Shown here: piece by piece, positions 1-57,701 of the stretch | Layout of the letters: each line of letters begins with the position of its first letter | Numbering within the stretch: the first letter of the stretch is position 1 | Assembly (NCBI GenBank): GCA_963922815.1 | Contig: CAWUKD010000004.1 | Span: forward strand, 1 to 57,701 | DNA from: an uncultured Gammaproteobacteria bacterium | Lineage (GTDB): Bacteria; Pseudomonadota; Gammaproteobacteria; Steroidobacterales; SZUA-146 | DNA: 57,701 nt | Reading direction: 5' to 3' | Notes under the pieces: generated by a model | What the model was told of the DNA's origin: nothing | Seen by the model: the letters and a program-made list of their open reading frames with translations, nothing else | The model's database searches: none | Made by a program: the position numbers and the translations under genes

Positions 1-812
1 GCCCCGATTTTCTTTGCGACGGCCGGTACCAGATGACTCGCACGTCCGCGGATCAGGTGCAGTTGAGGATTGAGGTACTTGACCGCTTCCTTCCCTGGGG
101 CCTCACAGTGCCGGGCGACCAGCGATTCCAGCCAGGCTTTTCGTTTCCGCTCTTCTTCCTGCTCCATTTTGGCAACGTCGTCCTCCGTACACCCGGATCG
201 CGGCGAGCGAAAGAAATGCTCGTGCGGCAGCTGCCAGGCATGAACGATATGCAACTCTGCGAAATCCGCGAGCGCGAGCGACGCCGACATCTCCAGAATC
301 TGGCCGTTAAGTTTATCAATGTGCTCATCTTCCGGGTCATATCCAAGAGCCGCTACGATCTCACGATACCCCTCCTGCTGACCCGGTTTGATCACCCATA
401 CAGGGCAGGGGCATTTGCGCAACAATTTAAGGTCCGTACTGCCGAAAATCTCGGCGATGCCATTCACACTACCAGCGCTTTTTATGACCAAATCATGATC
501 GGATCGAATAACCTCTTTGATAACTTCCAGAAATCGGGTCCCCGACAGCACTTTGGTAGCCGTTTCCAGCCCCTGGCGCTGAGCGAGAGCCGCCAGTTCT
601 CCGAGCTCGTCGCGTCGCTGCTCCACCATCGCGGCCAGCAGTTTGCGAGTTTTCGCGTCAGAAGACTTTTTCTCGCGTTCAGAGGCATCCACAACGCTCA
701 CGAGCGCCAGCTTTGCCTGATTGTTTTTGGCCAGTGTAACAGCGTGACCAAGCGCCGCTGAATCATCGGCGCCGTCCTCAACCACAAACAGAATATTGGA
801 AAATCGCCTCAA
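1..812 (-). CDS. Universal stress protein, UspE-like tandem USP domains (3'-truncated by window edge)
   Basis: Manually translated minus frame from TTG at 812 (GAGG RBS upstream): LRRFSNILFVVEDGADDSAALGHAVTLAK...DHDLVIK...IFGSTDLKLLRKCPCPVWVIK...ELHIVHAW. Open to the window edge and absent from the ORF track. Confidence 0.9.
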   Translation of the reverse strand, partial: MRRFSNILFVVEDGADDSAALGHAVTLAKNNQAKLALVSVVDASEREKKSSDAKTRKLLAAMVEQRRDELGELAALAQRQGLETATKVLSGTRFLEVIKEVIRSDHDLVIKSAGSVNGIAEIFGSTDLKLLRKCPCPVWVIKPGQQEGYREIVAALGYDPEDEHIDKLNGQILEMSASLALADFAELHIVHAWQLPHEHFFRSPRSGCTEDDVAKMEQEEERKRKAWLESLVARHCEAPGKEAVKYLNPQLHLIRGRASHLVPAVAKKIG

Positions 813-831
813 GTCTTTAACCTCTGCAGAT

Positions 832-848
832 TGGTCAAATATTAACCA
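832..848. promoter_or_regulatory. Imperfect palindrome upstream of usp gene, possible operator
   Basis: TGGTCAA-ATA-TTAACCA (arms 6/7 complementary), 20 bp upstream of the TTG start. Confidence 0.3.
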
Positions 849-1062
849 GAATACGTCCTGTGTTGCTCATGAACATGACGGGACTCAATTACTCTACTTC
901 ATTATCACCGACAATCCTGAAGACTAACCATACGGGTAACCCGAAATGCCCCTGCTGCTGCAGAGCGTTATTCCCATTACTGCATTCTATCGCGCCGGGA
1001 GTGCGATTGGTCGAAATAGGCTATTGAATTCAGTTGGTACTGGTATTTTAGAGTTCGGGTTC

Positions 1063-1094
1063 GACTTAACCGCTGATGGCCGCCGATTAAACGG
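1063..1094. promoter_or_regulatory. Candidate LytTR binding direct repeat
   Basis: GACTTAACCG-N12-GATTAAACGG (7/10 identical, 12-bp spacer), the spacing typical of LytTR sites; lies upstream of the gene next to the LytS/LytTR pair. Confidence 0.35.
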
Positions 1095-1137
1095 CTCGAT
1101 CTGCGGCTGATTCACACTGGCAAAAAGGAACACCACG

Positions 1138-2586
1138 ATGAAGAATGGATTGCTGTACATAGTCGCGTTAATTGTGACCGGCCTGAGCGTTAGCGCAGAA
1201 AACATCACGGAAGAGAACGTCGATAAAACCACGGCCATCATGAACGAGGTTTGGGCCGCATTCGGCGGTCGTGAAGCGATCGAACAGCTTGAGACACTGA
1301 CGCTTGAGTCAGAGGCTACCCTGTTTGCCGTAGGACAAAGTCGCGCACCGGGACCTCCCTGGGATAAAAACACGTTTCGTTCGATCAGCGCCATCGATCT
1401 GGCAAACCAGCAGCTGTCCATTCGCAATACTGACAGTACTGACCGCTATAACTTCGATCAGGCGCAGGTCATCTCTACCGAACGGGCGTGGCAGTTCGAC
1501 TATCGCTCAGGTACCGCAACGCCCGTCAGCGAGCCCGATTTTAATCAGCAATCAGGGCCGCTCACACGAATCACAGCCGCTCTTCTCGTTCATCAGTTGA
1601 TGCAGCGTGCCCACACTGTGCGGTACCTCGGTAGAACAACGTACAAAGATAAGGCGCACGATGTCCTTTCCATCGTCATGGAAGTGGGTCCGGCGATTAG
1701 CCTGTACATTGACCCCGATACCCGTTTGCTGAGCAAGAGCGAACGGGTTCTGCCCGGGTTTGGTCTGGTGGAATACGAATTCGATGACTATCGCAAAGTT
1801 GATGGCATCATGTTCAACCATACCTATACGTTCTACTTTCAGGGTGAGGAGAACGAGATTCGACGAACTACGAAAGTCACGGTAAATAAACCGGTCGAAC
1901 CGATGCTGAAACTGCCCAAGGGGCTGCGCAAGCTCAAGATCACCGATCCGGACGAACCTACCGCCAGAGAAATCGCCGACGGGGTGTTTTTAATTGGCGG
2001 TAGGGGCACCTACGCTCTGTTTGTCGAAATGACAGACCATGTAATTGCCGTGGGTGGCACGGGCGGATCTGAGCAACGTCTTGAGATGCTTCGGGAACAT
2101 GTGCCCGACAAACCGGTGAGATATGGCGTTTTTACTCACCATCACAGCGATCACGTACTGGCCGCACCCAGCTATGCGAACGCAGGCGCTTCACTGGTCA
2201 TGCATGCCTCTCATGAGCAGCCGGTCCGGGCCGCCGCCGCAGAGGTCGAAGGACTAAAAACCGAGCCCGTCACTACAAACAGGACTTTCCGTGATGGCAG
2301 TCGTGAGCTCCAAGTGCTGGATATAGGCCCCACCGACCATACAGAACATTTGCTGGTTGCTTATCTCCCCGCCGAACGCATACTCTTCTCGGCCGACCAT
2401 TTCGGTTTGCCGCTGTCAGGTCGGGTCAGACCGGCAAATAACGCAACACGTGACCTGGCGCGGGCCATAGAACGTGAAAACCTTGATGTTAAGACTTTGT
2501 TATCCGCTCACAGTCCCGATAGCGCTACAATGAAACATCTTCGAAAGGCGCTGGCCACCAAACCCAAATACAGGAATTCGTTCTAG
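1138..2586 (+). CDS. Secreted MBL-fold metallo-hydrolase with N-terminal beta-rich domain
   Basis: Signal peptide; THHHSDH (HxHxDH) motif, plus HTEH, ADH and LSAH metallo-beta-lactamase motifs. Confidence 0.85.
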   Translation: MKNGLLYIVALIVTGLSVSAENITEENVDKTTAIMNEVWAAFGGREAIEQLETLTLESEATLFAVGQSRAPGPPWDKNTFRSISAIDLANQQLSIRNTDSTDRYNFDQAQVISTERAWQFDYRSGTATPVSEPDFNQQSGPLTRITAALLVHQLMQRAHTVRYLGRTTYKDKAHDVLSIVMEVGPAISLYIDPDTRLLSKSERVLPGFGLVEYEFDDYRKVDGIMFNHTYTFYFQGEENEIRRTTKVTVNKPVEPMLKLPKGLRKLKITDPDEPTAREIADGVFLIGGRGTYALFVEMTDHVIAVGGTGGSEQRLEMLREHVPDKPVRYGVFTHHHSDHVLAAPSYANAGASLVMHASHEQPVRAAAAEVEGLKTEPVTTNRTFRDGSRELQVLDIGPTDHTEHLLVAYLPAERILFSADHFGLPLSGRVRPANNATRDLARAIERENLDVKTLLSAHSPDSATMKHLRKALATKPKYRNSF

Positions 2587-2718
2587 CTTGAATCTTCCCC
2601 GGAACATACGCTTGCCCGGCAGGCCTACCGTCAACCAGACCCGTGATGTTGTGATCGGGTTACCGGCCTGGCTGCGACCGCGCGACTTCCATCCAGCCAA
2701 TGTCACGGTAGCGGCACG

Positions 2719-3807
2719 ATGAAAATCAAGGACGTTGTGACCAGTCGTGCCCGGTTATTCTGGGTACTAAACGTGGCCGGCTGGATCGGATACGTCGCGC
2801 CGTCGTACATTGGCGCGTTGTTCTACGAGAAGCCCCAGACCTATTTCAAACTCATCAGCGCGGTTGCGATCATGGGTTTCCTGATCAGTCTGGCTCTTCG
2901 AATTGCCTGCCGCAGACTATGGGAACGACCCCCGGCCATCATGGCACTGGGCACGCTCGTAAGCTGCTACGTCCTTGCACTCGGCTGGCGGCTTTACAGC
3001 AATTATCTCTACATCGAGTGGATCGAATCAAAGTGGCGCCCGGAAGGGTTCATGGACTACGTCAGCGGCGTCATGAGCTCGTTCTACGTACTTTTGTGCT
3101 GGAGTGGTTTGTATTTCGGGATTCGCTACTACCAGCAGCTGCAGATGCAAACAGAGCAAACCCTGCGGGCCAACTCGGCAGCACACGAAGCGCAGCTCAA
3201 AATGCTGCGCTATCAGCTTAACCCGCATTTTCTGTTCAATACGCTCAACGCCATTTCCACGCTGATTCTGGATCGCGCCAATGAAACGGCCAACCTGACC
3301 GTATCCAAGCTCAGCGACTTCCTGCGTTACACGCTGGACAATGATCCAAAGAATCATGTGACCTTACGCAAGGAACTGGAGGCCATTGATCTGTACCTCG
3401 AAATTGAAAAGGTAAGATTCGGCGACCGCCTGACCGTACAACGGGAAATAGAAACCGCAGCTCAGGACGCCCTGGTTCCCAGCCTGATTTTGCAACCGCT
3501 GATCGAAAATGCCATTAAATATGCAGTAACGCCCAGAGTGGACGGTGGCTGCGTACGACTCAGTGCGAAAATTCGCGGCACCAGTCTGATCCTGTCGCTG
3601 TCTGATGACGGCCCGGGCCTGACCCGGCAAAACACCAAATCCAGCAATTCCACAGGCGTTGGCCTGATCAACACACGCGAACGCTTGCGCGAACTCTATG
3701 GCGATCAACAGTCACTGAAGCTATCGCCCAATGATCCAAAAGGACTTGTTGTGACGATTACTCTACCCTATCAGGATGCCGACAATGATCCGCGCACTAC
3801 TGGTTGA
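2719..3807 (+). CDS. LytS/YehU-type sensor histidine kinase
   Basis: N-terminal TM helices; LRYQLNPHFLFNTLN H-box; LQPLIENAIKY; DDGPG; GVGLINTRERL. Confidence 0.93.
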   Translation: MKIKDVVTSRARLFWVLNVAGWIGYVAPSYIGALFYEKPQTYFKLISAVAIMGFLISLALRIACRRLWERPPAIMALGTLVSCYVLALGWRLYSNYLYIEWIESKWRPEGFMDYVSGVMSSFYVLLCWSGLYFGIRYYQQLQMQTEQTLRANSAAHEAQLKMLRYQLNPHFLFNTLNAISTLILDRANETANLTVSKLSDFLRYTLDNDPKNHVTLRKELEAIDLYLEIEKVRFGDRLTVQREIETAAQDALVPSLILQPLIENAIKYAVTPRVDGGCVRLSAKIRGTSLILSLSDDGPGLTRQNTKSSNSTGVGLINTRERLRELYGDQQSLKLSPNDPKGLVVTITLPYQDADNDPRTTG

Positions 3808-4594
3808 CGACGAAGAGCTCGCGCGCCGCGGGCTTACCTTGCGGCTGGCCGACTACCCGGACATCGAAATCAGCGGCCATTGCCGCAACGGTCAGGAAGC
3901 GATTGACGCGGTGGCCGAGCAAAAACCCGACGTTGTCTTTTTGGACATACAAATGCCCGGAATGGATGGTTTCGATGTGGTGCGCCGTTTGGCGGGCCGC
4001 AACATGCCTAACATTATATTTGTGACGGCCTATGACCAGTTCGCACTGAAGGCCTTCGAGGCCCACGCGCTGGACTACCTGCTCAAACCGATAAACGCTC
4101 AGAGACTGGACGAAGCGATTGAGCGACTCAGGCACACCCTACGAGATCAAAAGGCACCCGGCGAGCGACAAAAACTGCTCGACCTCGTATGCCGACTGTC
4201 GGGCAAAGAGCTTACGCTGGACGAGGCCCTGGATGACTCCGCAGGCCAATACCCTTCGCGCATTGAACTAAGAGAAGGAACCGGCGTCATTTTTGTAGAA
4301 ACCAATGATGTCGACTGGATTGATGCTGCCGGTGACTATATGTGCCTCCACGCGTGCGGAGAAACTCACGTCATTCGAACGACCATGAAACGCTTTGAGT
4401 CGCAGCTGGATCCGGAGCAGTTTGTGCGAATTCATCGATCGACGCTGGTCAACTGGAATCGCGTCGTAAGCGTGCAGCCACACAAAAATGGTGACTACAA
4501 CGTGGGCTTGAAAACCGGTGGACTACTACGCATGAGTCGCACCTACGCCCAGAAGCTGAAGTCCCGGTACTCGGCTCGCCAGACGCCCAGCTAG
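3785..4594 (+). CDS. LytTR-family response regulator
   Basis: REC domain (VDDE, FLDIQMPG, FVTAY, YLLKP) plus LytTR domain (FVRIHRSTLVN); overlaps the kinase 3' end. Confidence 0.93.
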   Translation: MIRALLVDDEELARRGLTLRLADYPDIEISGHCRNGQEAIDAVAEQKPDVVFLDIQMPGMDGFDVVRRLAGRNMPNIIFVTAYDQFALKAFEAHALDYLLKPINAQRLDEAIERLRHTLRDQKAPGERQKLLDLVCRLSGKELTLDEALDDSAGQYPSRIELREGTGVIFVETNDVDWIDAAGDYMCLHACGETHVIRTTMKRFESQLDPEQFVRIHRSTLVNWNRVVSVQPHKNGDYNVGLKTGGLLRMSRTYAQKLKSRYSARQTPS

Positions 4595-4612
4595 CGCCCA
4601 AACCGGGACTTA

Positions 4613-5569
4613 TCAGGCTTCCTCGGGCTTGGCAAAGAGTTCCATTCGCGCACTTTCAGTGATTCTGACAACGGACGGGTGCTTAATGCGCCGCTCCGGT
4701 GAAATCGCGTAGAACTGCTCAGTCACTTCATCGGTATGACCGATTACCGCCATCCCGTACATCTTGCAAACCTCATCCTGAATCGCAGACGACGCCGCAA
4801 ACAAACCGGCGCCAGCCTCTCCAAAAGCCTTCAACAGCGCGCTGTCGTCAAATTCTCCGATTACCTGTGGCGCGATGCCCTGGCCGTCGAACCAGGCGTC
4901 GAGGCGACGTCGCAGCGCCGAATGCTGACTCGGCAGCAGCATGGGTGCTCCGTCAAGACTCTCCGGGAAAAACTTCTTGTACCGCCTCGCAACGCGCTTC
5001 TGTGCGAAAAAGGCCAGCCCGCTTTCGCCCAGTCGGTGATTGAAAGCACGCAGACCAAACCCCTGGGGCATGGGCTGATCGGAAAGCACGATATCCAGCC
5101 GGTGAACCGCAAGTTCGGCCAGCAGCTGCTCGAGCGACGCTTCGTGGCAACGAATCCTCACTGAACTGTCCGCTTCCAGGGTCGGGGCGATGATTCTCTC
5201 TGCGATCAGCTTGGGCATCGAACTGACAACGCCAATGCTGAACACCGAGTGAGCTGACGTGGTTTGCCCGCGGACTACCTGAGACAGCTCTGCACCAATG
5301 GTAAATATCTCATCGGCGTATTCGAGCACAATGTGGCCTGTCTCAGTCAACACCAGACGACGCCCTACCCGGTCGAACAACGCATGTCCGATACTTTCTT
5401 CCAGCAGCTTTAACTGTCCGCTAATGGTCTGGGGCGTCAAGTGAAGACTCCTGGCGGCTTTCACAACGCTCCCTTCTCGCGCCACCGCCCAGAAATACTG
5501 CAGATGGTTGTAGTTGAGATGGCGCGTTCGGGATAGGACGGCGTTCTTGCTCATCGTCTGTTTGCTCAT
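4613..5569 (-). CDS. nhaR: LysR-family transcriptional activator NhaR
   Basis: LNYNHLQYFWAVAREGSVVKAARSLHLTPQTISGQL and FYAISPERRIKHP are NhaR-like; AGGAG RBS precedes ATG at 5569. Confidence 0.85.
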   Translation of the reverse strand: MSKQTMSKNAVLSRTRHLNYNHLQYFWAVAREGSVVKAARSLHLTPQTISGQLKLLEESIGHALFDRVGRRLVLTETGHIVLEYADEIFTIGAELSQVVRGQTTSAHSVFSIGVVSSMPKLIAERIIAPTLEADSSVRIRCHEASLEQLLAELAVHRLDIVLSDQPMPQGFGLRAFNHRLGESGLAFFAQKRVARRYKKFFPESLDGAPMLLPSQHSALRRRLDAWFDGQGIAPQVIGEFDDSALLKAFGEAGAGLFAASSAIQDEVCKMYGMAVIGHTDEVTEQFYAISPERRIKHPSVVRITESARMELFAKPEEA

Positions 5570-5886
5570 TGTGCTCCTGCCGCGGGTCAGGCGACGACTC
5601 ATGGGGTGACGGTGTTGCCGGGCGCCCGACAGCAGGCGACGCGCCCGGTCTCAGCCAGGTTTAGCGCCAGCCTGGCGCACAGGCAGCTTTCGTCGCGCCC
5701 GCCGAAACTATTCCGCAAATTACCACACCCCATAGATTCGGTAAATTCGTATATTTCGTCACTATTATTCGTATTTTACTGTCTTTTAGTATGATCGTTT
5801 TTTTCGTTCTTTTGGGTCGAATAGAACGACTGGAATGGATGATCGTGATCCGTATGATCATGGTCACACACTAGCGGGAGCGAAAC

Positions 5887-6237
5887 ATGAACATTCAATT
5901 GCAAACCCAGGGCTTTGAGCTCACCCCTGCGATCGAGGCCCATACGCTCAAACAGCTGAGGTTCCATCTGGCCAATTTTGACAGCCACGTCATTGGAGCT
6001 GACGTATTTCTGAAGGACATTAACGGGCCGAAAGGCGGACTGGACAAGAAGGTCCTTATTCACGTCAGGCTGGCATCAAGAATGACCATTACTATTGAAC
6101 GCACGCGTGCCGATCTATACGACGCTGTCACTATCGCGGCCAGGCAAACCAAGCGGGCCGTCAGGCGTACGCTGAACAAGCATCGTCGAATGGAAAAATT
6201 CACGCTGCGGGAATTCAACCGTCTGACTGAGGCATAG
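5887..6237 (+). CDS. HPF/RaiA-family ribosome-associated protein
   Basis: MNIQLQTQGFELTPAI...DINGPKGGLDK...DLYDAV pattern of the S30AE/HPF fold. Confidence 0.85.
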   Translation: MNIQLQTQGFELTPAIEAHTLKQLRFHLANFDSHVIGADVFLKDINGPKGGLDKKVLIHVRLASRMTITIERTRADLYDAVTIAARQTKRAVRRTLNKHRRMEKFTLREFNRLTEA

Positions 6238-6264
6238 CCGCTCAGGTGACCTGAACGGTAAGCG

Positions 6265-7143
6265 ATGGAAACTCAATCAATTAACCAGACCCCGGCTCAG
6301 CTACCCCCGGCTCAACGACCCTTGAGTGACCGGGGTTTACTGCGCACGTTTGTTGAATCACGGGCCTTCAGCATCACGGTAATGACCGTGATTCTGATCA
6401 ATGCGGTGACGCTGGGTCTGGAAACGTCGCCGTCCGTTACCGCCATCGCTGGCGGCGTTCTCACCTTCATAGACCGGGCGGCCCTTTGGGTATTTACAAT
6501 CGAGATGCTGCTGAAGCTGTGGGTCTATCGTCAGCGATTCTTCACCCGCGGATGGAATCTGTTTGACCTGTCAATCGTTGCGATATCCTGGATCCCTGCT
6601 ACTGGCGCCCTGTCTGTACTCAGAGCCTTGAGAATTCTAAGGGTGCTCAGGCTGGTATCCATTGTTCCGCAAATGCGCACGGTGGTGGGCGCACTGATGA
6701 ATGCCCTGCCCGGCATGGGGTCGATCATCGCCGTGCTGATGCTCGTGTTTTATGTGGCCGCCGTCATGGCCACCAAGCTGTTTGGTGCCGATTTTCCCGA
6801 GTGGTTTGGCAGCATTGGTGCATCCATGTACAGCCTCTTTCAGATCATGACGCTGGAGAGCTGGTCCATGGGCATAGTGCGCCCCATTATGGATGTGTAT
6901 CCGCTTGCCTGGCTGTTTTTCGTCCCGTTCGTCATCGTCACCAGTTTCGCAGTGCTCAACCTGTTTATCGCCCTGATCGTAAACTCGATGCAGTCGGCTC
7001 ACGTGCAGGATATGAGCACGGCCCTCGAGATGGAAAGCATTGCACACAATGAACGCGAACAATTGCTACAGGAAATCGGCAGGCTTCGTGAAGACATCGA
7101 CCTGTTAATCAGAAACAGTCAAAAAGGCCACAACCCTGATTAG
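6265..7143 (+). CDS. Bacterial voltage-gated sodium channel (BacNav)
   Basis: S4 segment LRALRILRVLR (4 Arg), selectivity filter TLESWSM, S6 FAVLNLFIALIV, C-terminal coiled-coil-like tail. Confidence 0.92.
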   Translation: METQSINQTPAQLPPAQRPLSDRGLLRTFVESRAFSITVMTVILINAVTLGLETSPSVTAIAGGVLTFIDRAALWVFTIEMLLKLWVYRQRFFTRGWNLFDLSIVAISWIPATGALSVLRALRILRVLRLVSIVPQMRTVVGALMNALPGMGSIIAVLMLVFYVAAVMATKLFGADFPEWFGSIGASMYSLFQIMTLESWSMGIVRPIMDVYPLAWLFFVPFVIVTSFAVLNLFIALIVNSMQSAHVQDMSTALEMESIAHNEREQLLQEIGRLREDIDLLIRNSQKGHNPD

Positions 7144-7289
7144 CGATATGTAATCAAGTCTGGAGCATTCGGTGCGACGCGTTTCGAATCGCAAACTCTC
7201 TCCGGCATGTCCCGCGGCTGCGGATTAACGAACCCGGCGGACAACAACCAGGCCTTAGGACTGGTTCAGGTATGCACGCGCACTCGACA

Positions 7290-7955
7290 TTACCCCTGGT
7301 CTTCTGAATGTAGCTGTCGATAGACAAAAAACGAAAAGAACACCGGTGCAAGCGCCGCCGCCGCCGCGGCAATGACAATAATGACAGGATGCGGATTTAT
7401 CAGCGCGATCGTACAAATCAGCAGCCCTCCGGCAAAAAACGATCGTCCGGCAAAACGGTGAGTTCGAGCCCAGACCTCGTCATCCGCCAGCGTCCAGGGC
7501 GTGCGAATCCCGACGAAAAAGTTTTTGCGGACCTTGCCAAGCACGTTACCAGTTGCCATCAGCATCAAACCCGACCCGATCACAATAACTTTGACCATAT
7601 CCAGCTTATAGCCTATGGACACCAGAATCATGGCGACACCGATGGTACAAAACAACGCAACCAGAATGGTCTGAATAATATCCAGTACGCTGCGAGATTC
7701 ATCCAGCTTAAAACCCACTGGTGAAATCCGCGGCAATATCTTGAACACGACCAGAACGCTTAGCGCGATAAGAGGCATCATGAACGCCCCAACCAGACGC
7801 GAGCTGTAGCCGTCGATATCTCCGGCAGCGTTCCAGTGAATCGGAAACTGTTCGGGCAGCTTTGGATAGACAAGCACCGCCAGAACCGTGCTGGCGATGA
7901 TCATCACGACAGAGACCTTATCCAGCCGACTCAATTTCAGTGGTTTTTTCATCAT
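7290..7955 (-). CDS. sdpI: SdpI-family immunity membrane protein (DUF1648 + SdpI)
   Basis: LPEQFPIHWNAAGDIDG; NFFVGIRTPWTLADDEVWARTHRFAG; GGAG RBS before ATG at 7955. Confidence 0.88.
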   Translation of the reverse strand: MMKKPLKLSRLDKVSVVMIIASTVLAVLVYPKLPEQFPIHWNAAGDIDGYSSRLVGAFMMPLIALSVLVVFKILPRISPVGFKLDESRSVLDIIQTILVALFCTIGVAMILVSIGYKLDMVKVIVIGSGLMLMATGNVLGKVRKNFFVGIRTPWTLADDEVWARTHRFAGRSFFAGGLLICTIALINPHPVIIVIAAAAAALAPVFFSFFVYRQLHSEDQG

Positions 7956-8229
7956 GGTCGCTCCCATTCGAGTTAAACAAGGCAAATACCGCCGTCATCG
8001 CATCCTCAATTACCGACGTATTCAGCGAGTACACAATTCGCTGCCCCCGGCGCTCCGTTCTCACCAGATCAGCTGCCTTCAGCAAATTGAAGTGGTGCGA
8101 GATGGATGCTTTCGAAATCGTAAACTGGTCAGCAATCTCACCCGCCGTTAGCGAACCCTTTTGAAGCAACACCAGAATGTCGCGTCGAGTGGGGTCGGCC
8201 AGGGCCTTGAATAGAGATTGCGTGGACAT
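7918..8229 (-). CDS. sdpR: ArsR/SdpR-family autorepressor
   Basis: FKALADPTRRDIL...LTAGEIADQF...SISHHFNLLKAADLV...RRGQRIVYSLNTSV; overlaps the sdpI start. Confidence 0.88.
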   Translation of the reverse strand: MSTQSLFKALADPTRRDILVLLQKGSLTAGEIADQFTISKASISHHFNLLKAADLVRTERRGQRIVYSLNTSVIEDAMTAVFALFNSNGSDHDEKTTEIESAG

Positions 8230-8234
8230 GCTTT

Positions 8235-8266
8235 ATTATACGATATTTAGGTAATTATCTAAATAT
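8235..8266 (-). promoter_or_regulatory. sigma70 promoter with overlapping palindromic operator for sdpRI
   Basis: Minus strand TTTAGA(8263-8258)-N17-TATAAT(8240-8235)-5 nt-ATG; 24-bp palindrome ATATTTAGGTAA/TTATCTAAATAT (8243-8266, one mismatch). Confidence 0.8.
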
Positions 8267-8617
8267 AAATACTGGCTCTTTTTTGTTATTTTATTTCATC
8301 AAGTTACAAATTCTTTCTAATGTTGATTAAACTATTAGCCCAGGCGAAATTCGGCTCTGGTCAGACAACACGCCGTGCATGGCATTGAGACTGGAGACGC
8401 CTTTCCGTCTGTCCATTTGTAAATTTTTCCACTCGAACACTGCTAAGTAGCTGATATCGCCCAAATCAAATTGGCCCGCACATTCTGCCCCGCTATACTG
8501 CCTCGTCGACATCGTCATCGCCTGCAATTGAGGCGTTAGTAACGGCATAACGACAGCTTCCCGAGCCGTGCCGGCTCGCTACCCCTCGGTTTCCGGGGTA
8601 TTGATTAAGGATAAAAA

Positions 8618-9568
8618 ATGAATTTGGTAAAGACTCTTGCAAAGGTTGCGATGGGCGTCATGGTTGCCCGGGGCGTAGGTAAAATGCTTGGGAACAAAGG
8701 CGGTTCGACGAGCACGAGTGGCGGCGGATTACTGGGCGGACGCCCTCCATCATCAGGACTGCCAGGCAACACAGGCGGTGGACTGGGTGGACCAGACGGC
8801 GTCGGCGGCCTGAGCGGAGGAAATCGCAGTAGCTCTGGCAACCTGAATATTCCTCGCAACACCTCTCAATCCGGCGCGGCCAGTGGTGGCCTGGGTGGCC
8901 TGCTCGAAGGACTGACAAAGGGCGGCCTTGGTCAGCAGTCGGGAGGTCAGTCTACCGGCTCAAGTGGCCGTGGACTCGCCGACATTCTCGGCAGCGTGCT
9001 CGGCGGAGCCACGGCCGGAAAAGGCGGTGGTGGACTCGGCGACCTGCTGGAGAGCCTGGGTGGCGGCGCTCGCAGCTCTACCCGTTCGCAGCCCACACAG
9101 CCTTCAGTCAATCAGGGCTCTTGCGAACAGCCGCAGCAACCTGCCAGCACGGGCAGCCTTGGAGACCTGCTGAACCAGGCCTTCGGTGGCAAAGTGGCCG
9201 AACCCAAACCAGACCAGAACGCGCAGGCCGAAATCATGCTGCGCGGCATGCTGAATGCAGCAAAGTCTGACGGCAAGTTTGATCAGAACGAGCAGCAAAA
9301 AGTGATGGAACACCTTGGCGACATCAGCCAGGAAGAGCGAGCGTTCGTGCAAAACGAGATGTCCAAACCGCTGGACGTTGACGCGTTTGTGAAGAGCATT
9401 CCGAGGGGTCTCGAGCAGCAGGTATATGTGATGTCCCTGCTCGGCATTGAACTCGACTCCCAGGCGGAGGCGCAGTATCTGGACAAACTCGCCCGAGGAC
9501 TGGGAATCCAGCCCCAGCAAGCCAATGGTATCCATCAGCAGATCGGGGTTCCTCAGCTGTATGGATAA
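8618..9568 (+). CDS. DUF533 / TerB-like protein with Gly-rich low-complexity N-terminal half
   Basis: C-terminal MLNAAKSDGKFD...QVYVMSLLGIELDSQAEAQYLDKLARGL pattern; repeated GGLGxLL motifs. Confidence 0.8.
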   Translation: MNLVKTLAKVAMGVMVARGVGKMLGNKGGSTSTSGGGLLGGRPPSSGLPGNTGGGLGGPDGVGGLSGGNRSSSGNLNIPRNTSQSGAASGGLGGLLEGLTKGGLGQQSGGQSTGSSGRGLADILGSVLGGATAGKGGGGLGDLLESLGGGARSSTRSQPTQPSVNQGSCEQPQQPASTGSLGDLLNQAFGGKVAEPKPDQNAQAEIMLRGMLNAAKSDGKFDQNEQQKVMEHLGDISQEERAFVQNEMSKPLDVDAFVKSIPRGLEQQVYVMSLLGIELDSQAEAQYLDKLARGLGIQPQQANGIHQQIGVPQLYG

Positions 9569-9608
9569 GGTATAGCACTCCGTACTGTTCCATTCTTCGC
9601 AGAAACAA

Positions 9609-9636
9609 AAAAAGCCACCTGTTGAGGTGGCTTTTT
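9609..9636. terminator. Bidirectional intrinsic terminator
   Basis: AAAAAGCCACCT-GTTG-AGGTGGCTTTTT between convergent genes. Confidence 0.9.
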
Positions 9637-9714
9637 CATTGAGGCCTGGCGGGAGCGCATGACACGCGTTTTACCCGCCGTCTCTTACACCGCGTTGCCG
9701 GCTCTTTTACTACG

Positions 9715-10581
9715 TTACTCGATAGGTGACAGCAAAGCCGGATTCGTCACGAGGCGACGTACGCCGTGAGCATGATCTTCCTCGAATACGTTATTTTCGC
9801 ACCAGGCGCTCAGAGAGTTGATATCAACTTTCATGCAGGCCGGTCTGACACTCCAAGAAACCTGGAGCGGAGAGCAGGTTTCTTCTGTGTAGGACGGGCC
9901 AGTGGTCGAACCGGTGAATTCAACCGGCGTTCCCGAGTTTACCGGCAACGACCTGGGCTGATGATACCCGTTTAACTTATTGCCGCCGTAGGCCATGGTA
10001 GAGAAATCCACCGCATTGGTGTCATTGACTACGGTAAACACCTGAGTCTCAACTCGGAGATCCGGATTCGCACAGGTATCTGACAGACAGCTACCGAGCC
10101 CGGGACCCGGAGCGACGTCGCATGACGTGTGCACCCAGTGAAATTCAACCGTATCGCCAGGCTCTATGCCCTTGCAGAAGTTTTGAGCGGGCTTACGCAG
10201 TTCGCGGGCCGTCAGATTTTTACTGATAGCACACTGATACCCACCTGATTCGCCGTTGTCTTTATCGGCGGCAAGAATCGAGAATGCCGCGGCCTTATGC
10301 TCGGCATTGGTATGAAAGTGAATGTTACACAGATTCATTTCCGTTGACGGTGGCGCCATTGAGAAGCTTCGCGCATTCGTACCCGCGACACTGTCAATAT
10401 CACGCGGCGTTTGAGGACCAAAGCCGACGCAGGCTTTTGCATTCATGACATCCGCCTTCATCATACTTTTGCTGTCAGACGCCGCATCGCTCTGCATGGC
10501 CGTATCGTCCATAGCCGCACAACCTGCTATCATCACGCCTGATACCAGAGCAACCCCAACCGTTTTAAGGGCAGTGTTCAT
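9715..10581 (-). CDS. Delta-class carbonic anhydrase-like lipoprotein
   Basis: Lipobox IAGC; NLCNIHFHTNAEH, EFHWVH, YTGSTTGP-like GSTTGPS and CSPLQVSW motifs of the delta-CA (TWCA1-like) family; GGAG RBS before ATG at 10581. Confidence 0.82.
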   Translation of the reverse strand: MNTALKTVGVALVSGVMIAGCAAMDDTAMQSDAASDSKSMMKADVMNAKACVGFGPQTPRDIDSVAGTNARSFSMAPPSTEMNLCNIHFHTNAEHKAAAFSILAADKDNGESGGYQCAISKNLTARELRKPAQNFCKGIEPGDTVEFHWVHTSCDVAPGPGLGSCLSDTCANPDLRVETQVFTVVNDTNAVDFSTMAYGGNKLNGYHQPRSLPVNSGTPVEFTGSTTGPSYTEETCSPLQVSWSVRPACMKVDINSLSAWCENNVFEEDHAHGVRRLVTNPALLSPIE

Positions 10582-10747
10582 TCGCTTTATCTCCTTATTT
10601 AAAATGAAATCAATCAAGCCTGTTGTTGAGTAACCAAACTGTTCAATTATAGCGTGAATATGTGAAGGCATGATGACGCCAATTCATGCGCACGACCGAT
10701 CGATGCTCTTGATTATATCTCCACTTTAGCCCCTGGAATTTAATGCA

Positions 10748-11743
10748 ATGCACTACAGTCCGGATCCAACCCGCTACGACACAATGCGCTACCGCAAGGC
10801 CGGGCATTCAGGGCTGTCTCTGCCGGAGATATCACTGGGCCTCTGGCATAACTTTGGTGCAAACAGCGACCCCGGAACCATTCGCTCCATGTGCTGTAGA
10901 GCATTCGATCTCGGCGTAACCCACTTTGACCTTGCGAATAACTACGGCCCTCCGCCTGGTTCGGCTGAAGAGAGCTTCGGCAAACTGCTACGCACGGAAT
11001 TTCAGTCTCTGCGTGATGAACTGATTGTTTCGTCCAAGGCCGGTTACGGCATGTGGCCAGGACCCTATGGTGACGGGGGCAGTCGTAAATACCTGATCAG
11101 CAGCCTCGACCAAACGCTGCAGCGCCTTGGCATCGACTACGTAGACGTTTTTTACTCTCACCGCTTCGATCCCGACACGCCGCTCGAAGAAACCATGGGT
11201 GCGCTCGACTCAATCGTCCGCCAGGGTAAGGCACTCTACGTTGGGATATCCAATTACTCGACCACACAGACCGTCGAAGCGGCAGCGATTCTCAAGTCAC
11301 TCGGCACGCCGTGTGTGCTGCATCAGCCCAGGTATTCCATGTTCGATCGCTGGATCGAAGATGAGGGCCTGCTCGACACTTTGCACTCCAACGGTATTGG
11401 CATGATTGCATTTTCTCCTCTTGCTCAGGGCATGCTCACTGATCGCTACCTGAACGGCATTCCGGACGACAGTCGTGCCGCACTGGCGCAGTTTTTAAAG
11501 CCCGGGGAAGTCAGCGGACAGCGCCTGGATCAAATTGTATCCCTGAACGCCGTGGCTGAAGCCCGGGGACAAACTCTGGCGCAGATGGCATTGTCGTGGG
11601 TACTGCGTGACCCGCGGGTTACCAGCACCATTATTGGTGCCAGCCGTGTTTCGCAAATCGAAGACTGCATTCAGGCGAGCGGCCGCAGCAACTTTAGTGA
11701 AGAAGAACTCAGCCAAATCGATTCGATCTGTGCAGCGGCCTGA
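10748..11743 (+). CDS. Aldo/keto reductase, YghZ/Gpr (L-glyceraldehyde-3-phosphate reductase)-like
   Basis: ISLGLWHNFG, THFDLANNYGPPPGSAE, SSKAGYGMWPGPYG, FSPLAQGMLT. Confidence 0.9.
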   Translation: MHYSPDPTRYDTMRYRKAGHSGLSLPEISLGLWHNFGANSDPGTIRSMCCRAFDLGVTHFDLANNYGPPPGSAEESFGKLLRTEFQSLRDELIVSSKAGYGMWPGPYGDGGSRKYLISSLDQTLQRLGIDYVDVFYSHRFDPDTPLEETMGALDSIVRQGKALYVGISNYSTTQTVEAAAILKSLGTPCVLHQPRYSMFDRWIEDEGLLDTLHSNGIGMIAFSPLAQGMLTDRYLNGIPDDSRAALAQFLKPGEVSGQRLDQIVSLNAVAEARGQTLAQMALSWVLRDPRVTSTIIGASRVSQIEDCIQASGRSNFSEEELSQIDSICAAA

Positions 11744-11829
11744 TTGGCCAGCCGCCAGAGTCGTTGCCTGCAGGATCAATTTACGCCGCCGGACCGCTCT
11801 GGCTCGTTTATCTCCAGGTGCATCAGCAC

Positions 11830-11859
11830 AAAAAAAGACGACCCGCACCGCGAGCCGTC
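11830..11859 (-). terminator. Intrinsic terminator of the EF-hand gene
   Basis: Minus strand GACGGCTCGC-GGT-GCGGGTCGTC followed by T7. Confidence 0.75.
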
Positions 11860-11915
11860 CTTATTGCCTATCCTGCAATCCGACAGATTACACGGTGCCC
11901 ATTTAAGCACTCAAT

Positions 11916-12491
11916 TTAGCGTTCTGCGCGTCGGCCTTTACGATGAGCATGACGCTTGTTCGCGCGAGCTTCATGCTCTTCCATGCTGATTTCACCATCG
12001 CCGTTTGTGTCCATGCGCGCAAACTGTTCACTGAGCTTTGCGGTTTTGGCCGCTTCAAATTCAGCCAGCGAAACGCCGCCACTTCCGTCCTTGTCCAGCG
12101 ATGCGAAACGCTCACCGCGCGCTTTGCGACGCGGACGCTCGTCTTCGCTTAGCAAACCGTCATTGTTAACATCGAGCTGCGCGAATTTGTCAGCCGTCAT
12201 TCCAGGTCTTACGGCCTGAAATTCTGCCAGGTCAACATTGCCGTCCCCATTGGTATCCATTTTGGCACCGTGTCGACGGCCGCGGGGCCGTTCGTCGCGG
12301 GAAAGTACGCCATCCCCGTTACTGTCCATCAAAGCGAATTGCTCGGCGGTCAGTCCCGGGCGTTTAATCTGAATCTCGGCGAGCGACAGAGCACCATCAC
12401 CATCCGTGTCCAGCTTGGGGCGATCGGCCAGTACGTAGGTGGTGGCGGCAAGAGATACGCAAACCAGAGCAAGACCTGTGAAAATTTTCAT
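11916..12491 (-). CDS. Secreted six-EF-hand calcium-binding protein
   Basis: Signal peptide; loops DTDGDGALSLAE, DSNGDGVLSRDE, DTNGDGNVDLAE, DVNNDGLLSEDE, DKDGSGGVSLAE, DTNGDGEISMEE. Confidence 0.88.
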   Translation of the reverse strand: MKIFTGLALVCVSLAATTYVLADRPKLDTDGDGALSLAEIQIKRPGLTAEQFALMDSNGDGVLSRDERPRGRRHGAKMDTNGDGNVDLAEFQAVRPGMTADKFAQLDVNNDGLLSEDERPRRKARGERFASLDKDGSGGVSLAEFEAAKTAKLSEQFARMDTNGDGEISMEEHEARANKRHAHRKGRRAER

Positions 12492-12626
12492 ACTGTTCTC
12501 CAAAGTGTGTCAGTAGGGATTAAGATGCGCTTCAGGTTCTATAGTGCCGCATCTAAATCCAAAGAAGTCGCAAGTTTTATCAAGCCCCTTTCTGCAACCG
12601 ATTAAACCTGCAGAACCAATCATCCT

Positions 12627-14000
12627 TCAGGAAGACTTGCCGACAGACATGGCGGGTAGAGTCAGTTCTACGCACAGTCCGCCGCTTTCTGCGTTGCGCG
12701 CTACTACCGTACCCCCCAGGAGCGTCATACTCTGAGCGGTAATGGCAAGCCCGACACCAGCCCCTTTTAGCGTGTTGTCACTCTGGCGATAGAATGGCTC
12801 GAACAGGCGATCAAGTTCGTGCTCCGGAACACCCTGCCCCTGATCGCATACGCAAACGCAGATATCTTCGTTCACTTTTTCGAGAGTGACTTGTACGGTG
12901 GAGTTCTCCGGAGTGTGGGCAATCGCATTACGCAGGACGTTTTCAATGGCACTGGACAGCACTTCCGGACAGCCGCTGACCAACGCCTCTTCACTATCAC
13001 AGGTAAACTCGACGCGTTTACGTTGCGCCTCACCTTCAAAGCGCGCATCGTCGACTACATTACTCAGAATTTCAGTGAGATTGACCGCTGACGCGCTTTG
13101 AACTGACTCTTGTTGTATGCGCACCAGCTCCAGAACCTGTGCGATGAGCCGTTCCATGTGCTGTGCTTCCAATCCAATTCGTTGCAGGTGACGCGGAACG
13201 TCGTCTGGCGCCCTGGCAGCAAGCTCCAGCGCCACGTGTATTCGGGCGAGCGGAGACCGTAATTCATGCGAGATGTTTCGAAACAGATCGCGGCGGCTCG
13301 ACTCACTTCGCTCAAGCTCTCCTGCCATGCGGTCAAACTGCTTGGCAAGAACCCCGATTTCATCGGCACGATACGCCGACGTACCAACACGTGACTGAAG
13401 TTTCCCGGCTGCGAGAAGTTCGGCGGTGCCGGCAATTCTCGTTATAGGCCGCGTCAGATAGCGAGACAGCATGTAGCAGACCGCGGCACTGATTAACATG
13501 CCGATGGTTAGCACAAGTAGCGCGATACGTGGTATCCCCAACACGCCAAACACCCTGGGAGGCACAGGCCCCAGCATTGGCCGGTAAGTCAGCCCTCCGG
13601 GCGCGGTAAATTCTATCTGGCCGCGCGAGTTCTGGCGTCGATTTCCTGACGGACCATCGCGTCGGTTGCGTCGCTCGAGCCGCTTTTTGTAATTCGTCCA
13701 CTGGCGTTTTATCTGCGGGGAAATCCGCCGACCCAGCGCGTCTACACCGTTAGTGTCGATCAAGTAGATCGTAATGTCGTCGGGCAACTGTGCATCGCTT
13801 TGCAGCCAGGCCCTGAAGCCGTCGACACCGTGCTCTTCAAGGGCACTACCCGCCTCATGCATGAGCTCCCTTCGGTCAATTTCGTCGACGAAGTTGCTAT
13901 AGCTGCGGGCCAGCTGAAAGCTGCTCAATACCGCAACCACGGTGATAAGGACCATCGCCAGCCAGAAAGACAGGAATATTTTCCAGAAGATACTTCGCAT
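12627..14000 (-). CDS. CpxA-like HAMP sensor histidine kinase
   Basis: 2 TMs, HAMP, ISHELRSPLARI H-box, ENVLRNA, DQGQGVP, GAGVGLAI. Confidence 0.92.
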   Translation of the reverse strand: MRSIFWKIFLSFWLAMVLITVVAVLSSFQLARSYSNFVDEIDRRELMHEAGSALEEHGVDGFRAWLQSDAQLPDDITIYLIDTNGVDALGRRISPQIKRQWTNYKKRLERRNRRDGPSGNRRQNSRGQIEFTAPGGLTYRPMLGPVPPRVFGVLGIPRIALLVLTIGMLISAAVCYMLSRYLTRPITRIAGTAELLAAGKLQSRVGTSAYRADEIGVLAKQFDRMAGELERSESSRRDLFRNISHELRSPLARIHVALELAARAPDDVPRHLQRIGLEAQHMERLIAQVLELVRIQQESVQSASAVNLTEILSNVVDDARFEGEAQRKRVEFTCDSEEALVSGCPEVLSSAIENVLRNAIAHTPENSTVQVTLEKVNEDICVCVCDQGQGVPEHELDRLFEPFYRQSDNTLKGAGVGLAITAQSMTLLGGTVVARNAESGGLCVELTLPAMSVGKSS

Positions 14001-14002
14001 CG

Positions 14003-14692
14003 CTATCCGGCCACCAGAAGGTAGCCCTCTCCTCGCAAACTGCGAATAGCCACGGTATTGGCCCGTGCCTTTTTGAGCTTACCGCGGAGATTACTGATAT
14101 GGGTGTCCATAGCCCGATCATACGGCGTCAGGGCTCGTCCAAGCGCAAATTCATTTAACGCTTCGCGGCTAACCGCCTTGCCCGGCTTGCGCATAAGAGC
14201 CTCCAGCACTTTGAATTCCGCACCCGTGAGAGTTAATGGCTCGTCATCAAGCGTGACCTGCATTTGTCGAGTATTTAATGTAAGCGTACCAACGCTCAGC
14301 ACTTCTTCGTTAACGGGTACAAGGCTTCTTTTCAGGATGGCCTGAACGCGTAGCAACAGTTCTCGTGGATTAAATGGCTTTGCAATGTAATCGTCCGCGC
14401 CGTATTCCAGGCCGGTAATCCGGTCGTCAGCTTCGCCGCGAGCCGTCAACATGATGACAGGACATGAGGACGACTGGCGCAACTCCTTTAGCGTATCGAA
14501 CCCGTTCTTTCGAGGCATCATGACGTCAAGAACAATCAGCGCGTAGTCTTCTTGACCAAACATCTCAAGTCCTTCGATACCGTCGCATGCGGTATCGACA
14601 TCATAGTGCTCCAGCCGCAATAACTCCGCGAGCATTGATTTGAGCTGCTCATCGTCGTCAACAATTAGAATTCGTGCTCGGGATTCACTCAT
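14003..14692 (-). CDS. OmpR/CpxR-like response regulator
   Basis: REC domain (VDDD, LDVMMP, MLTARG, YIAKPFNPREL) plus winged-helix (DTHISNLRGKL, IRSLRGEGY). Confidence 0.93.
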   Translation of the reverse strand: MSESRARILIVDDDEQLKSMLAELLRLEHYDVDTACDGIEGLEMFGQEDYALIVLDVMMPRKNGFDTLKELRQSSSCPVIMLTARGEADDRITGLEYGADDYIAKPFNPRELLLRVQAILKRSLVPVNEEVLSVGTLTLNTRQMQVTLDDEPLTLTGAEFKVLEALMRKPGKAVSREALNEFALGRALTPYDRAMDTHISNLRGKLKKARANTVAIRSLRGEGYLLVAG

Positions 14693-14852
14693 AGTACGGC
14701 GTTTTGTCCTCGGTTAACGACAGGTGTTCGCGCACACGCAGGCCGTATAGCCCTTGTTTTTACCACAGACAGGGGTTTAGTCGACTTAAGAATTCTCAAG
14801 CGCGAGCTGCGGATAAGCCTCTGGAACTCAGGAATCCGGCGAAACAGGCGAC

Positions 14853-16115
14853 TCAGGAGGCGTTCGACTCACTCAGGGCACGCAAGTAGTACGGCTTCCA
14901 CCATCGAATAGTCAGCGCGACAAGCACGTTGAGCCAAAAAATCGTAAACATGAGCATGTAGAAGGCTTCGGTGCTAAGTATCGAGTGCTGAACGTAAGCG
15001 ATGTTCATGACAACAAAAGCAAGCTCCGCCCTGCCGAGCATGCCAAAACCAATCATGATGCTTCCCGCCCACTCCATGCCGCCGGTATAGCGCGCTGCAA
15101 CGGCGGCCGCAATCACCTGCCCGAAGAAGACGCCGGTCAGCAACACCGCGGTTTGCGGTAGTACGGCGACAACGATATCCCATTCGAGAACGAGCTTGGT
15201 GCCGAGCAGCACAAAAAATACAGGACCCAGCCAGGTGAAGGCCGCGCTGTCTACGATTCGACGCGTGTCATTAAACGAGTTTTTGTCTTCGGTTCTTTGA
15301 AAATACTCCTGCTTGAGAATCAGCCCGGCCATGTAGGCACCAACCGCCGGATGAAATCCGAAGTAATGGGCCAGAATACCCACCAGCAGCGCCATCAGCA
15401 GCACCGTGAGCGTGGCGTTCTCTCCACCGGCTGACGACAGAATCTGCCGCACCCCGGAACGTCCCAGCAGCGGTATGCGCGACAGGAGCCCCTTGGGGTT
15501 TTCCGGCATGACCCACATACCCAGAATGGTGACCAGAAGAAAGAAAGCTATTGCCTTGCCAACAACCAGCGAGATCCCTACCGGATCAAGACTGGAGGCG
15601 CCGGTCGCCACGGGTACTAAAATAGCTACGAGAGCAAGCGACGCAATATCGTCAATTACCGCCGACGTCATAATACGCGTGGCCACAACCGATTTGCTCA
15701 AACCCTCACTGCGCAGTGACACCATGGTCAGAGACACAGCGGTGGCCGTCATGGTCAGACCAACCATGAGCGACATATTGGTGTCGCCGTAATAATGTTG
15801 TGCTACTGAATACGCGACCAGGAACGGGGCCAGTGCCCCAAAAAAAGCAATACCCGCACTCTTTTTTATACTGTTCACAAAATTGCTGGTGTCTTCTTCA
15901 AACCCCAGCGCGAACATGATGACAATGATGCCGATTTCGGACAGGCCCTCGATAAAGGGCTCCGGGTGGTGCGGTAACCAGCCGACATTCACAAGAACAC
16001 AACCGCAAGCCAGGAAAAACAGCACCGGTGTCATTCGGGTTTTATGGGCCGCGTAAGCCGACAGGAAAACAGCTACCCATATGATTGCCAAATGATTCAG
16101 CGCAGTCATTGCCAT
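14853..16115 (-). CDS. CPA2-family cation:proton antiporter
   Basis: About 12 hydrophobic segments; MFALGFE, TATAVSLT, AVIDDI, MLGRAE motifs. Confidence 0.88.
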   Translation of the reverse strand: MAMTALNHLAIIWVAVFLSAYAAHKTRMTPVLFFLACGCVLVNVGWLPHHPEPFIEGLSEIGIIVIMFALGFEEDTSNFVNSIKKSAGIAFFGALAPFLVAYSVAQHYYGDTNMSLMVGLTMTATAVSLTMVSLRSEGLSKSVVATRIMTSAVIDDIASLALVAILVPVATGASSLDPVGISLVVGKAIAFFLLVTILGMWVMPENPKGLLSRIPLLGRSGVRQILSSAGGENATLTVLLMALLVGILAHYFGFHPAVGAYMAGLILKQEYFQRTEDKNSFNDTRRIVDSAAFTWLGPVFFVLLGTKLVLEWDIVVAVLPQTAVLLTGVFFGQVIAAAVAARYTGGMEWAGSIMIGFGMLGRAELAFVVMNIAYVQHSILSTEAFYMLMFTIFWLNVLVALTIRWWKPYYLRALSESNAS

Positions 16116-16118
16116 AGC

Positions 16119-17030
16119 TTAGCGCTTTGCGGTTGCCGCTTTGGTAAGAAATTTTTCGGTTTGCTTGCCGCCATACGCCAGCTCTTTCTGACCCTCCGGA
16201 CTTGAAACGGACTCCCACTGCCTGATGATCTCTTCGGGACTTTGTTGTTCAGGCGAAAGATAGATCCCGTCGGTTTCAAGGATACGGCTTATGGCGTAGC
16301 CTCCGGCTCCGGCACACAAAATGGTGCGATTGGGCGCATCATCATGACACAGCGCCAGACAACCGTTAGCGACTGACTCAGGAGTGAGCAGGTCAAGAAG
16401 CTTAGGGTCGGGGATAATGTCTTCGGTCATTCGGGTGGCGGCCGTCGGTGCCAGCGTGTTAACCCGTATGTCGTACTTCTTGCCCTCCAGAACCAGGGTG
16501 TTCATGAAGCCAACCAGACCCATCTTGGCCGCACCATAATTGCTCTGCCCGAAGTTACCGTACAGGCCGCTTGACGACGTGGTCATGACAATTCGACCGT
16601 ACGCTTGTTGTCGCATCAACTCCCACACGGCCTTTGTGCAAATCACACTGCCCATCAAATGCACATCCAGAACCAGACGAAAATCTTCCAGAGTCATTTT
16701 GGCAAACGTCTTGTCGCGCAGAATGCCGGCGTTATTGATCAGAATATCGACCCGCCCCCACTGCTCAACCGCCTCGGCAACCATCGCCTCGACTTCCTCC
16801 GGGCTTGTTACATTGGCCCCGTTGGCAATTGCTTCGCCGCCCGCCAGTTCGATTTCGCGAACTACGGCCTCGGCCGCTTCCGACGATTGCCCTGTGCCAT
16901 CACGAGCCCCACCGAGGTCGTTAACAACAACGCGAGCTCCGCGACTGGCCAGTGCCAGCGCATGCGCGCGCCCCAAACCACCGCCTGCGCCAGTGACTAT
17001 GGCGACGCGATTCGAAAAACTGATACTCAT
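16119..17030 (-). CDS. SDR oxidoreductase (MFE2-like hydroxyacyl-CoA dehydrogenase)
   Basis: TGAGGGLG, VVNDLGG, INNAGILRDK, NYGAAKMG. Confidence 0.9.
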   Translation of the reverse strand: MSISFSNRVAIVTGAGGGLGRAHALALASRGARVVVNDLGGARDGTGQSSEAAEAVVREIELAGGEAIANGANVTSPEEVEAMVAEAVEQWGRVDILINNAGILRDKTFAKMTLEDFRLVLDVHLMGSVICTKAVWELMRQQAYGRIVMTTSSSGLYGNFGQSNYGAAKMGLVGFMNTLVLEGKKYDIRVNTLAPTAATRMTEDIIPDPKLLDLLTPESVANGCLALCHDDAPNRTILCAGAGGYAISRILETDGIYLSPEQQSPEEIIRQWESVSSPEGQKELAYGGKQTEKFLTKAATAKR

Positions 17031-17303
17031 ACGATCCCCTGTGATGAAGCGCCATTGAACGACGCCTCGCAAATGGTGCCTGTTTATTCGCAGGCCGTCG
17101 AGTGTTTAATCACGCTTGAGACCTTAGTCTGCCCTAGTATTTTCCGAAGTATCGGCCAATCGACACCGACACATTTCGATGGCCATCGCGTGCTCAATTG
17201 CATAACAGACAATCCGCATCACCGACGAGGTTGCCGGGCCTTCCAGACGTTCGAAGCTCTACAATTACTGGTTCTGAAGCGGCGCCTGCAGAAAGCCCGG
17301 CCG

Positions 17304-18626
17304 TCACTGTTCCCGGAGTTTTTCGATCGCTCCGATATCGATGCCAGAGCCCTGGGGGCGAGGCGTGCTTTGAACGTCCAGCGAGCCTGTTGCTACGGGT
17401 GACGGGAAGCCAGCATCCTCAAACCAGGCCAATGCCAGACTCGCGATAGTAGTCGTATCGATGTTATAGGAGCGTGCTCTGTCAACCCGAACCCCTTTTT
17501 GCCCGAGCGGCATACCCCGCAAATACCCATCGGTCCAGTTAGACGCGTACTGTGCCCGACGCAGGCTCCAGCCTTTTATCGCAATTGTGTCCCGGCCCAA
17601 CACTGCGTTATTGAAAACCAGTACGTCATTCGCACGCCACAGGGCCAGATACAATCCTGCGGCTGCAGGGATGCGGCTAACGATCGTGTTATTGACAACG
17701 GCAACGTTAGCAGGAGCACCCACCGTTCGATGACGGCGAACGACGATGCCGGCCTGCCTGGAGTCGATAACCACATTGCCCCGTACAATCGCATCAGTTA
17801 CCACCTGAATGCCCTCGGTGCAATTTTCGAACACATTGTTCTCAACGATATTTACATCGTCAACGTCCCCATAAACCAGCACGCACGGAAAGTCGTGCAC
17901 CTGGTTTTGTCCGGTAATGCGATTGTGTGCAATCAGGTTGCCACCCGAACCGGGCTTGAGTTCAATACCATCATTACCCCCTGCCCCTTTCGACTGAAGG
18001 TTGTACAAAACGTTGTGTTCAATTCTGCTATCGGATACCTGGCAGCTTCCGTCATGGCAACCAAGATAGAACCCCTCGCCTTCCGTCTCGCCCGAACTTT
18101 GACCCGTGGTATGAATGGTATTGTGATGCAGCGCCAGTCGCATCGAACTTCCGGTATTGGCAGCAAAGGCGGTATTGCCGGTATCGCGAATGACCGAATG
18201 GGCAAGCTCAAAATCGCGGGTGTCACCCATCAGGCGAACGCCAATACTTCCCCCTGCAAACTCAAGACCTTGTATCGTCACATGCCGTGCATCAATGATC
18301 TCTATGTTGTTCTCTGTGTTTCTGTTGCGTTCCGGGCGAGTTAATACGGGTCGCTCACCCTCAGCCGCTCTGATCAGTATGGGTTGCCCGGCCGTGCCCT
18401 GAATGTTCAGCGCACGACGGCAGGACTGCACATAGTGCCCTCCGCGAAGCACCAGCGTATCGCCCGGCTGTAACCGGTTTGCCACCGTTTCAAACTCTTC
18501 GACGCAATCCGAACCGGCAACAGATGGGCCAATCTCAAAAGTCTCGGCAACGACACAGCGCGCAGCCGGCGTCGCGAGTACTAACAGTGCACCTGTGACA
18601 ATAACTCGCTGACGGGCTGAAGCCAT
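17304..18626 (-). CDS. Secreted right-handed parallel beta-helix repeat protein
   Basis: Hydrophobic N-terminus; Asn/Ile-rich beta-helix rungs (IEHNVLYN, IAHNRI, VENNVFEN); C-terminal PRPQGSGIDIGAIE motif. Start uncertain (18626 or 18662). Confidence 0.75.
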   Translation of the reverse strand: MASARQRVIVTGALLVLATPAARCVVAETFEIGPSVAGSDCVEEFETVANRLQPGDTLVLRGGHYVQSCRRALNIQGTAGQPILIRAAEGERPVLTRPERNRNTENNIEIIDARHVTIQGLEFAGGSIGVRLMGDTRDFELAHSVIRDTGNTAFAANTGSSMRLALHHNTIHTTGQSSGETEGEGFYLGCHDGSCQVSDSRIEHNVLYNLQSKGAGGNDGIELKPGSGGNLIAHNRITGQNQVHDFPCVLVYGDVDDVNIVENNVFENCTEGIQVVTDAIVRGNVVIDSRQAGIVVRRHRTVGAPANVAVVNNTIVSRIPAAAGLYLALWRANDVLVFNNAVLGRDTIAIKGWSLRRAQYASNWTDGYLRGMPLGQKGVRVDRARSYNIDTTTIASLALAWFEDAGFPSPVATGSLDVQSTPRPQGSGIDIGAIEKLREQ

Positions 18627-18721
18627 ACGTGGCAGAGAAAACTGTTTTACCCGGAAGTTCATTCCGAAACAGTAATGCGCTTCAATTCATAGCGCAACGA
18701 ACCGCTACCGTTTCAGGCAAT

Positions 18722-18754
18722 AAAAAACGGGGCAACCAGAAACTGATCGCCCCG
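18722..18754 (-). terminator. Intrinsic terminator after the 115-aa gene
   Basis: Minus strand CGGGGCGATCAG-TTT-CTGGTTGCCCCG followed by T6. Confidence 0.85.
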
Positions 18755-18816
18755 CAAAGGGGTCGCTGCCGGGGTAGGCAGCGGGGTACAAGTGAATCGC
18801 CGGCAAGCTATGCGGG

Positions 18817-19164
18817 CTAATTCACTGCTGAGATGAGGTTACTGACCTCATCGGGGAGACGTTTATCGAGCGAATCCAGAATTTGCTCGGAAAAGTCGCT
18901 GGCAAGCAAAGACGACCGTTTTGCCGATTCAAACTCGTCAGCCAGACGTTCGCTCAATTCGAATTTAATGTTTGTCGTAAAGTCCAACGTGAGCTTCTGA
19001 ATATCAGCATCAAGCTCGAACAGCTCATCGCTTTGAGCCATACGGGTCTGGGTGGCCAGCACAGCGATAACATCCATATCTGCGGTTGCAGAGATTGAAA
19101 AACCTCCGGTCGCGATCAGCATCAGGGCGGCCAGGGGACTCATTACGTAGTTCAGTGTTTTCAT
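18817..19164 (-). CDS. Uncharacterised small secreted acidic protein
   Basis: AAGGAGG RBS; signal peptide ending ATA; flanked by a sigma54 promoter and a terminator. Confidence 0.75.
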   Translation of the reverse strand: MKTLNYVMSPLAALMLIATGGFSISATADMDVIAVLATQTRMAQSDELFELDADIQKLTLDFTTNIKFELSERLADEFESAKRSSLLASDFSEQILDSLDKRLPDEVSNLISAVN

Positions 19165-19200
19165 GGTTTGATCCCTCCTTCTTGGGAATACTGACTCTAT

Positions 19201-19216
19201 TGCAAACCCCGTGCCA
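19201..19216 (-). promoter_or_regulatory. sigma54 (-24/-12) promoter
   Basis: Minus strand TGGCACG-GGGT-TTGCA, exact consensus with GG-N10-GC spacing. Confidence 0.9.
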
Positions 19217-19225
19217 ATTATGGGT

Positions 19226-19324
19226 TATCAATATTTTCAATGACTTATATCCTTTACTTGGGTATAGTAATTAACGGTTTTACGTGATTGACGATATTAC
19301 GTTATTTTTATTACGATATTTCGT
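19226..19324. promoter_or_regulatory. IHF-like site and tandem enhancer (UAS) for the sigma54 activator
   Basis: TATCAAtattTTC (19226-19238, near WATCAANNNNTTR); ACGATATTACGT (19291-19302) and ACGATATTTCGT (19313-19324), 22 bp apart. Confidence 0.6.
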
Positions 19325-19340
19325 GTATACTGCGTGAAAT

Positions 19341-21170
19341 ATGAGTGAAACCAATATATTACCTGAGCAATACCGGTGGATGTTTCAACAAGGCCCCCAC
19401 CTGGCATCCGCCACCGATCGCACCGGTCGTTTCTGCGACGTGAGTGACGAGCTGCTTAGGCGTCTGGATTATTCACGTGAACAGTTCCTGAAGATGTCTC
19501 CTCAGGACATTGCGACCGAACAAACGCAACAGGACCTTCTGTCTGACTACCTGCCCAGGCTCAGACTGGCGGGACGCATCGATCATGCCCCGATTGAATA
19601 TCAGTCACGTAGCGGCGAATCACTTAAACTTGTCGCCGATACCATCGTTCACGAAGACGACAACCACGAGTTTCTCGCAGTCAGCTACTATCAGGAGCTG
19701 GACAGCTGGGACAAGATCTCGCATCGCTTTAAAGCGTTTTACCTTGCAACTCCGGCCATGCTTCACACCATGGACCACAACGGCTGCATCCTTGAAGTTA
19801 GCGATCGCTGGCTACACAAACTGGGCTATGCCCGCAAGGACGTGATCGGCCGTTATATTGGCGACTTCTACACAGAAACCGTTCGCGAGGAACTTCAGGA
19901 CGGCAGCCTTACACACCTGAATTTTGCCGAAGAATACAGCAATCACGAGCGCCAGATGGTGACGCGTTCAGGGGAAATTCTGGACGTTCTCGTATCGGCG
20001 GCGCGGGTGAATAACCGGCGCGGCGAACCGATACGCCTGCAAGTGGCCATCAAGGACGTGACGGATCGAAACAGGGCCTTAAGCGACTTGCAAAAAGCAT
20101 TCGATGAAAACGCCAAGCTGCGTAATGCGCTGGAGCTTGAGCGTGACTACCTTCGGGAGAATATCCGGGAGTCAATGAATGACGGCGAAATCGTTGGTGG
20201 CAGCCCTGCTCTGCAATCGATGCTTGGCCGAATTGAGGCGGTCGCTTACACCACGGCAAACGTACTCATCATTGGCGAGTCCGGTACGGGCAAGGAACTG
20301 GTATCGCATGCAATCCATTCGCGCAGTCAGCGAAAGAACGAACCGCTGGTCACCGTGAACTGCGCATCCATACCGAGCGAATTATTTGAAAGTGAATTTT
20401 TCGGGCACGTTAAGGGCGCCTTCACCGGAGCGACACGCGACCGAATTGGTCGCTTTCAACTTGCCGACGGCGGCACAATATTCCTGGACGAAGTGGGCGA
20501 AATCCCTCTTGAACTTCAGAGCAAACTGCTCCGTGTGCTCGAGCAACAACAGTTCGAGCGAGTCGGCGATGACAAGACCCGAACAATTGATGTTCGCATC
20601 ATTGCGGCAACCAACCGAGATCTTGCTGACGAAGTCGCCGCGGGGCGTTTTCGCGAAGACCTGTTCTATCGTCTCAACGTGTTTCCAATCGACGTACCAC
20701 CGCTGAGAGAACGGGGTGATGACGTTATTCATATTGCCAGCCACTTTATTGCCGACATATGCAATGATTTCGGGCGCCCACTCCTCGCACTTAGCGAACG
20801 CAACGTCAGACAGCTGCGGGCCTACTCCTGGCCAGGCAACGTGCGGGAACTCAGAAACGTGCTGGAACGCGCGATCATCCTGAGCAGAGACAACAAAATC
20901 AACCTCTCGATTCCCGTTGGCCCTGCTCAGGACGCGCCCAGAGCAACCGCGGTTGTCACCAATGACTACCTGAACGAGCAGGAAATGCGGGCCTTTACAA
21001 AACGGAATCTCGAGCAGGTGCTGCGCGCCGCGAATGGAAAAGTATCCGGCGAAGGCGGCGCTGCAGAGCTGCTCGGACTCAAGCCCACAACGCTGACCGA
21101 TCGACTGCGTTCTTTTGGTATCGAAATGCCCGCAAAACGGCGGGGAAGGCCCAAACGCAGCAGCTCGTGA
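19341..21170 (+). CDS. PAS-PAS sigma54-dependent activator (bEBP, Fis HTH)
   Basis: Two PAS domains; GESGTGKE, GAFTGA, FLDEVGE, RIIAATNRDL, FREDLFYRLNVFPI; C-terminal HTH. Confidence 0.95.
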   Translation: MSETNILPEQYRWMFQQGPHLASATDRTGRFCDVSDELLRRLDYSREQFLKMSPQDIATEQTQQDLLSDYLPRLRLAGRIDHAPIEYQSRSGESLKLVADTIVHEDDNHEFLAVSYYQELDSWDKISHRFKAFYLATPAMLHTMDHNGCILEVSDRWLHKLGYARKDVIGRYIGDFYTETVREELQDGSLTHLNFAEEYSNHERQMVTRSGEILDVLVSAARVNNRRGEPIRLQVAIKDVTDRNRALSDLQKAFDENAKLRNALELERDYLRENIRESMNDGEIVGGSPALQSMLGRIEAVAYTTANVLIIGESGTGKELVSHAIHSRSQRKNEPLVTVNCASIPSELFESEFFGHVKGAFTGATRDRIGRFQLADGGTIFLDEVGEIPLELQSKLLRVLEQQQFERVGDDKTRTIDVRIIAATNRDLADEVAAGRFREDLFYRLNVFPIDVPPLRERGDDVIHIASHFIADICNDFGRPLLALSERNVRQLRAYSWPGNVRELRNVLERAIILSRDNKINLSIPVGPAQDAPRATAVVTNDYLNEQEMRAFTKRNLEQVLRAANGKVSGEGGAAELLGLKPTTLTDRLRSFGIEMPAKRRGRPKRSSS

Positions 21171-21362
21171 CCACCTGCTCACCCGACCGGACCAACTTTC
21201 CGGCGCCAATCACCCGCCACCACCGTTATCGGGACGCCGACTCACGGCGGACCCGGGATACATCTGGACAATACCCGGTGCAGGCCTTTATCCTCATTCA
21301 ACCTGCGCCCCGGTCAGCACCCCTGCCCGTACATCGTTGCAGCAACCTCCACCAACCGCCCT

Positions 21363-22208
21363 GTGAGCCTCGTCGTGCGAAAACTGTTTATTATCTTGAT
21401 CATAATTGTTCTGACTCTCGCGCTCGGCTTTTATGGCTACCTTGAAGGCATCCATATCAAACGACAGAGCGTGGCCGAACTGAATGAACTGCTCTCCGGT
21501 GACTACGAGCTGTTTGTCCCGGAGGGTCAGGGTCCGTTTGCAACGGTAGTCGGCTACCACGGCTGCTCGGGAACGCTGCACGGCTCTCGCGACTGGGCGC
21601 GACTCTTTCAACAGGCAGGTTACGCCGTTGTGCTGGTTGAAAGCATCAAACCTCGCAACCTTGAATGGCGCGAAGTCTGCGACGGCAAGAAGCTCTGGGG
21701 AAGCGAGCGTGCCGGTGATGTCATGGCATCGCTCGAGACCATTCGCGGGCTTCCCTTTGTTAATGCGAACGCGCTGCATCTGATTGGCTGGTCGCATGGG
21801 GGCTGGGCACTGATGGACGCTTTCGACTACACGGCCAATGAGAAACGCCCGCCTAACCTTCTTGAAAAACCGGATTCTCCGTTGAGGGGCGTTGTCAGCG
21901 CCACCCTGTTTTATCCCTTCTGCGAATTTCCGGTCAGAGCGCGCAACGGCTGGCCTCAGGAATTTCCGGTGCACTTCATCTTCGCAGAAACCGACAGCAT
22001 TGTTTCTAACGCGGCCTGCCAGCTTATCGTTGACCGGCAGCTGGAGCTTGGAAAGCCGGTTAGCGCCAAGTCGTACACCAACACGGACCACGCCTTCGAT
22101 ATGCGTCCTGAAGACTTTTACGATGGCGACCTGACCGGACAGCCTGACGCGACTCGTCAGGTACATGCAGACATGCTGATCAACCTGCGCAATTGGTCGC
22201 TCCAGTGA
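21363..22208 (+). CDS. Dienelactone hydrolase-like alpha/beta hydrolase, membrane-anchored
   Basis: N-terminal TM; YHGCSG; GWSHG nucleophile; ETD acid; DHAFD His; GTG start. Confidence 0.8.
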   Translation: MSLVVRKLFIILIIIVLTLALGFYGYLEGIHIKRQSVAELNELLSGDYELFVPEGQGPFATVVGYHGCSGTLHGSRDWARLFQQAGYAVVLVESIKPRNLEWREVCDGKKLWGSERAGDVMASLETIRGLPFVNANALHLIGWSHGGWALMDAFDYTANEKRPPNLLEKPDSPLRGVVSATLFYPFCEFPVRARNGWPQEFPVHFIFAETDSIVSNAACQLIVDRQLELGKPVSAKSYTNTDHAFDMRPEDFYDGDLTGQPDATRQVHADMLINLRNWSLQ

Positions 22209-22224
22209 CGTCCAGGACCACTCT

Positions 22225-22851
22225 GTGAGCATAAGCGACAAAAACGCTCCCACTCTGGAATGCATCATCCTCGCCGCAGGCGAATCGCGCCGACTCGGTC
22301 AGCCAAAGCAGCACGTGGTGGTGTCGTCCATGAGCCTGCTGGAACGCTCGATCAAACTGGCCCGCGACGTGTGTGAAACGCTCGGTACCGGGCAGCAACC
22401 AATAGTGGTCAGCGGCGCTTTTCTCGCGCAGGACTGCAGGGCACTCCGCGCACATCACGCCGCCAAGTCCATTCGACATCACTACAACTCTCGCTGGCGC
22501 CAGGGCATGACCGCCTCGCTGGCCTGTGCGGCGCCGCTTACCCGGTCGGACGGCGTCATGGTCCTGTTGGTCGATCAGTACAAGATTCACAAAGAAGCCC
22601 TTCTGGCTCTTCATGCTCTGTGGCTCGGTGATCCCGAGCGCCCCGCCGCCGCTCGCTACGCAGACACGCTTGGCCCACCTGTCATCTGGCCGAGCCGCCT
22701 TTGGTCGACGCAGAGCCTCGCAGAAGGCAATGAGTCCCTGCTGGACAAATCGATACTGATCAGCAGCAATCCCCAGTATCTAGACATACCCGAGGCCGCG
22801 ACAGACCTCGATACCTCTCAGGATCTGAGCCGGGCAATTGTCGAACCCTGA
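22225..22851 (+). CDS. MocA/MobA-like nucleotidyltransferase (NTP_transf_3)
   Basis: ILAAGESRRLGQPK, WRQGMTASL, LVDQ, DLDTSQD. Confidence 0.8.
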   Translation: MSISDKNAPTLECIILAAGESRRLGQPKQHVVVSSMSLLERSIKLARDVCETLGTGQQPIVVSGAFLAQDCRALRAHHAAKSIRHHYNSRWRQGMTASLACAAPLTRSDGVMVLLVDQYKIHKEALLALHALWLGDPERPAAARYADTLGPPVIWPSRLWSTQSLAEGNESLLDKSILISSNPQYLDIPEAATDLDTSQDLSRAIVEP

Positions 22852-22934
22852 CGCTACTGGCCGGCACGCCCGCCATTAGCCATCACGGGCGGTTAAATAT
22901 GCGACGCTTATTCAACCATAACCGCCTACCCCGG

Positions 22935-22962
22935 TTGCCTGAGAAAGTATCGTTGTTACAAT
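22935..22962 (+). promoter_or_regulatory. sigma70 promoter for fhs
   Basis: TTGCCT-N16-TACAAT with extended -10 TG. Confidence 0.6.
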
Positions 22963-23053
22963 GACTTCTGTGTCCGTACCGTATACTGACGGGCACGGCA
23001 CGAACCTACAACGATTCTTCAAAACAGCCACACACAATTCATACAGGTGCGCG

Positions 23054-24733
23054 ATGACTAAAGTTCGTTCAGATCTGGAAATAGCCCAGGATGCTTCCAT
23101 GAAGCACATTACCGAAATCGGTGCAAAACTTGGTATCGGTCCCGAGTCGCTCATCCCCTACGGGCATGATAAAGCCAAGCTCAACTACGAATTTCTTGAA
23201 TCTCTGGACGACACCAAAAAGGGCAAACTCATTTTAGTTACCGCCATCTCTCCGACGCCGGCGGGCGAAGGCAAGACCACCACCACGGTAGGACTCGGCG
23301 ATGGACTAAACCATATCGGCAAGAAGGCAATGGTATGCCTGCGAGAGCCCAGCCTTGGGCCCTACTTCGGCATGAAAGGCGGAGCTGCCGGTGGTGGTTA
23401 CGCGCAGGTCGTTCCAATGACCGATATTAATCTTCATTTTACCGGCGATTTCCACGCGATCGGGGCCGCACACAACCTGCTGTCGGCAATTATCGACAAC
23501 CACATGTACTGGGACAATCAACTCAATATTGATCAGCGCCGGGTCAGCTGGAAACGCGTAGTCGACATGAATGATCGCGCGTTGCGCAACATCACAATCG
23601 GACTTGGCGGCCCTACCAATGGAATTCCTCGTGAAAACGGCTTTGATATCACGGTCGCATCAGAAGTTATGGCGTGCTTCTGCCTCGCGACCAGCCTTGA
23701 TGACCTGCAAACCCGAATCGGTAATATCATCATTGGCGAGAATCGCAAGCGGGAACCCGTTCGCGTGTCCGACCTCAATGCCCAGGGCGCTATGACCGCC
23801 CTGCTTCGCGACGCCTTTCAACCAAACATGGTACAAACGCTGGAGAACAATCCGGCGTTCATGCACGGCGGACCTTTTGCCAATATCGCCCACGGCTGCA
23901 ACTCGGTCATGGCGACGCAGACCGCGCTGAGCCTGGCGGACTATGTGATTACCGAGGCCGGATTTGGCGCAGATCTTGGCGCCGAGAAATTCTTCGACAT
24001 CAAGTGTCGCAAAGCCGGACTCAAACCGGATGCCACCGTACTGGTTGCAACCACGAAGGCGCTCAAGATGCACGGCGGTGTCGCGAAGGCCGACCTGGCC
24101 GGTGAAAACGTCGAAGCGGTCGTCAAAGGCTGCGAAAACCTCGGTCGACATATTGAGAATCTGAAAAAGTTCGGCTGCCCCGTGACAGTGGCGATCAACC
24201 ACTTCATCACCGACACCGACGCAGAACATCAGGCCATCACTGAATACTGCACGCAGCACGGCGTTAAATGCACCGTATCCTCGCACTGGGAACACGGCGG
24301 CAAAGGCGCCGCTGCGCTGGCTGAAACCGTTGTTGATTTACTGGATAACACCACCAGCCAGTTCGCTCCGATCTACCCCGACGAAATGCCGCTGTGGGAC
24401 AAAGTGCAGCATATCGCGACTCACATCTATGGCGCGGATGAAGTTGTGGCCGATCAAAAAGTTCGCGATCAGTTTAAACAGTACGAGGAGCTGGGATTCG
24501 GCCACTACCCGATCTGTATGGCCAAGACGCAATACAGCTTCTCAACGGACCCCACACTTATGGGAGCACCGACCGGCCACGTGCTGCCGGTTCGGGAAAT
24601 ACGCCTGGCTGCAGGCGCGGAATTTATTGTCGTCGTCTGCGGCGCCATCATGACCATGCCAGGGCTGCCAAGAGTTCCTGCTTCTGATGCGATTCGCGTC
24701 AATGATCAAAAACAGATTGAAGGCCTGTTTTAG
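23054..24733 (+). CDS. fhs: Formate--tetrahydrofolate ligase
   Basis: [57 protein letters not shown]. Confidence 0.97.
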
Positions 24734-24756
24734 TCAGGACAGTTGCGAAAGCGCGA

Positions 24757-25752
24757 TTATTCGACGAGCTCTTCTTCCACAGCAGTACGCTGCCGCTCCT
24801 GGCTGGGCGAATAGCCGTAGTGCTCTTTATAGCTCTTGGAAAAATGTGACGGTGAAATAAAGCCGCAGACCGACGAGATTTCCAGGATGCTCTGGGACGT
24901 TTGCTGAAGCAGCTCGCGGGAACGCGCCAGTCGCAGCTGGAGGTAATAACGCGACGGCGGACACAGCAGGTGTTTTCGAAAGAGCCGCTGAAGCTGCCTC
25001 TCGGACAAACCGATAAACTGAGCCAGATCTTTTTGCGGAATGGGCTCACGAATATTGGCTTCCATCAGCTCGACAGTAGATATGAGTTTATCGGACTGAT
25101 TGCCGAGCAAATGCCGCAGCGGTATGCGCTGCTTGTCGTTCTCGCGCCGAATGCGATCTGCAATCATCTGGTCCGCAATTTCTGCGCTCAGTTTGTCCCC
25201 ATGGCCCGCCGAAATAAAGCGCAACATCATATCGAACGGCGCCGTACCACCCGTGGACGTAAAGCGCCCCCGGTCCAGTGTAAACAACCGGTCGCTCACG
25301 CTCACACGCGGAAATGTTTCCCGAAGCTGCCCAACGTTCTCCCAGTGAACCGAGCACTTGTAGCCGTCCAGCAGCCCTGCTTTTGCAAGCACGAAACTGC
25401 CGGTACAAATCGCTCCAAGCGCAATGCCGCGCTGATGCATCATGCGCAGCCACTTTAGCAACGCCGGGTGCGTATTCTTTTCGACGTTCATACCGCCGCA
25501 TACAATAATAACGTCGTAGGCTTTGTTTGCCGAAGACGCCAGAGTTTCATTACAAATGACATGAATGCCGTCGCTGCTGGAACACACTTCTTCGTGATCC
25601 GAAATAGTGCTCCAGTGGTACAGATGAGCGTCGGTAAGCCGGTTAGCCATTCGTAAGGGAGAGATGGCAGAGGAAAACGACATCAGAGTGAAGTCGTTAA
25701 CGAGCACAAAACCAAACTTCTTTGTAACAACGTTCGTGTCGCTTGTAGACAT
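24757..25752 (-). CDS. GlxA/GbdR-like GATase-AraC transcriptional regulator
   Basis: DJ-1-like domain (AICTGSFVLAKAGLL, CSVHWEN) plus AraC HTH (SERQLQRLFRK, SPSHFSKSYK). Confidence 0.9.
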   Translation of the reverse strand: MSTSDTNVVTKKFGFVLVNDFTLMSFSSAISPLRMANRLTDAHLYHWSTISDHEEVCSSSDGIHVICNETLASSANKAYDVIIVCGGMNVEKNTHPALLKWLRMMHQRGIALGAICTGSFVLAKAGLLDGYKCSVHWENVGQLRETFPRVSVSDRLFTLDRGRFTSTGGTAPFDMMLRFISAGHGDKLSAEIADQMIADRIRRENDKQRIPLRHLLGNQSDKLISTVELMEANIREPIPQKDLAQFIGLSERQLQRLFRKHLLCPPSRYYLQLRLARSRELLQQTSQSILEISSVCGFISPSHFSKSYKEHYGYSPSQERQRTAVEEELVE

Positions 25753-25930
25753 GAGCAAAAACCCCGACAAACCAAAGCAAAGCTATATTGCACTGTATAT
25801 TAGGCGTTTCAGGACGCTAAAGCCAAGGAAAAACGCACATCAGAATCACTCTAATGTCGTAATCAACAAGATGCTGCCCGAACCTGGAGCAAAACCGAAA
25901 CGGTTGAAACCAGGCAACTGACTCCCCGCG

Positions 25931-26542
25931 CTAAAACCGGTGCTGCTCAGCGAATTTAATACCAAATTCCTGACCGCCATGGAGCATCCATCGCGCGGCG
26001 TAGTCCGCGAAACTGCGCCGGATAATCAGCTCGAAAACCGGCTCATCGCTACGCAGTGCGTATAACGCGCCAGCTTTGGCAAACGTTGACTGAGCGCAGT
26101 CATCCACGCTGAACATGGACTCATGCAAATCGAGCGTTGATGCCTTGCTCAGGAATGCCCTGGCCGCCGTTCCGCTCACGGCCAGCAGTATCTGACCGCC
26201 ACTAAGATCAGTAGCGGCTGCGTGAACCCCCTCAAAGGCACTGGATAACGCGGACACCAGTTCTCGCCCCTCAAACTGACGGCTTGTGACCAAAAATTCC
26301 TGTGGTCCCAGCCAGTACACCGAATGCGTATCACGCGTTACACGACCCCGCTCCGGGACCGGTTGACCCATGACCGTGGACAGTGCGCTTACAAAAGCGG
26401 GGTCGGCAGGATTACCGCGCATGCTGACATGACAAACGTCCGGCTCGACCAGGACATTCACGCAGGGCGCGACAACGCGCCGGGCGCCGTCGGTCTTCAT
26501 AAACGATGAAAGCGGATGCTGTTTTGCGAATGATTCAGACAC
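25931..26542 (-). CDS. soxG: Sarcosine oxidase gamma subunit
   Basis: VYWLGPQEFLV, DLSGGQILLAVSG, IIRRSFADY; GTG at 26542 overlaps the soxA stop. Confidence 0.9.
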   Translation of the reverse strand: MSESFAKQHPLSSFMKTDGARRVVAPCVNVLVEPDVCHVSMRGNPADPAFVSALSTVMGQPVPERGRVTRDTHSVYWLGPQEFLVTSRQFEGRELVSALSSAFEGVHAAATDLSGGQILLAVSGTAARAFLSKASTLDLHESMFSVDDCAQSTFAKAGALYALRSDEPVFELIIRRSFADYAARWMLHGGQEFGIKFAEQHRF

Positions 26543-29500
26543 GCTGCCTGTCTCCCTTGGGATCGAAAAATACCGAGCGGGTAATCGTGACCTTGATGCG
26601 TTCGCCGTCCGGAGTGACCGCATAGACAACCTCTCCATAGCGCTGACGACCCTTTTCAATCAGCGCCAGCGCAATCGGATGATTCAGACAGGCACTGAAG
26701 TAGCTCGAAGTCACGTGACCAACCAGCGGCACAGGTACTGTTGCCCCGGTATCTTCAATAATCTGGGAGCCTTCCGGAACTACGGTCTTGCCGTCTACCG
26801 ACAGCAGCCCGATCAGCTGCTTGCGGTCTTTGCGGATGCAGTCAGGCCGCAGAAGCGACCGTCGACCGACGTAATCCTTCTCTTTGGACAGCAGCCAGCT
26901 CATACCGAGGTCCTGAGGCGTAACGGAGCCATCGGTATCCTGACCGATAATAACGAAACCTTTTTCGGCGCGTAACACGTGAAGCGTTTCCGTACCGTAA
27001 GGCGTGATATCAAACTCCCTGCCTTTATCCATGAGCTGCGTCCACAGACCCAGCGCAAGATTGCTGTCGAGATTAATTTCGTACGCAAGCTCGCCGCTGA
27101 AGCTGATGCGAAAGACCTGCACAGGAAGACCCGCCAGCTGACCGCTTTTAACATCCATGAACGCAAACGCGTCCTTGTCGAAATCTATTGTACTGTCGAA
27201 CTGCTGAAGCAGCTTGCGGGCGTTCGGCCCAACCAGCGCGATCGTGCTGTTGTGATCCGTTGTAGACGTCATATACACGTCCAGATGTGGAAACTCGGTC
27301 TGCAACCAGAACTCCAGCCACGCATATACGGCAGCCGCCCCACCCGTTGTTGTAGTCAGATAGAAGTGTTCCTCACCAATCCTGGCCATCACACCATCAT
27401 CTTTGACCATCCCGTCCTCGCCCAAAAGGATTCCGTAGGCGCAGCGCCCCACGGCCAGCTTGCCAATGTCATGGGTGTACATCATGTCCAGAAACCGTGC
27501 CGCGTCTGGTCCATACACTTCAATCTTGCCGAGCGTTGAGGCATCCATTATCCCGAGAGACTCGCGCGTACGCACGCACTCCCGATTAACCGCCGCATGC
27601 ATATCTTCCCGGTCCTTCGGGAAATACCACGGACGATGCCACTGCCCGACGACCTCAAATTTAGCGCCCGCTTTCTCATGCCATTCATGCAGCGCCGTTT
27701 TACGTACCGGTTCAAACAGTTCGCGGACGTCAGGGCCGGCAATCGTGGAAAATGTGGTAGGCGTGTAGTTCGGTCGAAACGTGGTTGTACCGACCGCCGG
27801 AATATCTTCACCGAGCAATTCGGCCAGCACTGCCATGCCGTTAATGTTGCCAAGTTTGCCCTGGTCGGTACCGAAACCAAGCGCCGTGTAGCGCTTGACG
27901 TGCTCGACGTTGCGGAAGCCTTCCCGCACCGCCAGACGCACGTCAGACACTCCGACGTCATTTTGGTAGTCGAGAAACTGCTTCGGCCCCTTGTCAGGAT
28001 CGTACGGCGACGGCACGTGCCACAGCGCCTGAATCGGACTGACGGTGCCAACTTCGCACTGAGGAGAGGTATAGTCCGGCAGCTTTGCGCCCAATGCATT
28101 GCACACCGCCTCGCCCGCGCGCCACCCATCTTCCAGCACGTCTGATAATTCAAACACACCGTTGCCAGCGCCTGCGGAGACGCATGATTGCGGACTCGCC
28201 TCGGGCACAAACCCGGATACGTCGTGATCCCAGCGGTTCTTGCCCCCCGAATGCGAATGCAAGTGCACGGCTGGCGACCACCCGCCTGACATCGCCACCA
28301 GGTCGCAGTCGATTACATCATTATGATTCGCCAGTGACTTGCCGTCGGAGTTGAGCTGCCCAATCCTGGCGCCGGTAACGCGCGTACGACCAGAGACATC
28401 ATAAACAACCTGCTCAAAGCGAACCGGGATGTTCACCTGTTTGACCCTTGTGACGGCGTCACACTTACCTTCGGGCCGGCTATCGATAATCGCTGCGACT
28501 TCGACGCCGGCCTCATGCAGGTCCAACGCTGTTGCGTACGCCGAATCGTTGTTGGTAAATACAACGGCCCGCTTACCCGGCCTGACTCCGTACTGGTTCA
28601 CATAGGCGGATACGGCAGATGCCTGCATGACACCCGGCCGGTCGTTGTTACAAAACACCAGCGGTCGCTCAAACGCGCCCTGTGCCAGAACGACCTGAGC
28701 CGCACGCACCTTCCAAAGGCGCTGCCTGGGACTGACGGGACTGCTGCTTTCGCCTTGCGTAAGACAGTGTTCAGCAATGGTCAGAAAATTGTGATCGTGG
28801 TACGCAATGACGGTGCTATTGGTCAGACACCGCACGTTGGCAAGAGATTTTAGCTCCTGATAAACTCCGCGCGCCCAGCGATCGGCCGGTTTCCCGTCAA
28901 GCGTTGCACGGGTAGCCAGCAGGTGGCCACCAAACGCCGGCTTTTCATCAGCGATTATGACTCTGAGCCCCGCACGAGCGGCCAGCAGTGCGGCTGTCAG
29001 ACCTGCTGGACCGCCCCCGGCAATCAGCACGTCGCAGTGCGCGTGCCGGTGAGAATAGTGATCCGGATCGGCCTCCAAAGGTGATTCACCCATGGCAGAC
29101 ATCTTTCGAATCGCCGGTTCAAACATGCGCCAGGCATTTCGCGTTGGCCCCATAAAAGTCTTGTAATAAAACCCGGCGGCCAGCACATTCTTGACCATGC
29201 CAAGCGCTTCCTGCACGTCAACGTTAACGCTCGGCCAGCCTTTCACGGTGCGCGCCTCGAGCCCTTCGTAAAGTAACACCTGAGTCGCACGCATATTCGG
29301 TTCGGTGGTGGCACCTGAACCAATTTGCAAAATCGCATTCGGCTCTTCCGCACCGATGCCTACGATACCCCGCGGACGGTGATACTTGAAACTGCGGCCG
29401 ACAATATCCACCCCGTTTGCGAGCAGGGCCGAAGCCAGGGTATCCCCCTGAAAACCGGTCATCGCTTTGCCATTAAACGTAAAGCGCACCGGCTTGGAAC

Positions 29501-29549
29501 GATTAATACGCCCACCGTCCGCCAATCGGTTAACTTGCTCACCCGTCAT
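26535..29549 (-). CDS. soxA: Sarcosine oxidase alpha subunit
   Basis: GDTLASALLANG, RSFKYHRPRG, EHVKRYTALGFGTDQGK, GcvT-like C-terminal domain. Confidence 0.96.
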   Translation of the reverse strand: MTGEQVNRLADGGRINRSKPVRFTFNGKAMTGFQGDTLASALLANGVDIVGRSFKYHRPRGIVGIGAEEPNAILQIGSGATTEPNMRATQVLLYEGLEARTVKGWPSVNVDVQEALGMVKNVLAAGFYYKTFMGPTRNAWRMFEPAIRKMSAMGESPLEADPDHYSHRHAHCDVLIAGGGPAGLTAALLAARAGLRVIIADEKPAFGGHLLATRATLDGKPADRWARGVYQELKSLANVRCLTNSTVIAYHDHNFLTIAEHCLTQGESSSPVSPRQRLWKVRAAQVVLAQGAFERPLVFCNNDRPGVMQASAVSAYVNQYGVRPGKRAVVFTNNDSAYATALDLHEAGVEVAAIIDSRPEGKCDAVTRVKQVNIPVRFEQVVYDVSGRTRVTGARIGQLNSDGKSLANHNDVIDCDLVAMSGGWSPAVHLHSHSGGKNRWDHDVSGFVPEASPQSCVSAGAGNGVFELSDVLEDGWRAGEAVCNALGAKLPDYTSPQCEVGTVSPIQALWHVPSPYDPDKGPKQFLDYQNDVGVSDVRLAVREGFRNVEHVKRYTALGFGTDQGKLGNINGMAVLAELLGEDIPAVGTTTFRPNYTPTTFSTIAGPDVRELFEPVRKTALHEWHEKAGAKFEVVGQWHRPWYFPKDREDMHAAVNRECVRTRESLGIMDASTLGKIEVYGPDAARFLDMMYTHDIGKLAVGRCAYGILLGEDGMVKDDGVMARIGEEHFYLTTTTGGAAAVYAWLEFWLQTEFPHLDVYMTSTTDHNSTIALVGPNARKLLQQFDSTIDFDKDAFAFMDVKSGQLAGLPVQVFRISFSGELAYEINLDSNLALGLWTQLMDKGREFDITPYGTETLHVLRAEKGFVIIGQDTDGSVTPQDLGMSWLLSKEKDYVGRRSLLRPDCIRKDRKQLIGLLSVDGKTVVPEGSQIIEDTGATVPVPLVGHVTSSYFSACLNHPIALALIEKGRQRYGEVVYAVTPDGERIKVTITRSVFFDPKGDRQRV

Positions 29550-29610
29550 TGAAAACCACCCGGCCACCGATGCGCCCATCGCCAACCCGGGATCAACACG
29601 CTATCAACTC

Positions 29611-29898
29611 TCATCTGTCTGCCGCCGCTGCGTCGAGTGATTCGTTCATTTTGCAGGTTGCCTCAAACTGATAGGACACGGTATCTCTGCGCGCTTTGAA
29701 ATACTGCCGGCATCCCGCGGAATGTACCCATAGTTCGTCATGGGCACCCTTTGGATTGCTGCGGCAGAAAAGATAGTCAGCCCACTGCTCGTCGGACAAG
29801 GTGTCCGGATGGGTAGGTCTGACGATCCCGGCTTCTCCGGCATAGCCAAATTCGCTTTGATCGCGCTCACCGCAAAAAGGACAGTTGATAATAAACAT
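29611..29898 (-). CDS. soxD: Sarcosine oxidase delta subunit
   Basis: CPFCGERDQSEF, NPKG, WVHSAGC zinc ligands. Confidence 0.95.
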   Translation of the reverse strand: MFIINCPFCGERDQSEFGYAGEAGIVRPTHPDTLSDEQWADYLFCRSNPKGAHDELWVHSAGCRQYFKARRDTVSYQFEATCKMNESLDAAAADR

Positions 29899-29906
29899 AC
29901 GTTTTC

Positions 29907-31157
29907 CTAGTGGGCTACGCCTGCCGCACCGTGTTCGTCGATCAGTGCACCTGTTGTAAAACGGTCAAGTGAAAACGGCGCATTGATCGCATGAGGACGA
30001 TCATGAGCAACGGTATGAGCAAAGGCCCAGCCTGAACCTGGCGTTGCTTTAAACCCACCCGTACCCCAGCCGCAGTTAAAATAAAGACCTCTCACCGGCG
30101 TCTTGCTGACGATAGGACAGGCATCAGGGCACACATCGACAATACCGCCCCACTGCCGGAGCATGCGCATTCGTCCAAAAATCGGAAACAGCTCTACAAT
30201 CGCCTGCATGGCATGCTCAATAACATCAAAACTGCCGCGCTGGCCGTAGCCGTTGTAGTGATCAATACCGGCCCCGATAACGAGCTCGCCTTTGTCCGAC
30301 TGGCTGATATAACCGTGCACGGCATTCGACATGACGACCGTATCCAGGACAGGCTTAACAGGCTCTGAAACGTAGGCCTGCAAAGGATGACTCTCAATCG
30401 GCAGGCGAAGCCCTGCCATGTCGGCCAACACTCCCGAATGGCCTGCCACCACCACGCCTACTTTGCGGGTAGTGATAGCGCCCCGGGTCGTGTCCACACC
30501 CACCACCTGATCGCCGTCACGCCGGATTCCGGTAACCTCGCACTGCTGAATGATATCGACACCCAGGTCGTGGGCGGCTCGCGCAAACCCCCAGGCAACC
30601 GCATCGTGCCGGGCAACGCCTGCCCGCCGCTGCAGCGACGCTCCCAGTATCGGGTAGCGACAATCCGGTGATGTGTTGATGTGAGGAATTGCGGCTTTGA
30701 TCTGCGCCGGATTCATGACCTCGGCGTCAATGCCGTTAAGCACGTTTGCTGCGACGCGCCGTTTGATATCCCGAAGATCCTGAAGACTGTGCCCAAGATT
30801 CCAAACGCCGCGGGCACTAAACATGACGTTGTAGTTGATATCCTGACTCAGGCCTTCCCAAAGCTGCAGTGACTTCTCGTAAAAATTGGCCGCTTCAGTC
30901 CACAGATAGTTGGAACGAACGATGGTGGTATTGCGCCCCGTGTTACCGCCACCGATCCATCCTTTTTCAAGTACGGCAATATTGCTGAGCCCATGCTCCC
31001 TGGCCAGGTAGTACGCCGTTGCCAGACCGTGCCCGCCGCCACCTACAATAATCGCGTCGTAGTCGGGCTTCGGCGCCACGTCGCGCCAGTTTTCTTCCCA
31101 CGCTGTATTACCACCAAGCGAATTCTTGAGCAGCCGGAATACGTTATGCTTCTTCAT
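29907..31157 (-). CDS. soxB: Sarcosine oxidase beta subunit
   Basis: [56 protein letters not shown]. Confidence 0.96.
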
Positions 31158-31588
31158 TGATGCTCGCTTTCGTTATCCTGATGGTCGCCGTGTTCGTAGC
31201 TCAGTGACTGGGGCAATCCATCATCGAGGTCATAGTAGTCACCCGCCGATTCGACAAAAATGTGACCCGAAGCCGTAAGCCGTGTGGGTGTATTGAGCGT
31301 GCCGGCCATGATGCTGACCGTTCCGCGCCGCGCCGCTTCCCAGAACATACTGGAACCACACTCGCAGCAAAAACCACGCCTGGCATTGTCCGATGATTTG
31401 AACCACGTCAAACCGCGCTCTTCGCTGATAATTAGATCATGTTTGGCACAGGCCGTCGCGGCAACAAAGTGCCCACTGGTCTTTCGGCACTGTTCACAAT
31501 GACAGTAGATGACGTCACGCATCGGTCCGGTGACTGAATAGCGTACCGCTCCGCACAGACAGGAGCCATCTCTGGCAGGATCAGTCAT
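31154..31588 (-). CDS. GFA (glutathione-dependent formaldehyde-activating)/CENP-V family protein
   Basis: [28 protein letters not shown] zinc motifs; overlaps both neighbours. Confidence 0.9.
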
Positions 31589-34037
31589 TGGCGCCATTTA
31601 CATCTCGCAGTCGTTCGTTCGCAGAGTCAAAAGGGCTCTCCCCGATGACAGTGGCATCAAACATCCTGCCAAGAATTTCAATCTGAAGCCGGGTACCGGT
31701 CTGCGTGTGTTCGGGCTTGAGCATACACAGAGCCAGCGATGTATTGACACGAAAACCAAACCCGCCTCCTGTCGCTCGGCCCACCAGTTCTCCATCGATG
31801 GTCAGCGCATTGTTGCCAAGCGCATCTGCGTCGTCCACACCGTGAACCTCAAGCGTCGCAAGCTGATAGCTTCGCCCACGCTGCTCCCAGGCCAGCAAGG
31901 CATCCCGTCCCAGAAAATCGCCCTTCTCCGGGTGAATAAACCGGTCCATACCGGATTCGTATGCCGAGTATTCGATTGAGAGTTCGGTTCCAACCATGCG
32001 ATACGACTTCTCGAGTCGCATACTGTCCATCGCACGTATTCCAAACGGCTTCAGGCCCAGGTCGTGACCTGCCGCAAACAACGCGTCGAACACATGGTTT
32101 TGATACTCGATGGGATGATGTAACTCCCAGCCGAGTTCACCTACATAGTTAACCCGCATCGCCACATTGGGCGCCATACCGACAATGACGTTCTGCGACG
32201 TCAGCCAGCGAAACGCTTCGTTGGAAAAGTCCGTGCGCGACACGCGTTCAAGAAGCTGACGCGATTTCGGCCCCGCGAGCACCAGCACGCCCATCGATCC
32301 GGTCAGGTCCTGGAAATGCACTGACCCGTCCCGAGGCATGTGTTTTTTCAGATAGTCGTGGTCGAGTCGCTGCAGCGCTCCCGCAGACACCAGATAGAAC
32401 GATGTATCAGACTCACGTCGAATGGTGAACTCGGAGTGCACTCCTCCGCGAGTATTCAAAGAATGGCACAATCCGATCCCGCCGACTTTCTTCGGAATCC
32501 GGTTAGCCACCATATAGTCAAGAAATGCTTCCGCGCCGCTCCCGCTGATCCGGCACTTGGCGAAAGCGGTCATATCAAGCACGCCTACATTTTCGTGCGT
32601 GTTCTTAACCTCGCGGCCCATCGCACTGAACCATTTCGAACGCCGGAATGACCAGTCATCGACGGCTTCTTCGCCGTCCTGCGCAAACCAGTTGGCTCGT
32701 TCCCAGCCAAACTTCTGACCAAACACGGCACCCATCGATTTGAGGCGGTCGTAGCACGGTGCAGTACGCAACGGTCGTCCAGCCTCGCGCTCTTCATCCG
32801 GATAGTGAATGACGAAGACATTGGCGTAGGCTTCTTCGTTCTTCTGAACCAGATAGGACTTGGTTGCATAGTCCCCGAAACGGCGCGGATCAACACCCAT
32901 CATATCGATGGTAGGCTCGCCTTCAACAATCCACTCCGCCAACTGCCAGCCGGCGCCGCCGGCTGCTGTAATACCAAAGCTGTGACCTTCATTCAGCCAG
33001 AAATTGGGGACGTCCCAGGCCGGCCCGATAATCGGGTTGCCATCGGGCGTATAGGCAATGGCGCCGTTGTACACGTTCTTGATACCGCATTCCGCAAACG
33101 CCGGAACGCGCTCCATGCAGGCTTCGATATGCGGCTCGAGACGCTCAAGATCACCCTCGAACAGTTCGTATTCCGCATCGACGGAAGGACCATCCACATA
33201 GCACGCCGGAGCTCCTTTTTCGTACGGCCCAAGAATAAAGCCTTTGTTCTCTTCCCGCAGATACCACGAATCATCTGACTGCCTGAGCACCGGCAGCTCC
33301 GGGTCCCCTCGCTCGTGTCTTGCAACGACATCGGGATGCGCTTCGGTCACGATGTACTGATGCTCGACCGGCACTACCGGTACATCAAGCCCGACCATTT
33401 CCCCGGTCTGCCTGGCGTAATTTCCTGTGCAGGAAACAACATGTTCGCAGGTGATCGTGCCTTTGTTGGTAACGACTTCCCAGCGATCGTCATCCGTTCG
33501 ATTGATATCCGTGACCAGCGTCTGGCGATAAATGGTCGCGCCATTGGCCCGAGCCCCTTTCGCCAGAGCTTGCGTGAGATCCGCTGGCTGAATATAGCCG
33601 TCATCGGGGTGGTAGATAGCGCCCACCAGGCCGTCAGTAGTACACAGCGGCCAGAGCTCGCCGACCTGCTCGGGCGTTAAAAACTCAACGTTGATTCCGA
33701 TAGTCTTCGCCGTGGCCGCGTACTGCATGTACTCGTCCATGCGATCCTGATTCATCGCCAGGCGCAGGTTACCGCACGTCTTCATGCCGACGGCCTGCCC
33801 GGTTTCCGCTTCCAGTGACCGATACAGATTGACCGAGTACTTGTGCACCTGCCCAACGCTGTAGCTCATGTTAAATAGCGGCAGGAGTCCGGCAGCATGC
33901 CAGGTCGAGCCCGAAGTGAGTTCCGCTTTTTCGAGGAGCACGCTGTCCTCTCCCCAGCCTTTTTTGGCCAGATGATACAGCGTACTTACCCCTACTACCC
34001 CGCCACCTATGACGACAACGCGTGCCTCTGATTTCAT
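31581..34037 (-). CDS. Dimethylglycine dehydrogenase-like GcvT-family flavoprotein
   Basis: VIGGGVVG, SGSTWHAAGL, YTPDGNPIIGP, GcvT domains, SMRLEKSYR; likely ATG at 34037. Confidence 0.88.
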   Translation of the reverse strand: MKSEARVVVIGGGVVGVSTLYHLAKKGWGEDSVLLEKAELTSGSTWHAAGLLPLFNMSYSVGQVHKYSVNLYRSLEAETGQAVGMKTCGNLRLAMNQDRMDEYMQYAATAKTIGINVEFLTPEQVGELWPLCTTDGLVGAIYHPDDGYIQPADLTQALAKGARANGATIYRQTLVTDINRTDDDRWEVVTNKGTITCEHVVSCTGNYARQTGEMVGLDVPVVPVEHQYIVTEAHPDVVARHERGDPELPVLRQSDDSWYLREENKGFILGPYEKGAPACYVDGPSVDAEYELFEGDLERLEPHIEACMERVPAFAECGIKNVYNGAIAYTPDGNPIIGPAWDVPNFWLNEGHSFGITAAGGAGWQLAEWIVEGEPTIDMMGVDPRRFGDYATKSYLVQKNEEAYANVFVIHYPDEEREAGRPLRTAPCYDRLKSMGAVFGQKFGWERANWFAQDGEEAVDDWSFRRSKWFSAMGREVKNTHENVGVLDMTAFAKCRISGSGAEAFLDYMVANRIPKKVGGIGLCHSLNTRGGVHSEFTIRRESDTSFYLVSAGALQRLDHDYLKKHMPRDGSVHFQDLTGSMGVLVLAGPKSRQLLERVSRTDFSNEAFRWLTSQNVIVGMAPNVAMRVNYVGELGWELHHPIEYQNHVFDALFAAGHDLGLKPFGIRAMDSMRLEKSYRMVGTELSIEYSAYESGMDRFIHPEKGDFLGRDALLAWEQRGRSYQLATLEVHGVDDADALGNNALTIDGELVGRATGGGFGFRVNTSLALCMLKPEHTQTGTRLQIEILGRMFDATVIGESPFDSANERLRDVNGAND

Positions 34038-34149
34038 ACCTGCGATCCTGTTCTGCCGCGCTTTCGGTGCGGTAGTGATTAAGCCCGAGCTGTCCAGTAC
34101 GGACAAACGGGGCCGGGCTGTCCGGGGCACAATTGCCGAGCCGTTCCAA

Positions 34150-34213
34150 AGTGTAATTGAGCCTTGGCAAACACTGTAGTCTAAATCCGACAAGCCGTGC
34201 CGGCAAGACGCCT
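34150..34213 (-). promoter_or_regulatory. Activator-dependent promoter for the DMG dehydrogenase-gfa-sox operon
   Basis: Minus strand AGGCGT-N15-TGTCGG, with TACACT 37 bp after the TGTCGG start; same geometry as at 42386-42449. Confidence 0.55.
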
Positions 34214-34271
34214 AAGGTCTGATTTTTAGTTGGGTTTTAACCGAGGCAATCTGCCTGATTGCGCCCTCTGC

Positions 34272-34829
34272 TCAAACGCAGTTCTGTGGTTCGCGGGCAA
34301 ACAATGCTCGCAGACGGTCTTCAAAATGAGCCAGTGGCCGGGTCGGGTAGTCCGGATCAAAAGACACCTGATCCCATTGGGCACAAAACGCCGCGCAGGC
34401 CTCATAATACGGATGATCCTTAAGCGCTTCCCGGGCGTTTCTGTCCATGTCGAAATGGTGAAACCAGTAGTAGCCCTGGAACAATCCATGGTGCAGCACA
34501 ATCCAGTAGCTCTTCTCGCTGACATAGGGGCGTAACAGGGCCGCCGCCGCCTGCGAATGGTTGTGGGGGCCGATCACGTCGCCGATATCGTGCAACAAGG
34601 CGCAGATCACCATTTCGTCACTGGCCCCGTCAGCTTCGGCTCGCGTTGCGGTTTGCAACGAATGCTCCAGCCGGCTGATCTGGTATGGCGAATCGCCGTC
34701 CATAGAGCGCATCCATTCAAGCACCCGGTCCGCCAGCTGGCTGGCGTTGTGAGCGTCGTGCCGGGAAACGAGCTCATAGTCCTCGCGCGTGCCGTGCTCC
34801 ATGGCCGTAAAATTAACTACTTTCGTCAT
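34272..34829 (-). CDS. HD-domain diiron oxygenase, TmpB/PhnZ-like
   Basis: Six-ligand set H(LEHS)-HD(LLHDIG)-H(HNH)-H(LHHG)-D(WDQ); ends SFDPDYPT. Confidence 0.8.
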   Translation of the reverse strand: MTKVVNFTAMEHGTREDYELVSRHDAHNASQLADRVLEWMRSMDGDSPYQISRLEHSLQTATRAEADGASDEMVICALLHDIGDVIGPHNHSQAAAALLRPYVSEKSYWIVLHHGLFQGYYWFHHFDMDRNAREALKDHPYYEACAAFCAQWDQVSFDPDYPTRPLAHFEDRLRALFAREPQNCV

Positions 34830-35926
34830 TCCGCCTTCTCCAGTTGACGCTTTAATACAGTCAGATGATTGCGCACACCGTCGTGCTCGAAATACGCATC
34901 CTGCAAATGGCGTCTTCCCGAAGGATCAAACCCGTTGCGAGCATGCAAGACCCGGTGTCCGGCGACCAGCAAACACTGTTCGCTTTCCAACCTGAAGACT
35001 ACTCGCGCCTGTTCGCTCATTAACCGCCTGCTGAGTTCGTGATAGGCCAAATAGAACGCCTCCAGCTTTGGTGTATTCGGGCTCAGGGTTTGCATCAGCT
35101 GATTCGAGTAGCGCAAATGAACTACGCCGCCGTCAGCGCCCACCCGAATAACCGGATTGACTGCAAAGGTTTCTTCCTGTTCATCAAACATCCTGAATGG
35201 CACCGACACCTGACATAGCACGTCGAACATATCCGGATGGTCGATTCTGAGCTGCTCGGCAATGGCCCATCCGTCTACAATAACTGTTTCGCCTCCTTCA
35301 CACTCGTTTACCAGCATATGTAGCCCCTGAACCGACGGAGGCCAGGACGAACTGGCAAAGTCATTGTGCGGCGGCAGAGGCAGCGACGTATGTGCCACGT
35401 TATAGCCGCCCGGATCCACCCGTACTTCATGTAACCGACCAAAGGGCATGTCGCGTATGCACCCAAGTCGCGGCTGCAAGCGCTCCAGCATGCCGCTCCT
35501 GCCCGGCATGTTAGTAATAACCAGCGCACCCAACGTAAGGAACTGCTCTATGGCGGAAGCCGCAACAACAGCTGTGTGCAGGAACTCGCCGAATTCGACC
35601 GTTGGCGGCGAAAACCCCTTGGTCCAGTGTTTGGTCTGAACTCCATCAAACCGTTCCAGCGTTCGAATATAGTCACCGTCAAAGCGGCTTTCGTGTCCGT
35701 CCGGCCACCGGATGACCAGCTCATCGTTTGAGAGCGCGGCACTGGCAGGACGCAGTTGCGCCGGAACGGAGGACAACATAAACCGCTTCTCATCCGTTTG
35801 CACAACGCGACACTCGGCGCACCGGCAATTGTCACGCAACCACAAGTGTGGCAGCTCACACTGTGTACTGTTGGCCCAGGTAACGCGGGTCACCGTGGTG
35901 CCTATGTCGACTGTTCCGGGCATCAT
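34826..35926 (-). CDS. Fe(II)/2-oxoglutarate dioxygenase, BBOX/TmpA-like (TauD family)
   Basis: GBBH-like N-domain WLRDNCRCAEC; HND...H(VLHAR) facial triad; RHLQDAY; ATGA overlap with the HD gene. Confidence 0.85.
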   Translation of the reverse strand: MMPGTVDIGTTVTRVTWANSTQCELPHLWLRDNCRCAECRVVQTDEKRFMLSSVPAQLRPASAALSNDELVIRWPDGHESRFDGDYIRTLERFDGVQTKHWTKGFSPPTVEFGEFLHTAVVAASAIEQFLTLGALVITNMPGRSGMLERLQPRLGCIRDMPFGRLHEVRVDPGGYNVAHTSLPLPPHNDFASSSWPPSVQGLHMLVNECEGGETVIVDGWAIAEQLRIDHPDMFDVLCQVSVPFRMFDEQEETFAVNPVIRVGADGGVVHLRYSNQLMQTLSPNTPKLEAFYLAYHELSRRLMSEQARVVFRLESEQCLLVAGHRVLHARNGFDPSGRRHLQDAYFEHDGVRNHLTVLKRQLEKAE

Positions 35927-36011
35927 GGGGACTACCTTTAAATGTAATAAAACGATCTGCCGCTAGCTGTGCCAGTGCACTTTACAGCCGGCCGTTCACG
36001 ACTATGGCGTA

Positions 36012-38057
36012 CTACTTATCCTGAATCTTGCTATCGGACAGCGCAACCCGCTTTCTGCGGCGCCTGCGCGAACTCTCCTCGCTCACAGGAGGGGCCGCGC
36101 GTTTCGGCGGTCGCTCAACCGTGGAAAACAGCTTCGTGTAGGGGTCCGTCTTGTGCGGCACAGCCATCGCACTGACAAAGTACTCCTGAAACGCAGGTTC
36201 GATCGCAGTTTCGATCTTTTCTATACGCTTTACAACCTGTTCGATCGTGCGTCTGGAACCCCGGTTAAGTAACGCCTTCAGCGCGCCTAATCCTGCCGCG
36301 TTTCCGGCTGACGAAACATGGTTCAATTCGCAGTCAGGGATCAATCCAAGCACCATCGCGTGCTTCACATCAATGTGACTGCCAAACGCACCGGCCAGTC
36401 GCACGCGCTTCACATCGCGACTGCCATAGTGGTCCATTAGCAGACTGACTCCGGCATGAAGTGCGGCTTTGGCCAGCTGAATTTGGCGCACATCGTTCTG
36501 CGTAATCGTAAGCTTGATGTCACCTTCATGAAGAACATAGGACCAGGTTCTTTCGTCCGGCTCAATACGCGAGGACTGCTCTGCCAGTGTTCCGTTAATA
36601 ACTCCGTCTTCTGTAATCACACCGGCGAGAAACATCTCAGCGACCACTTCGATAATACCGGAACCACAAATCCCGGTTACTCCGATGCCCGCGATTGACT
36701 CTGCGAAACCCGGATCATCTGACCATAGCTTGCTGCCAATAACTCGAAACCGCGGCTCAAGTGTTTCAACATCGATTCGCACTCGTTCAACAGCACCTGG
36801 TGCCGCTCGTTGTCCGCAGCTGATTTGCGCGCCTTCGAAAGCAGGTCCGGTAGGGCTCGAGCAGGCCAGAAGGCGTGTCTTGTTGCCGAGGACAATTTCC
36901 GCGTTTGTACCAAGATCGATTAACAAGGTGAGTTCATCGCGGTTTTGAGGAGACTCACTCAAGACCACGGCGGCAGAGTCTGCGCCTACATGACCCGCAA
37001 TGCACGGCAGTACATAGACTCGTGCGCCCGAATGCACCGACAGGTCCAGCTCGCTGGCTTTCAGACTCAAGGCACCGTCTGTAGCAAGCGCAAACGGCGC
37101 GCCACCAAGCTCAACGGGATCGATACCCAGCACCAGATGATGCATGACCGGGTTACCCACCAGCGTCAGCTCCAGAATATCGTCAACCCCAATGGTGTCG
37201 TGCGGCTTCACGAGCGCATCGCACAGCTCGTTAAGGCCTTCACGAATAGCACCTGTCATTTGCGCTGCACCCTCCGGATGCATCATGACGTAAGACACGC
37301 GACTCATCAGGTCCTCTCCGAACCGGATCTGCGGATTCATTACGCCTTCGGAACCGATGATCTGCCCGGAAGTCAGATCCACAAGGTGTGCGGCGACCGT
37401 GGTCGAACCAATATCGACAGCCACGCCATAAACGGACTGCCTGAACCCAGGCCACACGGCCACGATCTGTGACGCGTCATACACCGCAACCGACACCTTC
37501 CATTCGCCTTCACGCAGCGCGCGCTGCAAACCGGGCAGCACAGATACGTCGCACTCCAGTGCGGACAGTCCCCACTCTTTTTCGAGCGCCTTGCACAGGC
37601 GCTGCAGATCACCGGAGGGATCATGCATGTCGGCTTCTTCAACACGGACGTAGTGCATACGCACAGCCGTATCCAGCTCAACTTCAAGATCACCGGCGGC
37701 CTTGCGTACGACCTGCCGATGCACCTGACTGCTGGCAGGCACATCAATTACCACGTCGCCTTCTATGCGCGCCTGACAGCCCAGCCGACGATCGCTCGCC
37801 AACTCCCGTTTTCCACGAGGACCATAGTGTTTCTCGCTATCCGCCACAGCCGACAAATGATCGACGCTTGACCGGATACCGTGCTTCGGAAACTCACCGT
37901 CAGTACACTGAACCTGACAGCGACCGCAAAGCGCACGTCCACCGCACACCGAATCAATATCGACACCCAGCGAACGCGCGGCATCGAGCACCGGAGTGCC
38001 GAGCGCGAAATCACCTCGCTTGCCACTGGGAGTGAATACGACGCGAGCAGTGCGCAT
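36012..38057 (-). CDS. ASKHA-domain ATP-dependent corrinoid reductive activator (RamA/RACo-like)
   Basis: N-terminal 2Fe-2S (CGGRALCGRC...RLGCQ); DIGSTT, DLGTNAE, SPTGPAFEG, AGAFGSH. Confidence 0.92.
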   Translation of the reverse strand: MRTARVVFTPSGKRGDFALGTPVLDAARSLGVDIDSVCGGRALCGRCQVQCTDGEFPKHGIRSSVDHLSAVADSEKHYGPRGKRELASDRRLGCQARIEGDVVIDVPASSQVHRQVVRKAAGDLEVELDTAVRMHYVRVEEADMHDPSGDLQRLCKALEKEWGLSALECDVSVLPGLQRALREGEWKVSVAVYDASQIVAVWPGFRQSVYGVAVDIGSTTVAAHLVDLTSGQIIGSEGVMNPQIRFGEDLMSRVSYVMMHPEGAAQMTGAIREGLNELCDALVKPHDTIGVDDILELTLVGNPVMHHLVLGIDPVELGGAPFALATDGALSLKASELDLSVHSGARVYVLPCIAGHVGADSAAVVLSESPQNRDELTLLIDLGTNAEIVLGNKTRLLACSSPTGPAFEGAQISCGQRAAPGAVERVRIDVETLEPRFRVIGSKLWSDDPGFAESIAGIGVTGICGSGIIEVVAEMFLAGVITEDGVINGTLAEQSSRIEPDERTWSYVLHEGDIKLTITQNDVRQIQLAKAALHAGVSLLMDHYGSRDVKRVRLAGAFGSHIDVKHAMVLGLIPDCELNHVSSAGNAAGLGALKALLNRGSRRTIEQVVKRIEKIETAIEPAFQEYFVSAMAVPHKTDPYTKLFSTVERPPKRAAPPVSEESSRRRRRKRVALSDSKIQDK

Positions 38058-38074
38058 AAGTACGGGTACCGGGG

Positions 38075-38968
38075 TTAGCTGGCGCGACGGCGACGGCGGT
38101 TTCTTCGTCCCGCCCCGTCAGCCGATGGCTGCCGGTATTTGCGAATCCAGTTGGCGCAATCCGGGTCGTTGCCCATCATCACGTCGGCGCCCAATACCGC
38201 CTGGATCACCTCTTCGTGCAAGGGACTGGTGATGGCCGAGGTCATCCCGGCCGAAATTGCCATGGTTAGAAAGGCACTATTGATACCGTTTCGGTTGGGC
38301 AGGCCAAAACTGACGTTCGACGCACCACAGGTTGTATTCACCTTGAGCTCTTCACGCAGTCGCCGCACAAGATGCATGACCTGCTTGCCGGAGCTGTTGA
38401 TCGCTCCAATGGGCATAACCAGCGGATCCACCACCACGTCGCTGCGAGAAATGCCGTGGTCGGCTGCTCGCTCAACGATCTTCTTCGCGACTTCGAATCT
38501 GACGTTGGGATCTTCTGAAATGCCGGTCTCGTCGTTGGAAATCGCCACTACCGCAGCTCCGCTCCTGGCCACCAGCGGGAGCACGGACTCCAGCACTTCG
38601 TCTTCGCCGGTAACCGAATTAACCAGCGCTTTGCCCTGATAAACGGACAAACCGCTTTCCAGCGCCGCAATGATGGATGAATCTATCGACAGTGGCACAT
38701 CGGTTATCGATTGGACCAGTTTGACGCACTCGGCCAATATGGCGGGCTCGTCCGCCAACGGGATGCCGGCGTTAACGTCCAGCATGTGGGCGCCAGCCGC
38801 CACCTGGGCAAGCGCATCGGCCTCTACCCGGCTGTAGTCACCGTTTTTCATTTCCTCCGCCAGAATTTTTCTTCCGGTCGGGTTAATGCGCTCGCCGATA
38901 ATGACGAACGGCTGATCAAAGCCAATTTTGACTTCGCGAGTTGCCGAGCTAATGGTAGTTATGGTCAT
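38075..38968 (-). CDS. Pterin-binding methyltetrahydrofolate:corrinoid methyltransferase
   Basis: IIGERINPTGRK, LDVNAG, LSIDSS, VNSV, VDPLVMP, GASNVSFGLP. Confidence 0.92.
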   Translation of the reverse strand: MTITTISSATREVKIGFDQPFVIIGERINPTGRKILAEEMKNGDYSRVEADALAQVAAGAHMLDVNAGIPLADEPAILAECVKLVQSITDVPLSIDSSIIAALESGLSVYQGKALVNSVTGEDEVLESVLPLVARSGAAVVAISNDETGISEDPNVRFEVAKKIVERAADHGISRSDVVVDPLVMPIGAINSSGKQVMHLVRRLREELKVNTTCGASNVSFGLPNRNGINSAFLTMAISAGMTSAITSPLHEEVIQAVLGADVMMGNDPDCANWIRKYRQPSADGAGRRNRRRRRAS

Positions 38969-39038
38969 CGATGTAATCTCCGTGGTTTTCAGGTCGGCAT
39001 CGCGTATTGCCAGCAGTATCAGAATTCACCGCGTGAAC

Positions 39039-39383
39039 TCACGTTTCATCCTCGACCGACGCGTCTTCAGGTTTGTCAGGCGAGTTACCCTTGTTTTTCA
39101 CCAGCGCCGTCAGCATCTGATCCGTGTAGGCCGCTTCTATCTCATCAGCGGCTCGCTGAGCAACAGTCTGATAATCTTCTTCGCCACGGTACACCTCACT
39201 CTCACGACGCCATTCCGCAATATAGGCGTCGCTGCCGCCCTTCCCTGCTCTCATTGCGGCCCTATCTATGGCGGCCTGAAAACGCGGACTGAGCATGACC
39301 TTACCGCTGGTGCGGCGTAATTTGACGATCACCTGAGACGGAATATCGCGCCAGTAAACGATGATTTTTTTGGGTGAAGGCAA
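39039..39383 (-). CDS. 'Virulence factor'-family small protein of corrinoid methyltransferase clusters
   Basis: VYWRDIPSQVIVK...RFQAAIDRAAM...AYIAEWRR; TTG start with GGGAG RBS. Confidence 0.75.
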   Translation of the reverse strand: MPSPKKIIVYWRDIPSQVIVKLRRTSGKVMLSPRFQAAIDRAAMRAGKGGSDAYIAEWRRESEVYRGEEDYQTVAQRAADEIEAAYTDQMLTALVKNKGNSPDKPEDASVEDET

Positions 39384-39385
39384 GG

Positions 39386-39988
39386 TCAGACTCCCACTAC
39401 GGCCTGCAGCTCGGGAAGCAGTTCACCGAACCCTGTCTCCACGCTGCAGTAGTCGAGCCTAAGATAATCTGCAATGTCGCGAGCTTTTTGTTCGAGCAAC
39501 GGACTGCGGGATTGCATCAGATACATAACCTTTTGGTAATTGCCAAAAAACTGCGGCAACAGCTCGGGATGAACATCAAGCTTCAATGAACGCACAACCA
39601 GCCGGTCAAAATGTCGCACAAGAAAATCGGTCAAATAGAACGTGGCCGGATCGGCATCATGGTATTGATCAAATTGTGACTGACCGGCGAACGTTGCGTA
39701 GCAATGGAGACCCGGAAGTCGCTCAAGGCCAAATTCAGTCAGCACCTTGTCGAGTTCGCCGTACGTACCGCAGTCGGCAAATGCAACGAATACTTTTTCA
39801 TAAGATCCGTTGGCATGAATCAATTTATCGCGCACCGCAGGCGCAATCCTGGTTGGCGTGAAATGCAGGTTCGCATCAATAGCCTCAATCTCGATATGCC
39901 GCCATTGATTCAGCGTTCTGATCTGATGAATCTCACGCGCTATCGCACCGCACGCGATGATCAGAATGGTTTTACCCGGCCGCGGCAC
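39386..39988 (-). CDS. DUF1638 domain protein
   Basis: IACGAIARE, ANLHFTP, FADCGT, HCYATF, FYLTDFL; probable GTG start at 39988 overlapping the corrinoid gene. Confidence 0.8.
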   Translation of the reverse strand: MPRPGKTILIIACGAIAREIHQIRTLNQWRHIEIEAIDANLHFTPTRIAPAVRDKLIHANGSYEKVFVAFADCGTYGELDKVLTEFGLERLPGLHCYATFAGQSQFDQYHDADPATFYLTDFLVRHFDRLVVRSLKLDVHPELLPQFFGNYQKVMYLMQSRSPLLEQKARDIADYLRLDYCSVETGFGELLPELQAVVGV

Positions 39989-40697
39989 GACGCTCTTCCA
40001 CCATTCGGGTCGCCATGTTGGCGGCCTCAGCCGCGTCCCGACAGTAACCGTCAGCCCCAACGGCGGTACCGAACTCTTCGTTCAGGGGCGCACCGCCTAC
40101 CAGAACAATGTAATCATCTCTTACGCCGCGAGCGACCATCTCATCGATAACGACTTTCATATAAGGCATGGTCGTGGTCAGCAGTGCCGACATACCGAGA
40201 ATGTCCGGCTGGTGCTCTTCAATGGCCGCGAAGTAATCCTCAACCGCGTTGTTAATGCCAATATCGATCACTTCAAAGCCGGCGCCCTCGAGCATCATGG
40301 CGACGAGATTCTTGCCAATATCGTGGATATCACCTTTCACCGTGCCAATGACCATCTTGCCAACGGGTTTGGCACCGGTTTCGGCCAGCAGAGGACGCAG
40401 AATCCCCATGCCGCCTTTCATGGCGTTGGCCGCGAGTAACACTTCGGGAACAAACAGGATGCCATCGCGAAAATCGATGCCGACGATTTTCATGCCGGCA
40501 ACCAGGGCTTCGTTCAAAACGCGCTCCGCGCTCCAACCGCGCTCCAGCAGGATTGACGTGCCCTGAACAATCTCCTCTTTGAGACCGTCGTACAGATCAT
40601 CGTGCATCTGTTCGACAAGTTCTTCGGTCGACAACGTCGTCAGATCCAGCTCTTCGTCGTCATCCTGGTCTTGTGATTGATCAGCGTGTTCGTTCAT
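39972..40697 (-). CDS. Corrinoid (B12-binding) methyl-carrier protein
   Basis: B12 cap plus GTVKGDIHDIGKNLV (DxHxxG), MSALLTTT, VGGAP. Confidence 0.95.
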   Translation of the reverse strand: MNEHADQSQDQDDDEELDLTTLSTEELVEQMHDDLYDGLKEEIVQGTSILLERGWSAERVLNEALVAGMKIVGIDFRDGILFVPEVLLAANAMKGGMGILRPLLAETGAKPVGKMVIGTVKGDIHDIGKNLVAMMLEGAGFEVIDIGINNAVEDYFAAIEEHQPDILGMSALLTTTMPYMKVVIDEMVARGVRDDYIVLVGGAPLNEEFGTAVGADGYCRDAAEAANMATRMVEERRAAAG

Positions 40698-40787
40698 CGT
40701 ACTCGTCCTCGTGTCGGGGCCGCACCTTCGTGCATCGTCGACACTAGCGTTACAGGGTGTGCAATGCCTATATTCATTTCACAGTTC

Positions 40788-42326
40788 TTAGTAATTCATA
40801 TCCGGAAACTCGGCCTTCCGGCGCGCCATATAATCCAGCAGCGCTTCATCCACCGCCGGATCCAGCTCAGGCGCCACATATTCGGCCAGCATCGATTTCC
40901 AAAGTGCGTTGGCTCGCTGGCTGGCATCCAGTTCGCCGTCCTCGGTCCACTGCTCGAAGCTGTTATTGTCCGCCATCGTCGAGCGGTAGAACGCATCCTC
41001 AAAATTGGCCTGCGTGTGTGCAGCGCCAAGATAATGAGCGCCCGGTCCGACTTCACGGATGGCATCCATGGCCTGACCATTTTCAGACAGGTCGACGCCC
41101 TTCAAAAGCACTGACATCATGGCGGCCTGGTCGGCATCCATGACGAATTTTTCGTAGCTCATCACCAGACCACCCTCCAGCCATCCTGCGGTATGCAGCA
41201 TGAAATTGACGCCCGCCAGTGCGGCCGTCTGCAGGGTGTTGGCGGCCTCATAGGCCGCCTGAGCATCGGGTAACTTGGAGGCACACAGACCGCCACCGCT
41301 GCGAAACGGTACGCCAAGTCGGCGCGCCAACTGGGCGGCTGCGTAAAGCACCAGGCTGGGTTCAGCCGTGCCGAAGGTTGGCGCGCCGGACTGCATGGAC
41401 ATGGCACTTGAAAACGTGCCAAACACCACAGGCGCGCCCGGTCGTACGAGCTGCACGTACGCCATGCCTGCCAGAGCTTCCGCGAGTATCTGTGTCAGTG
41501 TTCCTGCCACAGTAACCGGAGACATAGCCCCGGCGACGATAAACGGAGAGATAACAGTTGCCTGCATGTTTTCCGCGTAGACACGCGCCGACCCGAGCAT
41601 CAGGCTGTCATAGGACATCGGTGAATTGACGTTGATCAGGCTGGTCATCACGGTGTTGTTGCGGGCGAATTCATCACCGAACACCAGCTTGCACATGTCC
41701 ACGGAATCCTGCGCCCGGCTTTCGTGAGTGACCGAACCCATGAACGGTTTGTCGCTGTACTTGAGATGGCTGTACACCATATCGAAGTGCCGCTTGTTGA
41801 CGGGCAGTTCAACCGGCTCACAAACCGTGCCGCCGGAGTGATGCAGCCCCGGCGCCATGTAGGCAAGCTTGACGAAATTTTGAAAGTCTTCGAGCGTTGC
41901 GTAACGCCTGCCCTTGTCGAGATCCCGCACAAACGGCGACCCGTAAGCCGGAACCAGTACAGTGCGTTTACCGCCAATAACGGTCGATCGCGCCGGGTTG
42001 CGCGCATGCTGAGTAAACTCGGCGGGAGCCGAGGCCTGAATTAGTTGTCGACACAAACCCCGCGGAAAACGCACGCGCTCTCCATCGACATCAGCACCAG
42101 CGTTGCGCCACAACTCCAGCGCATCCGGCGTCTCCAGGAAGTTAATACCCACTTCTTCCAGCACCGTATCGGCGTTGTGCTCTATCGTTTCCAGCGCCTC
42201 GTCGGACAACATGTTGTAGTACGGTATGGCACGATCAATATACGAACTGATTTGCAGTTGATCTTCCTGCCGCGCCGCGCGTTTCGCCCGACGTCCGCCC
42301 GAGCGTCGCCCTCTTCGTGCTGTCAT
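40788..42326 (-). CDS. MttB-family non-pyrrolysine methyltransferase (MtgB-like)
   Basis: PAYGSPF, SGGTVCEP, INVNSP, PGAPVVFGTF, KLPDAQAAYEA, HTAGWLEGGL; no in-frame amber; likely ATG at 42326. Confidence 0.92.
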   Translation of the reverse strand: MTARRGRRSGGRRAKRAARQEDQLQISSYIDRAIPYYNMLSDEALETIEHNADTVLEEVGINFLETPDALELWRNAGADVDGERVRFPRGLCRQLIQASAPAEFTQHARNPARSTVIGGKRTVLVPAYGSPFVRDLDKGRRYATLEDFQNFVKLAYMAPGLHHSGGTVCEPVELPVNKRHFDMVYSHLKYSDKPFMGSVTHESRAQDSVDMCKLVFGDEFARNNTVMTSLINVNSPMSYDSLMLGSARVYAENMQATVISPFIVAGAMSPVTVAGTLTQILAEALAGMAYVQLVRPGAPVVFGTFSSAMSMQSGAPTFGTAEPSLVLYAAAQLARRLGVPFRSGGGLCASKLPDAQAAYEAANTLQTAALAGVNFMLHTAGWLEGGLVMSYEKFVMDADQAAMMSVLLKGVDLSENGQAMDAIREVGPGAHYLGAAHTQANFEDAFYRSTMADNNSFEQWTEDGELDASQRANALWKSMLAEYVAPELDPAVDEALLDYMARRKAEFPDMNY

Positions 42327-42385
42327 TGCTCTTCCCGTTGAACTTGCCAACCGCTTAGAAACACGTCTAAGTCTATGATTCATCG

Positions 42386-42449
42386 AGTGTGCAACGCTTT
42401 TTGGTGCACTGCCTACGCATGACCGACACGGACTTTACCGTGAGCGACA
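42386..42449 (-). promoter_or_regulatory. Activator-dependent promoter for the methyltransferase operon
   Basis: Minus strand TGTCGC-N15-TGTCGG (21-bp period), with CACACT 37 bp after the second repeat start. Confidence 0.6.
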
Positions 42450-42542
42450 ATTCGAAACCGTAACCCGTTGTTTATTCTCCGATAAGTAATAGTCTAATTG
42501 CGACGGGCGCCTGGAAATCACTGACCAGCCCCCCAAACGCAA

Positions 42543-42567
42543 CGCGGCCGGGACAAGCCCGGCCGCG
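42543..42567. terminator. GC hairpin, probable terminator of the surface-protein gene
   Basis: CGCGGCCGGG-ACAAG-CCCGGCCGCG perfect 10-bp stem 20 bp past the stop; weak U-tail. Confidence 0.55.
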
Positions 42568-42586
42568 CAGAAGATTTGGCACTACC

Positions 42587-45262
42587 TTACGGTAGCGCAA
42601 TCCCACTCGGCCCAGGAGGACCGAAGAAGTAGTTTTGCATGATAACGGAATCGACGAAGTTAACGACATTGTCGCCGTTAAGATCGGCATCCAGTCCCGA
42701 ACCGGTTTGCAAAAAGGCGTCTGAAAACTCTGCAAGGTCCTCGAAATTAACCGTTCCGTCGTTATTCAGATCCGGATCACAGACGTTGCCGTAACCGTCT
42801 CCGTGCGTATCACGCTGATCGGGATTGGATACGAGCATACAGTTATCCAGATCGTTGGCGACACCATCGCCATCAGAGTCAAGAAACTCTGGTGAGGGTG
42901 TCGTACAAACTTCCAGACCCCAGCCGACGAGAGTTCCGCCATCAGCCGGATAGCTGTCGCTGACGATCAGCGTCCAGTCTCCGGTGCCCGGGTTTCCGAC
43001 AAAGGGCGACATGCTGTTGCTGGGCTTGTGAGTGCCCTGATCATTGTAGGGGCACGGGAGGTCTGTCGGTGCATCGTCGTCGAGACTCACATGGAAGTTG
43101 TCGAGGCTGCCGCAGCTTTCTTCAATGAGTCGTACCAATGCGTTCTCGGCATGACGGTTGTTACCCGGGCCACGATGAGAATGCAGCTGTGGTCCCTGCA
43201 ATTGGAACGTAAGATCGCCAAGATACGAGTGGTTCCCGCGAAGCGCTATGACATTTACATCCACCACCTCACCGGGTGCGTCCGTCGTCAATATTGACGA
43301 AATCGAATTCACGGTTGTCGCCGGAATGGTTTTTGGCACATCAAAACTGGTGTAGAGGTTGCACTGAGGCGCGGCGGTCGTAAATGAAGCCACGTCCGAT
43401 GTGGAACTTCCACAGGCATTGTGTGCTGTAACGCGCCAATAGAGCGTCGAGTCACTCGGCAATGCCCCTGCGGCGTATGTGGGCTGTGACAGCCCTATTG
43501 CATTCACCACAATGTCGCTAAACGCCGCATCAGTAGCTACCTGAACATCGTAACGGAATGCCCCGTCAACGGGCGTCCAGTGAAGCGCCTGGTTCGCCGA
43601 CACATTGGTTGCCGTATCGAGTGGCAATTCAACCGCGGCACTTGCTGGAATACTGTCCGACACCTCTACATCAAGATCAACCGACGCCCGCTCCTTACCG
43701 GCATCACCGTCAATCGTGAGGCGATACTGCCCCGAGACCGCTTTGTTGACATCAATATCGATACCAACCGTTGCGGGCGGCACCAGAATATTCTCAGAGA
43801 GTGTTACAGCCATGCTGGCAGGGGCTCCCTGAATTGTCAGATTGACGTTGTCGACAAAGCCTTCTGTAGCGGTCAGCTCCAGCTGGGCCGACGCGCTGCC
43901 AGCACCACACACATCCAGCCGATCCGGATTAACGTCCAGCTCGAACGTAGGCGCCAGTGTCGTGGGCTTGAGAACAAACAAGCCGGACTCGATGCCACTG
44001 ACAACGACAACGCCGCTCTCGTAGTACGGGTACGTACTCCAGGCACCGTTAAAGTTAGCCCCGTCATTGGACGGATAAATATCGAAAAAGCCTTCCTCGG
44101 TTAGAACGGCATTGGCCGGATCCTTGGTCTCCAGAATTCGCAGACCAGCCCGATAGTTCGCCTGAAACGCGTAGTCACCTTTGACATACATGTTGTGGTC
44201 GATTGCGGCCGTGCTGCTGAGATAGGAACCCACCAGAAAGGGCGCCGATGGATCACTGACGTCGAACACGCGGGTCTTGGTGTTATGGCCCTGTCCGGAC
44301 TCGTCGAGTTCATCATCCAGCAGGAAGTAATTGTGATCTTCGGTCAGCCACCCCTGGTGCGTGTAAGCCGAGTTGGCGTAGGGCAGCCGGGCCAGTTGAA
44401 CCGGATTGGCTTTATCGGTCACATCAACAATCGTCAACGTGTCTTCATTCGAGTTAAAGCAAATTTCGCTGCCGTGGTGCCACCGGTGAGCAACGCCACC
44501 GAACACAACACACTGGGCGTCATGGGTATAGCCGTCATCCGAATAGCACCCGGAAAACGTTGGATTCGCCGGAGAAGAAACGTCAATCATGTGCAGGCCA
44601 CCCGAACACGTATTCGTGCCGACAGCGTAAGCAAAACCCGTTTCCTCGTTCATGACGATATTGTGTGCGTTGCCAAACTCGCCGTAATGGGTTGTGTTGG
44701 AAAACGTCTGTGGCGTCGTCACGGTGCGAAGCTGCCTCAGGTCGAACACCTGCATGCCATGACCACCGGCCTCACTGACAATGTACGCATGGTTTTTCGA
44801 TACCTTGATGTCGCGCCACGTCGAATTATTCGTATGCGTGGGCAGGTTACCCAGATACACCGGGTTCATCGGGTCTGAAATATCAACGAACGCGGTGCCG
44901 TTGGTTCGACCCATGATGGCGTATTCTTTACCGGTCATGACGTCCGTCCAGCCCCAGATGTCATTGCCGCTACCACCGCCAATGTCGGCAAGCGGCAGAA
45001 ACGCCATCAGGTCTATGTTGTTACACGGATAGGGACCGGCAAAACCACCCGTACACGCGGTTGGCGCCATCGCCCGGGTCATCGGTGCTTCAACATCGAC
45101 CGCCTTCACGGTGCCGATGGGAGAAAACGTGGCAGGCGTCAGACTCTTAATGTCGCTCTTGCCCTGAGGTGTTCCCACCGGACAGGACCACACGGGTACC
45201 GCCAGCATCGCCATAACCGGCACCAGTACGGCGCGGGCCAAGGATATGATCCTTCGATTCAT
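42587..45262 (-). CDS. Choice-of-anchor B family secreted protein (LVIVD repeats + FN3-like + P-domain + TSP3/dockerin-like tail)
   Basis: GNDIWGWTD, WRDIK, HNIVMN, YTHDAQCV, HQGWL, FNGAWSTYPY; proprotein-convertase P-like GDWTLIVSD...LVGWGL; DSDGDG/DLNNDG loops. Confidence 0.85.
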   Translation of the reverse strand: MNRRIISLARAVLVPVMAMLAVPVWSCPVGTPQGKSDIKSLTPATFSPIGTVKAVDVEAPMTRAMAPTACTGGFAGPYPCNNIDLMAFLPLADIGGGSGNDIWGWTDVMTGKEYAIMGRTNGTAFVDISDPMNPVYLGNLPTHTNNSTWRDIKVSKNHAYIVSEAGGHGMQVFDLRQLRTVTTPQTFSNTTHYGEFGNAHNIVMNEETGFAYAVGTNTCSGGLHMIDVSSPANPTFSGCYSDDGYTHDAQCVVFGGVAHRWHHGSEICFNSNEDTLTIVDVTDKANPVQLARLPYANSAYTHQGWLTEDHNYFLLDDELDESGQGHNTKTRVFDVSDPSAPFLVGSYLSSTAAIDHNMYVKGDYAFQANYRAGLRILETKDPANAVLTEEGFFDIYPSNDGANFNGAWSTYPYYESGVVVVSGIESGLFVLKPTTLAPTFELDVNPDRLDVCGAGSASAQLELTATEGFVDNVNLTIQGAPASMAVTLSENILVPPATVGIDIDVNKAVSGQYRLTIDGDAGKERASVDLDVEVSDSIPASAAVELPLDTATNVSANQALHWTPVDGAFRYDVQVATDAAFSDIVVNAIGLSQPTYAAGALPSDSTLYWRVTAHNACGSSTSDVASFTTAAPQCNLYTSFDVPKTIPATTVNSISSILTTDAPGEVVDVNVIALRGNHSYLGDLTFQLQGPQLHSHRGPGNNRHAENALVRLIEESCGSLDNFHVSLDDDAPTDLPCPYNDQGTHKPSNSMSPFVGNPGTGDWTLIVSDSYPADGGTLVGWGLEVCTTPSPEFLDSDGDGVANDLDNCMLVSNPDQRDTHGDGYGNVCDPDLNNDGTVNFEDLAEFSDAFLQTGSGLDADLNGDNVVNFVDSVIMQNYFFGPPGPSGIALP

Positions 45263-45418
45263 GCTTGTTCCCCTAGTTTGGAATGAGGCGTCCTTCTTTT
45301 TCGGGACACTTGTTTATATCAGCCGTACACAGTATAGAGATCGGGTTCTATCCCGCAAATTACGAAGATCATGGAAGTTGCCATAATCCACAATCAATCA
45401 ACATGTTACGAACACATG

Positions 45419-46291
45419 TCAGGTTTTTGCGTGGCCGATGCGTTGGGCAGCCTGAAGCGTGTTGCGCAATAAACACGCGATGGTCATGGGACCCACTCCG
45501 CCAGGCACCGGCGTAATCGCCCCGGCGACATCAGCGGCGCCATCAAAATCAACGTCTCCGACGAGACGCCCCTTCCCGCCCTCTTCTGCATCGATCCGGT
45601 TTATCCCGACGTCAATGACAATGGCCCCCGGCTTGATCCAGTCCGCCTTGATCATTTCGGGACGCCCGACGGCTGCTACCAGAATGTCAGCCGTGCGGCA
45701 TAACGCAGGCAGATCGCGGGTACGTGAATGAGCTATGGTGACGGTACAGCTTTCGCCCAGCAACAATAGCGCCATGGGTTTGCCGACAATGTTCGATCTC
45801 CCTACCACCACCGCGTTCATGCCGGACAACTCAACGCCCCGTTCTTTGAGCATTAACCAGCAACCCAGCGGCGTACAGGGTACAAATCCTTCTTCACCGA
45901 CCACCAGCTTGCCCACATTGTCGATGTGAAATCCGTCTACGTCTTTGGCTGGAGAAATCGCATTGATAACCTGCTGTTCATCGATATGCCTTGGCAGAGG
46001 CAGCTGTACCAGAATTCCGTGCACGGCATTATCGTTGTTCAACTGCTCCACCAGTGCAAGAAGCTCTTCCTGTGAAGTAGTCTCGGGCAGCTCGTGCGTA
46101 AAGGAGTTAAATCCGGCTTCTTTGGCCATCTTGCCTTTACTGCGAACGTAGACCTGGCTGGCCGGATCAGAACCTACAATCACAACCGCCAAACCAGGCG
46201 TGATTCCCGTGGCAACCAGTTCCGCCGTGTCAGCTGCAATGGTCTCTCGCAGAGCTTTTGCGTGTGCCTTTCCGTCGATCAAATCTGCCAT
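45419..46291 (-). CDS. folD: Methylenetetrahydrofolate dehydrogenase/cyclohydrolase
   Basis: [52 protein letters not shown]. Confidence 0.97.
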
Positions 46292-46583
46292 GCCTGAATA
46301 CTCCCCAAAGTTATTGATACACGATCACGAGATACCGCCAACACGCCAGTATCGCCCGGACACCGGACCCATTGCGGACCTGTGCCCGAAGGAATGGCGA
46401 CACTTTAAGCCGGATCGGGCAGAAACTCCACGGTCGATTCCATTTCATCGACAAAATACCAATGGACGATGCTCCAGAGCGATACACCGTGCCAGACTGC
46501 CTTCTGTCCTGCCCATGCAAGATGCGGGCAGACACGGATCGGTTCACGGCGTAGAATGCGCTGTCGCCTCCGAGGAGTACTGC

Positions 46584-47972
46584 GTGCGAGTAACACCTGA
46601 CGATATTCTGAACGGCCCGATCTCGCCCGTATTGCGCCGGATGACCATTCCAATGGTCTATGGCATTGCCGCCATGTTTCTGTTCCAGACGGTCGACCTG
46701 TACTTCATCAGCCTGCTGGGCACGCGTGAACTGGCCGCCATTTCCTATACGTTCCCGGTTACCTTCACGATCATCAGTCTGACCATTGGCATCACGATTG
46801 CGCTTTCCATCACGGTAGGCAAGGCCATTGGCGCCGGGCGGCGAGATACGGCGGCCCGCATTACCACTAACGCCATGCTGCTGGGAATAGTTATCGTGGC
46901 GTTTATTGCGTACGCAGGCATTCAATCGGTCGAAGTGTTATTCACGGCGCTCGGCGCTTCCCCGGACACGATCGTTCTGATCCACGAGTATATCGACATC
47001 TGGTATCTCTTCTGCGCCTTCCTGGTTGTTCCCTATATTGGCAATTCGGCCATTCGGGCCACAGGGGACACCGTATGGCCCAGCATCCTCATGATCGGCA
47101 GCGGTCTGGTCAATATCATTCTCGACCCTCTGTTCATATTCGGAATCGGTCCGTTTCCGGAACTTGGAATGCGCGGTGCCGCGGTGGCCACAGCGATTGC
47201 GTGGATTGTGTCCTTCGCCGGTTCGCTTTGGTTGCTGGGTGTACGTGAAAAGCTGCTGGTGATTGCCGTGCCCAAAGCGCGCCAGTTTTTCGACGACAGC
47301 TGGCAACTGTTCAAACTCGGGACGCCCATCTCGTTGGCAAACATGGCAGTGCCGCTCGGTGGCGCGGTTTTGACCAAGCTGGTCTCGGCCCACGGTGAAA
47401 CGGCAGTGGCGGCATTCGGAACCGGAAGCCGTATCGACGGATTTGCCATGGTTGTATCGTTTGCGCTGACCTCGGCTCTTTCGCCCTACATGGCTCAGAA
47501 CATCGGTGCCAGAAACACCGCAAGGGCCCGAGAGGCGCTGTTTATTGCGCTGAAATTCGGTTTCCTGTTTCAGCTCGCCGTCTATGTCGTTCTGATTGCC
47601 ATCAGCGGCTATATCGGTCAGGTGTTCAGTGACGATCCGAATGTCATCGAAAACGTCAAATTGTACCTTTGGATCATGCCACTGGCAGGCGCCTTCTACG
47701 CGCTGTTTATTATCTACAACACAGCGTTTAACGCGGCCGGAAAATCAGGGCTGACACTGTTCGGCACCGTCATACGGCTGGTCGTACTGGTTATTCCACT
47801 GGCGTGGATTGGCCAGCGCTACTTTGGACTTATCGGAGTTTTTGTCGGCGTTCTTGTCGGTAATGCGCTCAGTGCGCTGTTCAGCACCTGGCTGTACCGC
47901 AGGTCTCTCGCCTCAACGCTTGAGGGAACAGAACCCGGACCACGTGCGGAGGCTGCGGAAACCCCCGAGTAA
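46584..47972 (+). CDS. MATE-family efflux transporter
   Basis: TVDLYFISLLG, ATGDT, NIILDPLFIFG, GMRGAAVAT; GAGGAG RBS before GTG at 46584 (the track's 46200 start is over-extended). Confidence 0.9.
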   Translation: MRVTPDDILNGPISPVLRRMTIPMVYGIAAMFLFQTVDLYFISLLGTRELAAISYTFPVTFTIISLTIGITIALSITVGKAIGAGRRDTAARITTNAMLLGIVIVAFIAYAGIQSVEVLFTALGASPDTIVLIHEYIDIWYLFCAFLVVPYIGNSAIRATGDTVWPSILMIGSGLVNIILDPLFIFGIGPFPELGMRGAAVATAIAWIVSFAGSLWLLGVREKLLVIAVPKARQFFDDSWQLFKLGTPISLANMAVPLGGAVLTKLVSAHGETAVAAFGTGSRIDGFAMVVSFALTSALSPYMAQNIGARNTARAREALFIALKFGFLFQLAVYVVLIAISGYIGQVFSDDPNVIENVKLYLWIMPLAGAFYALFIIYNTAFNAAGKSGLTLFGTVIRLVVLVIPLAWIGQRYFGLIGVFVGVLVGNALSALFSTWLYRRSLASTLEGTEPGPRAEAAETPE

Positions 47973-48003
47973 CATACGACAATGCACACGGTATAAATAA
48001 CAC

Positions 48004-49332
48004 ATGAATATAATCCCACGCGCCGTCTGGCCGCTATCAATCATCTGCGCAGCCGTGCTCATATCGGCCTGCGACTCAGACAACACCTCTCTTAAGATTA
48101 CGCCACTGAAAAATGAGGCAACCGATGGCGCCAGGCTGCCCAATCTTACGCCCTCTCCCGGCGGCGCCGTATTGAACTGGATTGAGCCGGCCTCAGCGCC
48201 TTCTGCTACATCTTCAACCGAAGCGCCAGATAGTGAGCTGAAACAAAAGCCGGATGCCGGGCACCTTCATGCGCTGCGAATGGCACGCTACGACGTCAAC
48301 GGAAACACATCCGATGCGCTGACTATCGCCACTGGCCGGGACTGGTTTATCAACTGGGCGGACTTTCCCTCGGTGTATGTACTTGACGACAACTCGCTGG
48401 TCGCTCACTGGCTACGCCGCTCAGGCTCGGGCACCTATGCTTACGACGTCGTGACCAGTCATTCTGAAAACGGCATTCACTGGACAGCACCCACCACGCC
48501 CCACCATGACGGCACCAAAACAGAGCACGGTTTTGCCAGCTTTTTTTCAGTGGGCGACAATCCGGCACTGGTCTGGCTGGACGGACGTAACACAAGCCCG
48601 TCCGGTGGCGGCCACGCCGACCACGCTGATAACGAAACAGCGGGCGCAGGTAACGCGATGACTCTGCGAACCCGAACACTGTCGCCCACCGGGGATGTCA
48701 GTTCGTCAGACAGCGTACTGTTAGACCCTCGCGTCTGCGACTGCTGCCAGACGTCGGCGGTCAATACCGATACAGGTGCCGTAGTGTTTTATCGGAACAG
48801 GTCTGAATCAGAAATTCGCGACATAGCCTATGTTCGCTATGACACCTCAACCGGGACCTGGAACGACCCCGCCATTGTCTTTGATGACGGCTGGAGGATT
48901 AACGGGTGCCCGGTAAATGGCCCTCAGGCCGATGCTCACAACTCGACGGTTGCCGTTGCGTGGTTTACCGCAGTGCCTACGCCACGGGTTCAGGTAGCGG
49001 TGTCTGCAGATAGTGGGCAAACATTCGGCGCTCCGCACATTGTCAGCAGCGCAGCGCCTCTGGGGCGCGTGTCGCTGGTCATGCTGGACGCCAATCGCAT
49101 GGTCGTAAGCTGGCTGGAGAAACAAGACAGTAATTTCGCGCGGCTCAACGTCCAGCTTCTCGACTCTACCGCCACGGTTCTTGCCGAAGCCGAGGTAACG
49201 TCACTGAGTTCGACTCGGCAAAGCGGATTTGCCCGAATGGCACGACTGACGCCGGAATCAGTCATGATCACATGGACTGAGTGGCACGGTGACACAAGCT
49301 CGATACGTACAGCACGTATTGACCTGCTCTGA
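48004..49332 (+). CDS. Sialidase/BNR-like beta-propeller lipoprotein
   Basis: Lipobox LISAC; NWADFPS, SENGIHW and SADSGQTF Asp-boxes, VCDCCQT, INGCPVNGP. Confidence 0.75.
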   Translation: MNIIPRAVWPLSIICAAVLISACDSDNTSLKITPLKNEATDGARLPNLTPSPGGAVLNWIEPASAPSATSSTEAPDSELKQKPDAGHLHALRMARYDVNGNTSDALTIATGRDWFINWADFPSVYVLDDNSLVAHWLRRSGSGTYAYDVVTSHSENGIHWTAPTTPHHDGTKTEHGFASFFSVGDNPALVWLDGRNTSPSGGGHADHADNETAGAGNAMTLRTRTLSPTGDVSSSDSVLLDPRVCDCCQTSAVNTDTGAVVFYRNRSESEIRDIAYVRYDTSTGTWNDPAIVFDDGWRINGCPVNGPQADAHNSTVAVAWFTAVPTPRVQVAVSADSGQTFGAPHIVSSAAPLGRVSLVMLDANRMVVSWLEKQDSNFARLNVQLLDSTATVLAEAEVTSLSSTRQSGFARMARLTPESVMITWTEWHGDTSSIRTARIDLL

Positions 49333-49517
49333 CGGCAGAACAGGCTCGCTTATCCTCACAAGGAGCGGGCAATCGGCCCTTCATCGGTGACGTGTATTTA
49401 CCGTCAAATTCCGTATAATGCGCGCATCTGCTGAAACTGGGCGGAAACAGAGGGGAACCTGGTCTCTGATTACGGGTCCATAATCCCGCTTTTCGAATAT
49501 TAGAGGACACGCAAGAC

Positions 49518-49838
49518 ATGGCGAAGATTATTGTAAAAGACCTCCAGGGCGAGACGAAAACCGTAGACGCCCTCGATGATGGCAGCCTGATGGAAGCGCT
49601 GGTCGAAGCTGACTATGACGACATCGAAGCGATCTGCGGGGGTTGTTGCGCCTGCGCTACCTGCCACGTGTATGTAACAGAGGACTGGATGCCCAGAATT
49701 CCCGAGCGCGGCGATGATGAGACCATGCTGCTCGAGTCCGTGGATGCGTATGACGAGCACCGCTCGCGCCTGTCGTGTCAGATTCAGATGAGCGAGGACA
49801 TTGAAGGTCTCGAAATCGAGATAGCCCCACCGGAGTAA
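49518..49838 (+). CDS. [2Fe-2S] ferredoxin, putidaredoxin/adrenodoxin type
   Basis: CGGCCACATCHV...RLSCQI. Confidence 0.93.
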   Translation: MAKIIVKDLQGETKTVDALDDGSLMEALVEADYDDIEAICGGCCACATCHVYVTEDWMPRIPERGDDETMLLESVDAYDEHRSRLSCQIQMSEDIEGLEIEIAPPE

Positions 49839-49916
49839 TTTCCACCGCGTCACATGCAAACGGCCAGTGCGACGCTAGACGCACTGGCCGTTGTTGTTTC
49901 TGCGACGCTGACTAAT

Positions 49917-51836
49917 TTACGCAGCCGACCTTGCCTCAATGGCATCTGTCTTATGCGAAGCGCCGCCGCCCTTCGCGGTTAGCGCCACGCCCCACGCCTC
50001 TTTACCGTGTCCAGCCGTAAACTCGCCGCCTTCCCACGCCAGTTTTCCGGCGACAATGACATACGGAACCACCCCGTCACTGCGGTTCACCAGCTGCTCG
50101 TGAGCAAACTCCTCGCGATAAATTGACCGGGTTCTGGCTTCGCTGTCGTAGACCGCCAGTTGCTCAGGATCAATCAGCGTAATATCGGCACGCTGGCCCA
50201 CCTCAATACTCCCGACGTCTATGTCAAAAAACTCTGCCGGGTCGCGCGTGAGTCGTTTGACCAGGTAGGCGACGGTATCAAGACCGCGCGACATGGCGGC
50301 TTTCAAACCACGGAGGTTCGCGTCATAAAACGCCATGTTGGTAAGGTGAGCCCCCGAGTCATTAAAGCCGGGTAATATCTTTGGATGCAGCAAGGTATTC
50401 AGCATGACCTCCGGATCGTCATTGGCAATGACTGAATGCCAATAGAGATCGGTATCAAACTGTTTGAGCAGTTCAAGCAGGAAGCGGCCTTCGCATCGCA
50501 GGCCTTCAGGCATCGCATCGAAGCTGCTGCGTTCTGCATCGTCAACGGGCGTGTGCGTGCCACCCTGGTAGCCGAGCAAGCGATCGTAAACGGCTTTCAG
50601 AGACATGCCATTCCAGGCGCTGACAGGACATCGCTGTATAAACATATCCGACAAACTGCGTCGAAACGCGTAGTCCTCTCTGAACATCAGGCGCTTAAGC
50701 CTCGCAATTCCGAAACCGCTTTTGCCCCGGGTCCACATGCGTATGAAGTTTCGGGAAAATTCGGGATCATTCAGAACGGCCAGGCGACCCGCCCGGTCCT
50801 CGAGATCCGGTTCGTTCAGCAGCCTCAATTCATCCACTTCCTCGAAGATCGGTGTGATCGGACCCTCGCCCCATATTTTGAAAGGTGCGGCCAGAGCCTG
50901 AATGGCAAATTTGCCCTGCAGCAGTCGCGAGTTTAACAACCGCGTGAGCACCATGATGGTCTTGAGCAGGCCGCGATTCGCAATCACGTCTAGAGCCGCA
51001 ACCGCTGTCAGCTTGAGCGGCCGGCCATGCAATCTTCCGCTGGTCAGCAGAAAGTTTCTTAACACGGTCAACTTGCTGTCCTTTGGCGGCGTAGCCTGCC
51101 ACACGCGGTCGTATTCGCGAAGCACCGACGTCAGTTGCTTGAGTTCTTTATAGCTTCCGTATTGAGTCGGAATCTTGCGCCGCCGGTTCGGGTCATTGGC
51201 CAGGTAGTGAAATGGCAAAGCGTCCGTCGAGAAGCCGACATAACCTTCGCGCATCGCCAGCCTGAGCAGGTCTTCCATACGCTTCAACTCGTCGCGGGTC
51301 GGATCGCGCGACACGCTGTCTTTAAAACCCATGACTTCAATTCGCAGCATCGAGTGCGGAACCATCGGGACAATATTGATACCCAGCGGCAGAGAGTTGA
51401 GATGATCGAGATACTCTTTCGATGTATTCCAGTCTGCGCGGTCGGCCACTTTTCGAAGCACTGGCTTGGGTACGTTTTCAACCCGTGCAAAACAATCGAC
51501 AATCGGGTCAACGTCTTCGCCAGAGTCGCGCTGCGCCCCATAGGCCAGCCCCAGGCTGCAGTTACTGACCACAACTGTAGTGGTTCCGTGCCTGACGGCT
51601 TCCGGCAGCCCCGGTGCCAGCTCTACTTCCAGATCAAAATGGGTGTGGATATCCAGGAGCCCGGGCGTGAGCCACAGGCCTTTTGCGTCTATGACCCGCT
51701 CGGCCTCTGCCTCTATGCGCTTCTCGCGTGCCGCGACGATTCCCCGCCGAATCGCCACGTCCTGCGTAGCCGGCTTGCTGCCCGTACCGTCAAAAACAAG
51801 GGCATTTCTGATTAACAAATCGTATCGTTCGGTCAT
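49917..51836 (-). CDS. N-acyl-D-amino-acid deacylase-like amidohydrolase
   Basis: FDGTGS, PGLLDIHTHFD, GTTTVVVSNCS, NDSGAH, GQRADITL. Confidence 0.8.
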   Translation of the reverse strand: MTERYDLLIRNALVFDGTGSKPATQDVAIRRGIVAAREKRIEAEAERVIDAKGLWLTPGLLDIHTHFDLEVELAPGLPEAVRHGTTTVVVSNCSLGLAYGAQRDSGEDVDPIVDCFARVENVPKPVLRKVADRADWNTSKEYLDHLNSLPLGINIVPMVPHSMLRIEVMGFKDSVSRDPTRDELKRMEDLLRLAMREGYVGFSTDALPFHYLANDPNRRRKIPTQYGSYKELKQLTSVLREYDRVWQATPPKDSKLTVLRNFLLTSGRLHGRPLKLTAVAALDVIANRGLLKTIMVLTRLLNSRLLQGKFAIQALAAPFKIWGEGPITPIFEEVDELRLLNEPDLEDRAGRLAVLNDPEFSRNFIRMWTRGKSGFGIARLKRLMFREDYAFRRSLSDMFIQRCPVSAWNGMSLKAVYDRLLGYQGGTHTPVDDAERSSFDAMPEGLRCEGRFLLELLKQFDTDLYWHSVIANDDPEVMLNTLLHPKILPGFNDSGAHLTNMAFYDANLRGLKAAMSRGLDTVAYLVKRLTRDPAEFFDIDVGSIEVGQRADITLIDPEQLAVYDSEARTRSIYREEFAHEQLVNRSDGVVPYVIVAGKLAWEGGEFTAGHGKEAWGVALTAKGGGASHKTDAIEARSAA

Positions 51837-51838
51837 AG

Positions 51839-52756
51839 TCAGAGCGCATCCCCGAAAAAAGAAAGTATATGTTGTGTGACCGCCTCAGGCGCTTCCAGCT
51901 GCGGGTAATGGCCTATACCGGGCAACCCAACAATATCGCCACGGTCAACAAGCTCCCTAAACCTCGCAACCATATGCGCACCGGATACAGGGTCACTTGA
52001 TCCGTTAATCAGCCCCAGTGGCATTTTCGTATGAGTGAGCGCCTCAACCCAGCGGGTTCTATGCTCCAGTCGATCTTTCATGTACCACATCAAACGGTGC
52101 AGGTTGCGCCTGCCGTTGTTGTGCTCCGTTAACGTCCAAAAGTTCTCCAGCTCTGTCGCCGAAGGCGGCGTACCCGGCCCAAACACTTTGGTCAGATTTT
52201 TTTCCAGCGCCCGCCGGCCAAATGCTTTGACGAACAAACCACCGGCCGGCCCAACCAGCAGCTTTTGTGCCAGCCGCGCCCTGTGCGTCTCCGGGAACAA
52301 CCCCCCGTTCAGCAGACACACGGCATCGATAACCGGAGCACCCGATTCGTGAAATCGTGCCATGATCTCCTGCGCGACCGTATCACCGTAATCGTGAGCC
52401 AGTATCGAAAACCGCCCGATCCCCAGGTCAGTCATCAGGGCCAGCGCAAGGTCTGCCTGCTCATGAATGCTGTAGCGATAATTGACCGGCTTGTCAGAAT
52501 AGCCAAACCCCAGTAAATCCAGCGTGATGACGCGGTAGCGTTCGGCGAGCGCATCCCACTGGTAGTGCCAGTCCCAGCTCGAGGTCGGAAACCCGTGCAG
52601 CAGCAACACCACGGGCCTGGCCGCCTCGTCATTCGCGACAGATGATCCGCTATCGACCACAAAAAGCGAGCGGCCGCCAACGGTTTTCATACGCCCGTTC
52701 GCCTTCCAGGCGTTCAGCGTATAGCCATCGGACGCGTTTGCCGCCCGACTACTCAC
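51839..52756 (-). CDS. MEST-like alpha/beta hydrolase (epoxide hydrolase superfamily)
   Basis: LHGFPTSSWDW, AHDYGD (Asp nucleophile), DPVSG, GHYPQLE. Confidence 0.88.
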   Translation of the reverse strand: MSSRAANASDGYTLNAWKANGRMKTVGGRSLFVVDSGSSVANDEAARPVVLLLHGFPTSSWDWHYQWDALAERYRVITLDLLGFGYSDKPVNYRYSIHEQADLALALMTDLGIGRFSILAHDYGDTVAQEIMARFHESGAPVIDAVCLLNGGLFPETHRARLAQKLLVGPAGGLFVKAFGRRALEKNLTKVFGPGTPPSATELENFWTLTEHNNGRRNLHRLMWYMKDRLEHRTRWVEALTHTKMPLGLINGSSDPVSGAHMVARFRELVDRGDIVGLPGIGHYPQLEAPEAVTQHILSFFGDAL

Positions 52757-53627
52757 CCGACCCGCCAGCGGCGTTCACCGGCTCATCGATCACCTGGTTT
52801 TGCAGTGTTCCCACTTCGCTAATCTCGACTTCAACCGTATCTCCATGCTGCATGAAGACCTGAGGGTCCCGCTTTACGCCAACACCGCCGGGCGTCCCGG
52901 TAGAAATAACATCGCCCGGCTCAAGCCGCGTGAACGTCGTAATGTAAGCAATCAGTTTCGGTATCGAAAAAATCATCAGGTCCGTAGTCGTCTGCTGCAT
53001 AACCTGCCCGTTTAAACGGGTAGTCAGGGTCAGCGACGTCGGATCAGGGATCTCGTCGGCGGTGACCAGTGCCGGACCAAATGCGCCTGTGCACATGAAA
53101 TTTTTACCGGGGGTAAACTGGCTCGTATGGCGCTGCCAGTCCCGTATCGATATATCGTTGAAACAGCTGTAACCGGCAACCAGTTTCATGGCGTCCTGCT
53201 CGGCCACATGATGACCTGATCGACCAATAATAACCGCCAGCTCTCCCTCAAAATCCATCTGTTCTGACACACGTGGTCGCCAGACGTTATGATTGTGCCC
53301 GACGAGGCACGTTGCAAACCTTGAAAACAACGTCGGGTACTGTCGTTCTTCGTTACCCGTTTCGATGCGGTGCGCGTGATAGTTCAGACCTACGCAGAAG
53401 ATTTTTCCCGGCGCTGGAATCACCGGAAGCAGATCGACATCCTCCAGCAGGAACGTTTCGCTGGATCGCGCATAAGCATCTGACAGCTTACCATCGCAGG
53501 TCGAAAGCAGGGCTTTCAAACTGCGACCGCCGGCCGCACCCGAGAGGGGAATGACACGGGTATCGTTTACTTCACCCACGAGTACTCTGGATGATTTTTC
53601 GCGCGTCCTGAACGTAACAAAGGGCAT
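52749..53627 (-). CDS. Fumarylacetoacetate hydrolase family protein
   Basis: CVGLNY, DFEGELAVIIG, NDISIRDWQ, GKNF, GDVISTGTPGG. Confidence 0.92.
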   Translation of the reverse strand: MPFVTFRTREKSSRVLVGEVNDTRVIPLSGAAGGRSLKALLSTCDGKLSDAYARSSETFLLEDVDLLPVIPAPGKIFCVGLNYHAHRIETGNEERQYPTLFSRFATCLVGHNHNVWRPRVSEQMDFEGELAVIIGRSGHHVAEQDAMKLVAGYSCFNDISIRDWQRHTSQFTPGKNFMCTGAFGPALVTADEIPDPTSLTLTTRLNGQVMQQTTTDLMIFSIPKLIAYITTFTRLEPGDVISTGTPGGVGVKRDPQVFMQHGDTVEVEISEVGTLQNQVIDEPVNAAGGSGE

Positions 53628-53913
53628 CGGTATATTCCTCGCAACAAGACCCTTAGACTACGCATCACGAGAGGGATTCTCAATACGCCGGACTGCGCAC
53701 TCCAAGCGATACTTTCCCGACTCTCTGAGCGGACGGCTATGGCGCTCATCTGCGGCAGGCTGCCCGCCAGATCGAAGCACTCCGCCAAATCACTGGCAAC
53801 GTTCAGGAAGATGACTCACAATACTTGCCAGCTACGCGTCCAGACCACGCATCAAGTGAAACCCGGGCACCCAATCACATCGCTACCGATCTCGATCGTT
53901 AATCCATTGTAAC

Positions 53914-56900
53914 GTGCGCAAGAATCTTCCTATGAACATGACAACGATTGAAGACTGCCTTACATCTGACTACGGCCTCTCCGGCCAACTCAGTGAGCTT
54001 TACAGCTATCAGGATCAGAGTTTTCTGCTTCGATCTGCTTCCGAATCGTCCGAAGAAGAGCCAACGTCGTACGTCGTCAAAGTCATGAATGCCGACGCCG
54101 ACGAGGACGTCGTTGACATGCAGATACACCTGCTCGAAACACTGGGGAAGGCCGACACAACGCTCAGGGACATGCCCGGTATTGCACAGGTAATCCACAC
54201 TCTCAGCGGCATGAAGCGAACCCGGATTACGAACGAAGAAGGATCAACTCATATCGTTTGGGTCGTGAGCTATCTGGAAGGCGTACTGGCAGCGGACCAG
54301 CAGCCTTACACCGAGGGTACATTACGCAACCTGGGCGCCTCGATTGCCTTCATCCATCAGGAGATTGCCAACGTCGATCATGCGGGCCTGCGTATTCCGT
54401 CAACCTGGAAACTCATCGACTCGGAGTGGATTGCTGAACACCTGCCACTACTGCGCGAAACGTTCGCAGAACATGCTGACTGGCTGGAGTCGGCTATCCG
54501 CCAGTTTCTGGATCCCGATATCACCGGTCACGGCAAAGCTGCCATCAATCAACTACCTGCTCAGGCCATTCACGGCGACATCAACGAACACAACGTGTTG
54601 TTCAGCTACCCGGTGACCCGGATGATTCACGAAGAGCAGGTCATCGCCGGAATCATCGATTTTGGCGACGCGCACGAGGCGCCTCGAATCTGTGACCTGG
54701 CGATTGCCGCTACCTATTTCATGATGCATCAGAAAAATCCGTGGAAAGCACTGGCTGCTCTGGTCGGCGGCTATCACGCCGCCGCCCCGCTGTCTCGCCG
54801 GGAGCGCGAGCTGATCATGCCTCTGGTGCGCATGCGCCTGGCCCAGAGCCTGACTCAAAGCATTCTCAGGTCCGGTCAGTCACCCGACGACGATTACATC
54901 ACCATCTCGCAGCAACCGGCGTTAACATTAATTGATCAGCTCAGAGAGTTTAAACAGGGCTTCGCCACGTACTGGATTCACTGCGCGTGCGGCGACGACT
55001 ATCTGACCGACAAGCTTCATCGTCTCAGACAGGCCTTGCGGCAATCACCGGCCGCTCCAGTTCTCGACGCCGATTTTAACGCGGCGAGCGTTCTTGACCT
55101 GAGCCCGGGTTCCGGCCATCCGGCCGACCCGTTCAGCGGCGATATGCCCGACCCGCTCGATACCACATCGGAACCGGTTATCGGGCGTTACGGCGAGCCT
55201 CGCCTTGTGTATCAGTCCGCCGATTTTCGCGCTTCGTCTCACCCGGCCAGCGACGCGCGCACCCTACACGCCGGGGTTGACGTGTTCATGCAGGCCGGCA
55301 CCCCGGTATTTGCACCGTGTGATGCGGTCGTTCATGCGCTGGAGAACCGACAGCAACGCCAGGACTATGGCCCGGTGATCGTTTTGCAGCATGAACTCGA
55401 AGGCGATGACTTCTACACACTATACGGGCATCTTGACAGCGAGTGCCTGTCCCGACTGAACGTTGGTGATCGGGTGTCACGCGGTCAGCGCATTGCGCGT
55501 ATTGGCGCGCCTCCGGAAAACGGTGACTGGCCGCCCCATCTGCATTTTCAGTGGGTACTGGAGGACCTGGGATGGGGTACCGATATCAACGGCGTTTGCC
55601 ACCCGTTCAGCTGGCCCGTATGGCGACAGTTCTTCCCGAACCCGGCGGCTCTGCTGGGCTGTGACGACGCTCTGGCCGGCCACACGATTGATGAGGACGA
55701 AGAACTGGGCAACAGACGCAGCGCCCTGGTTGGCGGCAGTCTGGCGGTGTCCTATGCCAGGCCTGTTCAGGTCGTGCGCGGCTGGCAGCAGTACCTCTAT
55801 GATCAGTATGGCCGATGCTATCTCGATGCTTACAACAACGTACCGCACGTCGGTCACTGCCATCCCCATGTCGTTGATGCGGTAGCCAGGCAGCTACGCA
55901 CGCTCAGCACCAACACCCGCTACCTGCACAACGGCATTCTTGACTATGCCGACGCGTTAACCGCGCGGTTTGATGAACGACTCAGCGTCTGCTTTATTGT
56001 TAATTCCGCCAGTGAGGCCAACGAACTGGCGCTGCGCCTTGCACGCAGCGCAACGTCCGCCCGGGACATGATTGTCATGGCAGACGCCTATCACGGACAC
56101 ACCACGTCGCTCATTGATATCAGCCCGTACAAAGCGGAAGGACCCGGCGGACAGGGCTGCCCCGAGTGGGTGCATCAGGTACCGTCCGTCGACCTCTACC
56201 GCGGGCGTTATCGCTACGACGAACCCAACGCCGGTCCGCTGTATGCCAACGATGTGCGCGATGTCATCCATAATATGTCGCAACCACTATGCGGTTTTAT
56301 CTGTGAATCGTTACCCAGCGTGGGCGGCCAGCTTGTTTATCCTCCGGGCTATCTGCAGAACGCATATGCGCACGTGCGCGCAGCCGGCGGAGTTTGCATT
56401 GCGGACGAAGTGCAAACCGGCTTCGGCCGCACCGGGGATCATTTCTGGGGGTTTGAACAACAGCAGGCCGACCCGGACATCGTTGTCCTCGGCAAGCCCA
56501 TTGGCAACGGTTTTCCGCTGGCTGCGGTAATCACAACCGTTGACATCGCCGATACCTTTAACAACGGCATGGAATTTTTCAGCACGTTCGGCGGCAATAC
56601 GGTCGCCTGTGCCGCTGGCCTGGCCGTTCTTGAAGTGATGGACAAAGAGAACGTACAGGCGCACATCAAAGCCACCGGGGACTACCTGAAAGCGTCGCTA
56701 CAGGCGCGTCTGGGCAGTCACCCTCTCGTCGGAGACATTCGCGGCATGGGCTTGTTTTTGGGCATCGAACTGGTAACGGACAAAACAACGCAGACGCCGG
56801 CCACCCTCGAAGCCTCCTATGTCAAGAATCGACTGCGAGAGACCGGCATATTGATCGGGACCGACGGTCCTTTTGACAGCGTCTTGAAAATCCGTCCTCC

Positions 56901-56985
56901 GTCACCATTTAATGACAGTGATGCAGACTTTCTCGTCGAGTCGCTCGAACATATTCTGAGCGACACCGCTTTGAGAGCAACGTAA
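53914..56985 (+). CDS. Fusion: APH/hydroxylysine-kinase-like + M23 peptidase + class-III PLP phospho-lyase-like domain
   Basis: HGDINEHN/IIDFGD; HAGVD...YGHL...HLH; YLDAYNNVPHVGHCHP, DEVQTGFGR, LGKPIGNG, STFGGN. Start may be ATG 53932 or 53938. Confidence 0.88.
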   Translation: MRKNLPMNMTTIEDCLTSDYGLSGQLSELYSYQDQSFLLRSASESSEEEPTSYVVKVMNADADEDVVDMQIHLLETLGKADTTLRDMPGIAQVIHTLSGMKRTRITNEEGSTHIVWVVSYLEGVLAADQQPYTEGTLRNLGASIAFIHQEIANVDHAGLRIPSTWKLIDSEWIAEHLPLLRETFAEHADWLESAIRQFLDPDITGHGKAAINQLPAQAIHGDINEHNVLFSYPVTRMIHEEQVIAGIIDFGDAHEAPRICDLAIAATYFMMHQKNPWKALAALVGGYHAAAPLSRRERELIMPLVRMRLAQSLTQSILRSGQSPDDDYITISQQPALTLIDQLREFKQGFATYWIHCACGDDYLTDKLHRLRQALRQSPAAPVLDADFNAASVLDLSPGSGHPADPFSGDMPDPLDTTSEPVIGRYGEPRLVYQSADFRASSHPASDARTLHAGVDVFMQAGTPVFAPCDAVVHALENRQQRQDYGPVIVLQHELEGDDFYTLYGHLDSECLSRLNVGDRVSRGQRIARIGAPPENGDWPPHLHFQWVLEDLGWGTDINGVCHPFSWPVWRQFFPNPAALLGCDDALAGHTIDEDEELGNRRSALVGGSLAVSYARPVQVVRGWQQYLYDQYGRCYLDAYNNVPHVGHCHPHVVDAVARQLRTLSTNTRYLHNGILDYADALTARFDERLSVCFIVNSASEANELALRLARSATSARDMIVMADAYHGHTTSLIDISPYKAEGPGGQGCPEWVHQVPSVDLYRGRYRYDEPNAGPLYANDVRDVIHNMSQPLCGFICESLPSVGGQLVYPPGYLQNAYAHVRAAGGVCIADEVQTGFGRTGDHFWGFEQQQADPDIVVLGKPIGNGFPLAAVITTVDIADTFNNGMEFFSTFGGNTVACAAGLAVLEVMDKENVQAHIKATGDYLKASLQARLGSHPLVGDIRGMGLFLGIELVTDKTTQTPATLEASYVKNRLRETGILIGTDGPFDSVLKIRPPSPFNDSDADFLVESLEHILSDTALRAT

Positions 56986-57006
56986 CTCCCACATTCGGAG
57001 CGGTAC

Positions 57007-57701
57007 ATGGACACATCGTCAGAAACCAACAGCAGCTCTGCCATCAGGCGACTGCGGCCTCTCAAGTTTCTCTGGCCCTATGCGTACCCCTACCGCCGCC
57101 AGGTCGTGTATGCCCTCATCTTTCTGATCCTGGCCGCTATCTCCATGCTCGCACTGCCGGCCGCCGTGCGATACATGATCGATAACGGCTTCTCCAGCGA
57201 CAACATGGGAGATCTCGATCGGTATTTTGTTGGCCTGTTCCTCGTCGCCGTCTGTCTCGGTGTTTTCTCGGCGCTGCGATTTTTCTGGGTCTCCTGGCTG
57301 GGAGAACGAGTCGTCGCCGATGTCCGCATGGACCTGTACCGGCACATCACAGGACTGAGCCCATCGTTTTTTGAGCACACCAGAACCGGTGAAGTGCTGT
57401 CGCGCCTCAATACCGATACGACGCTGATCGATACCGTGGTGGGCTCAAGCTTCTCGATCGCCTTGCGTAGCAGCGCTATCCTGATTGGCTCGGTAGTCAT
57501 GCTGTTTGTCACAGCGCCAAAAATGGCGGCCTCCATGGCACTGGTGATCCCATTGGTTCTCGCCCCTATCGTTTTCTTTGGCCGGCGCATTCGCACCATG
57601 TCCAAGCAAAGCCAGGACAGCATTGCCGACTTCAGCGCGTTAGCCACCGAATCTCTTAACGCCATTCATACCGTGCAATCTTTTGCCGCCGAAGACTACG
57701 A
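57007..57701 (+). CDS. MsbA-related ABC exporter, TM domain (3'-truncated)
   Basis: Manual translation from ATG 57007 (GGAG RBS): ...WLGERVVADVRMDLYRHITGLSPSFFEHTRTGEVLSRLNTDTTLI...; absent from the ORF track. Confidence 0.9.
   Translation, partial: MDTSSETNSSSAIRRLRPLKFLWPYAYPYRRQVVYALIFLILAAISMLALPAAVRYMIDNGFSSDNMGDLDRYFVGLFLVAVCLGVFSALRFFWVSWLGERVVADVRMDLYRHITGLSPSFFEHTRTGEVLSRLNTDTTLIDTVVGSSFSIALRSSAILIGSVVMLFVTAPKMAASMALVIPLVLAPIVFFGRRIRTMSKQSQDSIADFSALATESLNAIHTVQSFAAEDY

What the first reader, a model, noticed from the sequence alone, without database searches (positions are those of the whole stretch)
18722..21170. Complete sigma54 module devoted to one unknown 115-aa secreted protein
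Seen: perfect -24/-12 box, IHF-like site, two 12-bp near-palindromic repeats about 75-110 bp further upstream, strong RBS, a signal-peptide ORF and a terminator, all divergent from a PAS-PAS bEBP. The repeats also overlap a possible TTGACG-N18-TACGAT promoter of the activator (autoregulation). Inference: an ATP-costly, tightly gated monocistronic output responding to a PAS-sensed ligand, redox state or light; the protein matches no family I recognise.
Basis: partly seen in the sequence, partly recalled or inferred. Interest (0 to 1): 0.68.

Follow-up and report, generated by a model that had tools for sequence, protein, structure and literature searches.

The report
Order-wide sigma-54 switch, small exported protein
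A textbook sigma-54 promoter with its own PAS-sensor activator drives one tiny exported protein; the same two-gene cassette, so far undescribed, recurs across the bacterial order that contains Woeseia, and in most relatives its transcript also ends in conserved C-rich RNA hairpins.

Summary
A consensus -24/-12 box (TGGCACGgggtTTGCA, 19201-19216, minus strand) is followed by a strong ribosome-binding site, a 115-aa signal-peptide ORF (18817-19164) and a 13-bp terminator. All of this is divergent from a PAS-PAS/AAA+(GAFTGA)/HTH activator (19341-21170).

Corrections:
- There are three ACG-N6-CGT sites, not two. This is the only such cluster in the 4-Mb assembly.

New findings:
- About half of the 301 sampled genomes of this order have the activator. 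All 24 loci examined have the divergent sigma-54 box followed by a small ORF with a hydrophobic N-terminus.
- The ORF sequence is hypervariable (37-115 aa) but under purifying selection (dN/dS 0.09-0.38).
- The window's protein family has 14 members among 5.8 billion clusters. It matches no Pfam, NCBIfam, PDB or Foldseek entry.
- A paralogue elsewhere in the genome has its own sigma-54 box and a different enhancer.
- In relatives the 3'UTR carries hairpins with CCUCCCCC-type loops that match no Rfam family. The window keeps only a reduced version (loop UACCCC).

Regulation is ordinary. The protein and the RNA element are undescribed, and their function is unknown.

The parts
19341..21170 (+). 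Sigma-54 enhancer-binding activator, 609 aa: PAS, PAS, AAA+ domain with GAFTGA, Fis-type HTH. No receiver domain and no transmembrane segment.
   Evidence: Pfam: Sigma54_activat E 8.9e-72, PAS_9 two stretches, AAA_lid_14, HTH_8 weak. Below every NCBIfam equivalog cut-off. Orthologues at 35-75% identity in the PAS region in 154 of 301 genomes of the order and in none of the other orders sampled in the class.
19326..19331 (+). Candidate -10 hexamer (TATACT) of the activator's own sigma-70 promoter, 9 nt before the ATG. This implies a leaderless or near-leaderless mRNA.
   Evidence: Invariant TATAMT in five loci of the genus (alignment A4). No Shine-Dalgarno sequence precedes the ATG. Its function is inferred.
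19288..19317 (+).
   Evidence: Found by the consensus scan at 9/12 matches. The -10 reads TACGAA or TACGTT in relatives, so its T6 is not conserved.
19313..19324 (.). Enhancer (UAS) site 1, ACGATATTTCGT, centred about -128.5. It abuts the activator's -10.
   Evidence: Binding by the activator is inferred.
19291..19302 (.). Enhancer site 2, ACGATATTACGT, centred about -106.5.
19274..19285 (.). Enhancer site 3, ACGGTTTTACGT, centred about -89.5.
   Evidence: The 17/22-bp spacing of the three sites is kept in congeners and across the order.
19226..19238 (+). IHF-like site TATCAATATTTTC (one mismatch to WATCAANNNNTTR), centred about -42.
   Evidence: not significant alone. Perfect sites at the same position in G001 and G003. 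The ATTGA core is conserved in A4.
19201..19216 (-). Sigma-54 -24/-12 promoter TGGCACGgggtTTGCA. Predicted transcription start near 19190.
   Evidence: Only exact match in the window. The box is invariant while its spacer varies in five genus loci. A TGGCAY-N6-TGCW box sits at the equivalent place in all 24 loci examined.
19173..19180 (-). Shine-Dalgarno sequence AAGGAGGG, 8 nt before the ATG.
   Evidence: AAGGAGGGAT is conserved in the genus.
18817..19164 (-). Small ORF, 115 aa. Signal peptide residues 1-28 (cleavage ATA|D). Mature protein 87 aa, 9.8 kDa, pI 4.1, no Cys, His, Trp or Gly. Contains two repeats of about 29 residues, each ending in RL(P/A)DE. Residues 46-114 are predicted as one long helix.
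   Evidence: dN/dS 0.17-0.28 within the genus. 14 family members among 5.8 billion clusters. No Pfam, NCBIfam, PDB or Foldseek match.
18764..18783 (-). 3'UTR hairpin CGCUGCC-UACCCC-GGCAGCG with a C-rich loop, followed by single-stranded ACCCCUUU.
   Evidence: Conserved in the genus with two compensatory pairs. It is the positional counterpart of the CCUCCCCC-loop hairpins in 18 of 23 loci.
18727..18755 (-). Intrinsic terminator: 13-bp stem, then UUUUUUAUUG.
   Evidence: Conserved in G001, G003 and L017.

Best explanation
This is one copy of a self-contained, single-target sigma-54 cassette that is conserved across the gammaproteobacterial order containing Woeseia oceani.

Proposed mechanism:
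1. A soluble cytoplasmic activator (PAS-PAS, AAA+, HTH) senses an unknown intracellular signal through its PAS domains.
2. It binds three ACG-N6-CGT sites centred near -89, -106 and -128.
3. With IHF-type bending near -42, it uses ATP to open the sigma-54 promoter at 19201-19216.
4. The product is a short transcript of about 460 nt, with three parts:
   - a 26-nt leader with a strong ribosome-binding site;
   - a 115-aa precursor that is exported by Sec and cleaved to an 87-aa acidic protein, mostly one long amphipathic helix;
   - a 3'UTR with a C-rich-loop hairpin and a strong terminator.
5. Enhancer site 1 abuts the activator's own -10, so the bound activator probably represses its own weakly translated, nearly leaderless gene.

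What is shown and what is inferred:
- Shown by sequence and conservation: the promoter, the sites and their geometry, the coding status of the ORF, the export signal, the terminator and the single-locus enhancer.
- Inferred: who binds the sites, the signal sensed, autoregulation and what the product does.

My committed guess for the product is a signal-gated envelope factor that acts by binding a partner, through its helix and its N-terminal beta-strand. In relatives a regulatory 3'UTR RNA rides on the same transcript. The window keeps only a reduced form of that RNA.
For: Promoter and activator:
- Consensus -24/-12 box, unique in the window. rpoN and 13 activator genes are present. Strict sigma-54 boxes precede what look like flagellar and type IV pilin genes elsewhere in the genome.
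- GAFTGA and Walker motifs are present. Domains as.

Conservation:
- Footprint in five loci of the genus: the box, three sites, the ATTGA core, the ribosome-binding site and TATAMT are conserved while the spacers vary.
- The same layout occurs in a one-repeat variant in G004.
- Twenty loci from other families all have the divergent sigma-54 box, and 19 of them have 1-3 ACG-N-WWWW-N-CGT sites, often with the same 17-18/22-23 bp spacing.
- The enhancer cluster is unique in the 3.99-Mb assembly.

The small ORF and the transcript:
- ORFs are under purifying selection, dN/dS 0.09-0.38.
- Signal peptide and mature-protein properties. Helix models with pLDDT 80-88 over residues 50-114.
- Terminator and structured 3'UTR, z = -4.8.
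- C-loop hairpins in 18 of 23 loci against 0.039 per 250 nt of background.
- The motif YCYCCCCC is almost confined to these 3'UTRs, with only 4 stray matches in about 360 kb.
- In the six-sequence alignment (five genomes), 10 of 26 pairs show compensatory changes.
Against: - There are no expression data.
- The activator-to-site assignment rests only on adjacency and co-conservation.
- The IHF site is not significant by itself.
- The HTH_8 match is below Pfam's cut-off.
- The window's C-loop reads UACCCC and lacks the CCUCC core seen in relatives, so an RNA function here is doubtful.
- The small proteins of different families cannot be shown to be homologous beyond about 23 columns around the cleavage site.
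- One congener, G002, lacks the cassette, so it is dispensable.
- The AlphaFold models have low overall confidence (pLDDT 66-68) and show a lone helix, which says little about function.
Confidence: 0.6

Rival explanations
1. The conserved working product is RNA. The transcript, or a fragment processed from its 3'UTR, acts as a riboregulator whose C-rich loops (which mimic the 16S anti-Shine-Dalgarno sequence) pair with G-rich ribosome-binding sites of target mRNAs. The small ORF is secondary, or helps control the RNA's fate.
For: - Across families the protein sequence is not conserved, but hairpins with CCUCCCCC-type loops are. 18 of 23 loci have at least one, 26 in all, against about 0.9 expected.
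- The motif is nearly exclusive to these 3'UTRs on the transcribed strand.
- Stems differ completely between taxa but stay paired. In the six-sequence alignment (five genomes), 7 of the 11 pairs of the C-loop stem are compensatory.
- A related locus gives a weak hit to the alphaproteobacterial ar14 family (21.5 bits, E 0.09). From my own knowledge, ar14 is a family of sRNAs with anti-Shine-Dalgarno-like loops.
- Within the genus the hairpin has two compensatory pairs and a conserved loop.
Against: - In the window the element is reduced to a single 7-bp hairpin with loop UACCCC.
- The ORFs are under purifying selection and keep strong ribosome-binding sites and signal peptides.
- No Rfam family reaches its threshold.
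- No targets were predicted or tested.
- C-rich hairpins could instead stabilise the mRNA or bind a protein.
Confidence: 0.2
2. The exported protein is a TonB-box decoy or adaptor. Its first mature residues form a beta-strand like the TonB box of outer-membrane receptors. It docks on TonB's periplasmic domain and so modulates TonB-dependent uptake when the PAS signal is present.
For: - The genome's own TonB-dependent receptors begin, after their signal peptides, with [LI]EE[VI]VVTA.
- Small proteins of the cassette in other families begin with IDEIVVTAPR (twice, G005), MDEIVVNGAE, LDEVVVSGAE, SLVITAERP and TIVITAKRP at the same position.
- The only region that aligns between the window's family and the other families is this strand.
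Against: - The window's motif (DMDVIAVLATQ) is a weak match.
- The motif is absent from the Woeseia-type members.
- Short hydrophobic strands after signal peptides are common.
- There are no co-occurrence or structural data.
Confidence: 0.1
3. The unit is not monocistronic. Partial read-through of the terminator also expresses the downstream secreted beta-helix (Pel9A/NosD-like) gene at 17304-18662. The small protein would then be its partner, for example an inhibitor, chaperone or anchor.
For: - The order small ORF then beta-helix gene is kept in the window, G001, G003 and L017.
- No sigma-70-like promoter was found in the 64 nt between the terminator and the beta-helix start.
- A conserved CCCC tract could pair with the terminator's GGGG arm.
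Against: - The terminator is strong (13 bp plus a U-run) and conserved.
- Outside the genus the cassette has unrelated downstream genes, often on the other strand.
- The paralogue is followed by a convergent gene.
Confidence: 0.15
4. The protein is an envelope-stress chaperone or buffer analogous to ZraP, Spy or CpxP. It would be induced when the PAS sensor reports a cytoplasmic consequence of envelope or redox stress.
For: - It has the same genetic logic as zraP-zraSR: a small periplasmic helical protein behind a sigma-54 promoter, divergent from its activator. This comparison is from established knowledge.
- The mature protein is small, helical and free of cysteine.
Against: - No match to the relevant Pfam families and no LTXXQ motif.
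- No His or Cys residues for metal binding.
- The activator has no partner kinase and no periplasmic sensing domain.
Confidence: 0.1

Closest known systems
ZraR (ZraSR)-zraP of Escherichia coli and Salmonella
   Same: A sigma-54 promoter divergent from its activator gene drives a single small periplasmic, helical protein. The activator's sites lie in the shared intergenic region.
   Different: ZraR is a response regulator with a partner kinase, whereas this activator has two PAS domains and no receiver. ZraP belongs to the CpxP/Spy family with LTXXQ motifs and binds metal, whereas this protein has no family match and no His or Cys.
PspF-pspA(BCDE)
   Same: A dedicated activator is encoded divergently from its single sigma-54 target. 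IHF assists. The activator autoregulates through sites that overlap its own promoter.
   Different: PspF has no sensor domain and is controlled by PspA, and PspA is cytoplasmic. Here the sensor is built into the activator (PAS-PAS) and the product is exported.
NtrC-glnA-GlnZ (a sigma-54-dependent mRNA whose 3'UTR is an sRNA; bioRxiv 10.1101/2022.04.01.486790, abstract seen)
   Same: One sigma-54/activator-dependent transcript yields both a protein and a candidate regulatory 3'UTR RNA.
   Different: GlnZ is an Hfq-type seed sRNA downstream of a large housekeeping gene. Here the ORF is tiny and exported, and the RNA motif is a set of C-rich hairpin loops. Processing and function are untested.
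ar14 / 'cuckoo' sRNAs such as CcsR1-4 of Rhodobacter (Rfam RF02344), and other C-rich-loop sRNAs (RsaE, 6C RNA)
   Same: Repeated hairpins whose loops carry CCUCC-type anti-Shine-Dalgarno motifs, placed in the 3'UTR of a very small ORF. This description is from my own knowledge of those RNAs.
   Different: The lineage, promoter type and ORF differ: here the ORF has a signal peptide, not DUF1127. The Rfam score is far below threshold (21.5 against 58.8 bits in a relative, nothing in the window). The window has a single degenerate loop.
OrpR-type PAS sigma-54 activators with a divergent small target (lead from earlier scan note e1-1045040)
   Same: A PAS-containing sigma-54 activator sits back to back with a sigma-54 promoter that drives a small secreted helical-repeat protein.
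   Different: That case is described with a four-cysteine redox sensor in Betaproteobacteria. This activator has only four scattered Cys residues and no such motif. Homology between the small proteins could not be tested.

Membership tests
Sigma-54 (RpoN)-dependent promoter with a bacterial enhancer-binding protein | -24 GG and -12 GC elements with the correct spacing, matching YTGGCACG-N4-TTGCW | tested here: met
   TTGGCACGGGGTTTGCA at 19201-19216 is the only exact match in the window. It is conserved in all 24 loci examined.
Sigma-54 (RpoN)-dependent promoter with a bacterial enhancer-binding protein | The genome encodes RpoN, and the activator has an AAA+ domain with the GAFTGA loop | tested here: met
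   Sigma54_DBD hit on contig C8, E 1.5e-67. Sigma54_activat E 8.9e-72. GAFTGA and GESGTGKE are seen in the translation.
Sigma-54 (RpoN)-dependent promoter with a bacterial enhancer-binding protein | Upstream activator sites at about -80 to -150 | tested here: met
   Three ACG-N6-CGT sites centred at -89.5, -106.5 and -128.5. They are conserved and form the only such cluster in the genome. Actual binding was not tested.
Sigma-54 (RpoN)-dependent promoter with a bacterial enhancer-binding protein | Transcription requires RpoN and ATP hydrolysis by the activator | not testable with these tools
   This needs reporter or in-vitro transcription assays.
CpxP/Spy/ZraP periplasmic chaperone family | Match to the family's profile and LTXXQ motifs | tested here: not met
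   No such Pfam or NCBIfam hit for any of 16 family members. No LTXXQ in the sequence.
PspA/IM30 | PspA/IM30 domain in a cytoplasmic coiled-coil protein | tested here: not met
   No Pfam hit. The protein has a cleavable signal peptide.
ar14 / cuckoo (CcsR) sRNA family, Rfam RF02344 | Covariance-model score at or above the gathering score | tested here: not met
   Nothing in the window at E up to 1. 21.5 bits against a 58.8-bit gathering score in related locus L044. No Rfam family reaches gathering score in 16 loci.
ar14 / cuckoo (CcsR) sRNA family, Rfam RF02344 | Hairpin loops carrying a C-rich anti-Shine-Dalgarno motif, downstream of a small ORF | tested here: inconclusive
   Met in relatives, with CCUCCCCC loops in 18 of 23 loci. 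In the window only UACCCC is present. The upstream ORF is not DUF1127.
TonB-box-bearing TonB ligands | N-terminal [DE]-x-[IV]-V-V-T-A-like strand directly after the signal peptide, which binds TonB | tested here: inconclusive
   The genome's own receptors read LEEVVVTA. The window protein reads DMDVIAVLA. Relatives read DEIVVTAPR or DEVVVSG. Binding is untestable here.
Named sigma-54 activators (NorR, FhlA, NifA, PrdR, NtrC, PspF and others) | NCBIfam equivalog score above the curated cut-off | tested here: not met
   The best match is NorR at 366.6 bits against a cut-off of 476, and it covers only the AAA+ part. All others are also below cut-off.

The most novel reading that the evidence does not exclude
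The cassette is an order-specific, PAS-gated sigma-54 switch whose conserved product is a bifunctional RNA. It encodes a fast-evolving exported peptide with a TonB-box-like N-terminus. Its 3'UTR is an undescribed family of anti-Shine-Dalgarno-mimicking C-loop riboregulators. One cytoplasmic signal would then reprogram envelope uptake and translation of target mRNAs at the same time.
Probability: 0.2. Interest if true: 0.75.

Novelty: new variant of a known kind. Interest (0 to 1): 0.55.

Why it matters
Woeseia-type Gammaproteobacteria are, to my knowledge, among the most abundant bacteria of marine sediments, yet almost nothing is known about their regulation. The full-text library held no paper that mentions both Woeseia and sigma-54.

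This cassette would be a clean, self-contained entry point for three reasons:
- It has one sensor, one enhancer and one promoter.
- It is present in about half of the sampled genomes of the order and in none of about 297 genomes sampled from other orders of the class.
- One member, Woeseia oceani, is cultured, so the predictions can be tested.

Its outputs are an exported mini-protein family without any database relative and a structured C-rich-loop RNA element absent from Rfam. If the RNA part is a riboregulator, it would add a sigma-54-driven, 3'UTR-borne anti-Shine-Dalgarno sRNA to the Gammaproteobacteria. The regulatory mechanism itself is textbook and not surprising.

Tried and rejected
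Searches for a known family or relative of the small protein:
- Pfam and NCBIfam gave nothing for the small protein, for 16 family members, or for 10 positional counterparts from other families.
- A PDB profile search and Foldseek against the PDB gave nothing usable. The model is a lone helix, so fold search is uninformative.
- The exhaustive representative search found one real relative; the other three hits are local matches to much longer proteins.
- The first genome-contig scan found nothing. The second found only the two congeners.

Searches on the RNA:
- Rfam at E up to 1 on the window region and at gathering score on 16 loci found nothing. Low-score hits (ALIL, CRISPR repeats, Pseudomon-Rho) were judged to be chance.

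Ideas tested and dropped:
- That the paralogue on contig C21 belongs to the same regulon. Its upstream region carries TGTCCG-N3-CGGACA repeats instead of ACG-N6-CGT.
- That the small proteins of all families are demonstrably homologous. hhalign gives only 65% probability over 23 columns.
- That the C-rich loop pairs with the transcript's own ribosome-binding site. By eye the complementarity is poor in the window and is not general.

Other dead ends:
- The PAS ligand could not be inferred from solved structures.
- Literature searches found no description of the cassette.
Full report
**What is in the window**

On the minus strand the sequence reads TTGGCACGGGGTTTGCAATAG (box at 19201-19216). This is the only exact TGGCAC-N5-TTGCW match in 57.7 kb. 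It puts the predicted transcription start near 19190.

- A ribosome-binding site, AAGGAGGG (19173-19180), lies 8 nt before the ATG at 19164.
- The ORF (18817-19164) encodes 115 aa with a classical Sec signal peptide ending ATA|D.
- The mature 87-aa protein is acidic (pI 4.1). It has no Cys, His, Trp or Gly and carries two repeats of about 29 residues (...DF..I...L..RL.DE).
- Two AlphaFold runs, with alignments of 5 and 16 sequences, both give one long helix over residues 46/48-114 at pLDDT 80-88. The N-terminus is poorly defined.
- The 3'UTR folds into a 7-bp hairpin with loop UACCCC (18764-18783) and a 13-bp terminator (18727-18755), with z = -4.8 against shuffles.

The divergent gene (19341-21170) is a sigma-54 activator with the domain order PAS, PAS, AAA+, lid, HTH. 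It has GESGTGKE and GAFTGA motifs and no receiver or membrane segment. It falls below every NCBIfam equivalog cut-off. The genome has rpoN and 13 activators.

**Enhancer and autoregulation**

A third site lies at 19274-19285. The centres fall at about -89.5, -106.5 and -128.5, spaced 17 and 22 bp apart.

In the whole 3.99-Mb assembly there are 44 strict sites. The only place where two or more fall within 60 bp is this locus. This supports a single-target activator, with the caveat that the genome is 93% complete.

An alignment of five loci of the genus (window, G001, G003 and two metagenome contigs) shows what is conserved:
- The three sites, the TTGGCACG/TTGCA elements, an ATTGA core at the IHF-like position and the ribosome-binding site are conserved, while the spacers vary.
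- TATAMT, on the activator's strand, is invariant. In the window it is TATACT at 19326-19331, 9 nt before the activator's ATG and 1 nt after site 1.

I therefore favour a weak promoter that yields a nearly leaderless activator mRNA and is occluded when site 1 is occupied. This is inference.

The IHF-like site is not significant alone, but it is a perfect consensus at the same place in G001 and G003.

**The protein family**

- Only 14 proteins among 5.8 billion clusters belong to the family, all 112-115 aa and all from marine metagenome-assembled genomes.
- The exhaustive search of 1.8 billion representatives adds one real relative; its other three hits are local matches to much longer proteins.
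- The family splits into two types. Type A is the window's type. It is always divergent from the PAS activator and is followed by a secreted beta-helix gene.
- Type B is a paralogue on contig C21 of the same genome. The two types are homologous over their full length (hhalign 96.7%, E 4e-10).
- Type B has its own consensus sigma-54 box but a different enhancer, TGTCCG-N3-CGGACA, and no adjacent activator.
- A congener, G004, carries a one-repeat version of about 90 aa behind the same enhancer and promoter.
- No Pfam, NCBIfam, PDB-sequence or Foldseek match exists.

**The cassette is order-wide**

- Using only the PAS-PAS region (260 aa) as the query, 154 of 301 genomes of the order have a match (42 of 73 genera). 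About 140 of these are full-length matches at 34-75% identity in proteins of about 600-650 aa, apart from a few truncated or longer frames.
- None of about 297 genomes from other orders of the class match at E up to 1e-30.
- One member is Woeseia oceani, where the small gene is annotated as hypothetical (BA177_03000). This is how I place the order, because the genome handles themselves are unnamed.
- In all 20 loci fetched from other families there is a divergent TGGCAY-N6-TGCW box about 110-130 bp from the activator's start. In 19 of the 20 there are 1-3 ACG-N-WWWW-N-CGT sites.
- Where three sites match, they usually keep the 17-18/22-23 bp geometry.
- Each box is followed by a small ORF of 37-115 aa with a basic and then hydrophobic N-terminus.
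- These ORFs differ greatly in sequence but evolve under purifying selection. dN/dS is 0.09-0.38 in the six close pairs where it could be computed; dS was saturated in the seventh.
- Profile comparison between the window's family and the other families aligns only about 23 columns around the cleavage site.
- In many members that stretch resembles the TonB box of this genome's own outer-membrane receptors (LEEVVVTA). Examples are IDEIVVTAPR, MDEIVVNG and LDEVVVSG. The window's DMDVIAVLA is a weak version.
- I treat this resemblance as a lead only.

**A conserved RNA element rides on the transcript**

- Downstream of the stop codon, 18 of 23 loci have at least one perfect hairpin of 6 bp or more whose loop holds a run of four or more Cs, typically CCUCCCCC. 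There are 26 such hairpins in all.
- The background is 0.039 per 250 nt in this genome. Controls gave 2 in 8.1 kb of the promoter-to-stop segments and 1 on the reverse complement.
- In the 9-kb loci, the motif YCYCCCCC occurs in the 3'UTR on the transcribed strand in 17 of 20 loci. It occurs only four times elsewhere in about 360 kb.
- Stems differ entirely between taxa but remain paired.
- A six-sequence alignment from five genomes gives an 11-bp C-loop stem with 7 compensatory pairs. It also gives a second small helix and a long-range terminator helix. In total 10 of 26 pairs are compensatory.
- No Rfam family reaches its threshold. The best sub-threshold hit is ar14, which I know as an alphaproteobacterial family of anti-Shine-Dalgarno-loop sRNAs.
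- In the window's genus the element is reduced to one hairpin, GCURCY-U(A/U)CCCC-RGYAGC, with two compensatory pairs, followed by single-stranded (A/U)CCCC(U).
- The RNA-level reading is therefore well supported for the cassette as a whole and weak for this window.

**Verdict**

The regulatory logic is textbook, comparable to PspF-pspA or ZraR-zraP. What is new:
- The cassette defines an order-specific, apparently single-target circuit in a poorly studied but abundant marine lineage.
- Its protein product has no database relatives and evolves fast.
- Its transcript carries an undescribed C-rich-loop RNA element in most relatives.

Function remains inferred. An earlier scan note (e1-1045040) describes an architecturally similar pair in Betaproteobacteria, a PAS activator with a secreted repeat protein. 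I could not test any relationship to it.

Noticed in passing
G000 contig C21:24642-25032 (+) = L009 5643-6036: A 115-aa paralogue of the small protein (24% identity; hhalign 96.7% between the two subfamilies). It has its own consensus sigma-54 box, TGGCACGGCCCTTGCA, and a different conserved upstream repeat, TGTCCG-N3-CGGACA. No activator gene is adjacent. It sits between a 588-aa TPR protein and a convergent M19 dipeptidase gene, and this layout is conserved in G001, G002 and three metagenome contigs. The activator that serves it is unknown.
   Followed up: partly
window 19326-19343: The activator gene has no Shine-Dalgarno sequence, and its conserved -10 (TATACT) ends 9 nt before the ATG. 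This suggests a leaderless or near-leaderless mRNA for the regulator.
   Followed up: partly
window 17304-18662 (-): A secreted 452-aa right-handed beta-helix protein (Beta_helix/NosD; Pel9A-like in a relative). It lies directly downstream of the small ORF's terminator. This order is kept in the window, G001, G003 and a metagenome contig (L017), but not outside the genus. No sigma-70-like promoter was detected in the 64 nt before its start.
   Followed up: partly
L043, L044, L046, L056 (5'UTRs) and the ORF ends in 10 of 23 loci: In one group of families the leader carries a conserved TCGGAGTTTCGT motif just before the small ORF. Ten of the 23 small proteins end in Arg-Gly-stop (coded CGCGGYTAR), directly before the structured RNA. 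It could be a peptide or translation-termination signal, or part of the RNA. It is absent from the window.
   Followed up: no
L042 3423-3438 and about 3117-3389 (G004, same genus): A one-repeat version of the protein, about 90 aa, sits behind the same three-site enhancer and a variant sigma-54 box (TGGCATGcaaaTTGCT). The number of repeat units therefore varies within the genus.
   Followed up: partly
G000 contigs C101 (about 11640, -), C137 (about 6528, -), C26 (about 7767, -): Three further strict-consensus sigma-54 boxes in this genome also precede ORFs that start with signal-peptide-like sequences. Small exported proteins may be a recurrent sigma-54 output in this organism.
   Followed up: no
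window 35382-35397 (-), 52257-52272 (-), 45759-45774 (-), 17928-17943 (-): One-mismatch sigma-54-like boxes elsewhere in the window. Their number is within chance expectation (5 against 2.6 expected) and they were not examined.
   Followed up: no
G002 (same genus): This 96%-complete congener lacks both the PAS activator and the type A small protein but keeps the type B paralogue. The cassette is therefore dispensable and can be lost as a unit.
   Followed up: partly

What the first reader, a model, noticed from the sequence alone, without database searches (positions are those of the whole stretch)
34272..35926. TmpB-like HD oxygenase paired with a dioxygenase that looks more like BBOX than TmpA
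Seen: the HD protein has the full diiron ligand set and is translationally coupled (ATGA) to the dioxygenase. The dioxygenase keeps a BBOX-type Zn motif (DNCRCAEC...H) but has unusual active-site strings (HNDFASSSWPP; AGHRVLHAR where DNxRxLHGR is typical). Inference: the substrate may be a different quaternary-amine phosphonate or betaine analogue, making this a new TmpAB-like pair.
Basis: partly seen in the sequence, partly recalled or inferred. Interest (0 to 1): 0.72.

Follow-up and report, generated by a model that had tools for sequence, protein, structure and literature searches.

The report
Uncharacterised hydroxylase plus HD-oxygenase betaine pair
Two overlapping genes inside a vitamin-B12-dependent glycine-betaine breakdown operon encode an iron hydroxylase and a two-iron "HD" oxygenase. 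They are built like the phosphonate-splitting pair TmpA/TmpB but belong to a separate, widespread, untested marine family that probably feeds a betaine-like compound, not a phosphonate, into the operon.

Summary
On the minus strand, a 366-aa GBBH/TauD-type Fe/2OG dioxygenase (34826-35926) overlaps by ATGA a 185-aa HD protein (34272-34829) that has all six diiron ligands.

Neither protein is TmpA, TmpB, PhnZ or BBOX:
- All NCBIfam equivalog scores fall far below their cut-offs.
- In trees, each protein sits in its own clade with full support, apart from canonical TmpA/TmpB.
- The fold is still TmpA/BBOX-like (TM 0.89/0.87) for the dioxygenase and PhnZ/TmpB-like (TM about 0.65-0.70) for the HD protein.

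The HD clade has lost every residue that is invariant in the PhnZ/TmpB clade around the substrate. That makes a phosphonate substrate unlikely.

The pair sits inside a conserved aerobic MtgBCD-RamA-DMGDH-SoxBDAG-GbdR glycine betaine operon. That pathway was described in 2025 without these two genes.

In 80 species-level loci, a GBBH-like gene lies directly upstream of the HD gene in 36. Carriers include SAR86, SAR11, SAR324 and Acidimicrobiia. Some operons keep the HD gene alone.

Best reading: hydroxylation followed by O2-dependent cleavage converts a trimethylammonium precursor into glycine betaine. My best guess is beta-alanine betaine; butyrobetaine/carnitine and TMAEP are rivals. The substrate is not shown.

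The parts
34826..35926 (-). GBBH-like/TauD-family Fe(II)/2-oxoglutarate dioxygenase (366 aa). It has an N-terminal Zn site (C34, C36, C39, H78), the HxD...H triad (H187, D189, H328) and the 2OG Arg R339. Family-specific residues are H166, H179, R272, S274, Q276, H324 and D343.
   Evidence: Pfam TauD 1.6e-33 plus GBBH-like_N 5.5e-13. NCBIfam scores are below every equivalog cut-off. AF2 pLDDT is 91.9 and Foldseek finds TmpA at TM 0.89 and BBOX at 0.87. It forms its own clade with SH-aLRT 100. Residue table.
34272..34829 (-). HD-domain protein (185 aa) of a PhnZ/TmpB-like fold with the full H...HD...H...H...D diiron ligand set (H56, H80, D81, H91, H114, D153). It lacks the YxxE loop and the PhnZ/TmpB substrate residues. 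Its own invariant residues are R53, D84, W109, F117, Q118, R133, F148, F157 and D158.
   Evidence: Pfam HD 28.9 bits. NCBIfam PhnZ 42 against cut-off 215 and TmpB 31 against 300. AF2 pLDDT is 92.6. Only PhnZ and TmpB match with E < 1e-4 in the PDB (TM 0.56-0.70); MIOX is next at E 0.06. It falls in a separate clade. Residue statistics.
34826..34829 (-). ATGA stop/start overlap that couples the dioxygenase and HD genes.
   Evidence: Sequence read.
40788..42383 (-). MtgB (non-pyrrolysine MttB-family glycine betaine:corrinoid methyltransferase).
   Evidence: Pfam MTTB 1.9e-231. Scores 447 bits to D. hafniense MtgB (2qne/9yce), with the equivalents of Y97, R312 and H348 conserved and F356 not. Pathway defined in PMC12478193.
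39972..40697 (-). MtgC corrinoid protein.
   Evidence: B12-binding domains. NCBIfam MtgC models score 191 and 164 bits, below cut-off.
39386..40060 (-). DUF1638 protein, predicted in PMC12478193 to take part in reductive corrinoid reactivation.
   Evidence: Pfam DUF1638 3e-21.
39039..39383 (-). PF13769 'virulence factor' family protein, a conserved member of the cluster.
   Evidence: conserved in L001, L004, L041 and L061-65.
38075..38968 (-). MtgD (methyl-THF:corrinoid methyltransferase, pterin-binding).
   Evidence: Pfam Pterin_bind; NCBIfam PRK07535 at 358 bits, above cut-off.
36012..38057 (-). RACo/RamA-type corrinoid reductive activase.
   Evidence: Pfam RACo_C_ter 1.7e-90, Raco_middle, RACo_linker and Fer2.
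31581..34193 (-). Dimethylglycine dehydrogenase-like flavoprotein (DAO + GCV_T).
   Evidence: It is 72-78% identical in the orthologous clusters.
31154..31597 (-). GFA-family protein.
   Evidence: Pfam GFA 2.4e-22.
25931..31157 (-). Heterotetrameric sarcosine oxidase genes: soxB 29907-31157, soxA 26535-29585, soxG 25931-26659. soxD should lie in the gap between soxB and soxA.
   Evidence: NCBIfam soxB 706 bits and soxA 1375 bits, both above cut-off; Pfam SoxG.
24757..25770 (-). GbdR-like AraC/DJ-1 regulator.
   Evidence: NCBIfam GbdR 434 bits against cut-off 480.

Best explanation
The two genes form a two-step oxidative trimming module that makes glycine betaine (GBT) for the surrounding operon.

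Step 1 (inferred from family and fold): the Fe(II)/2OG dioxygenase hydroxylates the carbon beta to the trimethylammonium group of a short betaine-type compound. BBOX and TmpA do the same.

Step 2 (inferred): the HD protein is a PhnZ/TmpB-type mixed-valent diiron oxygenase. It binds the new hydroxyl on one iron, activates O2 on the other, and cleaves the bond between the carbinol carbon and its acid substituent. The carbinol carbon becomes the carboxylate of GBT.

The HD clade has lost all the phosphonate-contacting residues of PhnZ/TmpB and gained two arginines and several aromatic residues. I therefore think the bond cleaved is C-C, not C-P. The most likely substrate is beta-alanine betaine (3-trimethylammoniopropionate), the carboxylate isostere of TMAEP. 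It would give 2-hydroxy-3-trimethylammoniopropionate and then GBT plus CO2.

GBT is then demethylated by MtgB/MtgC/MtgD with RamA and DUF1638, and by DMGDH and SoxBDAG, under GbdR control.

Shown here: gene anatomy, ligand sets, folds, separate phylogenetic position, conserved operon context, and conservation of the pair. Inferred: oxygenase activity, the order of steps, the product, and the substrate.

The confidence given (0.55) is for the general statement, a non-phosphonate hydroxylase plus HD-oxygenase feeder of GBT. For beta-alanine betaine specifically it is about 0.25.
For: 1. Fold and ligands. The HD model matches only PhnZ and TmpB strongly in the PDB, and six diiron ligands are kept in 37 of 37 clade members. 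The dioxygenase matches TmpA and BBOX, with the HxD...H triad and 2OG Arg invariant.

2. Module conservation. The genes overlap by ATGA. A GBBH-like gene is directly upstream in 36 of 80 species loci across Gammaproteobacteria, SAR11, SAR324 and Acidimicrobiia. Other 2OG hydroxylase families (Asp_Arg_Hydrox, PhyH, TauD) sit next to relatives.

3. GBT context. The order MtgB-MtgC-DUF1638-PF13769-(MetVF)-MtgD-RACo-DIOX-HD-DMGDH-GFA-SoxBDAG-GbdR recurs in L001, L002, L004, L041, L061-63, L065 and L105. A divergent pair (32% and 49% identity) is embedded in another Mtg cluster, L053. No terminator-like site lies in the two 78-85-bp gaps that flank the pair. The Mtg pathway itself is experimentally defined (PMC12478193).

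4. Not a phosphonate. The PhnZ/TmpB-clade invariants Y25, E28, H63, K108, R109, S126, Q133, R158 and K165 are all replaced or deleted. New invariants are R53, R133, W109, F117, F148 and F157. The dioxygenase keeps TmpA's first Arg (R272) but has Q276 where TmpA has its second Arg. Canonical tmpAB loci have no Mtg/DMGDH/Sox neighbours.

5. Precedent for C-C cleavage. The HD enzyme SmaX cleaves an alpha-hydroxycarboxylate after a 2OG hydroxylase (PMC12186529).

6. The candidate substrate exists in the sea. Beta-alanine betaine (TMAP) is found in marine particulate metabolomes (PMC9321204 and PMC8269262).

7. No gene for handling a C2 by-product is conserved in the cluster. That fits CO2 or Pi as the leaving group.
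Against: - No biochemical data exist for any member of the family, and the substrate assignment rests on residue logic.
- The roles I give to PhnZ K108, S126, T129, Q133 and R158 as phosphonate contacts come from memory of the 2013-14 structure papers. Those papers are not held in the library.
- The HD gene occurs in the same operon position without a dioxygenase (L064, L110, L116, L120, L123, L148). Genome G014, 97% complete, has no GBBH-like gene at all. Either the hydroxylated substrate can come from elsewhere or the HD protein has an independent role.
- Two histidines (H166, H179) and an aspartate (D343) replace aromatic-cage positions of BBOX. That is odd for a trimethylammonium pocket.
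- In SAR11 and some Gammaproteobacteria the pair lies beside carnitine dehydrogenase and BKACE, which points towards butyrobetaine/carnitine.
- SmaX, the C-C cleaving precedent, is mono-iron, not diiron.
Confidence: 0.55

Rival explanations
1. Butyrobetaine/carnitine route. The dioxygenase is a gamma-butyrobetaine hydroxylase that makes carnitine. The HD oxygenase cleaves carnitine (trimethylammonio-CH2-CH(OH)-CH2-COO-) at C2-C3 with O2, giving glycine betaine plus a C2 acid. Operons with the HD gene alone would use imported carnitine directly.
For: - Carnitine is the common natural compound of the form Me3N+-CH2-CH(OH)-X.
- It explains HD-only operons.
- The pair or the HD gene lies next to CDH and BKACE in 8 Pelagibacteraceae loci and near them in L005, L104, L107, L156 and L165.
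- An HD paralogue abuts a BKACE paralogue in G191.
- Public annotation calls the dioxygenase BBOX (PMC12421898).
- Carnitine and TMAB are present in seawater particles.
Against: - The same genomes already carry a complete GBBH + CDH + BKACE route (own genome C1). In streamlined SAR11 it lies side by side with the pair, which argues for a different job.
- Cleaving a C-C bond to an unactivated methylene has no precedent among HD oxygenases.
- No gene for a C2 product is conserved in the cluster.
- The dioxygenase carries Arg at the TmpA phosphonate-Arg position (BBOX 290), where the BBOX-type enzymes have N or T. That suggests the acid group sits one atom closer than in butyrobetaine.
Confidence: 0.2
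2. Divergent TmpAB. The pair still degrades 2-(trimethylammonio)ethylphosphonate, or a less methylated aminoethylphosphonate, to glycine betaine (or dimethylglycine) plus phosphate, using a re-invented substrate pocket.
For: - TmpA and TmpB are the closest solved structures.
- The product GBT fits the operon.
- The dioxygenase keeps the TmpA-type Arg R272.
- The own genome has no canonical TmpA or TmpB.
Against: - All nine PhnZ/TmpB-clade invariant pocket residues are lost in 37 of 37 members, including three or four cationic residues.
- The second TmpA Arg is Gln.
- There is no phosphonate transporter or Pho-type context. Neighbours are betaine, carnitine and choline genes.
- Long stems separate the clades.
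Confidence: 0.1
3. The HD protein is a core part of the aerobic Mtg/DMGDH pathway in its own right. It would act on a compound that is already hydroxylated, or serve an accessory role. The dioxygenase would be a facultative add-on that only widens the substrate range.
For: - HD without a dioxygenase sits in the same operon slot in L064, L110, L116, L120, L123 and L148.
- G014 lacks any GBBH-like gene.
- HD proteins are far more conserved (65-88% identity) than the dioxygenases (50-64%).
- HD relatives lie next to MttB paralogues and DMGDH paralogues without a hydroxylase (L044, L045, L048, L054).
Against: - No step of GBT-to-glycine catabolism needs such chemistry, and R. pomeroyi runs the pathway with the described genes (PMC12478193).
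- 2OG hydroxylases of four families recur next to the HD gene, as expected for a hydroxylase-dependent enzyme.
- A hydroxylase may be encoded elsewhere in the metagenomic contigs.
Confidence: 0.12
4. The HD protein is a phosphohydrolase, as public annotation says, for example acting on phosphocholine. The dioxygenase would be unrelated to it in function.
For: JGI names the family 'predicted HD phosphohydrolase'. Most HD proteins are hydrolases (PMC8177086).
Against: - The only strong structural matches are the oxygenases PhnZ and TmpB.
- It has the six-ligand H...HD...H...H...D set typical of the diiron oxygenases.
- The genes are translationally coupled, and adjacency to 2OG hydroxylases recurs.
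Confidence: 0.04

Closest known systems
TmpA/TmpB of Leisingera caerulea (PDB 6NPB-D, 6NPA): TMAEP to (R)-1-hydroxy-TMAEP to glycine betaine + phosphate
   Same: - The same two-gene architecture: a GBBH-like Fe/2OG hydroxylase followed by a small HD diiron protein.
- The same folds (TM 0.89 and about 0.64).
- The same metal ligands.
- The product predicted here (glycine betaine) is the TmpB product.
- The dioxygenase shares the Arg at BBOX position 290.
   Different: - Sequence identity is 26-28% for the dioxygenase and 20-23% for the HD protein.
- NCBIfam scores are 238 against 400 and 31 against 300.
- Both proteins fall in separate clades.
- The dioxygenase keeps the Zn site that TmpA lacks.
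- The HD protein lacks the YxxE loop, H63, K108, R109, S126, Q133, R158 and K165, and two insertions.
- Canonical tmpAB is not found in GBT demethylation operons.
PhnY*/PhnZ (2-aminoethylphosphonate to glycine + phosphate; PDB 4MLM/4MLN/4N6W)
   Same: PhnZ is the best structural match of the HD protein (TM 0.68-0.70). The logic of hydroxylase plus HD mixed-valent diiron oxygenase is the same.
   Different: The partner hydroxylase comes from a different TauD subfamily. The substrate pocket residues are not conserved. There is no phosphonate context.
Gamma-butyrobetaine hydroxylase (human BBOX1, PDB 3O2G; bacterial GBBH next to CDH/BKACE)
   Same: - GBBH-like N-terminal domain with a Cys3His Zn site.
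- TauD-fold catalytic domain.
- N191 and Y366 equivalents are kept.
   Different: - About 22% identity, and TIGR02409 scores 247 against a cut-off of 415.
- Cage residues W181 and Y194 become His, and carboxylate ligand N292 becomes Ser.
- The own genome has a separate GBBH gene in a carnitine cluster on contig C1.
SmaO/SmaX (Asp to beta-hydroxy-Asp to aminomalonate; PMC12186529)
   Same: A 2OG hydroxylase followed by an HD-domain oxygenase that cleaves the C-C bond of an alpha-hydroxycarboxylate. This is the chemistry proposed here.
   Different: SmaX is mono-iron, with only 2 His plus Asn, and acts on a peptide. The window's protein has the full diiron set and sits in small-molecule catabolism.
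Aerobic MtgBCD glycine betaine demethylation pathway (Ruegeria pomeroyi; PMC12478193)
   Same: The surrounding genes (MtgB, MtgC, MtgD, RamA, DUF1638, with DMGDH and Sox downstream) match this pathway.
   Different: The main text of the paper does not mention a dioxygenase or HD gene. In marine Gammaproteobacteria these two genes are inserted between RamA and DMGDH.

Membership tests
TmpA (NF049936, 2-trimethylaminoethylphosphonate dioxygenase) | Score above the curated equivalog cut-off (400 bits) | tested here: not met
   237.6 bits. The best hit anywhere in the own genome is 284.5 bits.
TmpA (NF049936, 2-trimethylaminoethylphosphonate dioxygenase) | Falls in the clade of characterised TmpA | tested here: not met
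   Canonical TmpA forms one clade (SH-aLRT 100) and the window family another (100, stem 2.14).
TmpA (NF049936, 2-trimethylaminoethylphosphonate dioxygenase) | R-x-N-N-R motif (two Arg) at BBOX positions 290-294 | tested here: not met
   The window has R272-Y-S274-N275-Q276. The first Arg is kept and the second is Gln. The role of these residues in phosphonate binding is inferred, not read from the paper.
TmpB (NF049941) / PhnZ (TIGR03276) C-P cleaving HD oxygenases | Score above the curated cut-offs (300 / 214.6 bits) | tested here: not met
   30.9 and 42.4 bits, covering only the first HD motif.
TmpB (NF049941) / PhnZ (TIGR03276) C-P cleaving HD oxygenases | YxxE substrate-gating loop | tested here: not met
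   Y is 26/26 and E 25/26 in the TmpB/PhnZ clade. The window clade has no aligned Tyr, and Y/F49 stands in place of the Glu. Loop described in PMC8177086.
TmpB (NF049941) / PhnZ (TIGR03276) C-P cleaving HD oxygenases | Clade-invariant pocket residues H63, K108, R109, S126, Q133, R158, K165 | tested here: not met
   All are replaced or deleted in 34-37 of 37 window-clade sequences.
[quoted passage not shown] | H...HD...H...H...D six-ligand set | tested here: met
   H56, H80, D81, H91, H114 and D153 are invariant. Motif defined in PMC8177086.
[quoted passage not shown] | Fold nearest to known oxygenase members rather than to hydrolases | tested here: met
   The top 10 PDB hits are all PhnZ or TmpB (E 7e-7 to 6.5e-5). 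Hydrolases score E > 0.05.
[quoted passage not shown] | Fe(II)/Fe(III) cofactor and O2-dependent four-electron bond cleavage | not testable with these tools
   Needs EPR or Moessbauer spectroscopy and activity assays.
Gamma-butyrobetaine dioxygenase (TIGR02409) | Score above the cut-off (414.75 bits) | tested here: not met
   247.1 bits.
Gamma-butyrobetaine dioxygenase (TIGR02409) | Aromatic cage Y177/W181/Y194/Y366 and carboxylate ligands N191/N292 (residue roles recalled from the BBOX1 structure papers) | tested here: not met
   The window residues are F162, H166, H179, Y345, N176 and S274.
Gamma-butyrobetaine dioxygenase (TIGR02409) | N-terminal Cys3His Zn site | tested here: met
   C34, C36, C39 and H78 are invariant.
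Fe(II)/2OG TauD-family dioxygenases | HxD...H facial triad and 2OG-binding Arg | tested here: met
   H187, D189, H328 and R339 are invariant. Pfam TauD 1.6e-33.

The most novel reading that the evidence does not exclude
This HD clade would be a new functional class of diiron HD oxygenases that cleave a C-C bond rather than a C-P bond in hydroxylated trimethylammonium acids. With interchangeable 2OG hydroxylases it would form a general alpha-oxidation-like route. That route would shorten betaines such as beta-alanine betaine, and possibly butyrobetaine, to glycine betaine in SAR11, SAR86, SAR324, Acidimicrobiia and many Gammaproteobacteria. Public annotation files the family with PhnZ (COG4341, 'HD phosphohydrolase'). 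Part of the very high marine 'phnZ' abundance reported in surveys, for example 45% Pelagibacterales in PMC9381506, may therefore be this betaine enzyme. If so, oxidative phosphonate use in the ocean would be overestimated.
Probability: 0.4. Interest if true: 0.85.

Novelty: new variant of a known kind. Interest (0 to 1): 0.68.

Why it matters
- Glycine betaine and related osmolytes are major carbon, nitrogen and methyl currencies in the surface ocean. The aerobic B12-dependent GBT pathway was only defined in 2025. These two conserved genes inside the operon are unexplained and point to a missing feeder pathway for another abundant betaine.
- The family is large. There are more than 6,000 clusters at 90% identity with E <= 1e-3, and at least 597 species genomes carry it. 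It occurs in the most abundant marine clades.
- If the bond cleaved is C-C, the known chemistry of diiron HD oxygenases widens.
- If annotation-based surveys have counted the family as phnZ, estimates of marine phosphonate mineralisation need revision.

Tried and rejected
- Canonical TmpAB membership was rejected by HMM cut-offs and trees.
- BBOX proper was rejected: the score is below cut-off, the cage and carboxylate residues are altered, and a separate GBBH + BKACE + CDH cluster lies on own contig C1.
- A 'choline oxygenase' replacing BetA was considered. It is weakened because the own genome and G191 have a bona fide BetA above cut-off. G014, G335 and G396 have only sub-cut-off GMC oxidoreductases, so this test is not decisive.
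- The Rajakovich 2019 (PMC6503667) and Woersdoerfer 2013 (PMC3839769) papers are not held. The residue roles for TmpA and PhnZ are therefore from memory plus clade conservation.
- Transcript evidence was sought, but only three DNA or unknown-type runs hold the stretch and none is RNA.
- The promoter and terminator scan of 33900-36300 found no promoter-like site, and neither terminator-like site lies in the two gaps that flank the pair.
- The rest of the window holds no betaine or phosphonate transporter near the cluster.
Full report
**Observation**

The finding is on the minus strand. ORF 34826-35926 encodes a 366-aa protein and ORF 34272-34829 a 185-aa protein. The first ends ...GCG GAA TGA and the second begins ATG ACG AAA in the same bases, so the overlap is ATGA, with an AGAAGG string just upstream.

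In 38 homologues of the dioxygenase, C34, C36, C39, H78, H187, D189, H324, H328 and R339 are invariant. In 38 homologues of the HD protein, H56, H80, D81, H91, H114 and D153 are invariant.

**What the two proteins are**

The larger protein has Pfam TauD (1.6e-33) and GBBH-like_N (5.5e-13). NCBIfam equivalog models all fail their cut-offs:

| Model | Score (bits) | Cut-off (bits) |
|---|---|---|
| BBOX | 247 | 415 |
| TmpA | 238 | 400 |
| TMLD | 151 | 268 |

By phmmer against the PDB, the best sequence matches are TmpA 6NPB (1.2e-40) and human BBOX (3e-36). An AF2 model (pLDDT 91.9) superposes on TmpA at TM 0.89 and on BBOX at 0.87.

The small protein has only a weak Pfam HD hit (28.9 bits). 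The PhnZ and TmpB models score 42 and 31 bits against cut-offs of 215 and 300, and cover only the first HD motif. Its AF2 model (pLDDT 92.6) matches PhnZ and TmpB and nothing else strongly. The top ten hits have TM 0.56-0.70 and E values from 7e-7 to 6.5e-5. MIOX and the hydrolases come only at E >= 0.05.

So the folds are those of a TmpA/BBOX-type hydroxylase and a PhnZ/TmpB-type diiron oxygenase, but neither sequence belongs to a named family.

**Phylogeny**

I collected canonical tmpA-tmpB pairs from 15 genomes that pass the TmpB cut-off. I also collected 16 weaker TmpB-model hits, which are PhnZ-like.

*HD tree (63 rows).* The tree splits into two deep clades, each with SH-aLRT 100 and a stem of about 1.1 changes per site. 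One holds TmpB plus the PhnZ-like proteins (26 rows). The other is the window's clade (37 rows).

*Dioxygenase tree (37 rows).* The window family is one clade (100, stem 2.14). Its sister (87) is a divergent dioxygenase from another Mtg cluster, L053. It is separate from canonical TmpA (100), human BBOX and the own genome's carnitine-cluster GBBH.

**Context**

The pair lies in one same-strand block, in this order:
- MttB-family MtgB
- MtgC
- DUF1638
- PF13769
- pterin methyltransferase MtgD
- RACo/RamA
- dioxygenase
- HD
- DMGDH-like
- GFA
- SoxB(D)AG
- GbdR-like regulator

FolD and formate-THF ligase lie nearby.

This is the aerobic, cobalamin-dependent glycine betaine demethylation pathway shown genetically in Ruegeria pomeroyi in 2025 (PMC12478193). 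The main text of that paper does not mention a dioxygenase or an HD gene. The window's MtgB keeps three of the four GBT-binding residues of D. hafniense MtgB (Y97, R312, H348, but not F356).

The same gene order, with the pair between RamA and DMGDH, recurs in many marine gammaproteobacterial contigs: L001, L002, L004, L041, L061-63, L065 and L105. A pair only 32% and 49% identical is embedded between MtgC and DUF1638 in another lineage, L053. Neither terminator-like site found by the scan lies in the 78-85-bp gaps on either side of the pair. Canonical tmpAB loci show none of these neighbours.

**How general the module is**

A scan of one genome per species found at least 597 genomes with a relative of the HD protein. 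The best 80 (52-72% identity) come from these groups:
- SAR86
- Porticoccaceae
- strain HTCC2143
- Woeseia
- Arenicellales
- Alteromonas
- Marinomonas communis
- Pelagibacteraceae
- SAR324
- Acidimicrobiia
- Dehalococcoidia/SAR202

Neighbours of the HD gene in those 80 loci:
- In 36, a GBBH-like dioxygenase of one of three subfamilies lies immediately upstream on the same strand.
- In 4, an Asp/Arg-hydroxylase-type 2OG oxygenase takes that place.
- In 4, a PhyH-type oxygenase is adjacent.

A TauD gene also flanks a relative.

In eight Pelagibacteraceae loci the pair sits beside carnitine dehydrogenase and BKACE. An Arctic SAR11 island paper annotates the hydroxylase there as BBOX (PMC12421898).

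The HD gene also occupies its usual slot in Mtg operons with no dioxygenase present: L064, L110, L116, L120, L123 and L148. Genome G014, 97% complete, has the HD-DMGDH arrangement but no GBBH-like gene at E <= 1e-25.

**Active sites**

*HD protein.* Within the 26-member TmpB/PhnZ clade, Y25, E28 (the YxxE loop), H63, K108, R109, S126, Q133, R158 and K165 are invariant or nearly so. In all or nearly all 37 members of the window clade they change as follows:

| TmpB/PhnZ clade | Window clade |
|---|---|
| Glu of YxxE (E28) | Y/F49 |
| H63 | D84 |
| K108 | Q118 |
| R158 | A/E |
| K165 | F157 |
| S126-Q133 segment | deleted |

The window clade has its own invariants: R53, one helical turn before ligand H56, and R133, W109, F117, F148 and D158.

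From memory of the PhnZ structure papers, which I could not open, K108, S126, T129, Q133 and R158 hold the phosphonate. Losing three or four cationic side chains while gaining two arginines and several aromatics fits a mono-anionic carboxylate next to a trimethylammonium group better than a phosphonate.

*Dioxygenase*:
- The Zn site that TmpA lacks is kept.
- The TmpA-type Arg at BBOX position 290 is kept (R272).
- The second TmpA Arg is Gln (Q276).
- BBOX's carboxylate ligand N292 is Ser (S274).
- Cage residue W181 is His (H166).

The divergent L053 enzyme shares H166, R272, S274 and Q276, so these residues track the shared context.

**Mechanism proposed**

By analogy with PhnY*/PhnZ, TmpA/TmpB and SmaO/SmaX, the reaction would run in three steps:
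1. The dioxygenase hydroxylates the carbon beta to the ammonium group.
2. The HD diiron enzyme binds the alkoxide and uses O2 to cleave the bond to the attached acid group.
3. The carbinol carbon becomes the carboxylate of glycine betaine, which enters MtgBCD, DMGDH and Sox.

The substrate I favour is beta-alanine betaine, the carboxylate isostere of TMAEP, which would give GBT plus CO2. Three things support this choice:
- The compound occurs in marine particulate metabolomes.
- SmaX sets a precedent for HD-catalysed cleavage of an alpha-hydroxycarboxylate.
- No gene for a C2 by-product is conserved in the cluster.

I give roughly 0.55 to the general statement, a non-phosphonate hydroxylase/HD-oxygenase feeder of GBT. 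I give about 0.25 to beta-alanine betaine specifically.

**Rivals**

*Butyrobetaine to carnitine to GBT.*
- For: the links to CDH and BKACE, and the HD-only operons.
- Against: the same genomes already have GBBH + CDH + BKACE, and the chemistry has no precedent.

*A re-invented TMAEP pathway.*
- For: the fold and the product fit.
- Against: the pocket residues and the genomic context do not.

*An independent role of the HD protein in the operon.*
- For: the HD-only operons.
- Against: no step of the pathway needs such chemistry.

*A plain phosphohydrolase.* This is unlikely given the fold, the ligand set and the hydroxylase partners.

**Novelty and importance**

The kind is known: a 2OG hydroxylase plus an HD oxygenase cascade. 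This family is uncharacterised in the literature I could search. It is phylogenetically separate from the known pairs, very widespread, and probably acts on a different bond and substrate. I class it as a new variant of a known kind.

Public sources name the HD protein 'predicted HD phosphohydrolase', and the PhnZ model still hits it at E 5e-11. A survey that selected phnZ by KEGG, TIGRfam or COG annotation found 45% of marine phnZ in Pelagibacterales and called phnZ the dominant phosphonate route (PMC9381506). Other authors who separated subtypes found it rare (PMC10574752). This family may explain part of that gap. I did not test this directly.

**Earlier notes of this scan**

I read these only after the analysis above. 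They describe the same family in other genomes and reach similar conclusions. They are not independent evidence. I re-derived the loss of phosphonate residues and the betaine context here.

Noticed in passing
window 41189-41288 (-): Rfam PYLIS_3 (the pyrrolysine insertion sequence of mttB) matches inside the uninterrupted, non-pyrrolysine mttB/mtgB ORF at 41.8 bits, above the gathering score of 38. This is probably conserved coding sequence rather than a working PYLIS element.
   Followed up: no
window 38968-39039, and L001, L004, L041, L064, L065: Orthologous clusters carry DUF5981 + MTHFR (MetV/MetF2-like) between PF13769 and the pterin methyltransferase. The window lacks both, so methyl-THF oxidation must rely on an unlinked gene.
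   Followed up: partly
window 42587-45262 (-): An 891-aa choice-of-anchor B protein with LVIVD repeats and TSP3/dockerin-like modules lies between folD and mtgB. It interrupts an otherwise C1/betaine gene block.
   Followed up: no
own genome C1:53290-56840: A second GBBH-like gene (372 aa, no Zn cysteines) lies directly next to BKACE and carnitine dehydrogenase, forming a conventional butyrobetaine/carnitine-to-betaine cluster. A third paralogue lies at C23:5205-6365.
   Followed up: partly
own genome C21:30164-30754: A second HD protein of the same clade (46% identity) stands alone next to a [2Fe-2S] subunit and a 760-aa molybdopterin-oxidoreductase-like ORF. The identity of those two neighbours was judged from size and sequence motifs only.
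   Followed up: no
G396:C2:32173-33192: The dioxygenase orthologue (45% identity) in this 1.3-Mb genome has an in-frame TAA. The HD gene lies on another contig. This may be a decaying copy.
   Followed up: no
G191:C35:12443-13904: An HD paralogue (43% identity) lies next to a BKACE paralogue (179 bits). This is another link between the HD clade and beta-keto-acid/carnitine-type genes.
   Followed up: no
L005, L103, L104, L107, L117: HD proteins 68-72% identical to the window's follow an Asp/Arg-hydroxylase-type 2OG oxygenase. In most of these loci the cluster also holds a Sulfotransfer_2 gene, a Rieske protein and a fatty-acid-desaturase-like protein. The HD protein is nested within the Mtg-type subclade (shown for L005).
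   Followed up: partly
L043, L103-107, L146, L151, L154, L165, L171, L172: A class II aldolase/adducin-family gene recurs within a few kb of the HD gene in unrelated taxa. An Arctic SAR11 quaternary-amine island is also reported to hold one (PMC12421898). Its role is unexplained.
   Followed up: no

Follow-up and report, generated by a model that had tools for sequence, protein, structure and literature searches.

Arginine-rich tails on the enzymes and an acidic head on the carrier of a corrinoid demethylase operon: a possible electrostatic docking tag

The locus described here raises the question of how several separate enzymes might take turns on one free corrinoid carrier. It lies in a window (the whole stretch of DNA that was analysed) of 57,701 nucleotides from an uncultured Gammaproteobacteria bacterium (GCA_963922815.1 CAWUKD010000004.1:1-57701), where positions 36012-42326 of the minus strand hold an MtgB-MtgC-DUF1638-VirF-MtgD-RamA/RACo operon. 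A preliminary description of this DNA had drawn attention to oppositely charged protein ends, and all five charged strings that it quoted are present, on the minus strand, in the genes to which it assigned them. The genes are as follows.

40788..42326, minus strand: MttB, non-pyrrolysine superfamily methyltransferase (MtgB-like), 512 aa; Pfam MTTB, E 1.9e-231, profile positions 1-500
39972..40697, minus strand: MtgC, stand-alone corrinoid (cobalamin-carrier) protein, 241 aa; Pfam B12-binding_2 and B12-binding
39386..40060, minus strand: DUF1638 protein (Pfam DUF1638), start codon uncertain, ORF overlapping the end of MtgC
39039..39383, minus strand: VirF, PF13769 'virulence factor' domain protein (Pfam)
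38075..38968, minus strand: MtgD, pterin-binding methyl-THF:corrinoid methyltransferase, 297 aa; Pfam Pterin_bind
36012..38057, minus strand: RACo/RamA-type reductive activase (2Fe-2S and ASKHA), 681 aa; Pfam Fer2, RACo_linker, Raco_middle and RACo_C_ter

Judged by its protein set, the operon is an aerobic-type corrinoid quaternary-amine demethylase with a split methionine synthase, of the type described by Price et al. (2018) and Mausz et al. (2025). In aerobic bacteria, MtgBCD(E), RamA and DUF1638 together demethylate glycine betaine and serve as a split methionine synthase (Price et al. 2018 PMC5764234; Mausz et al. 2025 PMC12478193). MtgBCD is a major pathway by which glycine betaine is demethylated in ocean and soil, and in many bacteria it also serves methionine synthesis (PMC12478193). 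The same proteins are encoded here. MttB is a non-pyrrolysine member of the MttB superfamily (PF06253) with an uninterrupted ORF and no in-frame TAG, and its nearest solved structure is 4YYC (E 7e-224). MtgC stands alone and combines a cap (PF02607), a B12-binding domain (PF02310) and the DxHxxG motif, with GDIHDIGKN invariant in the alignment, while the likewise stand-alone pterin-binding methyltransferase MtgD (PF00809) shares 62-64% identity with the S. meliloti and Paracoccus proteins named 'methyltetrahydrofolate cobalamin methyltransferase'. The RamA/RACo-like activase consists of a ferredoxin and an ASKHA/DUF4445 part (Fer2 and three RACo domains; solved homologue 3ZYY, E 1.6e-94), and the DUF1638 protein completes the operon's share of the set. 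A stand-alone homocysteine-binding module, the homocysteine methyltransferase MtgE (PF02574), is encoded elsewhere in the same genome (contig C37 2921-3949; S-methyl_trans, E 5.7e-63).

The versions in S. meliloti, Azoarcus and Paracoccus, unlike the operon here, include MetF/MetF_C genes. The genes DMGDH and folD, associated with betaine catabolism, adjoin the operon and provide the context for a candidate glycine-betaine donor and a methionine role, and a canonical MetH is also present in the genome. Because the operon here also has an HD protein and a GBBH-like dioxygenase as neighbours, glycine betaine is only a candidate substrate of this MttB. The clients that would take turns on free MtgC are the MttB/MtgB-like substrate methyltransferase, the methyl-THF methyltransferase MtgD, the RACo/RamA-like activase and MtgE. 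The charged segments of the operon's proteins are listed below.

42270..42326, minus strand: Arg-rich N-terminal tag of MttB, MTARRGRRSGGRRAKRAAR, net +9; motif kept in homologues
40623..40697, minus strand: acidic N-terminal head of MtgC, residues 1-25, MNEHADQSQDQDDDEELDLTTLSTE; 10 Asp/Glu, no Lys/Arg
39042-39077, minus strand: acidic C-terminus of VirF, DKPEDASVEDET; specific to this genome by homologue comparison
38075..38128, minus strand: C-terminal tail of MtgD, PSADGAGRRNRRRRRAS and stop, net +6, ending GRRNRRRRRAS; kept in related loci
36012..36143, minus strand: 43-residue C-terminal extension of RACo, running past the end of 3ZYY
36048-36068, minus strand: Arg cluster RRRRRKR within the RACo extension, read from the sequence as part of the string SSRRRRRKR

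Poly-Arg termini had been ascribed to three docking enzymes, and MttB, the pterin methyltransferase and RACo do carry them; the count has to be raised to four tailed partners by the addition of MtgE. For MttB, the start at 42326 is backed by homologues of 512-513 aa (n=120) and by an upstream GGGAAGAG box. The N-terminal motif R-R-R-x-G-G-R-x-A-K-R-A-A-R-Q occurs in 120/120 MttB homologues and falls within the first positions of the Pfam profile. This N-terminus is among the five most Arg-rich of the genome's ORFs, and even divergent MttB paralogues (34-58% identity) in tail-bearing genomes have Arg-rich N-termini. A Tat signal peptide at the N-terminus (MTARRGRRSGGRRAKRAARQEDQLQISSYIDR) was ruled out, as no hydrophobic stretch follows the RR. 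The AF2 model of MttB, built on a 24-sequence alignment, is poor overall (mean pLDDT 55, N-terminus below 50), so nothing can be read from it on the structure of this end.

The C-terminal tails begin where known structures stop. PDB homologues of MtgD end at query residue 280, and an Arg cluster closes the C-terminus in 36 of 37 MtgD homologues from 80 related loci, with Arg and Lys in a ratio of 250:5 in these tails; among representatives below about 60% identity the tail was not found. In the same 80 loci, 38/39 RACo homologues have a C-terminal Arg cluster. The string SSRRRRRKR, previously placed at the C-terminus of the ASKHA protein, is there but not at the very end, because about 12 residues (VALSDSKIQDK) come after it; its arginines are encoded by mixed codons. 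MtgE ends in RGRRRRR and has a basic tail in 17/18 genomes. Using a criterion of at least 6 Arg per 8-residue window within the last 25 residues, only 5 of 3,116 complete ORFs qualify, and three of these are the pterin methyltransferase, RACo and MtgE (hypergeometric P about 2e-9). The concentration of charged termini in one functional set, to which the unlinked MtgE gene belongs, is far above chance.

In the same ranking, one of the two remaining C-termini among the top five is that of a poly(A)-polymerase-like protein.

On the carrier, the strongly acidic N-terminus reported earlier proves to be extreme, the first 30 residues of MtgC being the most acidic N-terminus among 3,306 ORFs of the genome. 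The whole protein has a net charge of -27 and a pI of 4.25. The head (about 15-25 residues) sits directly before the first cap helix, and its consensus, M-x-D-E-x-Y-D-D-E-E-I-x-L-x-x-L-x-D-E-E-L, is kept in 25-31 loci. Essentially the whole surplus of negative charge in clade-A MtgC comes from this head (-7.2 vs 0); the cap and Rossmann parts show no change. Disorder is predicted for the head: in an AF2 model with a mean pLDDT of 86, residues 4-14 fall below 50.

Other proteins of the locus and pathway are untailed. No Arg tail was found on DUF1638 (0/29 homologues) or VirF (0/28), and no Arg cluster on DMGDH (0/25 in related loci); the frequency of Arg clusters on other ORFs of related loci is 7%. 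The MetF proteins of S. meliloti, Azoarcus KH32C and Paracoccus methylovorus have no tails either. The acidic C-terminus of VirF, which the preliminary description had listed beside the MtgC head, was dropped from the system, since it is unremarkable and not conserved, the corresponding ends of 29 homologues being variable and non-acidic.

The Arg tails of MttB, the pterin methyltransferase, RACo and MtgE occur together with the acidic MtgC head at about 40 proteobacterial loci, and also in S. meliloti, Azoarcus KH32C and Paracoccus methylovorus, all of them in culture, and are jointly absent elsewhere; all features may have been gained in a single event, so this co-occurrence amounts to few independent observations. 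Within the clade, each client tail consists of a flexible linker and a cluster of 5-8 Arg, placed at the N-terminus in MttB and at the C-terminus in MtgD, RACo and MtgE. In Gamma-, Alpha- and Betaproteobacteria alike the tails are kept, on linkers of varying sequence. Arg is strongly preferred over Lys even at a GC content of 0.45-0.48, and the Arg richness of the tails is not a composition effect.

A metagenome scan seeded with a tail-less MtgD representative yielded a sister clade of MttB-MtgC-pterin methyltransferase-RACo-DUF1638 operons (GC 0.61-0.71) in which all four features are missing: MttB lacks the Arg-rich N-terminus, RACo the C-terminal Arg cluster, MtgC the acidic head and MtgD its tail. 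The gene context of one such locus (L112) held nothing diagnostic of an aerobic or anaerobic lifestyle. The anaerobic systems (D. hafniense MtgBCA, Methanosarcina MttBC/RamA and acetogen MeTr/CoFeSP/RACo) share with the operon here the same folds and the same division of labour among a substrate methyltransferase, a corrinoid protein, a methyl-THF methyltransferase and an ATP-dependent activase. Nonetheless, the anaerobe homologues with solved structures (PDB 2QNE, 9YCE, 7XCN, 2YCI, 1F6Y, 3ZYY, 4C1N, 1Y80 and 4JGI were compared) end where the extensions begin. Anaerobic MtgB/MttB has no Arg tag, MeTr stops at query residue 280, before the MtgD tail, RACo stops about 8 residues past the last conserved motif, and the corrinoid proteins begin 5-16 residues from the cap, without the head of the MtgC studied here. 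The split between aerobes and anaerobes that had been suggested is thus only partly borne out: cultured aerobes are tagged and anaerobe PDB homologues are not, but the presence of tails and head tracks a clade.

Fused forms, on the other hand, appear to dispense with the tag. The genome's own fused MetH (contig C197, 1,231 aa) lacks an Arg tail, and both head and tail are missing from a natural MtgC-MtgD fusion whose MtgC part is 51% identical; among the PDB homologues and in the fused protein P0146 the acidic head was not found. Across loci, tails with more Arg go with a more acidic MtgC head (Spearman 0.76; phylogenetic contrasts r = 0.43, p = 0.025), a covariation that depends on the MtgC start codons as chosen in the analysis and is modest after phylogenetic correction.

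Taken together, these patterns argue for a reading, to which we assign a probability of roughly 0.6, in which the Arg tails on the clients dock electrostatically on the acidic MtgC head. Carrier and clients bear opposite charges that are conserved together, although the proteins as wholes are all acidic (clients -5 to -15 overall, with folded bodies of -11 to -23, and MtgC -27). The tails would act as a shared address tag for the head, and probably for the acidic cap helix next to it as well. The contact would be fuzzy and sensitive to salt; it would offset the repulsion among these acidic proteins and raise encounter rate and local concentration. With a single head per MtgC and the same type of tag on every client, binding would be mutually exclusive and quickly exchangeable, as would suit a shuttle. 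The charge-zipper docking of the preliminary description is consistent with the co-conservation, the joint absence and the covariation, once its VirF component is removed.

A bolder version, which we regard as rather doubtful, would make the Arg cluster a portable and sufficient tag and the MtgC head its receptor. The pair would then define the cobalamin-shuttle interactome and replace the MetH linkers, having arisen jointly when the modules separated in the clade, and a client tail lying on the head and first cap helix would help to pull the cap off cobalamin, so that the cofactor is exposed only while docked.

The best surviving alternative, unlikely in our estimation, is that the tails bind another polyanion (RNA or nucleoid, polyphosphate, or acidic membrane lipids near betaine transporters) and so co-localise the enzymes, with a separate role for the MtgC head, such as keeping the carrier off the polyanion or soluble. 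Tails rich in Arg and Gly are also able to bind RNA, polyphosphate and acidic lipids, and those seen here (GGRxAKRAAR, GRGRREGGHRRR) are similar to RGG and arginine-rich motifs that bind RNA. The poly(A)-polymerase-like protein shares their rank among C-termini, and a strong bias towards Arg and away from Lys is what phosphate recognition typically shows. However, polyanion binding leaves unexplained why the clade with tails is precisely the one in which the carrier acquired an acidic head, why head acidity covaries with tail Arg count, why both features are gone in the fused MtgC-MtgD, and why MetF, DUF1638 and VirF of the same pathway are untailed.

Alternatively, each tail could fold back on the acidic body of its own client, covering for example the corrinoid-docking face, and serve as a plug that neutralises charge or inhibits the enzyme, with no specific contact to the head. 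This we consider quite improbable: although every client body is acidic without its tail and the flexible linkers are long enough to reach back, folding back would not account for an acidic head appearing at the same time or for the covariation, and sister-clade and anaerobe enzymes of similar fold manage without tails.

Highly improbable, in turn, is a coacervate or condensate driven by the opposite charges, which would concentrate the pathway and shield Co(I) from oxygen, as the preliminary description had also envisaged. Disordered, oppositely charged segments are present, and the clients are probably oligomeric (their homologues with solved structures form oligomers), which would lend some multivalency. 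Yet the charged runs are short (5-12 residues) and long, multivalent charged disordered regions are missing, leaving client oligomers as the only source of valency; with one tail per client chain and one head per MtgC, the carrier caps a tail and cannot cross-link. A condensate is therefore not indicated.

Finally, that the tails are functionless, neutral low-complexity ends born of composition bias or slippage is barely credible and was rejected on GC content and codon evidence, since against one short CGCCGT repeat in the MtgD tail DNA stand tails kept across three proteobacterial classes while linkers vary (which effectively refutes it), their persistence at GC 0.45 and absence at GC 0.61-0.71 in the sister clade, the mixed codons of the RACo cluster and the extreme rarity of the pattern genome-wide.

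The docking of Arg tails on the acidic head invites comparison with other carriers. MetH has the same Hcy-binding, pterin-binding, cap and B12 modules alternating at cobalamin, but there covalent linkers hold them together, whereas here they are separate proteins and the charged tails are the proposed functional substitute. Acyl carrier protein is a small acidic carrier on which partner enzymes dock through basic patches, and SSB serves as a hub for many partners through its acidic C-terminal tail. The likeness to both is functional only, without homology: an acidic shuttle or disordered tip meets basic residues of many unrelated partners. They differ in that each client here bears its basic element as a disordered, portable Arg cluster at one terminus instead of as a surface patch, and the acidic element is the N-terminal head of a cobalamin carrier.

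Terminal tails or an acidic head receive no mention in PMC5764234, PMC12478193 or a 2025 preprint on MtgBCD, and the literature searched held nothing relevant on arginine-rich or polyarginine tails in corrinoid systems. The pair of Arg tail and acidic head appears to be a conserved electrostatic docking tag that has not been described before. Such a tag would be a simple explanation of how four to five separate enzymes take turns without the linkers of MetH, and would supply a sequence signature by which other clients of the carrier could be recognised. If the bolder version holds, the tails alone could predict new MtgC clients, and the tag-head pair could serve as a small tether for engineering. 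The docking tag would also show clearly, for bacteria, how disordered charged tails can organise a multi-enzyme shuttle.

The six genes lie on the minus strand (36012-42326) and were assigned from their open reading frames (ORFs) and Pfam annotation as follows:

40788-42326, minus strand, non-pyrrolysine MttB-superfamily methyltransferase (MttB)
39972-40697, minus strand, stand-alone corrinoid protein with cap and B12-binding domains (MtgC)
39386-40060, minus strand, DUF1638 protein
39039-39383, minus strand, PF13769 "virulence factor" domain protein (VirF)
38075-38968, minus strand, pterin-binding methyltransferase (MtgD)
36012-38057, minus strand, RACo/RamA-type activase with 2Fe-2S and ASKHA domains (RACo)

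Downstream of them are genes for a GBBH-like dioxygenase, for an HD protein, and for dimethylglycine dehydrogenase (DMGDH), and folD is found upstream. The operon is the MtgB-MtgC-MtgD-RamA-DUF1638 system, the genetics of which were described in Phaeobacter inhibens (PMC5764234) and Ruegeria pomeroyi (PMC12478193), where it serves as a glycine-betaine demethylase and split methionine synthase. The gene system is already known; its charged termini, namely the Arg-rich tails of the enzymes that must visit MtgC (the clients) and the acidic N-terminal head of MtgC itself, are not described in any of the papers searched: tails are mentioned in neither of these papers nor in a later preprint, and arginine-rich tails of corrinoid systems gave no match in full-text searches.

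The GBBH-like (TauD-family) dioxygenase and the HD-domain (MIOX-like) protein lie immediately downstream of the operon (34272-35926), which suggests that the substrate of MttB, or the pathway input, may be other than plain glycine betaine. The operons of S. meliloti, Azoarcus sp. KH32C, and Paracoccus methylovorus (L183, L184, and L185) carry MetF_C and MetF between VirF and MtgD; the corresponding gap in the window (38968-39039) holds neither gene, and methyl-THF oxidation must thus be encoded elsewhere. As listed, the DUF1638 ORF has a TTG start and shares 89 bases with the end of MtgC (39972-40060); its true start is probably further downstream, as the alignment with homologues begins only at about residue 30.

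The charged strings quoted in the preliminary description are all found in the sequence. Its three tailed partners (MttB, MtgD, and RACo) were confirmed, but the true count is four, since the unlinked MtgE is tailed as well. With the whole genome laid out and all ORFs ranked by terminal charge, a density of six or more Arg in an eight-residue window within the last 25 residues is reached by only 5 of 3,116 complete ORFs, MtgD and RACo being two of them. A third is a stand-alone homocysteine S-methyltransferase (PF02574, 342 aa) on another contig (C37, 2921-3949), which represents MtgE, a module of the split methionine synthase. It ends in ...KPTRGRRRRRSQPA and has a 46-residue C-terminal extension (terminal RGRRRRRSQPA). 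The chance of all three falling within the top five C-termini is about 2e-9. The MttB N-terminus is likewise within the five Arg-richest of the genome, and the first 30 residues of MtgC are the most acidic among all 3,306 ORFs. No Arg tail is found on the fused full-length MetH of the same genome (contig C197).

Some details of these genes deserve mention. The MttB ORF is extendable by 19 codons to an ATG at 42383 (42327-42383), but homologue lengths of 512-513 aa and an upstream purine-rich box support the start at 42326. In this genome the RACo cluster is not terminal, being followed by 12 further residues (VALSDSKIQDK; 36012-36047); most RACo homologues stop at or just past the cluster, and Azoarcus MtgD has a similar extension. 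The MtgE-like gene stands alone on C37 beside an ABC-transporter cluster.

Across 80 related loci from Gamma-, Alpha-, and Betaproteobacteria, the terminal Arg cluster is present on 36 of 37 pterin methyltransferases and 38 of 39 RACo proteins, and on none of the DUF1638 (0/29), VirF (0/28), and DMGDH (0/25) proteins, the background rate on other ORFs being 7%. Of 18 related genomes, 17 encode an MtgE homologue with a basic C-terminal tail. The N-terminal motif R-R-R-x-G-G-R-x-A-K-R-A-A-R-Q, within which the Pfam MttB profile begins, is shared by the 120 closest MttB homologues without exception. Divergent MttB paralogues (34-58% identity) in the same genomes retain Arg-rich N-termini of different sequence, and neither the sequence nor the length of the linkers that precede the clusters is constant. 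The character of the MtgC head is preserved (M-x-D-E-x-Y-D-D-E-E-I-x-L-x-x-L-x-D-E-E-L). The acidic C-terminus of VirF, formerly counted as part of the pattern, is not conserved among homologues. The pattern recurs in the cultured S. meliloti, Azoarcus sp. KH32C, and Paracoccus methylovorus, where MetF and MetF_C are tail-less. Arg outnumbers Lys 250:5 in MtgD tails, a preference that holds at a GC content of 0.45-0.48; conservation and GC data exclude a neutral origin.

Solved-structure homologues from anaerobic systems stop where the window extensions start: the MeTr-type enzymes run to query residue 280, RACo (3ZYY) extends 8 residues past the last conserved motif, corrinoid proteins start within 5-16 residues of the cap, and D. 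hafniense MtgB starts at about query residue 30. When MtgD was searched against 1.8 billion cluster representatives, Arg tails were confined to those of about 60% identity or more. None of the stand-alone, full-length representatives read at 39-57% identity has an Arg cluster; most end 0-13 residues past the conserved ...YR, and in three the end, 19-23 residues long, is mildly basic. P0126, P0149, and P0196 appear to be read-through fusions of MtgD and RACo, with the Arg cluster turned into an internal linker. P0146 is a natural MtgC-MtgD fusion with neither head nor tail, its MtgC part being 51% identical to that of the window.

A metagenome scan that started from the nearest representative without a tail (57% identity) yielded a sister clade that keeps the operon order (MttB, MtgC, pterin methyltransferase, RACo, DUF1638, MttB; GC 0.61-0.71). 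Here none of pterin methyltransferase, RACo, and MttB has an Arg terminus, and MtgC, which begins about 25 residues further in, has no acidic head. Tails and head are thus present together in related loci and jointly absent from the sister clade, bearing out the co-conservation that the preliminary description had called for. The MtgC net-charge difference between the clades resides entirely in the head (-7.2 versus 0); cap (-9.4 versus -8.7) and Rossmann domain (-7.0 versus -5.7) are similar. The proposed split between aerobes and anaerobes is only partly borne out; the feature is best called clade-specific, as the gene context of the sister-clade locus L112 points to neither lifestyle. The PF13769 gene (39039-39383), found in 28-29 tail-bearing loci and without a match in the tail-less ones (L112-L173), may be another clade-specific component.

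Over 26 complete loci, the Arg count of the MtgD and RACo tails correlates with the acidic count of the MtgC head (Spearman 0.70-0.76). Phylogenetically independent contrasts on a concatenated tree (27 taxa with the window added, 26 contrasts) still give a positive correlation, though a modest one (r = 0.43, p = 0.025), a result that depends on our choice of MtgC start codons; GC content does not account for the correlation. The AF2 model of MtgC is confident (pLDDT 86) except for residues 4-14 (below 50), and order sets in with the start of the first cap helix at about residue 20. MtgC has a net charge of -27 (pI 4.25), and the client bodies without tails are all acidic as well (-11 to -23).

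We infer that the tails are a shared electrostatic address tag bound by MtgC, which best explains these sequence patterns. The Arg cluster of each client would bind the acidic, disordered head and, probably, the acidic cap helix next to it. This contact would matter for turnover; it would also offset the repulsion among acidic proteins and speed client-carrier encounters. The tails could also bind some other polyanion or act intramolecularly, but each of these readings explains the coupled gain of the MtgC head less well than docking does. The condensate proposed earlier is unlikely, given that the carrier is monovalent.

The principle of such docking would resemble that of small acidic carriers and hubs such as ACP or the acidic SSB tail, whereas here the recognition element would be a portable, disordered Arg cluster gained by each of four unrelated enzyme folds. 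In MetH the modules are covalently linked; in this clade, tail-head binding may substitute for those linkers.
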